Made by a program: the position numbers and the translations under genes
Assembly (NCBI GenBank): GCA_025924215.1
Contig: JAICEJ010000001.1
Location: forward strand, 1 to 40,989
Direction: 5' to 3'
DNA length: 40,989 bases
Origin: Candidatus Binatia bacterium
GTDB taxonomy: Bacteria > Desulfobacterota > Binatia > UBA9968
Shown: positions 1 through 40,989 of the stretch, piece after piece
How positions within the stretch are numbered: position 1 is the first letter of the stretch
Layout of the letters: each line of letters opens with the position of its first letter
Notes under the pieces: generated by a model
Databases searched by the model: none
Told to the model about the DNA's origin: nothing
Seen by the model: only the letters and a program-made list of their open reading frames with translations

Positions 1-1484
1 GCTGATCCTATAGCATAACCCTTGGTCAACGCCTTCGTGGTATTTCCTACGGCGTCGAGCCTGTCGGTTTTGCGGCGAACCTCCTCCAGCTGGCCGCTCA
101 TTTCGACGATACCGCCCGCGTTATCGGTGATTGGACCGAAGGTGTCCATTGCAAGAATATACGCCGCCGTTCCAAGCATACCCATGGTGGCAACCGCGGT
201 GCCGAAAAGGCCCGCATTTTTAATCCCGCTATTCAGCCCCAAATAGTAGGACGCAATAATCGCTACCGAAATGACGACTACCGGCGCCGCTACACACTCA
301 AAGCCAACCGCGATTCCCGCGATAATGTTTGTTGCCGGTCCGGTTTGAGACGCCTCGGCGATTTCTCTCACCGGGCGATATTTATATTCAGTATAGTACT
401 GCGTTATATAGACGAAAGCTTGCGCCATGAGAATGCCGATGACGCCGCAGAGAAAAAAGTAAAACCACGCGGACTGGGCTTCTGGATACTTCGTTGGATC
501 GACAGCTAGAAGCCATTGAGCGCAAATGAAAAAGCCAACCATCGCCAACCCGCTGGTTACGTAATATCCCCGGTTCAAAGCGTGCATCGGGTCGCCGTTC
601 TCATCTGTTTTAACGATCATGATACCGACGATTGAGGCGAGGAGACCAAGTGCGCGCGCCACCAACGGAAAAACGATTCCTTTGATGCCGAAGTAGGGAT
701 AGAGGCCCACTCCAAGGATCATCGCGCCGATATTCTCCGCCGCGGTGGATTCGAACAAATCAGCACCACGGCCGGCGCAGTCCCCGACATTGTCGCCAAC
801 CAGGTCCGCGATAACGGCCGGGTTACGCGGATCGTCCTCAGGGATGCCGGCTTCTACTTTGCCGACCAAATCCGCGCCGACATCCGCTGCTTTGGTGTAA
901 ATGCCCCCGCCGAGCTGAGCAAAAAGCGCGACAAACGATGCGCCAAAGCCGTATCCGACAATCGTGAAAGGAATCTTCTGCGGGTCGTGCCCAAGGAACT
1001 CGAGCAGCGCGTAGAGGCCGCCGACACCGAGCAGACTCATAGCAACGACAAATAAGCCTGACACAGCGCCGCCGCGCATTGCGATGCGCAGGCCTTCGTT
1101 GAGACTACTGCGAACCGCCGAAGCGGTTCGGATATTCGCGCGAATTGACACCCACATGCCAATATAACCGGCAATCACCGAACAAAGGGCCCCGAGAACG
1201 AAAGAAAAAGTGGTCCAAAATGCCATTTGTACCGGCGCGACCGGATCTGCCGGACTGGGCACGCGAACATATGCGTACAGAAAAAAGATCACCGCGGCCA
1301 AAACAGCAGACATCAATATAATCGTGCGATTCTGCCGTGAGAGAAAAGCTTCAGCGCCTTCCTTGATGGCGTCGGATATCTCGCGCATCTTCGGGGTACC
1401 GGTGTCGCGCGCCAGCACCCAACGCGCTAGATAGATAGCGAATACCAGCGACAAAAAGCTTACGGCGATAACAAATGCGACCAT
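1..1484 (-). CDS. hppA: Membrane-bound proton-translocating pyrophosphatase (V-type H+-PPase). About 494 N-terminal codons are present; the 3' end runs off the left window edge.
   Basis: My own minus-strand translation from ATG 1484-1482 (GAGGAGGA just upstream) gives [22 protein letters not shown]...[55 protein letters not shown]...[18 protein letters not shown]. The frame stays open to position 1. It is absent from the ORF track because there is no stop codon in the window. Confidence 0.9.
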
Positions 1485-1520
1485 CAATCCTCCTCGTCCC
1501 TATGACTGAATAAACCAAGC

Positions 1521-2249
1521 TCACTCAGATTTACGCCAGATATACGCGACACCTATACTAAGAATGTATAGCAGCAGCATTGGTACGGCTAACAACAATT
1601 GATTAATGATATCCGGCGTCGGTGTTAAAAACGCAGCCAGTATGAATATCACAATAACCGCATAACGAAAGGACCGTCGCATGAAGCGGTGATCCCAAAC
1701 TCCCAACCGGACGAGAACAAATGTGATGATCGGCAACTCGAAGGTGATTCCGAAGGCCAGCACCATACGAAAAAAAAAAGTGAAGTACTCGCCTAGGCGG
1801 ATTGCCGGCGTAACTCCCAAAGTGCCGTACTGTTCGATAAAATAGGAAAACGCCACCGGAAGGACAATTCGGTAGCAGAAATACGCGCCGCCGAGAAAGA
1901 ATAGAGTCGCACACAGAACAAACGGGATGACTAATCTGCTCTCGTTGCCGATCAGGCCCGGTCTGATGAAACGCCAGACTTCGTAAAAAACGAAAGGAGA
2001 GGAAAAAAGCACGCCCGCTAAAAACGAGACTTTTATTTCAGTGAAAAAGGCTTCGGTGACGGTAGTACCAATTAGATTTTGCCCGGGAGGCAGAATTTGC
2101 TTGAGCGGATCCACCATAAACGCAAAGATCGCATCTGCGAAAAAATAGCAGGCCAGTGAAGCGACAATAACCGCAGCCAACGCCCTTAGTAAGCACCAAC
2201 GAAGCTCTTCAAGATGCTCCGTAAAAGTTAAATAACTATCCGATACCAC
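1521..2249 (-). CDS. tatC: Twin-arginine translocase subunit TatC
   Basis: ORF 1521-2315 shows multi-TM TatC-like sequence (TEHLEELRWCLLRAL..., six hydrophobic segments). I place the start at GTG 2249, with GGAAGG at 2258-2253. The extra N-terminal codons of the longest ORF (PTKKGKGKHPSPFC) are simply the translation of a terminator hairpin. Confidence 0.85.
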   Translation of the reverse strand: MVSDSYLTFTEHLEELRWCLLRALAAVIVASLACYFFADAIFAFMVDPLKQILPPGQNLIGTTVTEAFFTEIKVSFLAGVLFSSPFVFYEVWRFIRPGLIGNESRLVIPFVLCATLFFLGGAYFCYRIVLPVAFSYFIEQYGTLGVTPAIRLGEYFTFFFRMVLAFGITFELPIITFVLVRLGVWDHRFMRRSFRYAVIVIFILAAFLTPTPDIINQLLLAVPMLLLYILSIGVAYIWRKSE

Positions 2250-2272
2250 GGGCCTTCCACGGCGCAAATTAC

Positions 2273-2306
2273 AAAAAGGGGAAGGATGTTTACCCTTCCC
2301 CTTTTT
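2273..2306 (-). terminator. Intrinsic terminator hairpin downstream of the proline-rich lipoprotein gene
   Basis: The arms aaaaaggggaagg (2273-2285) and ccttccccttttt (2294-2306) pair perfectly over 13 bp around an 8-nt loop. Read on the minus strand, the GC core is followed by TTTTTGTAATTT. It lies 30 nt after the stop at 2336. Confidence 0.65.
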
Positions 2307-2335
2307 GGTTGGCAAATAACCTGAGGGTTAGAACC

Positions 2336-2584
2336 TTACTTGGTTTTCGCCTCGTCCTTCGTTGCAGGAGCTTTTTCACTAGTGACTGGAGCGCCTGCAT
2401 CGCCACCCGGTGTCGGCGTTGCTGGTGCCGGTTCTGCCGGAGCTGGCGCCGGTGCTGGCTCTGCAGCTGGTGGAGGCGGAGGCGGCGGGGGAGCCGGCTC
2501 TTCTTTCTTGCCGCAGCCTGCAATTGCGAGAGTCAAAGTAAAGAGGGATATCCCTGACATTAGAACAATTTTCTTACCGATCAT
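2336..2584 (-). CDS. Small Pro/Ala-rich lipoprotein (hypothetical)
   Basis: ATG at 2584 is preceded by GGAAAGGAGGTGAA. The product starts MIGKKIVLMSGISLFTLTLAIAGC, a signal peptide with lipobox LAIAG|C. This is followed by PAPPPPPPPPAAEPAPAPAPAEPAPATPTP and a charged tail. Confidence 0.6.
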   Translation of the reverse strand: MIGKKIVLMSGISLFTLTLAIAGCGKKEEPAPPPPPPPPAAEPAPAPAPAEPAPATPTPGGDAGAPVTSEKAPATKDEAKTK

Positions 2585-3046
2585 TAGTTCACCTCCTTTC
2601 CCGTCACACATCTACAAAAACGTTTAACTAAGTAAATTTTATTACATAACTCAGTCGTGGATGCAAGGCTTTTGAACTCTTCGGGAGGCGCGCGCCACTA
2701 TAATAAATATTACAGAAGAGCGACTTTCAGCACGGATTGCTGCGCGCAACATTTCACTCGCTCGTCCTACGCTGGCCAAGCTCGTTCAAAGCAGAGGAGA
2801 TCTTGTGCCGGAGATCCGTCAACCAAAAAGTTGTCTTTGTGTTTAGGCAATAGCCAATCGCCACACGAGCCTGCCATCCGTTATGACCGCGAATTTTGAT
2901 CGGAGGACTGATGTTGGCCACAGTTCTTGTGCATAAGCTGTTGATAACCGAACGAGAACCGGCTTGTACCGGCGAAAGATCGCCTATCCTAGCAGAATGC
3001 CTGGTTTGACAGCAGTCTTTCCCTTAGTTCGGTCGATGTTTACGAA

Positions 3047-4708
3047 TCAGCCTCGGCGCAGGCGCGACTGCGCCGAGCGCCGGAATTGATCTAAAATCTG
3101 CAATTCAGTACTCCTAAGCAGATAGCTGAGCCCGAGATACAATGATATTCCGAGACAAATCAAGCAAGCCAAAATCAACGCTTTCGAATACACGGCGATT
3201 CCGGTCCCTGTCCAGTCAACTTTACCAGCGAGCCAAAAAAGCGGTGTCGCCATAAGCAAGGTACTGATGAGATTCCGCAGAAAGGACTGGGACACCTCTC
3301 GTAGAGGAATTCCTTCCAGGCGCCTATGCAGGATAAGCAGCAAGATAAAGAAGTTGCATAAGGAAGAAATCGTCGTCGCTAACGCAAGTCCGCCGTGACC
3401 CAACGAAACTAAACCGATGCTAACTGATGCCGAAGCGATCATCCGGGTTATCACGCCGGCGGAATTGCCATCGACATTGATCGCACCCATCAGCGCAAGA
3501 CTGGCAACGAAGTTTATGACAAACGCTATGATTCCAACAAATACCGGGGTTTTAGTGTCTTCCATTGCATAGAACACTGGCGCGACTAATTTCGTTCCTG
3601 AGATACTCCAGAGCCCGAATGAAAAAAAAATAAGGGCTTGAGCCGAGTTCAGGGTGGCGGTCGAATCGAACGCGCCTCGTTGAAAAAAGATAGCGAATAG
3701 CGGAACCGCCAGGACAGCTAAGCCGGCTGTCGCGGGTAAACAAATGAAATTAACGATTCTGAGCGCGTACGCCAGCGTCGCGCGAAGCTCTTTGACGTTA
3801 CCCGTAACCACCAATGTGGAAAAGCTGGGCAGGGCTGCCGTGCCCAGGGCTATAGCAAAAATTCCCACCGGAAACTCTAAAAATCGGTCTGCATAATACA
3901 GATAAGAAACGCTTCCGCTCGGCAGAAAGGAAGCCAGAATAGTGCTGACCAGAACGTTGATTTGATATACCGCCGCACCGAATGCCGCTGGTCCCATCAG
4001 ATACAACAGGCGACCCAACCCCGGGTGTTTTAAATCAAAATTAAACCGCAAACGGATACCTTGTTTCAGCAAATAAGGTATCTGAAATAAAAGCTGCGCC
4101 GCTCCACCGATGAGAACTCCGAACGCGAGCCCAAGGATCGGCTCATCCAGCAACGGGTAAAACAGAATTGCGCAGACGATATTGCAGAGGTTGAATAGAA
4201 CGGGCGACATCGCTGGCGCCATGAAATGGCGTAGTGCGTTGAGTACTCCCATGGCCAAAGCAACGAGACTAACGAAAAAGATATAGGGAAACATCCAACG
4301 GGTCAGCGATACCGCCATTTCAAATTTCTCAGGCTCCTGGACAAATCCAGGAGCGAAGAACTGAGTAAGAGGGCGGGCAAAAACGATCCCCGACAATGTA
4401 ATCAAAGCGAGAAATATAGCTAAAAAGGTAAATACAATTTGAGTAACTTTAATCGCCTCGGCCTTTCCTTCTTTGGCCAAGTAGTTGGTAAAGACCGGTA
4501 TAAAGGCGACGGTCAAAGCGCCTTCCGCTGTAAGCCGCCGCAAAAGATTGGGGATTCTAAAGGCGACGAAGTAGGCATCGGCGGCACCGTGCGCGCCGAA
4601 GAGAAACCCGATAACAACATCGCGAAACAAACCCGAGACTCGGCTGAGCAAGGTAAAAAAGCCTACCACTCCGGCGGCCCGCGTTAACTTCCCGGCTTCC
4701 TCGTTCAA
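3047..4708 (-). CDS. murJ: Lipid II flippase MurJ (MviN family)
   Basis: 553-aa polytopic ORF. The N-terminus AGVVGFFTLLSRVSGLFRDVVIGFLFGAHGAADAYFVAFRIPNLLRRL is the classic MurJ signature. Confidence 0.9.
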   Translation of the reverse strand: MNEEAGKLTRAAGVVGFFTLLSRVSGLFRDVVIGFLFGAHGAADAYFVAFRIPNLLRRLTAEGALTVAFIPVFTNYLAKEGKAEAIKVTQIVFTFLAIFLALITLSGIVFARPLTQFFAPGFVQEPEKFEMAVSLTRWMFPYIFFVSLVALAMGVLNALRHFMAPAMSPVLFNLCNIVCAILFYPLLDEPILGLAFGVLIGGAAQLLFQIPYLLKQGIRLRFNFDLKHPGLGRLLYLMGPAAFGAAVYQINVLVSTILASFLPSGSVSYLYYADRFLEFPVGIFAIALGTAALPSFSTLVVTGNVKELRATLAYALRIVNFICLPATAGLAVLAVPLFAIFFQRGAFDSTATLNSAQALIFFSFGLWSISGTKLVAPVFYAMEDTKTPVFVGIIAFVINFVASLALMGAINVDGNSAGVITRMIASASVSIGLVSLGHGGLALATTISSLCNFFILLLILHRRLEGIPLREVSQSFLRNLISTLLMATPLFWLAGKVDWTGTGIAVYSKALILACLICLGISLYLGLSYLLRSTELQILDQFRRSAQSRLRRG

Positions 4709-4766
4709 ATTGACTCCGCTAACCCAAGATGGTAGGTAAATGGAAACATTATTTAGGAGGCTAGCT

Positions 4767-5039
4767 TTGGCAGTTCATCCGTCGGTAATTAAAAGACACA
4801 GGCAAAGTCTGAAACGAAAGGCAAGGAACCAGGAGACGAGATCCAAGGTGAGGACCTTGATCAAAAAAGCGCGCCAAGCAGTCTCAACTCAAACACCCGA
4901 TTCCCACGGCGCTGATATCAAAGCTGTCAATAAGGCACTAGGTAAGGCGGTGAGCAAGGGAATCATCAATCGAAATACCGCATCACGCTGGCTTTCCCGC
5001 TTGGCACGGGCGGCCGCTCGCACATCCCCTTCTGCATAG
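4767..5039 (+). CDS. rpsT: 30S ribosomal protein S20
   Basis: (M)AVHPSVIKRHRQSLKRKARNQETRSKVRTLIKKA is S20-like. The TTG at 4767 sits 7 nt after AGGAGG (4755-4760). The longer ATG-4740 ORF adds a non-S20 leader. Confidence 0.9.
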   Translation: MAVHPSVIKRHRQSLKRKARNQETRSKVRTLIKKARQAVSTQTPDSHGADIKAVNKALGKAVSKGIINRNTASRWLSRLARAAARTSPSA

Positions 5040-5085
5040 CAAGCGTATCTCGCTATCCGTCATTGCAGCCACGGGAGTGTCGGCG

Positions 5086-5709
5086 TTAGAACATCTCCAT
5101 CAATCTTTGATGCAGCTCTCGCGCAAAACGCTCGACTAGCTGTCCCCGCACCGCGCGGTTTTCTGTCTCGGTCAGTTGGATATCAGTCAGCCGACGAACG
5201 TCCGACGCATCCAACGTCCTGGTTTTGAATTCCGAGGAGCTGGTCACTACCGCGGCCCTGGAGCCGCCAGAGAGATCCGTCAGGCGCGTGCCCTGGGTTC
5301 GCCAGATAATTTCATTTGGCTCTCGACGACGCAGCGATGCATCGACAACCATGGCCGTTTCATACTGAAGCACTTCGTCGTAGCGGTTAACCGAAGCGAC
5401 ATGGCTGTCAAACGAGCGCACGACTCCCGCAACAATCCCGTCGGCTTGATCAAGCGTATCAACCACACGGAGTTGCCCGCGCCGGTAAAATTCGCTACGC
5501 AGCGCCGAGGTTAGTTCTTTCTCCAGACCGACATTGCGCGTTTGATTGATGAACGGTTCAATGTAAACCGTCCGGATGTCGTTCGGAAAAGCCTCGCTTC
5601 GTCCGGCAAATGAATAGCCGCAGCCAGCCATTAACAGAGCGGCACAGAGGTAACCGAGGGTGGTTAACGCACTTGTCCGTTCCATTGTTTGCCGCAGAGT
5701 ATTTTTCAA
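5086..5709 (-). CDS. lptE: LPS-assembly lipoprotein LptE (RlpB family)
   Basis: Signal peptide with lipobox LLMAG|CGYSFAG. The gene lies immediately downstream of leuS, which is the conserved leuS-lptE synteny. The TTG start at 5709 is preceded by GGAGGG. Confidence 0.7.
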   Translation of the reverse strand: MKNTLRQTMERTSALTTLGYLCAALLMAGCGYSFAGRSEAFPNDIRTVYIEPFINQTRNVGLEKELTSALRSEFYRRGQLRVVDTLDQADGIVAGVVRSFDSHVASVNRYDEVLQYETAMVVDASLRRREPNEIIWRTQGTRLTDLSGGSRAAVVTSSSEFKTRTLDASDVRRLTDIQLTETENRAVRGQLVERFARELHQRLMEMF

Positions 5710-5712
5710 GCC

Positions 5713-8307
5713 TCATCCCTCCAAGACAATGTTGACCAGCCTCCGCGGTACGTAAACGATCCGCTGGACCTTTTTCCCGCCGATAAAAGCTTTAACCCTT
5801 GGCTCTGCCAGAGCGTCAGTCTCAACTTGATCTCTCTGGATATCGGCAGGGACGGTCATTTTCCCGCGCACTTTGCCGTTGACTTGCAAGACGATAAGAA
5901 GTTGCTCGTCTTCGAGCGCCTCCGGTGAATACTCCGGCCAGGGTATTTGATCCAGTGGCTGGCTTTTGTTGATGTTTTGCCAGAGTTCGCTCATCAAGTG
6001 CGGCACGAATGGATAGAGAAGCTGGATGATCGTTTCCATGCCGGTCCGGATCACCGGCACGGCCAAGCGTCCTCCGTCCCGGCTTGCGGCAATACTGAGC
6101 GCGTTAAAGAGCTCCATAATAGCCGCAATCGCGGTATTGAAGTGAAATCTTCCATCGATATCATCCGTGACCTTCTTGATCGTCCGGTGGATCATGCGAC
6201 GGAGGTCACGGAGCTCAGCGGCTCCGTTGAGCTGTCCCAAATCGGCATCGTCAACAAGCAGCATTTCTCGATGCTGTGAAACAAAGCGCCACAGCCGACT
6301 TAGAAACCGAGACGCCCCCTCTACTCCTTGATCGCTCCATTCAAGATCCTTCTCGGGAGGAGCCGCAAACAAGGTGAATAGCCGAGCCGTGTCGGCGCCA
6401 TACGCTGCGACAAGTTCTTCCGGATCGACGATGTTCTTCTTCGACTTGGACATTTTTTCAACGCGGCCCTTTTCGACCGGCCGTGTGCAATGAGGGCAGC
6501 GCCATCCATCCTTTTCGGAACCGGCAAGTTCGGTCGGCAGGAGCCAATTATGCTCCAGGCAGCGATAGGTTTCTTTACAAACCATTCCTTGGGTAAGAAG
6601 ATTGGTAAAAGGCTCATCTATTTTGGCAAGCCCAACATCCCTCAGAGCTTTGGTAAAGAACCGAGCATAGAGCAGGTGCAGCACGGCATGCTCGACACCG
6701 CCGATATATTGATCCACCGCCATCCAGTACTCGGCCTGCTTAGCATCAAAGGGGGCAGTAATCGTCCTTGGAGAAGCGTAACGTAAGTAATACCAAGACG
6801 AATCAACAAAAGTATCCATGGTGTCGGTTTCGCGACGAGCGGCGACACCGCATTGGGGGCACTGAACATCAGAAAAATTTTTACTGGCAGCAAGCGGGGA
6901 GCGGCCCTTGCCGGTAAACGGCACATCGATGGGAAGGGTAACAGGCAGCTGATCTTCAGGCACTGGCACGATGCCACAACGCTCACAGTAGATAATCGGA
7001 ACCGGCGTTCCCCAATAACGCTGCCGCGACACACCCCAATCGCGCAGCCGGTAGCCAACGGCCTTTTTACCCCATCCCTCTTTCTCGAGATGTTCGGCAA
7101 TTTTTTCTTTTCCGTCGATGTTGCTTAAACCGCTGAACGGCCCGCTATTCACCATCATGCCTTCATCAACATACGCTTCGGTCAAATCTTCGCCGCGCAG
7201 AACGCTGCCGGCGGGTTGAATCACAACGTGGATCGGCAATCCATATTTGTGGGCGAATTCGAAATCCCTTTGATCGTGGGCAGGCACCGCCATTACGGCG
7301 CCTGTGCCGTACTCCATCAACACAAAGTTCGCAAGATAAATTGGAATATTTTCAGCGGTGAAGGGATTGGTGCAGTACGCTCCGGTGAAGATTCCTTGCT
7401 TTTCACCTTCTTCACTGCCGCGCCCCGCCGACTTCTGCTGTTTTATTGTGTCGGTAAATTCTCGAACAGCATCTTCTTGCGGTAGCCCTTGAGAAAGCTT
7501 CAAAGCCAAAGGATGCTCAACCGCAAGCGAGATAAACGTGGCGCCAAATACGGTGTCAGGCCGAGTGGTGAAAACTTTCAGCGCTTCTGCACGCCCGACG
7601 AGCGGAAAGATGATTTCTGCGCCGACGGATTTGCCGATCCAATTGCGCTGCATGAGCAAAACTTTCTCGGGCCAACCAGGTAGTCGTTCGAGATCTTGTA
7701 ATAGCTCCTCGGCGTAGTCGGTAATGCGAAAAAACCATTGTTCCAATTCTTTTTGAGTCACTGTCGATTCACAGCGCCAACAAACGCCGTCAATCACCTG
7801 TTCATTAGCGAGGACCGTTTCGCAGGAAGGACACCAATTAACTAGAGAACTCTTCTTGTATGCCAGCCCGCGTTTATAGAACTGTAGAAATATCCATTGG
7901 TTCCAGCGGTAATATTCGGGATGGCAAGTGGCAATCTCACGCGACCAATCGTAGGACAGGCCCATACGCTTGAGCTGCGCTTTCATGTACAAGATGTTCT
8001 CTTGAGTCCACTTTTCGGGATGAATTCCCCGTTCGATGGCAGCATTCTCCGCGGGAAGGCCGAAGGCATCCCACCCCATGGGATGAAGCACGTTGTATCC
8101 GCGCATGCGCTTGTAACGAGCAACCACATCACCGATGGAATAATTGCGCACATGGCCCATGTGAATACGGCCCGAAGGATAAGGAAACATCTCAAGCACG
8201 TAGTACTTAGGTTTTCCCTGCTCTTCAGCAGCTTGAAAGGATTTATTTTCCTCCCATAATTTCTGCCACTTCTCTTCGATTTCTCTGGGTTGGTAACGCG
8301 ATTCCAT
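5713..8307 (-). CDS. leuS: Leucine--tRNA ligase
   Basis: Contains HMGH ([15 protein letters not shown]) and KMSKS ([10 protein letters not shown]) plus CP1 editing domain sequence. The start is most likely [15 protein letters not shown] at 8307. The longest ORF begins at 8337 and would overlap nusB. Confidence 0.95.
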
Positions 8308-8311
8308 GCTT

Positions 8312-8728
8312 TCAGTGAGCTTTGGCAATCTCTGCATGCGCTAGCTGATCCAACACGCCGTTGATAAACGAGCCCGAATCGTCGGTGCCGAACCGTTTGC
8401 CCATCTCAATAGCTTCGTCCAGACTGACATTGAGGGGAATGTCCGGGCAGAAGATCAATTCGTATACCGCCATCCGGAGAATTAGCAGATCCACTTTGGC
8501 CATGCGCACGAGCCGCCAGTTTTGCGTGCACTGCTCGATCAATCGATCGATATCGGGACGTTGGCTGACGACGCCGGATACTAAACGGCGCGCGAATTCT
8601 TTGGCCGGCGCACTGCCTTCGAAGTGACTGAGGAAGAGATCAACCGCTGCCGCTGAAGCATCCCCGGTAATTTCAATCTGATAGAGAGCCTGAAGGGCCA
8701 ACTCCCTGCCTTTGCGCCTAGTTCCCAT
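8312..8728 (-). CDS. nusB: Transcription antitermination factor NusB
   Basis: [23 protein letters not shown]... is a typical NusB N-terminus. An alternative TTG start lies at 8770. Confidence 0.88.
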
Positions 8729-8797
8729 GACTAAAAGAATCTTGTGGATATTCTTAACGATCGGACGCAAGTCCCCTCGACCACGAAATCCATACGA

Positions 8798-9268
8798 TTA
8801 TCGAGCAAGCTGGCGCAGTACGTTTACCATCTCAATGGCAGTTAGAGCGGCTTCATATCCTTTGTTCGCATCCTTCACTCCGGAGCGTTCCATGGCCTGT
8901 TGCACGTTGTCGGTTGTCAGGACGCCGAAACTGATCGGGATGCGGTATTCCCAAACAGCCTTGCTAATTCCATGAGTTACAGCATCGCAGACATACTCGA
9001 AATGCGGCGTATCGCCTCGGATCACGGCACCGAGACACACGAGCGCATCAAATTTTCCGCTGGCTGACATCCTTGCCGCGACGATGGGAATTTCAAACGC
9101 TCCCGGCACATGAATTACCGTCAGATCGTCATCCGCGCCGCCATGAGTCTTCAGACCTTCCAATGCGCCTTCGAGAAGCTTGACCGTAATAAAATTATTG
9201 AATCGGCTGACAATGACGCCGATTTTCATGCCGCGCGCATCAATGGTGCCTTCGATGACTTTTGCCAT
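8798..9268 (-). CDS. ribH: 6,7-dimethyl-8-ribityllumazine synthase
   Basis: 156 aa with KIGVIVSRFNNFITVKLLEGALEGL...HVPGAFEIP...LGAVIRGDTPHFEYV. Confidence 0.95.
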   Translation of the reverse strand: MAKVIEGTIDARGMKIGVIVSRFNNFITVKLLEGALEGLKTHGGADDDLTVIHVPGAFEIPIVAARMSASGKFDALVCLGAVIRGDTPHFEYVCDAVTHGISKAVWEYRIPISFGVLTTDNVQQAMERSGVKDANKGYEAALTAIEMVNVLRQLAR

Positions 9269-9278
9269 AAACGTCGGG

Positions 9279-10505
9279 TTAAGATTTGGCTGGTTTCGCT
9301 TCCAGATTGGTTAGCAAGTGGCCGAGTTTTTTTTGCTTGGTGCGCAGGTAATGAATATTGGTGTCACGTGGCGATACTTCGAGAGGAACTCTTTCTTTGA
9401 CCCTCACCCCGTACTCTTCGATACCAGAAATCTTTCGCGGGTTGTTGGTCAACAGGCGAACGCTTTTCACCCCCAGATCCCGCAGCATCTGAGCCGCGAT
9501 TCCATAGTCCCGGAGATCTTCTTTGAACCCTAGTTCCAGATTGGCCTCGACCGTATCAAAGCCCCGATCCTGCAACGCATATGCTTTAATCTTGTTGGTG
9601 AGGCCGATGCCACGACCCTCTTGATGCATATAAACGAGTACGCCTTTGCCAGCCTGATCAATGAGCCTGAGCGATTGGCGGATCTGGTCGCCACAGTCGC
9701 AGCGCTCTGAGCCGAAAACATCTCCAGTCAAGCATTCCGAATGCAAACGCACCAGGACGCTGTCAGGGTTGCTGATATCCCCCTTAACCAGCGCCATATG
9801 CTCGGAAGCATCCACTTCGTTTCGATAAACGATAGCCTTGTACATGCCGCCATGGATTGTCGGAAAGATCTCCTCGGCGGCTCGTTTCACCAAACTTTCA
9901 TTGCGTAAACGATAAGCGATCAGCCGGGTCACGGCCACGACTTTTATTCCCAGCCGCTCCGCGAGCTGTTCCAGATCCGGCAACAATGCCACAGCACCGT
10001 CATCGTTGAGTATGTGGCAGATCACCCCTGCAGGGGTAAATCCGCATAAGCGCGCTAAGTCGATCGAAGCTTCCGCTCGTCCCGAGCGTGCGAGTACTCC
10101 CCCGGAGCGCGCCTGGATCGGCTGGATATGTCCCGGGACGATTAAGTCCGCATGTTTTGCTTGATCGGCGACAGCGACTTGAATCGTATGCGCGCGCCCC
10201 TTGGCGGAGACCGCGGGCACACCTTCAAGACGCGCGGAAAAGGCCGCTCCGAACAGATGCCCGGAGAAGTTGCTGCTCTCATGCGGAATCAGCAGAATGC
10301 CCAGCTGGCGAATTCGCTCGTCGGTGAGTGCCAGATAAATGACCCCTCTGCCGTGGTGCAGCATCTGATTGATTATGTCGGCGTTGACCTTCTCGGCCGG
10401 AACGCAAAAAAACCCGTCGCTGTCTGCAGCCTCCTCATTGACGAGAATAATCATCCGCCCCTGGCGAAGGTCCTCGAGGGCTTCATCAATACTGGAGATG
10501 GGCAT
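9279..10505 (-). CDS. ribBA: Bifunctional 3,4-dihydroxy-2-butanone-4-phosphate synthase / GTP cyclohydrolase II
   Basis: 408 aa. The N-terminal half is DHBP synthase-like. The C-terminal half has LVRLHSECLTGDVFGSERCDCG...YMHQEGRGIGL. Confidence 0.95.
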   Translation of the reverse strand: MPISSIDEALEDLRQGRMIILVNEEAADSDGFFCVPAEKVNADIINQMLHHGRGVIYLALTDERIRQLGILLIPHESSNFSGHLFGAAFSARLEGVPAVSAKGRAHTIQVAVADQAKHADLIVPGHIQPIQARSGGVLARSGRAEASIDLARLCGFTPAGVICHILNDDGAVALLPDLEQLAERLGIKVVAVTRLIAYRLRNESLVKRAAEEIFPTIHGGMYKAIVYRNEVDASEHMALVKGDISNPDSVLVRLHSECLTGDVFGSERCDCGDQIRQSLRLIDQAGKGVLVYMHQEGRGIGLTNKIKAYALQDRGFDTVEANLELGFKEDLRDYGIAAQMLRDLGVKSVRLLTNNPRKISGIEEYGVRVKERVPLEVSPRDTNIHYLRTKQKKLGHLLTNLEAKPAKS

Positions 10506-10528
10506 GGTGATACAAATGGCGTCGAGCG

Positions 10529-11134
10529 TTAAAGCTGAATTTTAGTTCGTTGGTTAACGAAGTGACGAACGTACTTGCCGATTAGATCTGTTTCGACATT
10601 GACTTTATCACCAACCCTACGGACGCGCAAATTAGTGTTTTGCAAAGTAAATGGGATAATCGCGACGCTGAACCCCCGGGCGCTGCATCGGTTTACAGTC
10701 AAGCTGATTCCATCAACGGCAACCGACCCCTTGGAGACCAGCAGTGATCCCAAACGTTGCGCCAGCCGGAAAGAAAAACACGTGAAGTCTCCTTTTTTTT
10801 CGACCGAATGGACACTCCCGACGCCGTCTATGTGCCCGGTAACCAAATGCCCGCCCAGCCGATCCTCGAGCCGCATCGAACGTTCGAGATTGAGCAGTGT
10901 GCCAGGTTCGACGGTAGCTAAACTGGTGCGCTCCAATGTCTCCGGCGAAACGTCAAATGCCACTGTCTTTTTGCCTTTTCGAACGACCGTTAAGCACGCG
11001 CCATTGACGGCGATACTAGCGCCCAAGGGGATCCCGCGAAGCGCCAAACTTGATTCCACAGTCAAAACCGCTGACTGCTTATTGAGCACTAAGCTAGCGA
11101 CGCGTCCGACATCTTCGATCAGACCGGTAAACAT
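10529..11134 (-). CDS. ribE: Riboflavin synthase (alpha chain)
   Basis: MFTGLIEDVG... with the internally duplicated lumazine-binding repeat (...GHLVTGHIDGVG...). Confidence 0.9.
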   Translation of the reverse strand: MFTGLIEDVGRVASLVLNKQSAVLTVESSLALRGIPLGASIAVNGACLTVVRKGKKTVAFDVSPETLERTSLATVEPGTLLNLERSMRLEDRLGGHLVTGHIDGVGSVHSVEKKGDFTCFSFRLAQRLGSLLVSKGSVAVDGISLTVNRCSARGFSVAIIPFTLQNTNLRVRRVGDKVNVETDLIGKYVRHFVNQRTKIQL

Positions 11135-11155
11135 GATGCAGGCGAACCTTTCAGC

Positions 11156-12286
11156 TTAGCGCAGTCGGCCAGCCCCGCGCGTCTCGATGTATCCTGAAAC
11201 CAGCAAGTCGGCGCCTGATTTCTGAATTGTCAGATTTTGAAGCATGACAGATTGCTTGATATGTTCGACTCCCAAGCTGTCGATCATGTAGCGCCCGTCA
11301 CCACCCAGAAGTTTTGGGGCGTAGAAAAGCAGCATTTTGTCTACCATCTTCTCCTTCAAAGCACTGGCAGCGGTGGTTGCCCCGCCTTCAATAAGCACGC
11401 TGGCAATGCCGGTTTTGGCCAGTTTTCTTAGCAGCGGAAGCCACCGCACCGCGCCTTCGCGCGCAGGCATCCGCCAAACCGTTGCGCCTAAATTTTCTAG
11501 ACCGCGAATCTTACCTGCGGGCACGGTATCGCTTGTTACAATGATGTTTTTATCGCTGCTGCGCTGGCGCAAAAACTCGGCATCAAGCGGAATTCGTAAA
11601 CGCGCATCAAGGATGATCCTCCAGGGATCTCGTCCTCCCGTTATACGGCAAGTCAATTGCGGATTATCGGTAATCACAGTGCCCGCTCCCACCAGCACCG
11701 CATCATAACTATTGCGCAAGTGATGCACGGTGGCGCGAGATTCTTCGCAGCTAATCCAACGGGCATCTCCGTTCGCGGTAGCAATCTTTCCGTCGAGTGA
11801 CGCCGCCAGCTTGAGCGCAACAAACGGCACTCCGCGAGTGATGAACTTGGTAAATGCCTCATTCAGTGTTCGACATTCTTCTTCGAGAACACCGGTGCGA
11901 ACTTTGATGCCGCCCCGGGCGAGCGCGCGCAGTCCTTTGCCGGATACCAACGGATTAGGGTCCTTCATGCCGACAACCACTTTCTTGACCCCGGCAGCGA
12001 TCAAAGCGCGGGTGCATGGCGGTGTTCTACCGTAATGATTGCATGGTTCGAGATTTATATAGAGTGTGGCTCCTTTAGCCTTGTTGCCGGCCTTTTTGAG
12101 CGCAACGATCTCGGCGTGGTCGCCTCCGGCAAACCTATGAAAACCAGATGCGATGATTTTCCCATCGCGCAGCAGCACCGCGCCGACCATAGGGTTGGGG
12201 CTGGTCCTTCCGGCGGCTTTCGCAGCAAGGCGGCAGGCCATCCGCATATAGAGCCGATCAAGTTGCTCTTCGCGTCGCAGCCGCAC
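11156..12286 (-). CDS. ribD: Bifunctional riboflavin biosynthesis deaminase/reductase RibD
   Basis: Deaminase motifs HAEIVAL and LEPCNHYGRTPPC, followed by a reductase domain. Confidence 0.9.
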   Translation of the reverse strand: MRLRREEQLDRLYMRMACRLAAKAAGRTSPNPMVGAVLLRDGKIIASGFHRFAGGDHAEIVALKKAGNKAKGATLYINLEPCNHYGRTPPCTRALIAAGVKKVVVGMKDPNPLVSGKGLRALARGGIKVRTGVLEEECRTLNEAFTKFITRGVPFVALKLAASLDGKIATANGDARWISCEESRATVHHLRNSYDAVLVGAGTVITDNPQLTCRITGGRDPWRIILDARLRIPLDAEFLRQRSSDKNIIVTSDTVPAGKIRGLENLGATVWRMPAREGAVRWLPLLRKLAKTGIASVLIEGGATTAASALKEKMVDKMLLFYAPKLLGGDGRYMIDSLGVEHIKQSVMLQNLTIQKSGADLLVSGYIETRGAGRLR

Positions 12287-12289
12287 CGG

Positions 12290-12793
12290 CTAACTCCTTT
12301 TCTGTCGCGAAGCGCTTACTCGAGCCGCGGATATTTCTTTTCGTTCCTTGAGAAGCTCCTCCAGCTCCACCATGAACTCGTTAATATCTTTGAATGAGCG
12401 GTACACTGAGGCGAACCGAACGTAAGCCACCTCATCGGTATCGTGAAGTTCTCGCATCGTCGCCTCGCCGATCACTGAGCTCAATATTTCTTTTTCCCCG
12501 CGTTCCTGAAGATTGCGCTCGATCCGGTCGGCAATGGCTTCGATGGTATTGATGCTGACGGGCCGCTTCTCACAGGCCCGTTTAAGCCCATTGATTATTT
12601 TGATCCTCTCGTAAGTCTCCCGCCGACCATCTTTTTTAACCACCAATGGCATCATCTCTTCGACCCGTTCATAAGTGGTGAATCGGCGCGAGCACTTGGA
12701 GCACTCGCGCCGGCGCCGGATCATATTGTTATCCTTGCTCAAGCGCGAATCGATGACGCGGTTCTCGGTCTCATGACAAAAGGGGCATTTCAT
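12290..12793 (-). CDS. nrdR: Transcriptional repressor NrdR
   Basis: [17 protein letters not shown]...[12 protein letters not shown] is the zinc ribbon, followed by an ATP-cone. The ATG at 12793 is preceded by GAAGGA at 8-nt spacing. The longest ORF extends to 12844. Confidence 0.9.
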
Positions 12794-12916
12794 CCGATTG
12801 TTCCTTCGAGCACAGCCAGCTAGTTCACTATGTAAACCAGGCAATAGGTTATCGCAGGACCGCAGAGTAAATCCTGTGATTGGCGGGATTGATGTAGATT
12901 GACTATACCGATCAGG

Positions 12917-14170
12917 TCAATTTGACGGAAGCCGGTGCGGATAAACTGGAAAATTTCTGCACAGCGCGGCCACCTGCTTAGCAACCTCGCTTAAAACGTT
13001 TTCATTGCCCACATGGTCGAGCGCCCTGGCAATCAAATCGCCGATCAGGCCCATTTCCTCCTCCTTCATGCCACGACTCGTAACGGCGGGCGTACCGATG
13101 CGAATTCCGCTGGTGATAAACGGCGACCGAGTATCGAATGGCACCGCGTTGCGGTTAACCGTGATGTGCGCCCGATCGAGAGTCTCCTGCGCCGCTTTGC
13201 CTGTCAGTTCAGATTTCCGCAGATCCACCAGCATTAGATGATTGTCGGTCCCCCCTGAGGTAAGGCGGTAGCCGTTCGCGGTGAGAGATTTCGCCAGGGC
13301 TTGAGCGTTCTTTACAATTTGCTGTTGATAAGTCCTGAACCCTGGATCGAGCGCCTCTTTCAGCGCCACGGCTTTGGCAGCGATTACGTGCATCAAGGGA
13401 CCGCCTTGCATGCCGGGAAAGACTTTGCTGTCGATTGTTTTGGCATGAGCGGCGCGGCACAAGACCATTCCTCCGCGAGGGCCTCGTAGAGTCTTGTGAG
13501 TCGTGGTGGTTACAAAATCGGCATAAGGGACTGGGCTAGGATGCACACTCGCTGCAACCAACCCGGCGATATGCGCCATGTCCACCATCAAAAGCGCTCC
13601 CACCTCATCTGCAATTTCACGAAATTTAGCAAAGTCTATGATTCGTGGATAGGCGCTGGCGCCGGCAATGATCAGTTTCGGCCGGTGTTCGCGCGCGAGT
13701 TTGGCCACTTCATCATAGTCGATGGTTTCAGTTTTTTCTGAGACGCCGTAGGGGATAACACGGTACAGGATGCCGGAAAAATTGACTGGGCTGCCCATCG
13801 ATAAATGGCCACCATGCGCAAGATTCATCCCGAGATAACAATCGCCCGGCTTAAGCACGGACAGATACACGGTCATGTTAGCTTGGCTGCCGGAATGAGG
13901 CTGCACGTTTGCATGATCGGCGCCGAAAAGTTCTCGGGCCCTGGCTATGGCCAGAGATTCGACCTCATCGACAAATTCACAGCCGCCGTAATAGCGCTTG
14001 CCTGGATAGCCTTCTGCGTACTTGTTAGTCATCACGCAGCCCTGAGCTTCCAAGACCGCTTCGCTGACGACGTTCTCAGACGCGATCAGTTCCAAATTCC
14101 CTTCGAGCCTGTTGGTTTCTTTTTGGATCGAGGCAAAAACTTCGCTGTCGGTTTGCTGCAGAAAAGACAT
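12917..14170 (-). CDS. glyA: Serine hydroxymethyltransferase
   Basis: About 417 aa with the PLP motif [15 protein letters not shown]. Confidence 0.95.
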
Positions 14171-14173
14171 CAA

Positions 14174-14656
14174 TCAAGATCCTTCGCTCTTGCTACCGCT
14201 GGGATTTCTCAGTGTTCCTAAATCTCGCTCAATTTCAGTTATCTTGTCGAGACGTCGTTGATGGCGGCCGCCGGCAAAAGGCGTGTTAATCCAGATCTCC
14301 AAAATCTCCCGGGCGAGGGCAGGTTCGGTGGTGGCTCCGGCTAGAACCAAAACATTTGCGTCATTGTGCTCGCGACTGGTCCGCGCTGTTTCACGATCCT
14401 GCACCAAAGCGGCCCGAACATTGGGATATTTGTTGGCTAAAATGGACATCCCAATCCCGGTGGTACAGATTAATATTCCTCGATCGGCCTCTCCTTGTGA
14501 GACTTGCTGCGACACCAGCCGGCCAAAATCGGGATAGTCGACCGATTCGCTGCCATGTGTGCCGAGGTCCTGCACATCGATATTTCTTGAACGGAGCACG
14601 CCGGCTAAGAAATCTTTGAGTTCTACTCCGCCGTGGTCACTACCCATGGCAATCAT
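14174..14656 (-). CDS. rpiB: Ribose-5-phosphate isomerase B
   Basis: MIAMGSDHGGVELKDFL...ICTTGIGMSILANK is RpiB/LacAB family sequence. Confidence 0.88.
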   Translation of the reverse strand: MIAMGSDHGGVELKDFLAGVLRSRNIDVQDLGTHGSESVDYPDFGRLVSQQVSQGEADRGILICTTGIGMSILANKYPNVRAALVQDRETARTSREHNDANVLVLAGATTEPALAREILEIWINTPFAGGRHQRRLDKITEIERDLGTLRNPSGSKSEGS

Positions 14657-14799
14657 GAAATTAATTGAGACGGAATCTTCTCCGAGCGAAAGCGAAGTTG
14701 CAGGAGTCGTTGTACACTCGTGCGAGCTCGAGTCCTAAATGGCCAAAGCTCCAGCTCCGGATGCATGATCTCGCCGGCGAAGTTTCTGAATGGACCCAG

Positions 14800-15036
14800 T
14801 TAACGATGATTATCGATATACGAGATGACGTCCTGGACAGTCTTAATTTTCTCGGCATCCTCGTCGGAAATCTCCATCTCGTACTCTTCTTCCAGAGCCA
14901 TCACTAATTCGACAATATCCAACGAATCCGCTCCTAGATCTTCGATGAAAGATGCTTCAGGAACCACCTCTTCCTCGCTTACCCCCAATTGTTCGCACAC
15001 GATCTCTTTTACCCTAGCCTGCACAGATGCCGCCAT
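14800..15036 (-). CDS. acpP: Acyl carrier protein
   Basis: [20 protein letters not shown] contains the phosphopantetheine-attachment DSL. The ATG at 15036 lies 8 nt after AGGAGG. The longest ORF extends to 15063. Confidence 0.9.
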
Positions 15037-15068
15037 TTTGTTTTCCTCCTGCTTATTCGCCATTCTTG

Positions 15069-15812
15069 CTACATGTAAAGTCCGCCATTAACATTCATCA
15101 CTTGACCGGTAATATAGGCTGCTCCCGGTCCCGTGAGAAACACCACCAGTTGCGCCACTTCCTCGCTCCTGCCAAACCTGCCCAAGGGAATCGAGCGAAG
15201 AAACTCCTCCTGAAGTTGCGGCGATAAATTAGCGGTCATCTCGGTTTCAATAAAGCCCGGAGCAACGGCGTTCACAGTGATCCCGCGCGACGCAAGTTCC
15301 CGCGCGATTGATTTGGTAAAGCCGAGGATCCCCGCCTTTGTTGCCGCGTAGATTGATTGTCCGACGTTGCCGGTCTGACCAACTACCGAAGAAAGATTAA
15401 CGATCCTACCGTAACGCTGGCGGATCATGGCACGGCAAACCGATTTGGTACAGAGAACCGTTCCCCTGAGATTAGTCCCTATGACCTGATCCCAATCTTG
15501 GGCCTTTGAGCGAATTAGAAGAGTATCCGAGGTCACCCCGGCATTATTGACCAGAATATCAACTTTCCCTTGTCCGTCAACGATTTTCTTGACAGCCGCA
15601 TCAACATCAGTTTCGACTGCGACATCGAATCGGCAAAGTTCCCCGTGGCCACCGGCGCCGTGAAGCTCTTCGAGCGCCGAGTCAGCAGCCTCTTGATTGC
15701 CACGGTAATTAATCACCACGTATGCTCCCGCTTGACCGAGAGCCACGGCGATAGCCCGACCGATGCCGCGACTTGCCCCTGTCACCAGAGCGACTTGCCC
15801 GTTCAATTTCAT
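15069..15812 (-). CDS. fabG: 3-oxoacyl-ACP reductase
   Basis: SDR sequence with [16 protein letters not shown] and YAATKAG, in fab-cluster context. Confidence 0.9.
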
Positions 15813-16801
15813 TTGATGTCATTCCTTAAGCGGGCAAGATCTTGCGGTGCTTCGAACGTATCCACCTCTATTTTCGGGCTGATCCGCTTCACCAATCCTT
15901 TTAGAACTCTTCCAGGACCGACTTCAAGCATTTTAGAGACGCCGAGACTCTCCAATCTCTTGACGGACTCTTCCCAACGTACCGGTCTCATGGCTTGCTC
16001 TGTTAGCAATAACTTGATCCGGGCAGCATCAAGATTCACCTCGGCGTTTACGTTGCTGATAACTCCGACTGTGAATGGATGAATCGTCACATCGTTCAGA
16101 ATACGTTTCAATCCTTCTGCCGCCGGCTTCATTAGTTGACAGTGAAATGGCGCGCTAACCGGCAGCTCGACAACACGCTTTGCGCCGCCGAACTTCGCAA
16201 GAAGCATTGCGCGGACTACGGCAGCCTTGGAACCGGCGATCACGATTTGACCACCGCCATTATAATTTGCAGGCGCGACCACTTCCCGGTCCTCTGCCTG
16301 TTTACAGATAGAGCTGACCGCTGCCGCGTCGAGACCCATGATGACCGCCATGGCGCCCGTCCCCGACGGCACAGCCGCCTGCATTAAACGACCACGCTCG
16401 CGCACGATTCTTAGGGCGTCGCTGAACGAGAGCGCGCCGACGCACACCAGCGCGCTGTATTCGCCGAGGCTATGACCCGCCACATAAGCCGGTTTAACCG
16501 CGGTTTCCGATTGCAAAACGCGGAGCGCGGCTACCGAGACAGCGAGAACGGCCGGCTGTGTGTTCTCAGTGAGTTGAAGATCGGCTTCCGGGCCGTGAAA
16601 ACATAGCTGGCTGAGTGAGAATCCGAGGGTCTGTTCGGCCTCTTGAAAAGCTTGCGCGGCAACTGGATAGTGCTCGCACAAATCTTTGCCCATACCGACG
16701 TACTGGGAACCTTGGCCGGGAAAAAGAAATGCCACATTGTCGGTAATCGCCACTTCAGTTCCCTTCGCGCTGCAGTTGGCCCGATCGCATGATTCGCTCA
16801 A
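15809..16801 (-). CDS. fabD: Malonyl-CoA:ACP transacylase
   Basis: FLFPGQGSQYVGMG and GHSLGEYSAL motifs. The TTG at 16801 overlaps the plsX stop (TTGA). An alternative GTG at 16753 with AAGGGA upstream would give a canonical-length N-terminus. Confidence 0.9.
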   Translation of the reverse strand: MSESCDRANCSAKGTEVAITDNVAFLFPGQGSQYVGMGKDLCEHYPVAAQAFQEAEQTLGFSLSQLCFHGPEADLQLTENTQPAVLAVSVAALRVLQSETAVKPAYVAGHSLGEYSALVCVGALSFSDALRIVRERGRLMQAAVPSGTGAMAVIMGLDAAAVSSICKQAEDREVVAPANYNGGGQIVIAGSKAAVVRAMLLAKFGGAKRVVELPVSAPFHCQLMKPAAEGLKRILNDVTIHPFTVGVISNVNAEVNLDAARIKLLLTEQAMRPVRWEESVKRLESLGVSKMLEVGPGRVLKGLVKRISPKIEVDTFEAPQDLARLRNDIK

Positions 16802-17835
16802 GGCCGGATCGTAGTCAACAAAGTTTTGTTTTCAGTTGCGGCCTGAGCCATGGATTCCAAAGCCGAGCTAATGTGGCCGTTTACGTTCTGTGAAACTGAT
16901 TCACTGGCAACGCGAATGGCGTTTTTTATTGCTAGCGCTGTTGACCCTCCATGGGCGACAATGGCGACTCCATCCAATCCCAGCAACCGTGCACCGCCGT
17001 ATTCGGCATAATCAAGCTTTCGATAGGCATGCCGCAGCGACTGCCGGGTCAGCAAATAGCCCAAGCGGCTCAACCAGCTTTTCTCAAAGCCGTTTTTTAG
17101 AATTTCGCTGGCAAAGCTCGCTACCCCTTCCATGGTCTTCAGTGCCACGTTTCCTGTAAAGCCATCGCACACGATGACATCGACCTTACCGCTGAAAAAG
17201 TCCCGGCCTTCGACGTATCCGACATAGTTTATGGGCGCGCTGTCGAGAAGCTCGCTGGCCGCTCGGGTCAACTCGTTCCCTTTGCTGTCTTCTTCGCCGT
17301 TGCTTAGCACGCCGACTCGGGGATTGACGATGCCCAACCCGCGCTCTGCATACACCGAGCCGATGATCCCAAACTGTAGTAACTGGCGCGGCTTGCAGTC
17401 GACATTGGCTCCGGCATCGATGATGATGGTTCCCTTAGATGTTCCGGGGACAATGGCTAGAATCGCGGGTCGAGTGACTTGAGGTAACGTGCCGATGACC
17501 AGCATCCCGATGGCCATCATGGCCCCCGAGTTTCCGGCGCTAACCACGGCTTGCGCCTCGCCGCGCTTGATCATTTCGAACGCAACCTTCATCGACGAAT
17601 CTCTCTTCCTCAGCGCAACGCTGGGGGATTCGTCCATAGATACCGTTTGTGTGGCGTTGAGAATTGACAAACGGGGGAGCTTGCCGCCGATGCGCAAACA
17701 TTCTTGTTCAACGGCGAGTTTGTCCCCGACAAGAATCAATTCCGCATCGACGTCTTGGGCTGCAAGCAGCGCGCCTTCAACAACAACCGCCGGGGCATGA
17801 TCTCCCCCCATCGCGTCGACTGCGATTTTCGGCAT
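16798..17835 (-). CDS. plsX: Phosphate acyltransferase PlsX
   Basis: MPKIAVDAMGGDHAP... with conserved position after rpmF. Confidence 0.9.
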   Translation of the reverse strand: MPKIAVDAMGGDHAPAVVVEGALLAAQDVDAELILVGDKLAVEQECLRIGGKLPRLSILNATQTVSMDESPSVALRKRDSSMKVAFEMIKRGEAQAVVSAGNSGAMMAIGMLVIGTLPQVTRPAILAIVPGTSKGTIIIDAGANVDCKPRQLLQFGIIGSVYAERGLGIVNPRVGVLSNGEEDSKGNELTRAASELLDSAPINYVGYVEGRDFFSGKVDVIVCDGFTGNVALKTMEGVASFASEILKNGFEKSWLSRLGYLLTRQSLRHAYRKLDYAEYGGARLLGLDGVAIVAHGGSTALAIKNAIRVASESVSQNVNGHISSALESMAQAATENKTLLTTIRP

Positions 17836-17849
17836 AGAGGAATGAAGTA

Positions 17850-18032
17850 CTAACTCTCGTCAACTTTAAGAACGGCGCGGCCGCGGTAGAAGCCGCAGGC
17901 ACGGCAAGCGCGATGAGGCATGACGGTTTCGCCGCACTGCGAACACGTGCTCCATTGCGGCTGAGTAAGGCCATCATGCGATCGCCGCTGGTTTTTTACT
18001 CGTTTCGAAGTTCGTCTCTTTGGTACAGGCAT
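17850..18032 (-). CDS. rpmF: 50S ribosomal protein L32
   Basis: [19 protein letters not shown]...[20 protein letters not shown]. The longest ORF adds 13 codons upstream. Confidence 0.9.
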
Positions 18033-18093
18033 TTTAACCCTATCCTTCCTGCCGGCGAACGGCAGAACCAATGTTCAGAAAATTGGCAGTAAA

Positions 18094-18633
18094 CTAACGA
18101 TTGATCTTGAGCGTCCGAAAAATCGCAAGACGCGCGTCGGACGGCGCAGCGGGATCGCAGGCGCACTCTTCAATATTGAGATTAACTCCACAACCACCAC
18201 ACAATCCTCGACAATCTTCACGACACAGCGGGCGGGTCGGCAAGGACAGTAGAACCTGCTCTTCGATTAATGGCGCTAGTTCGATAATATCACTTGAGTA
18301 GTAACTTAAACCTAACTCCTCTCGCCTTAACTCCTCAACCTTGCGCTCGGGGCGCGCCGGGTCCGGAACTAACACTATGTCAAATGACTTTTCGACGTCA
18401 AACGAATAAATAACTAAACACCGGCTGCAGCAGCCTTCGAATCTGCCGCCAAAAGATCCCTGGAAAAAAAGCTCCTGCCCCGATCTGTAGTAAACTAGAC
18501 TTCCGTCCAGCACGGGTGGAAAGTGAAAATCCCGATACTTTTCATTCGCGAAAAACGAATTTAAATCCTCAATCTTCTCTGAAAACATAACTTCTTTGGG
18601 AGACTGAGTTATCTGGTCGACGGGAATTTTCAT
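18094..18633 (-). CDS. yceD: YceD/DUF177 family protein (large ribosomal subunit accumulation protein)
   Basis: Position immediately upstream of rpmF-plsX. C-terminal cysteine cluster CREDCRGLCGGCGVNLNIEECAC. Confidence 0.8.
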   Translation of the reverse strand: MKIPVDQITQSPKEVMFSEKIEDLNSFFANEKYRDFHFPPVLDGSLVYYRSGQELFFQGSFGGRFEGCCSRCLVIYSFDVEKSFDIVLVPDPARPERKVEELRREELGLSYYSSDIIELAPLIEEQVLLSLPTRPLCREDCRGLCGGCGVNLNIEECACDPAAPSDARLAIFRTLKINR

Positions 18634-18663
18634 AGCGAAAGAACTGGTTGGCCGGACGATTTG

Positions 18664-18691
18664 AATATATTGGATTCTGCTCTGTTGTCAA
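18664..18691 (-). promoter_or_regulatory. Candidate sigma-70 promoter for the yceD-rpmF-plsX-fab operon
   Basis: The minus strand reads TTGACA (18691-18686), 16 nt, TATATT (18669-18664), about 30 nt upstream of the yceD ATG. Identified by pattern match only. Confidence 0.4.
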
Positions 18692-19123
18692 GTTGGCCGG
18701 TATTACAAACATACAAAAGTCTGTGATTTATCCGTAACTTCCGCCGCTGGCTCTCTTCAATCAATAATCAAACACGCTGTGCTAAAGGCAGCGCCGCTGC
18801 TATTTTGATGTTAGCAGGACTGTTCGGCGTCAAACGGTATTGATACTGCGCTCCTCTTCCGCCATCCAACCCGCCCCGAGGTTCACTATTTTATCTTCTC
18901 TTGACCCTTCTAAGAGAGTGCGAAATCACGCTGATTGAAAGATTTGAAACGATCAACGTATGCCTAACGAGCAAATTAGCGACGCACCAGTGACCGTTGA
19001 CAAGCTCGCAATCATCAATAGAATTCACGGGAGACCTTTAAACCGGCGCGAAGCCGCGCAGAATAGTACTGGCGACATGCTCGCGGTAACAGCAGCGAGT
19101 AAACTCGCATAAGGAGCAGGACT

Positions 19124-20014
19124 TTGAACGGCCATCTCGGCTTGATCCATGCCATCATTCCCGCAACAGTAGACATCCGCGTGTCGATCCCAGAAGACCA
19201 TCCGTCCACCAGGAACCTAGGGTCGGAGCGCACCGGATCCGGAACCATAGTCGATCCGGAAGGGTACATTTTAACGGTTAATTACGTGGTGACCGGAGCT
19301 TCGTCCATTACCGTCACCGTGGCCGAAGGAGAAGAGTATCCGGGTGAGATCGTTACACAGGATCTCGATAGCGGACTCGCGCTTTTAAAAATCCCTGCGC
19401 GCGGGCTGCCTTTCCTCAAACCGGCAACCGAACCGGCCGCACTTGGCCAGGCTAGCCTGATCGTTGCCAGCAGCGGAAACAACGAACGAAAAGTGAGCGG
19501 AGGCTATGTAACTTCACTGGAACCGTATGACGGCCATTGGGAATACATGCTCGATGAAACGGTGAGAGTGACAGCCGTCAATCCGGGCTTCGGCGGCGGT
19601 ACATTGGCAAATTTCAAAGCAGAGATGTTGGGCGTGGTTTCCCTGAATCTTGCGGACGTTGGAAAATTCTCATTGGCCATTCCGATCCGCTATTACCTTG
19701 ATCAGGAGCAGGCGTTCAAACAACGTTCCCTGGTCAGTCAAAAGCCTTGGTTAGGTTTTTATCCCCACTTGCTCGCCGGACATGTGGTTGTCGGCGGAGT
19801 GACGGAAGGGAGCCCGGCTGATCGTCAGGGACTTAAAGAGGGCGACATCATTCTGGATGTTGAGAAAACGCAAATCCGCTCGCGGCGGCAACTCTATCAG
19901 GAGCTTTGGAAGAAGCGACCGGGGGAACGCATTTGTCTGCGTGTCTTAAGAAACGAAACCAGTATCGAGCTAAACTTAATCGGCGCCGACCGCCGCAATC
20001 GTTATGGCAGCTAG
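19124..20014 (+). CDS. HtrA/DegP-like trypsin-fold protein with one PDZ domain. The catalytic triad is substituted, so it is predicted to be inactive. No signal peptide.
   Basis: TTG at 19124 lies 7 nt after AAGGAG. The sequence GSGTIVDPEGYILTVNYVV, DSGLALLKI and NPGFGGGTL aligns by eye to DegP GSGVII..GYVVTNNHVV, RSDIALIQI and NRGNSGGAL. The C-terminal PDZ reads GVTEGSPADRQGLKEGDIILDV. Confidence 0.75.
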   Translation: MNGHLGLIHAIIPATVDIRVSIPEDHPSTRNLGSERTGSGTIVDPEGYILTVNYVVTGASSITVTVAEGEEYPGEIVTQDLDSGLALLKIPARGLPFLKPATEPAALGQASLIVASSGNNERKVSGGYVTSLEPYDGHWEYMLDETVRVTAVNPGFGGGTLANFKAEMLGVVSLNLADVGKFSLAIPIRYYLDQEQAFKQRSLVSQKPWLGFYPHLLAGHVVVGGVTEGSPADRQGLKEGDIILDVEKTQIRSRRQLYQELWKKRPGERICLRVLRNETSIELNLIGADRRNRYGS

Positions 20015-20478
20015 TCGTCGCCACCGACCTTCTGTAATTTACCTTGTCCAGTCACCTTGATGGCGGTTGCCGGAGTATAGGCTTCGGGTTCATAGTTGAT
20101 CAAGGCTTTATCGCTCTGCTGCAAATCTTTTAATTTGACTCTGCTGCCGGCTTTTTCGATATTCGTTTTGTCATCGACTCCAACCACCTCCTCGCGAACC
20201 TTTCCCTTGCGCTCTACTTGGAAGGTAATCGTTCGCTGGCCAACGCTGCTGATGACACCCTCAACTTCGACAGCTTTGGACTTGGTTTGTTTTGTTTCGC
20301 CCTTTGTGGCTTTTGCCTCTGCGAGCGGCTTTGCTTCGGCGACAGGTTGGGCCTGCGCCGGTGTCGGTTTTTGCGCGGGTGCGGCCGTTTGTTCCTGAAC
20401 AGATGAACACGCGATTAAACCGGCAGCGAGCAGGAGTGAGCCCGTTGATAACGTCAAGAAATCAGTTGTTCGTTTCAT
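20011..20478 (-). CDS. Hypothetical lipoprotein
   Basis: ATG at 20478 follows GGAGGAATGAA. MKRTTDFLTLSTGSLLLAAGLIA|C carries the lipobox, followed by a Pro/Ala/Lys-rich linker and a small beta-rich domain. The longest ORF extends to 20556. Confidence 0.55.
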   Translation of the reverse strand: MKRTTDFLTLSTGSLLLAAGLIACSSVQEQTAAPAQKPTPAQAQPVAEAKPLAEAKATKGETKQTKSKAVEVEGVISSVGQRTITFQVERKGKVREEVVGVDDKTNIEKAGSRVKLKDLQQSDKALINYEPEAYTPATAIKVTGQGKLQKVGGDD

Positions 20479-20628
20479 TTCATTCCTCCGAACTCTTTTA
20501 CTCGCAATTCCGAAATATGATCGCGCAAAAATTGTAGAACTTAAAGCATACTTCATTTCAAATTGTCAAGGCGCGTCGGGAACCATGGCGTTGAGAAAAG
20601 CTCCAAAACAACATACGGGTGAGAGCGC

Positions 20629-21072
20629 ATGAGTTCGAGCAAACCGAACAATTTAAATGTGACAACCTATCGAGTTATCTATGGCGATACGGATCAAATG
20701 GGCGTGGTCTACTACGCCAACTACCTACGCTGGTTCGAAAGAGGCCGCGGTGAGTTTCTGCGTGCAGGCGGAATTCCGTACGAGACCATCGAGCGACGGG
20801 GCATGCATTTTCCAGTTGCGGAGCTATCATGCCGGTACCTCAGACCAGCGCGTTACGATGATCTGATTGTCATCGAGACACGAATAGCTTCGGTCAGCCG
20901 CGCATCATTGACATTCACCTACCGCATCATGCGCGAGGCTGAAGCCACGCTGCTGGCCTCCTGCTCGACCAAGCACGCCTGTGTCGATGGTCAGGGAAGG
21001 ATCATGAGAATTGAGGAGGAGCTGATGAAGGCGCTCGAGATCATGCTTTGCCCACCCGAAGAGACTGCTTGA
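20629..21072 (+). CDS. ybgC: Acyl-CoA thioesterase, YbgC/4HBT hotdog family
   Basis: YRVIYGDTDQMGVVYYANYLRWFERGRGEFLR matches the YbgC-type active-site region (Asp in the DTD motif). Confidence 0.8.
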   Translation: MSSSKPNNLNVTTYRVIYGDTDQMGVVYYANYLRWFERGRGEFLRAGGIPYETIERRGMHFPVAELSCRYLRPARYDDLIVIETRIASVSRASLTFTYRIMREAEATLLASCSTKHACVDGQGRIMRIEEELMKALEIMLCPPEETA

Positions 21073-21076
21073 AAAT

Positions 21077-21103
21077 GATGCTGGTTATTATGGATAACGC
21101 ATC
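21077..21103 (-). terminator. Possible terminator hairpin filling the gap between the convergent ybgC and queG stops
   Basis: The structure is gatgc-(tg)-gttat / tatgg loop / ataac-gcatc. On the minus strand it is followed by ATTTTCAA. It is AT-rich and contains a bulge, so it is weak. Confidence 0.3.
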
Positions 21104-22276
21104 CTACAAGTGATCAGGTACAGGTTCACTGGCGGCCTCACGAAGAGCCTCCTCAATCTCGCTTTTAACCTCCGGGTTAGCTTCTGAAAGCAATTTCTGC
21201 CGCAGTGTCGCGAGCGCTTCAGATGTACCAATCCGGCCCAGCGCCCATGCGACATGACCGCGAACTAGCGGCTCTTCGTCATTCAGTGCCTTGGTCAGCG
21301 CCGGCACGGCTTCGGGGGCGCGATTATTGCCAAGCGCCACGGCTACATTGCGCAAAAATCCACGTCGCTTTGCCCGGACAATGGGACTGCCGCGAAACCG
21401 GCGGCGAAATTCATCGTCGTCGATCGACAGCAGCGCAACCAAATCGGGAGCATAAAGCCCTTGGCGCGGAGAGTAAGACGGTTGTTCGGTGGAATTCGCT
21501 TTAACATTATAAGGACAGACTTCCTGACAGATGTCGCAGCCGAAAATGTGATTACCTATAAGGGGTCTCAAATGACGTGGAATAAAACCCTTGAGCTCGA
21601 TCGTAAGGTAGGAGATGCAGCGACGCGCATCCAACAGATAGGGTCCAATGAAGGCGCCGGTTGGGCAGGCTTTTAGGCACAGATCACATTGACCGCAGCG
21701 GTCACGAATGGCCTGATCATAAGCAAGGGGCAGACTGGTAAACAGCTCACCAAGGAAAAACCAGGAGCCTTTGTTCGGCGAAATCAGCAGAGTATTTTTC
21801 CCGATCCATCCTATGCCGGCGGTACCCGCAAAGTCCCGCTCCAGAATCGGGGCGGAATCGACGAAGGTCCTGCCTTTCACCGTTTCGCCGCCAATCTCAC
21901 GAAGAAACATAAGCAGGCTTTCCAGTTTGTTCCGGATAATCTCATGATAATCATCACCCCAAGCATAGCGCGAGATCCAGCCGCGCCCGCGTTCTGACGG
22001 GGTTGGCCGTTTAAACGGCGTGTAGTAGTTCATTCCCACGGAAATGATTGACACCGCCCAGGGGACAAGCAGCCTTGGATCGCGCCGCAAAAGCTCGGTT
22101 CGCTCCATATAATCGAGATGACCGTGAAATTTTTGCCGCAGCCAATCAGCGAACGACTGCTCGTGCGGCGGCACCCGCACTGGAGAGATTCCAACGAGTT
22201 CGAAGCCGAGCGTTTGCGCTTCATTCTTGATGCGCTGAGACTGCTCGGCCAAGTTCGGCTCAGCGGTGGAAATCAT
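21104..22276 (-). CDS. queG: Epoxyqueuosine reductase
   Basis: Two 4Fe-4S motifs (CGQCDLCLKACP and FGCDICQEVCPYN) plus C-terminal HEAT-like repeats (EPLVRGHVAWALGRIG). Confidence 0.9.
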   Translation of the reverse strand: MISTAEPNLAEQSQRIKNEAQTLGFELVGISPVRVPPHEQSFADWLRQKFHGHLDYMERTELLRRDPRLLVPWAVSIISVGMNYYTPFKRPTPSERGRGWISRYAWGDDYHEIIRNKLESLLMFLREIGGETVKGRTFVDSAPILERDFAGTAGIGWIGKNTLLISPNKGSWFFLGELFTSLPLAYDQAIRDRCGQCDLCLKACPTGAFIGPYLLDARRCISYLTIELKGFIPRHLRPLIGNHIFGCDICQEVCPYNVKANSTEQPSYSPRQGLYAPDLVALLSIDDDEFRRRFRGSPIVRAKRRGFLRNVAVALGNNRAPEAVPALTKALNDEEPLVRGHVAWALGRIGTSEALATLRQKLLSEANPEVKSEIEEALREAASEPVPDHL

Positions 22277-22330
22277 AAGGCCAGAAAACTCCGGAATGAG
22301 ATTGACGCGAAACTACAACTGGAGAGAGGC

Positions 22331-22780
22331 TCAGTGAAGCGGACCGCCGCCGCTCGATCCGGTGACAGTGGGGTCCAACAATGGGCGTCTGCCGGCAAAG
22401 CCGTCCTCAATTCTGTGCCAGTAGGCAATCTCAGGTTCGCCGTATTGCCAACAAAGAAAGACAATCTCTTCTCCCAATAAACAGGGAAAATCGAGCAATC
22501 CTTGTTCCACGCCTTTGCACACGCAGCCATGTTGTTGAATCTCATTGACAGCGTCGTTGATCTGCTTGATCAAGGCTGCGATCTCATCGTTCTGCTGTAA
22601 ACGCCGCATCAGGTTGGGCGTTTCCGGGTCGATCTGCTCCGCGCGAATCACTATTTCGCTCTTGGCCCGCAGGCGCCGTATGATCTCCAGAATGCGTTCG
22701 ATCGTCGGACGTACTATGGGCAAAAGGGTGTTCGCTTCGTTGATCGTGAACAATCTCGAATAAGGCGAAGATGAATCCAT
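22331..22780 (-). CDS. Hypothetical protein, DUF2203-like (family recalled from memory)
   Basis: 149 aa. N-terminal FTINEANTLLPIVRPTIERILEI and a helical middle region. It is co-directional with the REC-LpxC gene, 39 nt downstream. Confidence 0.5.
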   Translation of the reverse strand: MDSSSPYSRLFTINEANTLLPIVRPTIERILEIIRRLRAKSEIVIRAEQIDPETPNLMRRLQQNDEIAALIKQINDAVNEIQQHGCVCKGVEQGLLDFPCLLGEEIVFLCWQYGEPEIAYWHRIEDGFAGRRPLLDPTVTGSSGGGPLH

Positions 22781-22819
22781 ACCGATCCACTTTGGTAGTC
22801 GGCGCTTTAACGAGAGGAG

Positions 22820-24139
22820 TTATAGCCCCAGGCCGGATCGAACAGCTCTCAGTAATGCAATGTTATCGGAATGGCCGGTCATGTGAGCCGTGATTTTGCC
22901 GCGGATGGGTCTTCCCAGCAGATAAAAATCCCCGATAATGTCAAGAATTTTATGACGCGCCAGCTCCTCCGGAAAGCGCAAGTCCGTGTTTACAATCTTC
23001 TCATCATCGATCAAGATACAATTACTAAGCTTGCCTCCGTTGATCAAGCCGAGCTTTTGCATTTTCTCCATATCGCGCAAAAAACCGAAGGTCCTTGCCG
23101 GCGCAATTTCTTCTTTGAAGGAAGTCGGGCTCTGATGTTCGAATATGTATTCCTGCACGCCCACCGGTTTCGGATACTTCAGAACGTAGTGAACCGAAAA
23201 CGTCTTCGCTGGTTCAATACTAATCCATTCTCCTCCGTCGTCACCGATCCGATAAGGACGATCAATGACGATTCTTGACCAGCTTTCGTCTTGCTCGTGC
23301 AGCCCAGCTTCCTCGATGAGTTCGCAAAACTCCGCCGCCGATCCATCCAAGATCGGAACTTCGCCTTGAACTTTCACCAGCAAATTCGTAATTCCGTAAC
23401 TATGGAGGACCGCCAAAAAATGCTCTACGGTCGCAACCGTAAAACCGCGATGGCTCAATGAGGTCGCGAATCCCGTTGATCCGACATAATCTAAATGCGC
23501 GGGTACGCTGACATCGCCCGAGATACCCTCGAATAAGATGCCGCTATTTGGCGGTAGCGGATGCAGGATCAATCCTGTTTTAATACCTGAATGCAAACCC
23601 TGACCCGAACTCACCACGCTCTTTCTTAAAGTTTTTTGTCGGATCGGTTCGGCGGATGTGACAATCCGCGGAGCTATACTCACTGAGTCCGACTCCTCGG
23701 CCCCATGACGTTGGCCGATTTCGGACAGGCTCTGAGCCACAGGGAGCTCGCCCAGGGCGCGTTGCACCGTATGTAGCAGGCCGTCGAGCGAGACCGGCTT
23801 TTCGATAAAATCGAAAGCGCCAAATTTAGTTGCGGTCACCGCCGTGTGGATATTTCCGTGCCCGGAGATCATCACTACATTGGTTGAAGGCTTCTTGCTC
23901 TTGATCTCCTTGAGCAACCCAATACCATCGATTTTTGGCATCCAGATGTCGAGCAGCACAAGCCCCGGTTGCTCTGCTTCGATCATTTCCAGGACGCAAG
24001 TGGCATCCGCGGTATCGAGTACGCGATATCCCTCGTCCGTCAGCACTTCTTTAACCGATTCCCGAACCTTGTCCTCATCATCGACAACAAGGATGGTTTT
24101 CTGAGATGATAACTCCTTCACCGCCCCTCCATTTTTCAT
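22820..24139 (-). CDS. lpxC: Fusion protein: N-terminal response-regulator receiver (REC) domain plus C-terminal UDP-3-O-acyl-N-acetylglucosamine deacetylase (LpxC) domain
   Basis: Single uninterrupted 439-aa ORF. REC covers about residues 16-130: VVDDE, LLDIWMP (Asp64, nt 23950-23948), MISGHG, FIEKP. After a roughly 35-aa linker, the LpxC domain runs from IRQKTLRKSVVSSGQGLHSG. It contains TVEHF, ARTFGFLRD, ARHKILDIIGDF and TGHSDN, which align with E. coli E78/H79, T191, H238/K239/D242/D246 and H265. Confidence 0.85.
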   Translation of the reverse strand: MKNGGAVKELSSQKTILVVDDEDKVRESVKEVLTDEGYRVLDTADATCVLEMIEAEQPGLVLLDIWMPKIDGIGLLKEIKSKKPSTNVVMISGHGNIHTAVTATKFGAFDFIEKPVSLDGLLHTVQRALGELPVAQSLSEIGQRHGAEESDSVSIAPRIVTSAEPIRQKTLRKSVVSSGQGLHSGIKTGLILHPLPPNSGILFEGISGDVSVPAHLDYVGSTGFATSLSHRGFTVATVEHFLAVLHSYGITNLLVKVQGEVPILDGSAAEFCELIEEAGLHEQDESWSRIVIDRPYRIGDDGGEWISIEPAKTFSVHYVLKYPKPVGVQEYIFEHQSPTSFKEEIAPARTFGFLRDMEKMQKLGLINGGKLSNCILIDDEKIVNTDLRFPEELARHKILDIIGDFYLLGRPIRGKITAHMTGHSDNIALLRAVRSGLGL

Positions 24140-26370
24140 AGCTGCGCAGCCTTCCTTTTAAACTCGCGTAGCGCGCCCTGCTCGCGCACCGGAAACTCTA
24201 TCACGAACCTGGTGCCGCGCGGTTCGTTGTTCCGCACCCGAATATAACCGCGATGATCTTCGACAATTTGATTGACGATGGTGAGCCCTAGGCCGGTACC
24301 CTGTTTTTTAGTAGAAAATCCAGGCTCGAATATTCTAACTCGAGCTTCCGCCGCCATGCCACAACCATCGTCGGCAACTTCAAGGTAGACCGTGTTCCGA
24401 GTGCGATCATAGGCAGTCGCTATCTGCACATGGCCGCCGCCGCCAACGGCGGCCACGGCGTTGTCTAATAAGTTGATCATCACCCGTTTGATTTGCTCGC
24501 GATCGAGCTCCAGCGCCGGCAACTCTCCCTGCCGGAACTCAAAATCGATATGGTTATGTCCTTCCTTAAACAGGAATAGCGCGTCCTGAACAATCACGTT
24601 TAGGTCGTTGAGCACCGGCTGAGCCGTAGGTAATCTTGCGAATTGCGAAAACTCATTGACCAGATTCTTGAGCTCGACCACCTGCTGGATAATCGTCGTC
24701 GTGCATTTGTCCAGTACCGCGCCGTCCCCTTGCAACAGCTTAGCATAGCGTTTGCGAAGTCTCTCGGCCGAGAGCTGTATCGGCGTGAGCGGATTTTTGA
24801 TTTCGTGCGCGATTCGCCGCGCCACTTCGCGCCACGCTTCCATCCTCTGTACTTTTTGAATCTGGGTAATGTCTTCGAGAAAAATCATGATACCTAGGCT
24901 GTCATTAGCATCATCTCTGAGGGTAGCGGCGGTAGCGAATACGGTAAGGAGATGGTCCGGTAGCTGTATCTGCAATTCAGTCTCGCTGCTTTCGCGATCT
25001 TTGAGGTTGTCTATCAAGTCGCGCATGACCATTAGCGACTCGGTTTCAAACGCTTCCCTGTAGTATTTTCCGAGAGCAGCAGAACCGTCCACACCTAGCA
25101 TTTGTTCGGCCGCCTTGTTCCAAGAAGTGATCTTCCCGTTCGGATCGACAGCAATCACTCCTGCGGTAATATTAGCGAGAAGTGTTTCAACGAACTTGCC
25201 GCGGCGCAACAATTCCAGGTTGCTCTTCTTTAAGTCTCGGGTCATCTGGTTGAATGACTCAACCAAGGTTCCTAACTCGTCATCGCCGGCCGCCTCAATT
25301 TGATAATCCCAGTTGCCATGAGCGACTTCGTGAGTCCCCGCTGCCACCTGTTGAATCGGGATCGTGATTCCTTTGGCAAGATAAAGGCCGAACCAAGTCG
25401 CGGCAAAGATAATCACAAGGGTAATTAGTAGCAGGGTCAGAATGTAACTGTTTTTCACCGGGTTCTTCAGAAAACCAAGGTGCTTGTACTGCTCATACGA
25501 CCGGGAGATTTCAAGCGCGCGTTTAGTAATGCTCTTCGGCACGTAATAATCGACTACGACGACTCCCTGAATCCGCTTGCCGCTGTCATAGATCGGAACA
25601 CCCCCGCGAATAACGTCGCCCTCGCCAAAAGCCTGAGTTCGGGTGACTTCCAGGCCGCGCAGCGCCCGGTTAAGGAAATCGGCTTCAGCCTTGATGCTAA
25701 CTCCAGTGGGTACCTGGTCATTGAAAGCCACTACTACCGGCTGGTGATCTGGTGAAAATAATTCCACAGTTCCGAGATTGTACTCACGCTGCTTGATCTG
25801 GATAAATTCTTTAAGATCGCTTCGCCGTCCGGTCTCGAACAGCCCCTGTTCAGTGACGCGGCGGCTTAGCTGCCGTGCATAGAAGAGCGCATTGTTTGCC
25901 GAGTTTTGATAATAGGTCTGGCCGATTTCCAACGATCCCTGGAGGGCGGTCTCAACCTGTATATCGAACCATCTTTCAAAGGAGCGAGTGACAAATCCGC
26001 CAGCGATGACGAAGAGCAACAGGGTCGGAACAAGCGACAAACCGACAAATGCGATCACCAGGCGAACCCGTAGCCGTGAACCGAGGATGCCGCGTTTGCG
26101 TTCGAAAACCAGCTTCACCAGGTTTCTGACGACCAGAAAAACCAGGAGAATCAGAAGAATAATGTTGATGTTGATTAAGAGAAAGAAAACTATGTTATTG
26201 CTGAGAGAATATTCCGACGAAACATCGGGAAGCTGCACCTCGAAGAATGCGAACGCAAGCACCACCAGTGAAGTGATGAGAATCGCCAGCCCTTCACGCT
26301 TTCGCCGTTTAGTTTCATCCAACGTGGGCGTGTCGCTGATCTGCTGTTGCGTTTTGGAGGTTTTGCCCAT
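24136..26370 (-). CDS. ntrY: NtrY-type membrane sensor histidine kinase (TM segments, extracytoplasmic domain, HAMP, PAS, HisKA, HATPase_c)
   Basis: 744 aa. Hydrophobic segments flank a roughly 190-aa loop. The HAMP region reads AKGITIPIQQVAAGTHEVAHGNWDYQIE...FNQMTRDL and the PAS region reads ITAGVIAVDPNGKITSWNKAAEQMLG. The H-box is RIAHEIKNPLTPIQLSAERL. The N/G boxes are LLDNAV, DDGCGM and GTGLGL. Its stop overlaps the REC-LpxC start (ATGA at 24139-24136). Confidence 0.85.
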   Translation of the reverse strand: MGKTSKTQQQISDTPTLDETKRRKREGLAILITSLVVLAFAFFEVQLPDVSSEYSLSNNIVFFLLININIILLILLVFLVVRNLVKLVFERKRGILGSRLRVRLVIAFVGLSLVPTLLLFVIAGGFVTRSFERWFDIQVETALQGSLEIGQTYYQNSANNALFYARQLSRRVTEQGLFETGRRSDLKEFIQIKQREYNLGTVELFSPDHQPVVVAFNDQVPTGVSIKAEADFLNRALRGLEVTRTQAFGEGDVIRGGVPIYDSGKRIQGVVVVDYYVPKSITKRALEISRSYEQYKHLGFLKNPVKNSYILTLLLITLVIIFAATWFGLYLAKGITIPIQQVAAGTHEVAHGNWDYQIEAAGDDELGTLVESFNQMTRDLKKSNLELLRRGKFVETLLANITAGVIAVDPNGKITSWNKAAEQMLGVDGSAALGKYYREAFETESLMVMRDLIDNLKDRESSETELQIQLPDHLLTVFATAATLRDDANDSLGIMIFLEDITQIQKVQRMEAWREVARRIAHEIKNPLTPIQLSAERLRKRYAKLLQGDGAVLDKCTTTIIQQVVELKNLVNEFSQFARLPTAQPVLNDLNVIVQDALFLFKEGHNHIDFEFRQGELPALELDREQIKRVMINLLDNAVAAVGGGGHVQIATAYDRTRNTVYLEVADDGCGMAAEARVRIFEPGFSTKKQGTGLGLTIVNQIVEDHRGYIRVRNNEPRGTRFVIEFPVREQGALREFKRKAAQL

Positions 26371-26404
26371 GGACTTGCTAAGACACTAAAATGCAAAAAG
26401 AATT

Positions 26405-26617
26405 TTATCTCCTAAAGAGATAGAGAACAAGGCTGATGAGGATGCTGATAACAATGCACGTGGTGATTGGAAAGTAAAAACTGAAGCGACCTCGCTGGAC
26501 GTAGATATCACCCGGTAAATGCCCGAGCCAAGGGATTTTTCCACCCAATGTAAACAGTACTCCGACGGCAACGGTTACGATCCCCAGAATGATCAAAGTT
26601 CTACCGAACTCAGGCAT
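26405..26617 (-). CDS. Small membrane protein, DUF2905-like
   Basis: 70 aa with two TM helices and the motif LPGDIYVQRGRFSFYFPITT. The family name is recalled from memory. Confidence 0.6.
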   Translation of the reverse strand: MPEFGRTLIILGIVTVAVGVLFTLGGKIPWLGHLPGDIYVQRGRFSFYFPITTCIVISILISLVLYLFRR

Positions 26618-26662
26618 AGGGTTAGATCCGCTGCTTGAGGAGGATTTCAGATAATTGCTACT

Positions 26663-27736
26663 TCAAAACAAACTAGGTTGGTTTTTAGGAGCACTGCCCT
26701 TCTGTCCCTTAGGTCTCTGGCCGAAGTGATTGTAAGCCAACGGCGTCGCCATCCGCCCTCTAGGCGTTCGCTGGATGAAACCCGCCTGAATCAGAAATGG
26801 CTCATAGACATCTTCAATGGTGTCCTTTTCTTCGCCAATCGCCGCTGCCAGAGTCTCGATTCCAACCGGTCCTCCGGAGAACTTTTCGATTAGGGTCAAT
26901 AGCAACATGGTATCCATTTTATCGAGGCCGATGGAGTCAACCTCCAACATCTGCAACGCCTCGACAGTCACCGCGAGCGTTATCCGTCCGGTTGCTTTGA
27001 CCTGCGCATAGTCGCGCACACGGCGTAGCAGGCGGTTGGCGATTCGTGGTGTGCCACGCGACCGCCGCGCGATCTCGGCGATTCCGTCCTGTTCGCCAGC
27101 CACGCCGAGAATAACAGCTGAGCGCTGGAGAAGATCAGTGAGGGTTTCCGGCGAATAAAAATCTAACCGGAAGCTCAGCCCGAAACGATCCCGCAGCGGC
27201 GAGGTCAGCAGTCCTGATCTTGTCGTTGCGCCAATCAAAGTAAATGGCTTCAACTCAAGCTTGATGGATCGGGCCGCCGGACCTTGTCCAATCATGATAT
27301 CGATCTGAAAATCTTCCATGGCGGGATATAGAACCTCTTCGACAATATGGTTGAGGCGATGAATTTCATCGATGAACAAGATATCGCCTTCCTCCAAATT
27401 GGTGAGAATCGCCGCCAGATCACCGGCACGCTCGATAATCGGCCCTGAAGTCCCTTTAATATTGACGCCCATTTCGCGGGCGATGATGTAGGCCAGGGAT
27501 GTTTTTCCTAATCCCGGCGGGCCATGAAACAAAAGGTGGTCTAGAACCTCACCACGCCCGCGGGCTGCGTCAATGGCTACTTTAAGGTTTTCTTTGACCC
27601 GATCTTGGCCGACGTATTCCTCGAATCCACGGGGCCGCAGATTTACCTCGTAGTTTAGATCCTCATCGCTTCGCGCCGGCGAGATCTCCCGTGATTGCGA
27701 GGATTTGTCCGAATCGATGATGGGTGAGTGGGCCAT
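26663..27736 (-). CDS. ruvB: Holliday junction branch migration ATPase RuvB
   Basis: [19 protein letters not shown], Walker [10 protein letters not shown] and FIDEIHRL. Confidence 0.95.
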
Positions 27737-27744
27737 AATCAGTG

Positions 27745-28338
27745 TCAGCGACTCATGCGCCGAAGAACTTCCTTAATCACCTGCTCGAGACTGTGATTGC
27801 CCGCTTGAACGCAGTCACGCACATTCTTTTCAACCTCCACTTTACGATAGCCCAGATTAACGAGAGCCGAAACAGCGTCTTGGAGCAGCTGCGGGTCGCG
27901 CCCTTGCGCAGGAGTTTCTATGGCTTGAGATTCGAGAAGCGCAAAGCGATCACGAAGCTCGACGATCATGCGCTCGGCAAGTTTCTTGCCGACGCCAGGG
28001 ATCGATACCAAACGCAACTGATCGCCTCCCTTGATTGCACGGGTGAGTTCATCGGCGGGAATTCCCGACAAAATGTTCAGCGCAAGTTTAGGTCCGATGC
28101 CGGCAACGCCGTTGAGTTGCAAGAAAACTTGTTTTTCCTCCGGCTCCTGGAAGCCGAAAAGCTGTAGGGCATCCTCGCGCAAGTGAGTGTGAATATGCAG
28201 CCGGACCGGCGCGCCGATCTCCGGCAGATGATAAAACACATTGAGCGGGATGAAGACCTGATAACCGACTCCACCGACGTCAACGACAATCTCTCCTGCA
28301 ACCTTCTGCGCCAGAGTGCCGCTAATTTGAGCGATCAT
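27745..28338 (-). CDS. ruvA: Holliday junction DNA-binding protein RuvA
   Basis: MIAQISGTL...[13 protein letters not shown]... plus HhH motifs ([24 protein letters not shown]). Confidence 0.9.
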
Positions 28339-28380
28339 GACTGCTTAATCTTTCGGTTAATTTCAACGCCGTTCGGCATC

Positions 28381-28971
28381 TCAAGGAAGGATCGACTTGC
28401 GCGGCCGCAAGGGCTCAATGGTTCTTGGCAGGGCTTCGACGAGGCGCGCGCGCAACACCTGCATATGAAGATGGCAAATAGCCGCCGCGAGCGCGTCCGC
28501 GGCGTCGGCCGGCAACTTGCCGCGAAGGCGCAGCAAAGACGCAATCATCATTTGTACCTGCTGTTTAGTGGCGTGGCCGTAGCCTACCACCGCGGCCTTG
28601 ATCTCAACGGCGGCATACTCATGAACTGCCAAGCTTCTTCGCGCAGCGGCGAGAATGGCTACGCCGCGCGCCTGACCGAGCTTGAGCGCGCTCTGCGCGT
28701 TTCGCGCGAAAAAAACCCGCTCGACGCAAACACCATCCGGATTATAGGAATCGATGACTTCCTCAAGGCCGCGGTAAATGCGCTCCAGCCGAGCCGCCTG
28801 CCCCTGAGTGCCCGCCGTAACCACCGTGCCATGCGCCAGATGGATCAATGAAGTGCCTGTCGCCTCAACGACTCCCCAACCGGTTACTGCCGAACCGGGA
28901 TCGATGCCGAGAACCCTGCGCGCCAGCGTCTGTGCATCAGCCCTGCGCCGGACAGGCGAAGGCCAGCTCAA
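28381..28971 (-). CDS. ruvC: Crossover junction endodeoxyribonuclease RuvC
   Basis: [16 protein letters not shown] and the rest of the RNase-H-like fold sequence. The TTG start overlaps the yebC stop (TTGA). Confidence 0.88.
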
Positions 28972-29714
28972 CTAGCCTTCTCCATTAACTCACTCGGGAT
29001 GTTGAAATTAGCCGAAACGCTCTGGACATCGTCGTGATCTTCAAGTTCCTCGGTAAGCTTCAAAATCTGTTCGACATTCTTCTCGTCGACATCAACAGTA
29101 TTCTTCGGCACCATGGTGATTTGCGCGCTGGCGATCGCTACTTTTTCGAGTTCGAGCCGTTCCTTGACTTTGTCGAACTCTTCGACGGTTGTAATCACTT
29201 CGAAAATTTCATCTTCATCCCTAACATCCTCGGCCCCGGCATCAAGAACAATTGACATCAAGCGATCCTCATCAACTTGAGTTTTCTCGATCGTGATCAG
29301 GCCCTTTTTGTCGAACATCCAGGCGACGCAGCCGGCCTCGCCCATATTGCCGCCGTGTTTTGTAAACAGGCGCCGAATTTCTGAAACCGTGCGATTTTTG
29401 TTATCCGTAAGCACATGCGCCAATATGGCTGCACCACCCGGCCCATATCCTTCGTATTGAATCTCGTCGTAGGTGACACCTTCAAGCTCGCCGGTTCCCT
29501 TTTTGATCGCCCGATCGATGTTCTCGGTGGGCATACTTGCAGCTCGAGCCGTGAGGACCGCAGTGCGCAGACGCGGATTCGCATTAATATCGCCGCCGCC
29601 CATTCGGGCCGCAACCGTAATTTCCTTGATCAGCTTGGTGAAGAGCTTGCCCTTCTTCGCGTCTTTTGCGGCTTTCTTATGCTTGATCGTGCTCCATTTT
29701 GAATGGCCTGACAT
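28968..29714 (-). CDS. yebC: YebC/PmpR family DNA-binding regulatory protein
   Basis: [37 protein letters not shown] is the family-diagnostic N-terminus. The gene sits in the conserved position upstream of ruvC. Confidence 0.9.
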
Positions 29715-29989
29715 AAACTAAGACACTCCCTTGTAAGTTGTCGGTAAAGTAGCACAATCTCTGCGCGGCGTAAACGGCACTTAGTTATTGAAAATGCGCC
29801 TTTTGAAAGCATTCTAATTGACCATTCGAACAAAACCACGTAGTGTGAAGCACGTTTTCATGAGCTCAACAGGAACTCACATAGTAGAGATCTGCATTCC
29901 GCCTTGCCAACTGGCGTCATAAGCCTTCCAACAGACAGAAAATCTTCGAAGAGCCGTTTACTCAATCGTGATACAGGGAGCGAAACATC

Positions 29990-30556
29990 ATGTCATTTTA
30001 CATTAGCGAACTCGCCGCGTTCGCAGCCTTTTTCGTGTATGGAAGCTTTTTCGAATGGACTTTACACAAGTATCTCATGCATCAGCCGCGCTGGAAGTAT
30101 CCATTTCGCGCTCATGCATTGGTTCATCATGGTCTCTTCCGCACGGGAACCGATTATTTTCTGTCGGATAAGAAATATATGAGAAAGGTTCGCTTCGCTT
30201 GGTGGAACGCACCGCTGATCATCGCGCTTCACGTTCCTGCAATACTCCTTATACAGAACCTTGTTGGCGCGCCTCTACTCGTCGGCGCGTGCGCGGCGAT
30301 GGCGGTTTATTATGCGCTTTACGAGTATCTGCACTACTGCATGCACATTCCCATGGGGCGGCGCTTCGAGCAAACTCGGTGGTTTCGCTGGCTTGACGCG
30401 CATCATCATATGCATCACAAACGGCACCTGAGCAATCTCAATGTTGTTTTACCGTTGGCTGATGCCGTATTCGGTAGTCTGATAAGCGCAAAAGAAAGAG
30501 TTCCCACTCCGGATCGGCAGCAGGGGGCCTACAGGATGGAAGCGTTGCTCGGTTAA
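29990..30556 (+). CDS. Small integral-membrane di-iron oxygenase of the fatty-acid hydroxylase / sterol desaturase superfamily
   Basis: 188 aa with histidine boxes HKYLMH, HALVHH, HYCMH and HHHMHH, separated by hydrophobic segments. Confidence 0.6.
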   Translation: MSFYISELAAFAAFFVYGSFFEWTLHKYLMHQPRWKYPFRAHALVHHGLFRTGTDYFLSDKKYMRKVRFAWWNAPLIIALHVPAILLIQNLVGAPLLVGACAAMAVYYALYEYLHYCMHIPMGRRFEQTRWFRWLDAHHHMHHKRHLSNLNVVLPLADAVFGSLISAKERVPTPDRQQGAYRMEALLG

Positions 30557-30653
30557 TCGGGGGATTGGGCATTCCGAGCGAGACTCCGGTTCGATGTGCT
30601 TTGCCGCCAGAAGTTCGATAACATTGATCCTGACGATTGTGCCTGGAGGGATT

Positions 30654-31319
30654 TTGCGGCCGATTTCCGACTTAAAGCTGGTTCTCCTCTTGGTAACGGT
30701 CAGCTACCTGGCGGCATGTTCCTTGCCGGCCTCGAGAATCCCTCCTCCTGTAACCGCGCCGCGCGTCAGCCAAACCGGCATCGCGTCATGGTATGGGCCC
30801 GGTTTTCACGGCAAGACTACTGCCAGCGGCGTCATCTATAATCAAGACGACCTCACGGCGGCGCATCAAACATTGCCGCTCGGCACTCGAGTGCTGGTAA
30901 CCAACTTAGAGAATGGCAGATCGATTGAAGTTCTGATCAACGATCGTGGACCCTTCGCGAAGGGAAGGATTATAGACCTGTCCTATGCGGCAGGCAAAAT
31001 CCTCGGCATGATTGGTCCCGGAACCATCCCGGTGCGGATCGAAGTGGTCGGTAGCGGCGCTGACAAAATATCCTTGATTAAAGATTCTCTCGACTATACG
31101 CTTCAGCTAGGCTCATTCTCAGTACTCGAGAATGCTCGCCAGCTGCGCGACCGGGTCGCATCGACGTTTTCGGACGTCGCCATTGTCCCATTGAACACCA
31201 GCACGAGCACGTTTTATCGTGTCCAAGTCGGACAATTTTCAACTCGGTCCAGTGCCGAAGAACAAGCGCGACGGGTGACACAAGCGGGGTACCCGGTTGT
31301 TATTTTAGAGAAGTGGTAG
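30654..31319 (+). CDS. rlpA: Septal ring lytic transglycosylase RlpA (DPBB domain plus C-terminal SPOR domain), lipoprotein
   Basis: GIASWYGPGFHGKTTASGVIYNQDDLTAAHQTLPLGTRVLVTNLENGRSIEVLINDRGPF, plus a SPOR-like YTLQLGSFSVLENARQL...FYRVQVGQF. The lipobox is YLAA|C. I place the start at TTG 30654, after GGAGGG. The longest ORF begins at 30594. Confidence 0.85.
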   Translation: MRPISDLKLVLLLVTVSYLAACSLPASRIPPPVTAPRVSQTGIASWYGPGFHGKTTASGVIYNQDDLTAAHQTLPLGTRVLVTNLENGRSIEVLINDRGPFAKGRIIDLSYAAGKILGMIGPGTIPVRIEVVGSGADKISLIKDSLDYTLQLGSFSVLENARQLRDRVASTFSDVAIVPLNTSTSTFYRVQVGQFSTRSSAEEQARRVTQAGYPVVILEKW

Positions 31320-31547
31320 ATCAGGACGGTCGCAACACCTACGATAACCAAGCAAGTTTTTCTAGGCTCTGGTTAATGTTGCCGGTTTCTCCAGAGGCGG
31401 CGGCGACTCTCTGTCGGGAGGAAGGGCGATTTTACTGCTCAGGCCAAAGTTTCACTCTCAGGTTTATGTTAGACGCGCAGATGACGTGCAGATCGGGTTG
31501 CAGCAAATAGCGATTCGATGCTCTTGATTAGGCAACAAGGCGATTTA

Positions 31548-32534
31548 TCACTGGCCAAGCAGATGATAGCGGCCATCTTCTCTTTTTACGCGTTCGTCGC
31601 GAATTAGCTTCTCCAGATGCGCCTGAACCGAGAATTCCGCCACCCTTTGGAGGCCGGCGGACACATCCACATAGATGGATTGCGTGATATCCCCGATGGT
31701 ATTAAGTCCCTTGCGTAAGGCATCGATCACCTGCTTCTCGCGCATCATCCGATGCCGCAAGTATTCCCTGATCTTTGCCTCCGGTTTACCAACCAGAGGC
31801 CCGTGTCCGGGCAGAATCAGATCGATATTGAACTCCAACAGCCGCTCCAACGATTGCAAGTAATCGGTCATGTTACCGTCAGGCGGGTGAATCACTGCCG
31901 TTCCGTATCCCAAAATATTGTCACCGCTGAACAGCACCCTGTCGCCTGATTCATAGAAACAGCAGTGACCCGATTCATGACCTGGAGTGTGCAGGACTTG
32001 GAGCTCGCCACCACCAAACGGAATCCGGTCTTGGTCATCGTACCGAAAGTCCTCCCCGCCCAGATAGCCTGCGCGCGAACGGTGGATGCCAAGTTTTGCG
32101 CCGGTGCGCTTCTTAAGCGCCAGTGCCCCGCCACAGTGATCGATATGGATATGCGTCAAAAGGATCTTGTCGATTTTTTTGACGCCCATCGCTTCGGCCT
32201 GTTCGATGATGCCATCCATGTTTCCGTCTGAGCTCAGCGCCACATCGATGACAACCGCGCTGTCCTTGCCAACGATATATTGGTTGGTACCCTGCAAGGT
32301 CATCATGCCCGGGTTATCGGCGGTAAAATTCGCGATGTGAGCTGGTTGATTCATTATCGGCCTTTCAGCGGCGGAGATATTTCCACGGAATGATTGCGCA
32401 CTGCCGAAGAGAAGCGCCAGCGAGCCGGGTCCAATTATCCCAAGCGCTTGTCTCCGATTCATCGGCGTTGGTCGGGGAATGCCACCGGTTGGCCCAAGCT
32501 CAATCCCTGAGGCCGTTCGAATCTTTGCTTCCAA
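31548..32534 (-). CDS. MBL-fold metallo-hydrolase with a twin-arginine-type N-terminal signal
   Basis: HIHIDHCGG (HxHxDH), HTPGHESGH and PGHGP motifs, with a winged-helix-like C-terminus. The N-terminal region contains MNRRQALGIIGPGSLALLFGSAQSF. The true start may be ATG 32462. Confidence 0.8.
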   Translation of the reverse strand: MEAKIRTASGIELGPTGGIPRPTPMNRRQALGIIGPGSLALLFGSAQSFRGNISAAERPIMNQPAHIANFTADNPGMMTLQGTNQYIVGKDSAVVIDVALSSDGNMDGIIEQAEAMGVKKIDKILLTHIHIDHCGGALALKKRTGAKLGIHRSRAGYLGGEDFRYDDQDRIPFGGGELQVLHTPGHESGHCCFYESGDRVLFSGDNILGYGTAVIHPPDGNMTDYLQSLERLLEFNIDLILPGHGPLVGKPEAKIREYLRHRMMREKQVIDALRKGLNTIGDITQSIYVDVSAGLQRVAEFSVQAHLEKLIRDERVKREDGRYHLLGQ

Positions 32535-32537
32535 CGA

Positions 32538-35231
32538 TCAGCTTTGTAAAAGTTGCCTGAGCACGAACTCCAAGATTCCGCCGTGACGGTAGTATTCAAG
32601 CTCAGCCGGGGTATCGATGCGGCAAATAACCGTGAACTCTTGAACCTCGCCGTCATCCGTCGTCGCTCTCACGGTAAGAGTTTGTCTCAAGTTGAGGCCG
32701 GCCGAGATGCCGACGATTTCGAAAGTCTCAAAGCCGGTAAGCTTATAATACTTCAGGTTTTCACCAGGTTTGAACTGCAGCGGCACGATTCCCATGCCAA
32801 TCAAGTTACTACGATGAATGCGTTCATAACTCTCGGCGATAACCGCTTTCACGCCTAGCAAGCGCGGGCCTTTGGCTGCCCAGTCACGCGAGGAACCGGA
32901 GCCGTACTCCTTTCCAGCGACAACTATGAGCGGGATGACTTCCTTTTGATACTGCATCGCGGCGTCGTAAATTGACATTTGCTTCTTGTCCGGCAAATGA
33001 ACCGTCACGCCGCCTTCAGTGCCCGGCGCCAGCATATTTTTCAGACGAATATTTGCAAACGTTCCGCGCATCATGACTTCATGATTACCGCGACGGGCGC
33101 CATACTGGTTAAAGTCTTTGGGCAAAACATCATTGTTGGTGAGGTAGCGCGCCGCCGGGCCGTTTCTCTCGATGGAACCCGCCGGCGAAATATGATCGGT
33201 GGTAACCGAATCACCGAGCAACGCTAGTACACGCGCTCCTTTGATCTCCTTGAGCTCGGCCGGGGTTCTCGACATTCCGTCGAAGTAGGGCGCTTCACGC
33301 ACGTATGTCGACTGGGGATCCCAACGGAAGAGCTCGCCCTGCGGCACCGGCATGTTCTTCCACTGCTCATCGCCTTCGGTGGCCTGACTGTATTCCTTTC
33401 TAAACATCTCCGACCGCACCGATTTACGCATAGTCTCTTGAACTTCTTGGGGCGTCGGCCAAATGTCTCGCAAATAAACTGGCTTACCCTCCAAATCATT
33501 TCCCAGCGGTTCGTTATAGAGATCGGTATCCATACTACCGGCTAACGCATAGGCAACTACCAGAGGCGGGGAGGCGAGATAATTGGCGCGGACATTAGGA
33601 TGAATACGGCCTTCGAAGTTTCGGTTGCCGGACAACACCGCAGCGGCTACCAAGTCCCCTTCCTGAATCGCGTTAACCACTGGCTCAGGCAGTGGTCCGC
33701 TATTGCCGATGCAAGTGGTACAGCCATAGCCAACCAGATGAAAACCGATAGTTTCTAAGTACGACAGAAGGCCGCTATCCTTTAGATACTCGGTCACCAC
33801 CTTCGACCCAGGCGCCAGACTGGTTTTCACCCAGGGTTTACTCGCCAGACCCTTCTCTGCCGCCTTTTTGGCCAGCAATCCGGCGCCGATCATGACTGAC
33901 GGATTTGATGTGTTCGTGCAACTCGTGATCGCCGAGATGACAACCGAGCCATGCGTGAGCGCGAACTTGTCGCCATTATTCTGCACAGTGACCGTCTTGT
34001 TGACATCCCCATCCTTCATTAGAGACGGCAGCGCTTCTTTAAATGATTTCTTGCTTTCAGTCAGCGGTATCCTATCTTGCGGCCGGCGCGGACCCGACAA
34101 GCTCGGCACCACCGTTGCCAGATCAAGCTCGAGTGAATCGGTGAACATGGGATCGGGCGAAGAATCGGTGCGGAACATGCCTTGCTCTTTGGCATAGCTT
34201 TCGACTAGGTTGATCAGGTGTCGGTCCCGGCCGGTTAGTTCCAAGTAGCGCAAGGTCTCGTCGTCAATTGGGAAATACCCAATGGTCGCGCCGTATTCAG
34301 GCCCCATGTTGCCGATGGTCGCACGATCGGCCAAGCTCAGACTAGACAAACCCGCGCCGTAAAACTCGACGAACTTCTCAACCACTCCCTTTTTCCTAAG
34401 CATCTGCACAACCGTCAAAACCAGATCCGTTGCGGTTGCTCCCTCCGGGAGTTTGCCGTGCAGCTTAAAACCGATCACTTCGGGGATGAGCATGATGATC
34501 GGCTGGCCAAGCAGCGCCGCTTCCGCTTCGATGCCACCTACTCCCCAGCCGACGACACCCAAACCGTTGATCATGGTCGTGTGCGAGTCGGTGCCGACAA
34601 CGGTATCAGGATACGCGAAGTGCGCGCCGTCTTTTTGCGCGCGGAAAACCACCGGCGCCAAATATTCAAGGTTCACCTGATGGCAAATTCCGGTATCCGG
34701 CGGAATCAGGCGGAAATTGTCAAAAGCCGTTTGACCCCATCTTAAGAATGCATAACGTTCGACATTTCGCTTAAACTCTATTTCCGAATTCTTGTGCAAC
34801 GCATCCGCGCTGCCATAAAAATCGACTTGAACCGAATGATCGATCACCAGATCGACAGGAGCTAGCGGATTGATTTTTTTTGGATCCCCGCCTAATCGCT
34901 TCATCGCCTCGCGCATCGCCGCGAGATCGACCACGGCAGGAACTCCAGTAAGATCCTGCATCAGCACCCGCGCCGGCATAAACGCAATCTCTTTTTCCGA
35001 CTTAACGTTCGGGTTCCAATTTGCGAGCGCTTCAATGTCGCCCTTGGTAACGTGATGGTTGTCTTCCTGCCTTAACAGGTTTTCCAATAAAACCTTGAGA
35101 GAAACAGGCAATCGAGAAATGTTCTGAAAGCCCGCCTTCTCTAGCAAATCGAGCCGGAAAATATCATAGCCTCGATCGCCCACTCTCAGCACCTTGCGCG
35201 TGCCGAAGCTGTCCACATACTTCTGTGCCAT
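32538..35231 (-). CDS. acnA: Aconitate hydratase A
   Basis: 897 aa. Cluster-ligand regions [10 protein letters not shown] and [10 protein letters not shown] are present, and the overall AcnA/IRP architecture is present. Confidence 0.95.
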
Positions 35232-35645
35232 TGACTGCTCCTTGTATCTATAACGGAACCTAGGGGAGTCGTCCTATTTTGTAGCTAGCCCGACATCATA
35301 AAGCAACAGGAAGGTTGACAGTTGAGCGGTCCGGAGAAAACCCGAGCTATACGCATCACGGGGCTGCCGCGGCGGGAAAATCTTTTTAAACCTTTATCAA
35401 GTGCCACTTAGGACAGATTAGCCGCCTGGCTCACCCACCGGGAGATGCTGTCTTACGGATTGCCGGCAATTAGTACACCATTTCGCTGGAAACGCGTGAG
35501 AACCGAACCGGAGTGCAATCAGGCTAGAAGCTGCTGACTTTGGAAAGATCAGCGGACAGTTAGCAGAATACGAATAGACTGTTATCGGCAACTCCACTCC
35601 TCTGTTCGAACCTGCTATGCTCAATCATCATTGAACGGAGGACTT

Positions 35646-36458
35646 ATGAACGCATCGTATTTCGCGCGATTATTAATATTGTGTATGTGCATCGCCCTGG
35701 TCGGCGCTTCCGCGGCGGCACAAGCGCAGCCGGCGAAAAGCTATGAGCCCCAGGTCGGCCAAGAAGGTAAGGATGTCGTCTGGGTGCCAACGCCTCAGGC
35801 TCTGGTAGACAAGATGCTCGATATGGCAAAAGTAACCCCTAAAGACTTCGTCATCGATCTGGGTTCGGGTGATGGGCGCACTGTAATTACGGCAGCTAAA
35901 CGCGGCGCCAAGGCTCACGGCATCGAATACAATCCGGACATGGTCGAGCTCGCCAAGCGCAATGCCGCCAAAGAAGGCGTCAGCGATCGAGCCACCTTTG
36001 CTAAAGCGGACTTGTTCGAAAGCGATTTCTCGCAAGCTCAGGTGATCACGATGTTTCTCCTGTCGAGCATCAACATGAAGCTCCGCCCTAAGATTCTCGA
36101 TCTCAAACCGGGAACGCGCATCGTTTCGAATACTTTCGATATGGGAGAATGGAAGGCGGATGAAACGGGCAGGGCCGATAATTGCAACGGTTATTGTACG
36201 GCTTACCTGTGGATCGTGCCGGCGAAGGTAGACGGAACGTGGAAGCTGCCCAACGGTGAGCTGACGCTTAAACAAACCTTTCAGATGATCAGCGGCACTC
36301 TAAAATCTGGCAACGTCGTCACACCGGTCAACGGCAAACTAAACGGCGAGGAGATTAGTTTCACTGCCGGTGAGGGACAATACAACGGACGGGTTAACGG
36401 CAACTCGATGGACGGATCGCTAAAATCCGGCGGCAAATGGAGCGCCACGAAGCGGTGA
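35646..36458 (+). CDS. Class I SAM-dependent methyltransferase with a cleavable-looking Sec signal peptide (paralog 1)
   Basis: ATG at 35646 follows GGAGGA. MNASYFARLLILCMCIALVGASAAAQA|QP is the signal peptide. SAM motif I is VIDLGSGDGRTVITAAKRGAKAHGIEYNP. A roughly 75-aa Gly/Asn-rich beta-type C-terminal extension follows. Confidence 0.75.
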   Translation: MNASYFARLLILCMCIALVGASAAAQAQPAKSYEPQVGQEGKDVVWVPTPQALVDKMLDMAKVTPKDFVIDLGSGDGRTVITAAKRGAKAHGIEYNPDMVELAKRNAAKEGVSDRATFAKADLFESDFSQAQVITMFLLSSINMKLRPKILDLKPGTRIVSNTFDMGEWKADETGRADNCNGYCTAYLWIVPAKVDGTWKLPNGELTLKQTFQMISGTLKSGNVVTPVNGKLNGEEISFTAGEGQYNGRVNGNSMDGSLKSGGKWSATKR

Positions 36459-37582
36459 ATCGTGACCAGAAATCCTCGAGTAAATCAATTCCGCTGACGC
36501 CGACTTCAAGCACCGCATTCTGCTTATCGCTCCAGGTTTGTAGCCGCGCGCGCATCTCAACAGCTCACAAAAACTATGGCCCAAGTCTTTTGACTTGGGC
36601 CATAGTTTCTCTGCTCCTTGGGGGAATGAAAAAAAACCCATCCAACTTCTTGGCACCGCCTAGGAGCGCCAAGCTATCCTGCGCTTCCTTCCTGGACAAT
36701 TGCGCATCGCTAAGGTATGGAGATCGTTTGTCTGCTCTATTCACCGGTCGATACTGTCAGTATCACCGCTCTGGGAGGATTAGAATGATTGTATCGCGTT
36801 TAACTAGCAGTTTATCATTGGCGCTTAGCCTTTCTCTGATTACCGCAATCGGATTTGCCCAGCCGGCAAAGCAATACGAACCGCAGGTCGGCCAAGAAGG
36901 CAAGGATGTCGTCTGGGTGCCAACGCCTCAGGCTCTGGTCGAAAAAATGCTCGACATGGCAAAAGTAACCGCCAAAGATTATGTCATCGATTTGGGTTCG
37001 GGTGATGGCCGCACTGTAATTACGGCAGCTAAACGCGGCGCCAAGGCTCACGGCATCGAATACAATCCGGACATGGTCGAGCTGGCCAAGCGCAATGCCG
37101 CCAAAGAGGGCGTCAGCGATCGAGCCACCTTTGCTAAAGCGGACTTGTTCGAAAGCGATTTCTCGCAAGCTCAGGTAATCACCATGTTCCTCCTGCCCAG
37201 TATCAATCTCAAACTTCGTCCCAAGATCCTCGATTTAAAACCGGGCACGCGCATTGTATCGAATTCTTTTGATATGGAAGAATGGAAGCCTGACGAAACC
37301 GCCAACGCGGAAGGATGCAGCAACTGGTGCACAGCCTACCTTTGGATCGTGCCGGCGAAAGTAAACGGGACGTGGAAGCTGCCTAATGGCGAGCTGACGC
37401 TCAAACAAACCTTTCAGATGATCAGCGGCACTCTAAAATCTGGCAACGTCGTCACACCGGTCAACGGCAAACTAAATGGCGAGGAGATTAGTTTCACTGC
37501 CGGCGAGGGACAATACAACGGGCGGGTTAACGGCAACTCGATGGACGGATCGCTAAAATCCGGCGGCAAATGGAGCGCTACG
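35727..37582 (+). repeat. Tandem direct duplication: 723-bp units at 35727-36449 and 36860-37582 (period 1133 bp)
   Basis: Hand alignment shows identical runs of about 70 nt or more, for example cgcactgtaattacggcagctaaacgcggcgccaaggctcacggcatcgaatacaatccggacatggtcgagct in both copies. Similarity starts exactly at the codons for the mature N-terminus (QPAK) and ends at ...KWSAT. Confidence 0.9.
36571..36608 (+). terminator. Perfect 17-bp-stem hairpin between the two methyltransferase genes (probable terminator)
   Basis: aaactatggcccaagtc / tttt / gacttgggccatagttt, followed by CTCTGCT. The stem is flanked by an A-run and a T-run, so it could act on either strand. Confidence 0.5.
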
Positions 37583-37597
37583 CGGGCTGGGAGGTAA
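36785..37597 (+). CDS. Class I SAM-dependent methyltransferase with a Sec signal peptide (paralog 2)
   Basis: ATG at 36785 follows GGGAGGA. MIVSRLTSSLSLALSLSLITAIGFA|QP is the signal peptide. The mature part is nearly identical to paralog 1. The 116-codon upstream extension in the ORF track crosses the hairpin and is rejected. Confidence 0.75.
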   Translation: MIVSRLTSSLSLALSLSLITAIGFAQPAKQYEPQVGQEGKDVVWVPTPQALVEKMLDMAKVTAKDYVIDLGSGDGRTVITAAKRGAKAHGIEYNPDMVELAKRNAAKEGVSDRATFAKADLFESDFSQAQVITMFLLPSINLKLRPKILDLKPGTRIVSNSFDMEEWKPDETANAEGCSNWCTAYLWIVPAKVNGTWKLPNGELTLKQTFQMISGTLKSGNVVTPVNGKLNGEEISFTAGEGQYNGRVNGNSMDGSLKSGGKWSATRAGR

Positions 37598-37805
37598 GAA
37601 CAATAGCTGGCGGTTAGCTGGTCAAACTTGGTTGCGAGTTGCCGCACGACTGAGAAAGCAGTGCTAGGTGAGGCAGCTGTCCCTAACAATTACCGGCTTA
37701 GCCCAAACGGCAGTCCACTAGACAAGCGACAGCACCTCACACCCATGCATGGGCGGGAACGCTTTTGCCGCTACTAACTTGATTTCTTGCACTGCGGAGA
37801 TGCGC

Positions 37806-37828
37806 GGCTCCGGTTGTCGACCGGAGCC
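37806..37828 (+). terminator. GC-rich hairpin with T-tract downstream of methyltransferase paralog 2
   Basis: ggctccgg / ttgtcga / ccggagcc, followed by TTTACTACATT. Confidence 0.45.
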
Positions 37829-37875
37829 TTTACTACATTGCGTATTGGAAAAGATTGAAAAACGATTTGATGCGA

Positions 37876-38262
37876 TCAGGCCGCAAGCCGATGCGAGCTA
37901 CCGTTTCTAACCTTCTGGTATTTACCTCTTTCTAATCGCTTGACTCTTCCTTCCTTTGCCCATCTGGAAAGCGCCAGTCGAAGGTAAACCGATGGTTTTT
38001 TGGTGCGCGTCGCCGCCTTGATAAATTCCTTGCTGGTAAATGTTTCGGGCAGCCCGCCTAGCACCTCGGCAAGATCTGTTTTTCCGCGTGGTCGACCTTT
38101 TCTTCGCGCATTCCTATTGTGATCATCACGCAGCAGAGCCAGGACGGACTCATAGCGCTTCAACTCTTTCTCCAAGTCGGCTACTTCGAGAGCCTTTTCA
38201 GAGATTGCCACCTTGAGTTCATTTATATTTTCCATAACCGCGGCTTCGAGATTTACTGACAT
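37876..38262 (-). CDS. Hypothetical protein: N-terminal coiled coil, basic linker, C-terminal winged-helix-like segment
   Basis: ATG at 38262 lies 8 nt after AGGAGGT. MSVNLEAAVMENINELKVAISEKALEVADLEKELKRYESVLALL..RRKGRPRGK..FTSKEFIKAATRTKKPSVYLRLALSRWAKEGRVKRLERGKYQKV. I recognise no family with confidence. Confidence 0.5.
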   Translation of the reverse strand: MSVNLEAAVMENINELKVAISEKALEVADLEKELKRYESVLALLRDDHNRNARRKGRPRGKTDLAEVLGGLPETFTSKEFIKAATRTKKPSVYLRLALSRWAKEGRVKRLERGKYQKVRNGSSHRLAA

Positions 38263-38520
38263 AACACGATACCTCCTGGCTGAAGAGTATGTAATCTGGC
38301 GCCTCAACTCAAGACAGCTTCAATATAAAATCACTTTATTTGTAATATTCCTGGATGCGGATCAGCGTAGCATTGCGTCTATTCAAAGTTTGTAGCGGGG
38401 ACGCTACAAACAAAGAATGGCACACCTGAGATCAAATTTTACAGCAGTGAAACATCGCTAATACTCGGCCGCTCCGAGATAGCGTCAGCTCATAGTAATT
38501 AAGGATTAAGCAGGTGGACG

Positions 38521-39546
38521 TTACACTCCGCCGAATCCTTCATCCTGTGCTTCAGCCAACAACCAGGGATCTTTGACTTCAGTGCTTGGGCCTCTGCCGC
38601 TAAGAACGTTTACAACTTCGCGCGCCGCATGTGTCTGGCAATCGATGTAGGACTCATCGGAGTTCGCGGCGGTATGACATGTTACGATTACATTTGGAAG
38701 GGTAAGAATCTTGTGGTCCGCCGGTAACGGTTCCGGTTCGGTAACATCTAGGGCCGCTCCGGCCAATTCTCCAGCCACCAGCGCTTCATACAAACCTTCA
38801 GTGTCGACCAGACCGCCGCGCGCGCAATTGATCAAGTAGGCGGTTTTTTTCATGGCTTTGAACTGAGGCGCACTAAACATTCGGCGGGTTTGTCTCGTGA
38901 GAGGCGCATGAAGGCTGATGAAGTCCGATGTTGCAACCAGCTCATCAAACGACACGAGCTTTACGCCGAGCGACTGGGCAACTTTGGAATCCAGATACGG
39001 ATCGACGGCTTGTACATTCAGCCTCATTCCTTGGGCTCGCGGCGCCACTTGCCGCCCGACATGGCCAAGTCCGACGATCCCCAACGTGCGCCCCTGAATG
39101 CGATAAACCCGGCCGCGATAGGCATGCAGTTCGGCAGTATGCCGCCGCCATTTACCGTCGCGCACGTACTGATTCATGCGCACGAGTTTTCTCGAGATGG
39201 CGATCAGTAATCCGATCGTCTGTTCCGATACTTCGATGGAATTGCAGCCGGCAGCATTGCAGATAATCATGCCGTGATCGGAAGCTGCTTTAAGATCCAT
39301 CCGATCAACTCCGACACCGGTGCGGCAGACAACTTTACAACGCTTGAGTTGCGAAATGATCTCTCTTGTTAGCGGCACCGAACCATGCATGATGATGCCA
39401 TCGGCATCTTTGCCCATTTCGACCACCTCGGCATCGTTGGTCGGCCGCCTGATCGTCATATCAGCATCGATTTCCGCCAGGATCGGCTTGATCAGCTCCA
39501 CCGGCACATCATTGCTGCCAAAATAAACCACATGAAATTTGCCCAT
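38521..39546 (-). CDS. D-isomer-specific 2-hydroxyacid dehydrogenase family protein (NAD-binding)
   Basis: GRTLGIVGLGHVGRQVA is the Rossmann motif. ...NCARGGLVD... and ...VTCHTA... are the catalytic Arg/Glu/His region. Confidence 0.85.
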   Translation of the reverse strand: MGKFHVVYFGSNDVPVELIKPILAEIDADMTIRRPTNDAEVVEMGKDADGIIMHGSVPLTREIISQLKRCKVVCRTGVGVDRMDLKAASDHGMIICNAAGCNSIEVSEQTIGLLIAISRKLVRMNQYVRDGKWRRHTAELHAYRGRVYRIQGRTLGIVGLGHVGRQVAPRAQGMRLNVQAVDPYLDSKVAQSLGVKLVSFDELVATSDFISLHAPLTRQTRRMFSAPQFKAMKKTAYLINCARGGLVDTEGLYEALVAGELAGAALDVTEPEPLPADHKILTLPNVIVTCHTAANSDESYIDCQTHAAREVVNVLSGRGPSTEVKDPWLLAEAQDEGFGGV

Positions 39547-39880
39547 CTCAAACCTCCATTTCGTACGAACAGATCGGATTAAACATAAAATTTGCGCCGC
39601 GTCTCAGCGCAATATCTTTCTCTTGAAGTCCACCGTGCGATCGCGAAATTACCGGTGCGGACGCTATGCGACTAATCAATAGAAATGGTCCAATGATCCG
39701 CGCCGGAACATTTTACGATCGCGAGTTCTCCGCCGTCGGAACATTCTGAAAAGTTCTGAATCCAGGCTGTTCAAAGGCTGAGACGCAAGGCCGCGATTGA
39801 TCAGAGCGGCAGCGTACTTGCTGACTACTTACTCGCAAGGCAAGTAACGCTACGAGCGTTCATGTCTTTTCGACAGGCCG

Positions 39881-40984
39881 CTAGTGTGCCACCTTCATGC
39901 CGAACAGCTTCATGGCGTTGCCGCCGAGAATCTTATCTTTGTCTCTATCGCTCAAACCGCGCATCGCTCTGATCGGCGCGACCGTGTTAGGCCAGGTCGA
40001 GATCGCGTCGCCATGATCGAAATCGCTGCCGATGATGATGTTGTGATCGGGCCAAATTTCCACGATTTTCGGCAGATAATCTTCCCAGGCGATGGCCGCG
40101 ACATACAGCTGCTCGAAGTAAGCGCTCGGCTTTTTCTTCAAGCGATCTCTGCCTTTGAAGAAATCGTTCACCGATGTCGTCCCCGGCGACTCGGACAACG
40201 TGTGATGATCCAACGTCTTCATTAGCCACGGCACCCAACCAATGCCCCCCTCGAAGAAGGCAAACCGCAAGTTTGGAAATCTATCCAACGTACCGCTCAT
40301 AATAAGCCGCGCCGCGCTCACCATATAAGTCAGCGGGAAACCGAGCGCGGTGGCGAGCATTTTAAAACCATCATAGCGTTCGCTGCCGACCAGCCAGGGG
40401 TGACAATCCTGGGCTTCGAAGATGCGCGTTCCGGGATGAACCAAAACCGGAACATCCAGCTTGCAGACCTCTTCGTAGAAAGGCCAGAGCACCTCGGCGT
40501 CGAGATCGCAGTTTTGATGACCACCCATCAATTTTACGCCTTTGAAGCCGAGTTGTGTCACAGAGCGCGTCAGTTCACGCACAGCTTCAGCGACGTCAGG
40601 CAAATACACCCAGGAGATTGGGATGAATCGTTCGCTGCCGCCAAGATCCTCGGCAACCGTATCGTTGTAGGCGCGCGCCATGGCATTGCCCAGAGACGGC
40701 TCCACTTCGTAGATGAGCGGCCGGTTGTCAGGGATTACCACCTGGTAATCGAAGCCTTCGCGCTCCATCACATCGTGGCGGATCTCCAGGTTCCAGCGAG
40801 TTTCGCTGAAAGAATGAATCTTCTTGCCGTCGCGGTAATAGGTCGCGGCATCGCCGGGAAATTTCTCGCCATAGCGGATCATTTCACCGGCGCCTTTTTT
40901 AAGCTCAACGTGCCCTCGGCCGGGATGATCGACTCGTTCGATAAAGCGCACCGGCCAATAATGAGTATCGCCATCGATATACAT
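39881..40984 (-). CDS. Amidohydrolase-2 (ACMSD-like, TIM-barrel metal hydrolase) family protein
   Basis: MYIDGDTHYWP is the N-terminal metal-binding DxH. VLVHPG and GSDFDHGD are the C-terminal metal-ligand Asp region. Confidence 0.8.
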   Translation of the reverse strand: MYIDGDTHYWPVRFIERVDHPGRGHVELKKGAGEMIRYGEKFPGDAATYYRDGKKIHSFSETRWNLEIRHDVMEREGFDYQVVIPDNRPLIYEVEPSLGNAMARAYNDTVAEDLGGSERFIPISWVYLPDVAEAVRELTRSVTQLGFKGVKLMGGHQNCDLDAEVLWPFYEEVCKLDVPVLVHPGTRIFEAQDCHPWLVGSERYDGFKMLATALGFPLTYMVSAARLIMSGTLDRFPNLRFAFFEGGIGWVPWLMKTLDHHTLSESPGTTSVNDFFKGRDRLKKKPSAYFEQLYVAAIAWEDYLPKIVEIWPDHNIIIGSDFDHGDAISTWPNTVAPIRAMRGLSDRDKDKILGGNAMKLFGMKVAH

Positions 40985-40989
40985 TTTTA

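Follow-up and report, generated by a model that had tools for sequence, protein, structure and literature searches.

The window, by which we mean the whole stretch of 40,989 nucleotides (41 kb) of Candidatus Binatia DNA that was analysed, carries on its minus strand an open reading frame (ORF) in which a response-regulator receiver (REC) is joined through a linker to LpxC, the UDP-3-O-acyl-GlcNAc deacetylase, and which lies directly behind the gene of an NtrY-type sensor histidine kinase. The features of the locus are the following:

22331..22780, minus strand: DUF2203 protein (Pfam PF09969), 39 nt downstream of the REC-LpxC ORF
22820..24139, minus strand: REC-linker-LpxC ORF, 439 aa (433 aa if started at GTG 24121)
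22841..23638, minus strand: LpxC domain, residues 168-433 (PF03331, TIGR00325)
23645..23749, minus strand: hypervariable linker of about 35 residues (approximately 131-165), predicted to be disordered
23765..24094, minus strand: NtrX-like receiver domain, residues 16-125 (Pfam PF00072, 106.3 bits)
24136..26370, minus strand: NtrY-type sensor histidine kinase, 744 aa, with NtrY_N membrane/periplasmic region, HAMP, PAS, HisKA and HATPase_c (Pfam)
26405..26617, minus strand: small membrane protein of the DUF2905 type, separated from the downstream kinase by 34 nt (Pfam label assigned in L001, one of the fused loci compared)

The fused ORF is uninterrupted over its 439 codons, whereas the plus-strand frame over the same interval contains many stops. 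It has two candidate starts: the ATG at 24139 shares 4 nt (ATGA) with the end of the kinase gene, while the GTG at 24121 is preceded by GGAGG and coincides with the start of many orthologues, so the start codon is ambiguous. A fused ORF was present in all of the 120 best protein clusters (72-100% identity, mostly Candidatus Binatia), which were drawn from NCBI, ENA, JGI and Logan assemblies, as well as in 14 species-level genomes, and it lies on many independent contigs of up to 2.3 Mb. Scans for sigma70 promoters and terminators around the operon did not rise above the shuffle level.

The receiver was recognised by Response_reg (PF00072) at residues 16-125 with an E value of 1e-30 and 106.3 bits against a cutoff of 30.2, and it carries the acidic pair D20/D21, the phospho-acceptor D64 (LLDIWMP; codon 23948-23950), S92 (MISGHG) and K114 (IEKP). 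The domain is near-invariant across Binatia, and the residues just listed are fully invariant there; among 45 divergent fused representatives the acidic pair is retained and the acceptor Asp is found in 42 (it is replaced by N, S or a gap in the other 3), S/T92 in 45 and K114 in 44. The domain, predicted at pLDDT 80-97, has Brucella NtrX (5m7n and 4d6x) as its best PDB relatives, and its sequence is 50-57% identical to the receivers of NtrYX loci. The NCBIfam NtrX model (NF051870) matched only over profile positions 3-136, i.e., its N terminus, and scored 131.6 bits (cutoff, 600), and Pfam detected neither a Sigma54_activat nor an HTH_8 domain, so that the protein lacks the full REC-AAA+-HTH architecture of NtrX. 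The receiver is of the NtrX type and is paired with an NtrY-type kinase.

The LpxC domain is complete. PF03331 aligned to residues 168-433 over profile positions 1-266 of 268 (E value 7e-83, 278.7 bits, cutoff 27), and the lpxC equivalog model TIGR00325 scored 254.6 bits against a cutoff of 187.25. In a HMMER alignment to Pseudomonas aeruginosa LpxC, residues E239/H240 (TVEHF), T350 (ARTFGF), H396-K397-D400-D404 (RHKILDIIGD) and H423 (TGHS) map to E77/H78, T190, H237/K238/D241/D245 and H264; the zinc ligands H240, H396 and D400 are therefore the equivalents of P. aeruginosa H78, H237 and D241 (E. coli His79, His238 and Asp242), while E239, H423, T350, K397 and D404, aligned and conserved, correspond to E. 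coli Glu78, His265, Thr191, Lys239 and Asp246. All zinc ligands and catalytic residues are kept in 45/45 divergent fused representatives; that the domain is an active deacetylase is inferred from sequence alone. AlphaFold predicts the two-domain beta-alpha-alpha-beta LpxC fold, with pLDDT above 90 over most of residues 165-438, and a Foldseek search with this model returned the Aquifex, Pseudomonas and E. coli enzymes at target TM-scores of 0.85-0.96 and rmsd of 1.4-2.0 A, Aquifex LpxC being the best match (0.96, 1.4 A). The sequence alignment stops at approximately residue 276-280 of the 300-305-aa enzymes, the ORF ends 6 residues later, and it has no C-terminal tail matching the region of the E. 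coli FtsH degron.

The first-pass annotation had described one uninterrupted 439-codon ORF joining two complete domains, an NtrC/NtrX-style receiver and an LpxC in which every alignable E. coli residue was retained with identical spacing, and it would have been refuted by a frameshift or stop splitting the ORF into two genes, by misaligned zinc or catalytic residues, or by a fusion that proved to be both common and already characterised. The uninterrupted ORF, which we place on the minus strand, and the numbering of the receiver residues (D20/D21, D64, S92, K114) were right; the suggested HMMER search confirmed both domains, with boundaries at 16-125 and 168-433; and the retention of the LpxC residues was borne out by the alignment to the P. 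aeruginosa enzyme. Identical spacing held in part, being true for the block from H238 to H265 (E. coli numbering), whereas small insertions or deletions interrupt the stretch from the EH motif to T191. No split ORF was found, the fused form being common to 120/120 best clusters, and the profile alignment does not displace the zinc or catalytic residues. How rare the architecture is had been left unresolved: it is common, yet no characterisation was found in the literature searched.

Between the two domains the linker has no conserved column in the Binatia alignment, falls below pLDDT 50 at residues 134-155 and shows a dN of 0.55 to more than 1, compared with 0.02-0.23 in the flanking domains (dS is saturated, so no proper dN/dS can be given and the dN contrast alone is used). 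Strong purifying selection acts on the two flanking domains, both of which are intact. Relatives have an AAA+ and/or HTH module where the linker stands, and it is likely that the linker is what remains of that position. The structure prediction that had been suggested gave a pLDDT of 48 when run on a shallow Binatia alignment (at least 72% identity) and was set aside; a deeper alignment resolved both domains as well folded, at a pTM of 0.71 that is compatible with either a fixed or an absent REC-LpxC interface. Since the output contained neither PAE nor inter-domain contacts, whether the receiver sits on the active site is undecided.

The kinase is a conserved partner of the fusion. It lies directly upstream in 15 of the 17 fused loci from species-level genomes (L001-L013, L016 and L031), and the same kinase family precedes every other fused architecture examined, making four lineages in all; that it is the phosphodonor of the fused receiver is presumed. 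DUF2905 is kept upstream of the kinase in the Binatia loci and also occurs upstream of lpxC-HK-RR clusters in L019, L070 and L082; it is a conserved neighbour without an assigned role in the system. The DUF2203 gene accompanies the fusion in L001-L009 and is missing from L010-L016, and its membership in the system is uncertain because its conservation does not extend beyond the closer Binatia loci.

Unfused systems orthologous to this one adjoin stand-alone lpxC genes. About 20 Desulfobacterota loci have the order lpxC, HK, REC-AAA+-HTH, some of them in the same ruvB/DUF2905 neighbourhood, and across these systems the kinase is 38-49% identical over its full length and the receiver 47-55%; in Desulfuromonadales locus L070 the kinase beside stand-alone lpxC is 47% identical over all 744 aa, and the receiver is 52% identical to that of an unfused system beside lpxC. 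In Desulfovibrio vulgaris, lpxC is the single mapped target of DVU2934 (PMC3333781). All 4 of 4 Desulfuromonadales-type loci have sigma54 -24/-12 sites, placed 30-78 nt ahead of lpxC (expected, 0.026 per interval searched), and with the criteria used none was found upstream of lpxC in Desulfobacterales loci. In alphaproteobacteria, NtrYX also influences the amounts of lpxC transcript and of LPS (PMC7240162, PMC12444477); in Rhodobacter sphaeroides the lpxC transcript rises on loss of NtrYX, a sign opposite to that expected from sigma54-activator logic. The physiological signal of NtrYX is debated, and the alphaproteobacterial link to lpxC had been considered indirect.

The fusion is abundant in metagenomes, spans several phyla and is not rare. 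Related forms (REC-AAA+-(HTH)-LpxC, REC-HTH-LpxC and REC-X-LpxC) occur in Nitrospinota, Candidatus Entotheonellia and "Deltaproteobacteria" metagenome-assembled genomes (MAGs), in which the fusion follows DUF4390 and an NtrY-type kinase; DUF4390 corresponds to PlrP, which has been proposed as a third component in systems of the NtrYX family (PMC13001219). These relatives retain between REC and LpxC a decaying NtrX/NtrC-type AAA+/HTH module: P0122 (734 aa) aligns across the whole 456-aa regulator, and 16/16 long fused REC-AAA+-LpxC forms have neither GAFTGA nor the Walker B Glu nor the Arg finger, whereas the unfused regulators from L019 and L070 keep an intact GAFTGA, Walker B Asp-Glu and Arg finger. 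The fused proteins are currently annotated as "LpxC" or "NtrX" only. We found no description of the REC-LpxC architecture in the literature searched, outside of which most subscription journals fall, nor in two recent reviews of LpxC regulation (PMC13333357, PMC12444477), and it is likely to be uncharacterised.

A neighbor-joining tree groups the fused LpxC domains of several phyla in a single clade (bootstrap 74/100). Support for its internal nodes is poor (5/100 for the largest clade made up purely of fused forms), and for this reason we claim no order of domain loss; the tree leaves unresolved whether the short forms lost AAA+ or are older than the long ones. Three stand-alone LpxCs that fell inside the fused clade and might have represented fission products or paralogues were rejected, P0161 and P0197 being fragments on contigs of less than 1 kb and P0167 a frameshifted fusion; P0219 is the only genuine stand-alone LpxC there. 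With the artefacts removed, an exhaustive search of representatives found no stand-alone LpxC nearer than about 47% identity. Such an artefact, the opposite of a spurious fusion, was encountered in L084, whose noisy, frameshifted assembly makes a fusion resemble a stand-alone LpxC.

The arrangement could have evolved in three steps: (i) an entire NtrX/NtrC-type regulator of lpxC transcription would have fused to LpxC, (ii) its sigma54 and ATPase functions would have decayed after the fusion, and (iii) the middle module would have been deleted in the Binatia lineage. The outcome would be an NtrX-type regulator with LpxC as its output, with transcriptional control of lpxC giving way to direct control.

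Our main reading, to which we assign a probability of roughly 0.6, is that REC-LpxC and its NtrY-type kinase, co-transcribed and translationally coupled with it, constitute a two-component system acting on the LpxC protein and not on the lpxC promoter; the gating itself is inferred. The kinase is predicted to have three N-terminal membrane segments, an extracytoplasmic loop of approximately 180 residues and a fourth membrane segment followed by HAMP and PAS, and it would respond to a signal of envelope, periplasmic or redox origin by setting the phosphorylation state of D64, which, through the flexible tether of about 35 residues, would alter LpxC output. The route that we favour is by analogy CheB-like: the unphosphorylated receiver would dock on LpxC and restrain the enzyme, and phosphorylation with dimerisation of the receiver through its alpha4-beta5-alpha5 face would free it, so that an active kinase would mean a higher lipid A flux. 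LpxC is normally monomeric, and to our knowledge no allosteric site for a receiver is known on it. A disordered, hypervariable linker of this length argues against rigid allosteric coupling, which leaves occlusion, dimerisation, partner binding or control of stability. The sign of the effect is no more than a possibility, being inferred solely from the sigma54-activator logic of one unfused subgroup; "phosphorylation = ON" is weakly grounded because the sigma54 sites occur in Desulfuromonadales-type and not in Desulfobacterales loci. The first-pass annotation had predicted direct, phosphorylation-dependent gating of lipid A synthesis, and its statement that LpxC catalyses the committed step and is known to be controlled by proteolysis or transcription agrees with the modes of control so far characterised. 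What could be computed of that prediction held, and the idea is strengthened by the coupled kinase, by the recurrence of the same kinase family in four lineages and by unfused relatives that regulate an adjacent lpxC. No experiment has been done on the fused protein; gating of catalysis rests on sequence and predicted structure, remains an inference, and its direction is not established.

Several alternative explanations have to be weighed against this reading. An assembly or frameshift artefact merging two genes is all but excluded, since the same or nearly the same fused ORF recurs in every one of the best clusters, on many independent contigs and in the species-level genomes, and nothing supports it. 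It is also very unlikely that the receiver is a relic or a structural pseudo-receiver that is never phosphorylated and leaves LpxC constitutive. This view can draw on the 3/45 representatives in which the acceptor Asp is gone and on two fused loci (L014 and L015) without an adjacent kinase; against it stand the acceptor Asp kept here and in the great majority of representatives together with the acidic pair, S/T92 and K114, a receiver dN equal to or below that of LpxC, and a translationally coupled kinase that is kept upstream in all four lineages.

The remaining two alternatives grant the receiver a function, and we consider both unlikely. In the one, the state of D64 would set the amount or location of LpxC, not its catalysis, by marking it for breakdown (by a protease such as FtsH, Lon or ClpXP) or by letting it bind an adaptor or the membrane, and would thereby stand in for the enterobacterial FtsH/LapB/YejM proteolytic circuit. 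Some receivers, such as RssB, are known to serve as adaptors or as switches for degradation; E. coli and further proteobacteria control LpxC by regulated proteolysis (PMC13333357, PMC12444477); the fused protein has no tail at the position of the E. coli degron; and a long disordered linker is no less suited to engaging a protease or recruiting a partner than to occlusion. Conversely, no protease or adaptor gene was found in the neighbourhood, and the linker, being hypervariable, cannot carry a conserved degron; this explanation is moreover compatible with catalytic gating and does not exclude it. In the other, the fused protein would be an accessory, conditional paralogue that merely raises or trims lipid A synthesis when a certain signal is present, with a separate housekeeping lpxC carrying the essential flux. 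The window leaves the rest of the genome out of view, and the clade of fused LpxCs is separate from the stand-alone enzymes of neighbouring phyla, which is what one might see with a specialised paralogue. Yet the fusion occupies the ruvB, DUF2905, HK neighbourhood in which relatives keep their stand-alone lpxC, with a DUF2905-kinase gap of just 34 nt in Binatia; it scores above the lpxC equivalog cutoff; its catalytic residues are fully conserved across phyla at low dN; and the representative search found no closer stand-alone LpxC. A bolder reading, for which the case at present falls a little short, is that the fused protein is the sole LpxC in Binatia, Nitrospinota, Entotheonellia and related uncultured lineages. 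If true, this would amount to a fast mode of control independent of proteolysis, and envelope/LPS homeostasis would be the ancestral role of the long-enigmatic NtrYX family.

To return to the two-component reading, LpxC is essential, controls flux into lipid A and is a major antibiotic target, and it is not known to be controlled in any characterised way other than by proteolysis (FtsH/LapB/YejM, Lon) or transcription. A receiver attached to LpxC and accompanied by an NtrY-type kinase across phyla predicts a third mode, namely direct two-component control of the enzyme. The fused arrangement is widespread and undescribed in the literature searched, and we lean, by inference, toward a membrane sensor that switches lipid A synthesis at the protein level. 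The fusion further serves as a natural "Rosetta stone", tying the NtrYX family to LPS synthesis independently, and the deacetylase activity of fused forms would offer a tractable in vitro read-out of what NtrY-type kinases sense. The series from a sigma54 regulator beside lpxC, through fusions with a decaying AAA+/HTH module, to the bare REC-linker-LpxC is an unusually clear case of circuit collapse from transcriptional to post-translational control, the mode of control being inferred.

Known systems share parts of this design. Natural fusions of LpxC to a second domain exist in LpxC-FabZ (NCBIfam PRK13188, for which REC-LpxC scores 204 bits against a cutoff of 465) and in the "LpxC-FabA" PF03331-PF04977 fusion (bioRxiv 10.1101/2025.10.16.682753), but the partner in LpxC-FabZ is a C-terminal metabolic enzyme, while that in REC-LpxC is an N-terminal signalling domain. 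The methylesterase CheB likewise consists of a receiver, a flexible linker and a hydrolytic enzyme domain, and its unphosphorylated receiver inhibits the enzyme until phosphorylation relieves the inhibition; it differs in its unrelated catalytic fold and pathway, and there is no evidence that REC touches the LpxC active site. The FtsH/LapB(YciM)/YejM(PbgA) circuit has the same purpose, to adjust LpxC activity to the state of the envelope by means of a sensor in the inner membrane (PMC13333357, PMC12444477), but it does so by proteolysis via a C-terminal degron, whereas REC-LpxC lacks the tail and has a phospho-receiver. NtrY/NtrX (PlrS/PlrR) has the same kinase architecture (NtrY_N-HAMP-PAS-HisKA-HATPase_c), the nearest receiver according to solved structures and NCBIfam models, the gene order DUF4390 (PlrP)-NtrY-regulator seen in related fused systems, and existing ties to the envelope, the lpxC transcript and LPS levels; NtrX, however, is a REC-AAA+-HTH protein acting on DNA, and REC-LpxC has neither AAA+ nor HTH and has an enzyme as its output. 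Finally, D. vulgaris DVU2931-DVU2934 and the syntenic Desulfobacterota lpxC-HK-RR(-HD-GYP) clusters share the orthologous kinase and receiver and the tie to lpxC, but they have an intact sigma54 activator (GAFTGA, HTH) that binds the promoter of a separate lpxC gene, whereas in the fusion regulator and enzyme are one polypeptide.

The receiver domain (REC) and LpxC are joined in one ORF, as the first-pass annotation had claimed, and both domains were confirmed by Pfam; the fused gene and its immediate neighbors are arranged as follows.

22820..24139, minus strand: REC-linker-LpxC ORF, 439 codons, uninterrupted (ORF translation)
Residues 16-125 of the fusion: Response_reg domain (Pfam, E 1e-30)
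Residues 168-433 of the fusion: LpxC domain (Pfam, E 7e-83, full profile)
24136..26370, minus strand: NtrY-type histidine kinase, 744 aa, with NtrY_N, HAMP, PAS, HisKA, and HATPase_c (Pfam)
22331-22780, minus strand: DUF2203 protein of unknown function, directly downstream of the fusion
26405-26617, minus strand: DUF2905 membrane protein, 70 aa, before the kinase in Binatia

Each domain satisfies the tests of its own family, deacetylase activity and phosphorylation being inferred. The fusion scores 254.6 bits against TIGR00325, the NCBIfam lpxC equivalog (cutoff, 187), and residue-level alignment to P. aeruginosa LpxC identifies E239/H240, T350, H396/K397/D400/D404, and H423 as zinc ligands and catalytic residues. 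The receiver carries D20/D21 as its acidic pair and D64 as acceptor, along with S92 and K114, and its nearest solved structures are Brucella NtrX 5m7n and 4d6x. The motifs and the NtrC/NtrX-style receiver reported in the first-pass annotation therefore held, but its claim of spacing identical to that of E. coli LpxC held only in part, the spacing not being strictly identical upstream of T191. The structure prediction that it proposed as a check, run with AlphaFold on a deep alignment (mean pLDDT, 89.9), gives confident folds for both domains, with residues 134-155 between them disordered; the LpxC part overlays solved LpxCs (target TM-score as high as 0.96), and no PDB entry spanning both REC and LpxC was found in the structure comparison.

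Both Pfam domains are present in all of the 120 best protein clusters (72 to 100% identity), drawn from NCBI, ENA, JGI, and Logan assemblies with contigs of up to 2.3 Mb; named clusters, from "Deltaproteobacteria bacterium" or "Candidatus Binatia bacterium" MAGs, are labelled solely "UDP-3-O-acyl-GlcNAc deacetylase." The fusion is not rare: a scan of species-representative genomes returned at least 14 full-length fused loci (48 to 85% identity). Within Binatia, REC and LpxC are nearly invariant in the alignment and the ~35-residue linker has zero conserved columns; nonsynonymous divergence is 0.02 to 0.23 in the domains, whereas it reaches 0.55 to >1 in the linker (synonymous sites were saturated in this comparison). 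Both domains are thus intact and constrained, and the tether between them is flexible. One locus (L084, ENA contig_25414) is full of frameshifts, with ruvB, kinase, and REC matches jumping between frames, so that its fused LpxC was miscalled as a 292-aa "stand-alone" LpxC (cluster representative P0167), a caution for architecture counts based on long-read metagenomes. A 2161-nt contig labelled Opitutaceae (L028) carries a Binatia-type kinase (73% identical) and REC (76% identical) that are cut off by the contig end, and is probably a binning contaminant, not a verrucomicrobial fusion.

Translational coupling links the fusion to its conserved partner kinase: the kinase stop codon and the fusion's ATG at 24139 overlap (ATGA). 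A second candidate start, GTG 24121, comes 5 nt after GGAGG, matches the start of many orthologues (432-434 aa), and may be the true one. In the kinase, a ~180-residue loop separates three hydrophobic segments at the N terminus from a fourth ahead of HAMP, a layout that, from sequence alone, could indicate an extracytoplasmic sensor domain. Housekeeping genes surround the pair (yebC-ruvCAB, DUF2905, then kinase, fusion, DUF2203, and queG), with plsX-fabD-fabG, lptE, and murJ farther out in the window, and the order ruvB-DUF2905-kinase-fusion-DUF2203 is kept in other Binatia loci. The DUF2203 gene, possibly co-transcribed with the fusion, adjoins it in the closer Binatia genomes (L001-L009, 51-84% identity) and is missing beside more distant fusions. 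DUF2905 also lies upstream of an ABC1-lpxC-kinase-regulator cluster in Desulfuromonadales-type loci (L019, L070, and L082) and is thus a neighbor conserved across phyla, with no known role. Elsewhere in the window, adjacent overlapping plus-strand ORFs at 35631-36458 and 36437-37597 match the same families (Methyltransf_31, Methyltransf_25, and DOT1-like) and appear to be a tandem pair of SAM-methyltransferase paralogues. A 181-aa minus-strand ORF (20011-20556), adjoined by a gene for a trypsin-like/PDZ-domain serine protease, has no Pfam match but carries a signal resembling that of lipoproteins (…LLAAGLIACSS) and a stretch of low complexity rich in Ala/Pro/Lys/Gln; it is tentatively, on its sequence only, an uncharacterised lipoprotein.

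An exhaustive search over 50%-identity representatives showed that the closest relatives of the window's LpxC domain are fused proteins too, in several architectures.

Architectures of fused LpxC proteins (lineages other than Binatia by source name)
REC-linker-LpxC: ~410-460 aa; includes the Binatia proteins
REC-Sigma54_activat(AAA+)-AAA_lid-LpxC: 650-749 aa; "Deltaproteobacteria" MAGs (IMG label NtrX) and Nitrospinota
REC-HTH_8-LpxC: 491 aa; Ca. Entotheonellia
REC-X-LpxC: 505 aa; Nitrospinota

All contexts examined for fused relatives show DUF4390, an NtrY-type kinase, and then the fusion; DUF4390 is PlrP, which recent work (PMC13001219) puts forward as the third, periplasmic component of NtrYX-family systems. 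When 131 LpxC domains were placed in a neighbor-joining tree, the 51 fused sequences all formed one clade (bootstrap, 74/100), which includes just four apparent stand-alone sequences, one of them genuine. The other three were rejected: two are fragments on contigs of <1 kb, and the third comes from a noisy assembly in which a fusion is frameshifted. Two divergent REC-LpxC fusions (L014 and L015, 48% identity; "Bacterium isolate DEBay..." and "Proteobacteria bacterium C1_MAG_00071") lack an NtrY-type kinase gene within 6 kb upstream, and their receivers may be orphans. In Entotheonellia and Nitrospinota loci, lolA, encoding an outer-membrane lipoprotein chaperone, follows the fused LpxC gene directly or at a short distance (L092, 8182-8847; L085, 10195-10881), with mlaC nearby in L085, suggesting an envelope-biogenesis neighborhood.

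Sigma54 and ATPase determinants were lost after fusion. A long REC-AAA+-LpxC protein (P0122, 734 aa) aligns with an unfused regulator of 456 aa over the regulator's entire length, HTH included, before running on into LpxC. The GAFTGA sigma54-contact loop, Walker B glutamate, and arginine finger are lost in 16/16 long fused sequences and retained in the unfused neighbor regulators. Walker A and the sensor II scaffold survive in the long forms, often together with an HTH remnant, which is visible in the 505-aa and 491-aa forms too. The Binatia clade is nested among long forms in the LpxC tree, which fits loss of the middle module by deletion, with the hypervariable linker as the remainder. Such a deletion is only a possibility, the order of events being unsettled: other short forms branch deeper, and tree support is weak.

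Orthologous systems without the fusion are linked to lpxC. In ~20 Desulfobacterota loci returned by a genome scan with REC-derived patterns, the LpxC part gave the best match; these loci are ordered as stand-alone lpxC, NtrY-like kinase (38-49% full-length identity to the kinase in the window), and complete REC-AAA+-HTH_8 sigma54 regulator (REC 47-55% identical). Several have DUF2905 or ruvB upstream, which places them in the same chromosomal neighborhood as the fusion. With ≤1 mismatch tolerated, sigma54-type -24/-12 elements occur 30-78 nt ahead of lpxC in 4/4 Desulfuromonadales-type loci (background, 0.026 per window scanned); the same search found none upstream of lpxC in the Desulfobacterales group. 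One unfused locus (L070) encodes an HD-GYP-type (HD_5) protein at 9067-10386, behind the regulator; the D. vulgaris DVU2931-2934 operon has this arrangement too, a possible hint of a c-di-GMP branch in the unfused lpxC-linked systems.

We favor, at a probability of about 0.6, the reading that the fusion is a two-component output acting on the LpxC protein via D64. The adjacent kinase would phosphorylate D64, and phosphorylation would alter LpxC output, putatively through CheB-like release from autoinhibition, perhaps along with REC dimerisation, such that kinase activity would raise lipid A flux. This direction is drawn solely from one unfused subgroup, by sigma54-activator logic, and R. sphaeroides NtrYX data have the opposite sign. 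The phosphorylation-dependent gating put forward in the first-pass annotation thus remains an inference, for which supporting context was found in the kinase, the conservation, and the unfused lpxC-linked systems.

An assembly artefact joining two genes, or a frameshift concealing a split, is excluded by the recurrence of both domains across independent assemblies. That the receiver is a pseudo-receiver is very unlikely: among 45 divergent fused sequences, the Asp is kept in 42, the Ser/Thr in 45, and the Lys in 44. Control of LpxC stability or localisation by the receiver is judged unlikely. So is an accessory LpxC paralogue; zinc and catalytic residues are conserved in 45/45 of the same sequences, and there is no second lpxC in the 41-kb window, the rest of the genome being outside the scope.

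Two recent reviews of LpxC/lipid A regulation mention no receiver or fusion on LpxC, and targeted literature searches found no description of the REC-LpxC architecture, which is widespread in databases yet not, in the literature searched, already characterised. The fusion's REC and kinase partner belong to the NtrX/NtrC lineage, but the fusion does not meet that family's definition, as AAA+ and HTH are absent and its score of 131.6 bits falls short of the cutoff of 600. The Desulfobacterota lpxC-linked loci match the D. vulgaris DVU2931-2934 operon in gene set; lpxC is the single mapped target of that operon's DVU2934 regulator and adjoins the orthologous operon in S. fumaroxidans (PMC3333781). 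In alphaproteobacteria, NtrYX loss raises the lpxC transcript 8.8-fold and increases LPS (PMC7240162; summarised in PMC12444477). Enzymes are already known as outputs of response regulators, and so is an influence of NtrYX-type systems on transcription of lpxC; LpxC as a response-regulator output domain, and the evolutionary series leading to it, appear to be undescribed.

Follow-up and report, generated by a model that had tools for sequence, protein, structure and literature searches.

The DNA analyzed, hereafter the window, is a 41-kb stretch of a Candidatus Binatia MAG. On its minus strand, the gene for a 744-aa sensor histidine kinase (HK) overlaps through an ATGA the gene for a 439-aa protein in which a receiver (REC) is fused to LpxC. 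Both genes lie in a co-directional string, yebC-ruvC-ruvA-ruvB-DUF2905-HK-REC-LpxC-DUF2203-queG, and plsX-fabD-fabG-acpP is also found among the neighbors of the fused gene in the window. The features of the locus are as follows, all on the minus strand.

22331..22780, minus strand: DUF2203 protein, 149 aa (Pfam), 39 nt downstream of REC-LpxC
22820..24139, minus strand: REC-LpxC fusion protein, 439 aa (Pfam and NCBIfam)
22841..23638, minus strand: LpxC domain, residues 168-433 (PF03331, E 7e-83)
23645..23764, minus strand: inter-domain linker, residues 126-165 (alignment and disorder prediction)
23765..24094, minus strand: NtrX-like receiver, residues 16-125 (Response_reg PF00072, E 1e-30)
23948-23950, minus strand: codon of D64, the phospho-acceptor Asp (codon position)
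24136..24139, minus strand: ATGA overlap, kinase stop TGA (24138-24136) on REC-LpxC start ATG (24139-24137)
24150-24156, minus strand: AGGAAGG, 10 nt upstream of the REC-LpxC start codon
24136..26370, minus strand: NtrY-type sensor histidine kinase, 744 aa (Pfam, hydropathy, full-length homology)
24793-24795, minus strand: codon of kinase N526 (codon position)
24805..24807, minus strand: codon of kinase His522, predicted autophosphorylation site in AHEIKNPL (codon position)
26405..26617, minus strand: DUF2905 small membrane protein, 70 aa (Pfam), 34 nt upstream of the kinase

An earlier note, made without database searches, had given the open reading frames, coordinates and domain layout of these genes, an NtrY-type 744-aa kinase, an ATGA overlap at 24139-24136, and gaps of 34, -4, 39 and 54 nt in the run DUF2905/HK/REC-LpxC/DUF2203/queG. 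All of these held, the kinase type by its Pfam layout and H-box and the gaps exactly. The co-directional string it described held in part, as the string really begins further upstream, at yebC.

Anatomy of the kinase and the REC-LpxC protein

Pfam matches along the kinase were NtrY_N (PF19312, residues 30-231, 39 bits against a cutoff of 23.2), HAMP (332-381), PAS (393-501), HisKA (513-580) and HATPase_c (623-729). Hydropathy placed four hydrophobic segments in the N-terminal region around an extracytoplasmic loop of ~175 aa (residues 130-303). The H-box, AHEIKNP, occupies residues 521-527 and provides H522 and N526 (H+4) within the motif HEIKN. No NtrY model was among the best 25 NCBIfam matches. 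The kinase is NtrY-type by domain layout and H-box, and orthology to the experimentally studied NtrY or PlrS is not part of this claim.

The receiver holds the acidic pocket (D20, D21), the acceptor (D64) and the switch residues (S92, K114). The best NCBIfam receiver match of the protein was NtrX (NF051870, 131.6 bits), and the top PDB receiver matches were the Brucella NtrX structures 5m7n and 4d6x, with which it has in common DIW..DG and VVMISGHGNI.TAV....GA.DFIEKP. These matches bear out an earlier suggestion of an NtrX/NtrC-like receiver and make it NtrX-type. Its phospho-acceptor chemistry is intact as judged from sequence alone, and phosphotransfer itself remains an inference. The first part of the linker is still alignable to the stretch after the NtrX receiver, and disorder was predicted for residues 136-161; the disordered linker measures roughly 36 aa. 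Neither AAA+ nor HTH_8 was present in the window REC-LpxC protein, which is NtrX-derived but not an NtrX, as the criterion of an AAA+ domain and a C-terminal Fis-type HTH is unmet.

The LpxC domain matched positions 1-266 of the 268 in the PF03331 model and scored 254.6 bits with TIGR00325 lpxC (cutoff 187.25). The expected LpxC residues E239, H240, T350, F351, H396, K397, D400, D404 and H423 were all present. We take H240, H396 and D400 to be zinc ligands (aligned with H78, H237 and D241 of P. aeruginosa LpxC), E239 and H423 to be the catalytic pair (E77 and H264), and T350, K397 and D404 to be supporting residues (T190, K238 and D245). The AF2 model (pLDDT 85) placed the LpxC domain at TM 0.95 and rmsd 1.6-1.7 A from Aquifex LpxC, and Foldseek comparison with Aquifex and Pseudomonas LpxC gave TMt 0.84-0.95 and rmsd 1.6-2.4 A. 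The domain is complete and is predicted by the model to have the canonical two-domain fold, and its deacetylase activity is inferred. Just 6 residues follow it, with no C-terminal degron-type tail.

The AF2 model of the whole protein had a pTM of 0.81, with the linker disordered. This value exceeds 0.61 (270/439), the maximum that the LpxC domain could reach alone, and the receiver is therefore placed on LpxC with confidence. The AF2 output came without coordinates or PAE, and the placement is argued from pTM arithmetic only; docking of the receiver on LpxC in the window protein is a model prediction in which neither the contact surface nor any active-site contact is resolved. The most divergent family member reached a pTM of only 0.70, so a fixed packing is not clearly family-wide.

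Conservation of the fusion and its linkage to a kinase

The REC-LpxC fusion was present in hundreds of independent contigs, and is therefore neither chance nor an assembly artefact. Across 299 full-length fusions the receiver pocket and switch residues D20, D21, D64, S92 and K114 were conserved in 297-299, including the acceptor Asp (D64) in 297 and K114 in 298. On the LpxC side, E239, H240, F351, H396, K397, D400, D404 and H423 were present without exception (299 of 299) and T350 was conserved in 298, and the catalytic residues were essentially invariant over at least four phylum-level groups. The fusions carried a median of 5-7 aa beyond the LpxC domain, compared with 31 aa in 67 standalone LpxCs. 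An E. coli-type C-terminal degron route is therefore unavailable to them.

Within the Binatia clade the kinase was immediately upstream of the fusion in 72 of 72 metagenomic loci, and was full-length in 48 of 48. The closest relatives (91-97% identity) also show the 4-nt overlap of kinase and fusion; most other junctions in the clade have gaps of ~8-24 nt, and a GGAG-type motif was seen in the junctions printed. DUF2905 was found in every Binatia-clade locus whose upstream sequence was long enough (46/46), and DUF2203 in 74/74. Neither was found beside the fusion in the non-Binatia lineages examined, and both are clade-specific companions.

The earlier note had proposed asking whether the fusion always adjoins an NtrY-like kinase. 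When this check was run, adjacency was invariant in the Binatia clade and recurred in five other lineages with unrelated flanks, but "always" failed for the wider family. Of 13 distinct genomic contexts, with flanks otherwise unrelated, 6 had an NtrY-type kinase adjoining the fusion and 7 were orphans with no kinase adjacent, so linkage to a kinase is not required for the fusion to function or, at the least, to be maintained. Kinases of the layout NtrY_N-HAMP-PAS-HisKA lie directly upstream of the fusion in L004, L005, L014 and L007/L008 and are full-length homologues of the window kinase, which shares 36-76% identity over its full length with kinases adjoining fusions in other lineages. In L093 the upstream kinase (HAMP-PAS-HisKA-HATPase, no NtrY_N match on record) is preceded by DUF4390, in the order MutS...DUF4390-HK-fusion-LolA-RseP. 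The syntenic L009 reads MutS-fusion-LolA-RseP; the kinase is missing and the acceptor Asp is replaced by Asn. The two form a natural experiment, in which one orphan lineage lost both the kinase and the acceptor Asp. A search near the window kinase for an alternative cognate regulator found no further receiver, AAA+ or HTH_8 anywhere in the 41 kb.

These data bear on whether the fusion is a mere by-product of the joining of neighboring ntrX and lpxC genes, with the receiver passive or merely dimerising and the kinase signaling elsewhere. In its favor, lpxC adjoins NtrC-family regulator operons in some Desulfobacterota, e.g. S. fumaroxidans (PMC3333781), and orphan fusions exist. Against it stand the near-complete retention of the acceptor Asp and its partners, the unbroken kinase adjacency in the Binatia clade, the loss of the Asp in the single lineage that lost the kinase, and the lack of any other receiver in the window. 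Several lineages also apparently dropped AAA+/HTH, yet always kept the receiver beside LpxC. We consider this explanation very unlikely.

Relation of the fusion to NtrX

Relatives of the window protein form a series. Full NtrX (REC, AAA+, HTH) joined to LpxC was observed in Desulfobacterota, REC-HTH-LpxC intermediates (HTH_8) in Nitrospinota and Entotheonellia, and the REC-LpxC form in Binatia and others. The long forms align with the NtrX model over its entire length, and NtrX is their best family (335-344 bits); Walker A is kept in 128 of 131, and GAFTGA is missing from all 131. Compared with long forms, the window domains showed identities of 46-54% (REC) and 51-63% (LpxC; 56-63% for five of the seven compared), and compared with more divergent short forms 31-47% (REC) and 35-53% (LpxC). 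Both window domains are thus closer to the long forms than to the more divergent short forms, although four short forms reach 54-57% in LpxC and overlap the long-form range.

Of 60 bootstrap NJ trees, 49 separated the fused LpxC domains from their closest standalone counterparts. These trees are crude, and Binatia were nested among the long forms with only ~73% support. We infer that a whole NtrX (REC, a GAFTGA-less AAA+ and HTH_8) joined LpxC, and that AAA+/HTH was later deleted in several lineages including Binatia. The claim that the output module had been replaced by LpxC held as far as the absence of AAA+/HTH is concerned; because relatives carry whole NtrX plus LpxC, the module is better described as fused, then internally deleted.

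A small number of genuine standalone LpxCs encoded on long contigs (P0167, P0219) group within the fused clade or next to it. REC-LpxC could be a conditional second LpxC, with a housekeeping standalone lpxC elsewhere and the kinase adding capacity under particular envelope conditions. Besides the position of P0167 and P0219, this is favored by the fact that sole-copy status of the fused lpxC is not demonstrated. Opposing it, the fused gene has conserved housekeeping neighbors (ruvABC and plsX-fabD-fabG-acpP in the window, lolA and rseP in other lineages), the fused protein qualifies by score as an lpxC equivalog, its catalytic residues show essentially no variation over at least four phylum-level groups, and a second LpxC is absent within the 41-kb window. 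The explanation remains possible.

The long forms also raise the possibility of a reversed flow, in which the LpxC domain would inform the receiver, and also the DNA-binding part where a long form has one, of whether substrate or product is bound, as an input tuning NtrX/NtrY signaling. The long forms keep HTH_8 and could still regulate genes, and enzyme-derived sensor domains are common. However, LpxC is the sole possible output of the window protein, which is without a DNA-binding domain or any other effector, and the essentially invariant catalytic residues indicate that the enzyme works and is not a pseudoenzyme serving as a sensor. We regard reversed flow as very improbable.

Proposed regulation and comparison with known systems

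The reading we favor, with a probability of roughly 0.6, is that this is a genuine two-component pair derived from NtrY-NtrX, with LpxC itself as the regulated output. A kinase-regulator pair with an enzymatic envelope output had been put forward in the earlier note and is supported here. The anatomy, the intact residues, the conserved linkage and the evolutionary series are shown; phosphotransfer, an effect on LpxC and the direction of that effect are inferred. In the proposed mechanism the membrane kinase would sense an envelope, periplasmic or redox cue via its extracytoplasmic loop and PAS domain, autophosphorylate on H522, and determine whether D64 of the fused receiver is phosphorylated. 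Its HEIKN motif implies phosphatase as well as kinase activity. The receiver, packed on the LpxC domain via the flexible linker, may then alter LpxC output through its phosphorylation state, most likely as a change in catalytic activity, by analogy with the gating of the esterase by the CheB receiver. The sign of regulation cannot be inferred, and the support for cognate pairing is genomic only, with no biochemical evidence. The arrangement suggests direct phosphorylation control of LpxC, the enzyme that commits the cell to outer-membrane lipid A. Neither the fusion nor such control of LpxC was described anywhere in the full-text literature searched, and the terms "receiver", "response regulator", "fusion" and "fused" are absent from the main text of an LpxC review (PMC12444477).

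The same signaling pair could instead govern the amount of LpxC. Phosphorylation would then unmask or mask a signal for degradation or for an adaptor, by RssB- or CpdR-type logic, or shift membrane localisation, standing in for the FtsH/LapB or Lon routes used elsewhere. E. coli LpxC is set mainly by protein level, and its degradation by FtsH needs the C-terminal end (references cited in PMC3333781). For some alphaproteobacterial LpxCs a regulatory role of Lon has been suggested (PMC12444477), and fusions missing the tail would need another turnover handle. Weak support comes from ClpX/ClpP/Lon genes located no more than 8 kb from the fusion in L003, L011 and L094, and from a ClpB-type AAA+ gene directly upstream of it in L095. 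The high pTM, however, suggests a fixed intramolecular receiver-LpxC contact, a simpler fit to allostery, and the pair has no protease or adaptor gene as a conserved companion from lineage to lineage. We regard control of amount as unlikely.

A bolder form of the favored reading, control of LpxC activity by its receiver, is a single joint claim. In it the cell's only LpxC would be part of NtrX in Binatota, Nitrospinota, Entotheonellia/Tectomicrobia and Desulfobacterota (at least four phylum-level groups), and an envelope-sensing NtrY would turn the committed LPS step on or off by direct phosphorylation, replacing FtsH/LapB-type proteolysis. If true, the fusion would be a "Rosetta stone" marking LpxC/outer-membrane control as a core, ancestral NtrYX job, and could also explain the essentiality of NtrX/PlrR~P in some proteobacteria. 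We consider it less likely than not.

We compared the pair with NtrY-NtrX/PlrS-PlrR of Brucella, Rhodobacter, Caulobacter and Bordetella. Like NtrY and PlrS, the window kinase has multiple TM segments with a periplasmic domain, HAMP, PAS, HisKA with HEIKN, and HATPase, and its H522 corresponds to PlrS H521; in PlrS, HEIKN at H521/N525 supports both kinase and phosphatase activity (PMC13001219). The window receiver is most similar to that of NtrX, and relatives of the pair share with NtrYX/PlrSR an upstream DUF4390/PlrP gene. Loss of AAA+ has a precedent in beta-proteobacterial NtrX without this domain (PMC13001219). The link between NtrYX and the envelope that the earlier note raised for some alphaproteobacteria was confirmed: deletion of ntrYX in Rhodobacter sphaeroides raised lpxC mRNA 8.8-fold and also LPS (PMC7240162), and according to a 2025 review NtrYX represses the transcription of lpxC in two alphaproteobacteria (PMC12444477). 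The NtrX proteins known so far regulate dozens of genes as transcription factors and affect lpxC at the level of transcription, by an indirect route in the case of R. sphaeroides, whereas the window receiver is covalently joined to LpxC with no DNA-binding domain left.

CheB, PleD/WspR REC-GGDEF and RpfG REC-HD-GYP likewise have a receiver joined by a flexible linker to a catalytic domain in one polypeptide, and a histidine kinase as partner. The docked receiver of CheB keeps the enzyme inhibited until phosphorylation occurs. REC-LpxC differs in that its output is an envelope biosynthetic enzyme rather than a signaling or adaptation enzyme, and its receiver is from the NtrC/NtrX lineage; the comparison is one of functional analogy, not homology. 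A two-component system dedicated to LpxC is also found in D. vulgaris, where DNA-binding-site mapping gave lpxC as the only target of the response regulator DVU2934, and in S. fumaroxidans lpxC adjoins the operon orthologous to DVU2931/DVU2934 (PMC3333781). That control is transcriptional and uses separate proteins, and we imply no orthology to the window NtrY/NtrX-like proteins. In model bacteria LpxC is controlled by FtsH-LapB/YejM proteolysis (E. coli), a suggested Lon route (some alphaproteobacterial LpxCs) or Ght (Neisseria). Common to all is the need to keep LPS in balance with the synthesis of phospholipid and peptidoglycan (PMC12444477), but REC-LpxC lacks the C-terminal degron tail, and its proposed handle is instead a phospho-receiver at the N-terminus, connected to a membrane sensor kinase.

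The kinase and REC-LpxC genes

The minus strand from 21.1 to 29.7 kb carries a co-directional string of genes (yebC, ruvC, ruvA, ruvB, DUF2905, the NtrY-type kinase, REC-LpxC, DUF2203 and queG), with gaps from yebC to queG of -4, 42, 8, 45, 34, -4, 39 and 54 nt. The TGA of the kinase and the ATG of REC-LpxC overlap as ATGA at 24139-24136 (minus strand), and AGGAAGG was observed 10 nt upstream of the REC-LpxC start. The coordinates, domain calls and gap sizes in the earlier note all held when compared with gene calls and Pfam. A promoter and terminator scan of 20900-30000 gave counts at the level of shuffled sequence and was thus uninformative on operon boundaries. Apart from REC-LpxC itself, no coding sequence for a receiver, AAA+, HTH_8 or LpxC was found in the window.

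Features of the gene pair (window positions, followed by residues of each protein)
24136-26370, minus strand, NtrY-type histidine kinase, 744 aa (Pfam)
Kinase residues 30-231, NtrY_N (Pfam)
Kinase residues 332-381, HAMP (Pfam)
Kinase residues 393-501, PAS (Pfam)
Kinase residues 513-580, HisKA (Pfam)
Kinase residues 623-729, HATPase_c (Pfam)
22820-24139, minus strand, REC-LpxC, 439 aa, consisting of receiver, linker and LpxC
REC-LpxC residues 16-125, Response_reg (Pfam)
Between receiver and LpxC, linker of ~36-40 aa
REC-LpxC residues 168-433, LpxC domain (PF03331, E 7e-83)

The kinase meets the NtrY architecture, with a loop of ~175 aa amid four hydrophobic segments and an AHEIKNP H-box (H522, N526). 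REC-LpxC scored 254.6 bits against the curated lpxC equivalog model (cutoff 187.25). Its receiver retains D20, D21, D64, S92 and K114, while its LpxC domain retains E239 and H240 (TVEH), T350, F351, H396, K397, D400 and D404 (HKILDxxGD) and H423, which align to P. aeruginosa E77, H78, T190, F191, H237, K238, D241, D245 and H264. The roles assigned to these LpxC residues come from LpxC structures. Conservation was counted over 299 parsed full-length fused homologues: D64 and D21 were each present in 297, K114 in 298 and S/T92 in all 299, and in the LpxC domain T350 was present in 298 and E239, H240, F351, H396, K397, D400, D404 and H423 each in 299 of 299. The possibility that members of the Binatia clade (the close metagenomic relatives of REC-LpxC) are pseudo-receivers or pseudo-enzymes was rejected on this residue conservation; an exception elsewhere is protein P0140, which has Asn as acceptor.

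An AF2 model of REC-LpxC (pLDDT 85) placed its LpxC domain close to Aquifex LpxC (TM 0.95, rmsd 1.6-1.7 A). The C-terminal domain meets every LpxC criterion of sequence and fold, while its deacetylase activity is inferred from sequence alone. Six residues remain after the LpxC domain, and this tail had a median of 5-7 aa across the fusions versus 31 aa in 67 standalone LpxCs, so that the C-terminal tail is missing in the fusions. Degradation of E. coli LpxC by FtsH requires its C-terminal end (reference cited in PMC3333781; PMC12444477).

The window (1-41 kb) is a housekeeping setting with many envelope and lipid genes, including murJ, leuS, ribD, glyA, rpiB, fabG, fabD, plsX and yceD, together with a Trypsin_2-PDZ protease, a 4HBT thioesterase, an RlpA-like DPBB+SPOR protein, a fatty-acid hydroxylase and aconitase. 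Its gene order is kept in relatives 73-97% identical. Two tandem, slightly overlapping, paralogous class I methyltransferase genes with DOT1-like matches were observed at 35631-36458 and 36437-37597 (plus strand). A 181-aa ORF at 20011-20556 (minus strand) had no Pfam match; its N-terminus resembles that of a lipoprotein (LLLAAGLIAC) and it carries Ala/Lys/Pro/Glu-rich repeats. Pfam-less ORFs lie at the equivalent position in the homologous loci L001 and L002.

Linkage of the kinase to the fusion

The Binatia clade was sampled as 80 metagenomic loci (69-97% identity), with counts restricted to loci having enough flank. A kinase end was observed immediately before the fusion in 72 of 72 loci and a full-length kinase in 48 of 48, with DUF2905 upstream in 46 of 46 and DUF2203 downstream in 74 of 74. 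The kinase of the Binatia relative L001 was 76% identical to that of the window. In the closest relatives the two genes overlap by 4 nt; most other loci of the clade have a gap of 8-24 nt, with a GGAG-type motif in the junctions inspected. The junction script leaves a few spurious negative values, and we relied on the dominant range and the 4-nt overlaps. In the window, DUF2905 (26405-26617, a 70-aa membrane protein) and DUF2203 (22331-22780) flank the pair; both are absent beside the fusion in non-Binatia lineages, and any role in the system is unassigned.

Outside the Binatia clade, an NtrY_N-HAMP-PAS-HisKA kinase was observed directly upstream of the fusion at L004, L005, L014 and L007/L008, and the kinases of L004, L005, L007 and L014 were homologous to the window kinase over their full length (36-47% identity). 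Flanks are unrelated among these loci and L093, indicating that what is conserved is the kinase together with the fusion.

Fusion loci with an adjacent kinase outside the Binatia clade
L004, long form (REC-AAA+-HTH_8-LpxC), gap of 9 nt
L005, long form, overlap of 4 nt
L014, long form, overlap of 8 nt, DUF4390 before the kinase (1866-2471)
L007/L008, Nitrospinota-labelled cluster, gap of 10 nt, DUF4390 before the kinase (5176-5748)
L093, Entotheonellia-type, kinase HAMP-PAS-HisKA-HATPase with no NtrY_N match on record, DUF4390 before the kinase (3113-3712)

DUF4390 is PlrP, for which genetic evidence indicates a role as a third component of PlrSR, an NtrYX-family system of Bordetella (PMC13001219), and its position before these kinases further supports their NtrY-family identity. 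It was observed next to a fusion-linked kinase in one Nitrospinota-labelled cluster, one Entotheonellia-labelled cluster and one unclassified MAG. The survey in that paper covered proteobacteria only, with DUF4390 in beta, gamma and zeta groups and Magnetococcia (PMC13001219), and the occurrences at L007/L008, L014 and L093 therefore lie outside that phylum.

Seven other contexts (L003, L006, L009/L010, L011/L012, L013, L094, L095) had no adjacent kinase, so the linkage is frequent but not universal. The orphan locus L009 reads MutS-fusion-LolA-RseP, while the syntenic L093 reads MutS...DUF4390-HK-fusion-LolA-RseP. In L009/L010 (P0140) both the kinase and DUF4390 (PlrP) genes are missing and the receiver acceptor Asp is replaced by Asn; compared with L093, kinase loss and phosphorylation-site loss coincide in this one orphan lineage. 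Protease and chaperone genes were also observed near orphan fusions (ClpX, ClpP and Lon in L003, ClpX in L011/L012, ClpP and ClpX in L094), and in L095 the gene directly upstream of the fusion encodes a ClpB-type AAA+ protein. These neighbours may be coincidental, or may hint at a role for turnover at loci without a linked kinase.

Architectures and probable descent from NtrX

Binatia falls within the phylum Candidatus Binatota. Close homologues of REC-LpxC (72-100% identical) formed at least 120 metagenomic clusters at 90% identity. When 1.84 billion cluster representatives were searched, the fusion proved to extend far beyond the Binatia clade, in three architectures. The long form (~650-745 aa) consists of REC, a sigma54-type AAA+ domain, lid, HTH_8 and LpxC; the intermediate form (~490-505 aa) of REC, HTH_8 and LpxC; and the short form (~410-460 aa, identity down to ~30%) of REC and LpxC. 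Long forms are numerous (at least 120 clusters when grouped at 90% identity), and those named were labelled Deltaproteobacteria, Desulfobacterota or Thermodesulfobacteriota, with NtrX as the JGI name. The intermediate forms were labelled Nitrospinota and Candidatus Entotheonellia. Databases annotate the fusion proteins as plain LpxC or NtrX. A gene-call or assembly-chimera artefact was rejected, as the fusion recurs with conserved junctions on hundreds of independent contigs drawn from several sources. A scan of GTDB genome contigs with the short-fusion alignment matched mostly standalone LpxC genes; the fusion loci L013 and L014 were among its matches.

An NtrX-like receiver is shared by the window protein and its short, intermediate and long relatives, the deepest branch excepted. 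Long forms align to nearly the whole NCBIfam NtrX model (positions 3-451 of 452), with NtrX as their best family (335-344 bits), and they also score above the lpxC cutoff. Walker A was kept in 128 of 131 long forms (e.g. P0122, P0316 and P0387) and GAFTGA was absent from all 131; NtrX itself is not known to carry GAFTGA. Among the six long forms in which the AAA+ region was read, Walker B had often degenerated (to DS, DA, DD or worse), suggesting that these AAA+ modules are in decay.

In alignment, the Binatia proteins match long forms over the receiver and following linker and again from the LpxC N-terminus, with ~300 aa containing the AAA+ and HTH domains missing, while the Nitrospinota and Entotheonellia forms lack the AAA+ domain alone.

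Identity of the window protein to fused relatives
Long forms (n=7), REC 46-54%, LpxC 51-63% (56-63% for five)
REC-HTH forms (n=2), REC 49-52%, LpxC 52-60%
Four nearer short forms (P0133, P0136, P0138, P0140), REC 44-48%, LpxC 54-57%
More divergent short forms, REC 31-47%, LpxC 35-53%

In neighbor-joining trees of LpxC domains, 49 of 60 bootstrap replicates kept the fused sequences apart from their closest standalone LpxCs, and 44 of 60 had long or HTH forms in the group sister to the Binatia pair. Three sequences in the fused clade that looked like LpxC alone were fragments (contigs of 0.9-1.2 kb); P0167 and P0219, within or beside the clade, are genuine standalone LpxC proteins. The most economical reading, held with moderate confidence because the trees are crude, is a single ancient joining of NtrX and LpxC, after which internal segments were deleted repeatedly. 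Loss of AAA+ has precedent in the family, in beta-proteobacterial NtrX (PMC13001219). The series would represent a transcription-factor regulator stripped until its receiver controls an enzyme directly. Lacking both AAA+ and HTH, the window regulator is NtrX-derived but falls outside the definition of NtrX.

Proposed control of LpxC and known systems

The pair provides a complete kinase, phospho-receiver and enzyme in tight, conserved genetic linkage. We propose that the kinase would set the phosphorylation state of D64, and that this state would change LpxC output; both phosphotransfer and its effect are inferred. In the AF2 model (pTM 0.81) linker residues 136-161 are disordered (pLDDT below 50). 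The LpxC domain (270 of 439 residues) would by our own arithmetic be worth a pTM of ~0.6 alone, so the receiver is predicted to be placed on LpxC with low predicted error, an estimate made without PAE or coordinates. The model of the most divergent member (P0397, deepest branch) had a pTM of 0.70, which is weak evidence for docking there. In CheB a docked receiver gates the catalytic domain, and the resemblance of the predicted REC-LpxC model to CheB favours, by analogy, allosteric control of LpxC activity. The main alternative is that the receiver controls LpxC stability or localisation instead. The data do not give a sign for the proposed D64-dependent control. Active NtrYX lowers lpxC expression in alphaproteobacteria (PMC7240162, PMC12444477).

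As far as sequence analysis reaches, the interpretation in the earlier note of an NtrY-type kinase and REC-LpxC pair with an envelope output is supported, and it is extended here by the evolutionary series and the population-level linkage. On the same basis we infer a two-component system whose enzymatic output is new, and with it a candidate new mode of LpxC control. LpxC catalyzes the step that commits the cell to lipid A synthesis, the most tightly controlled in that pathway, and is an antibiotic target; its control outside enterobacteria is largely unresolved. If correct, a kinase-wired receiver fused to LpxC would be a new, directly testable route of post-translational control.

No description of a receiver-LpxC or whole NtrX-LpxC fusion was found in the full-text literature searched, which is not proof of absence, and none of the words "receiver", "response regulator", "fusion" or "fused" occurs in the main text of a 2025 review on how lipid A is regulated. 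Response regulators with enzymatic outputs are well established (CheB, PleD, RpfG). The D. vulgaris response regulator DVU2934 targets lpxC alone (PMC3333781). The NtrYX system is widespread and has puzzling, pleiotropic phenotypes related to the envelope; that it affects the envelope and lpxC transcription is already known (PMC7240162, PMC12444477). The previous connection between NtrYX and lpxC was at the transcript level only, whereas the fusion joins NtrYX physically to LpxC.
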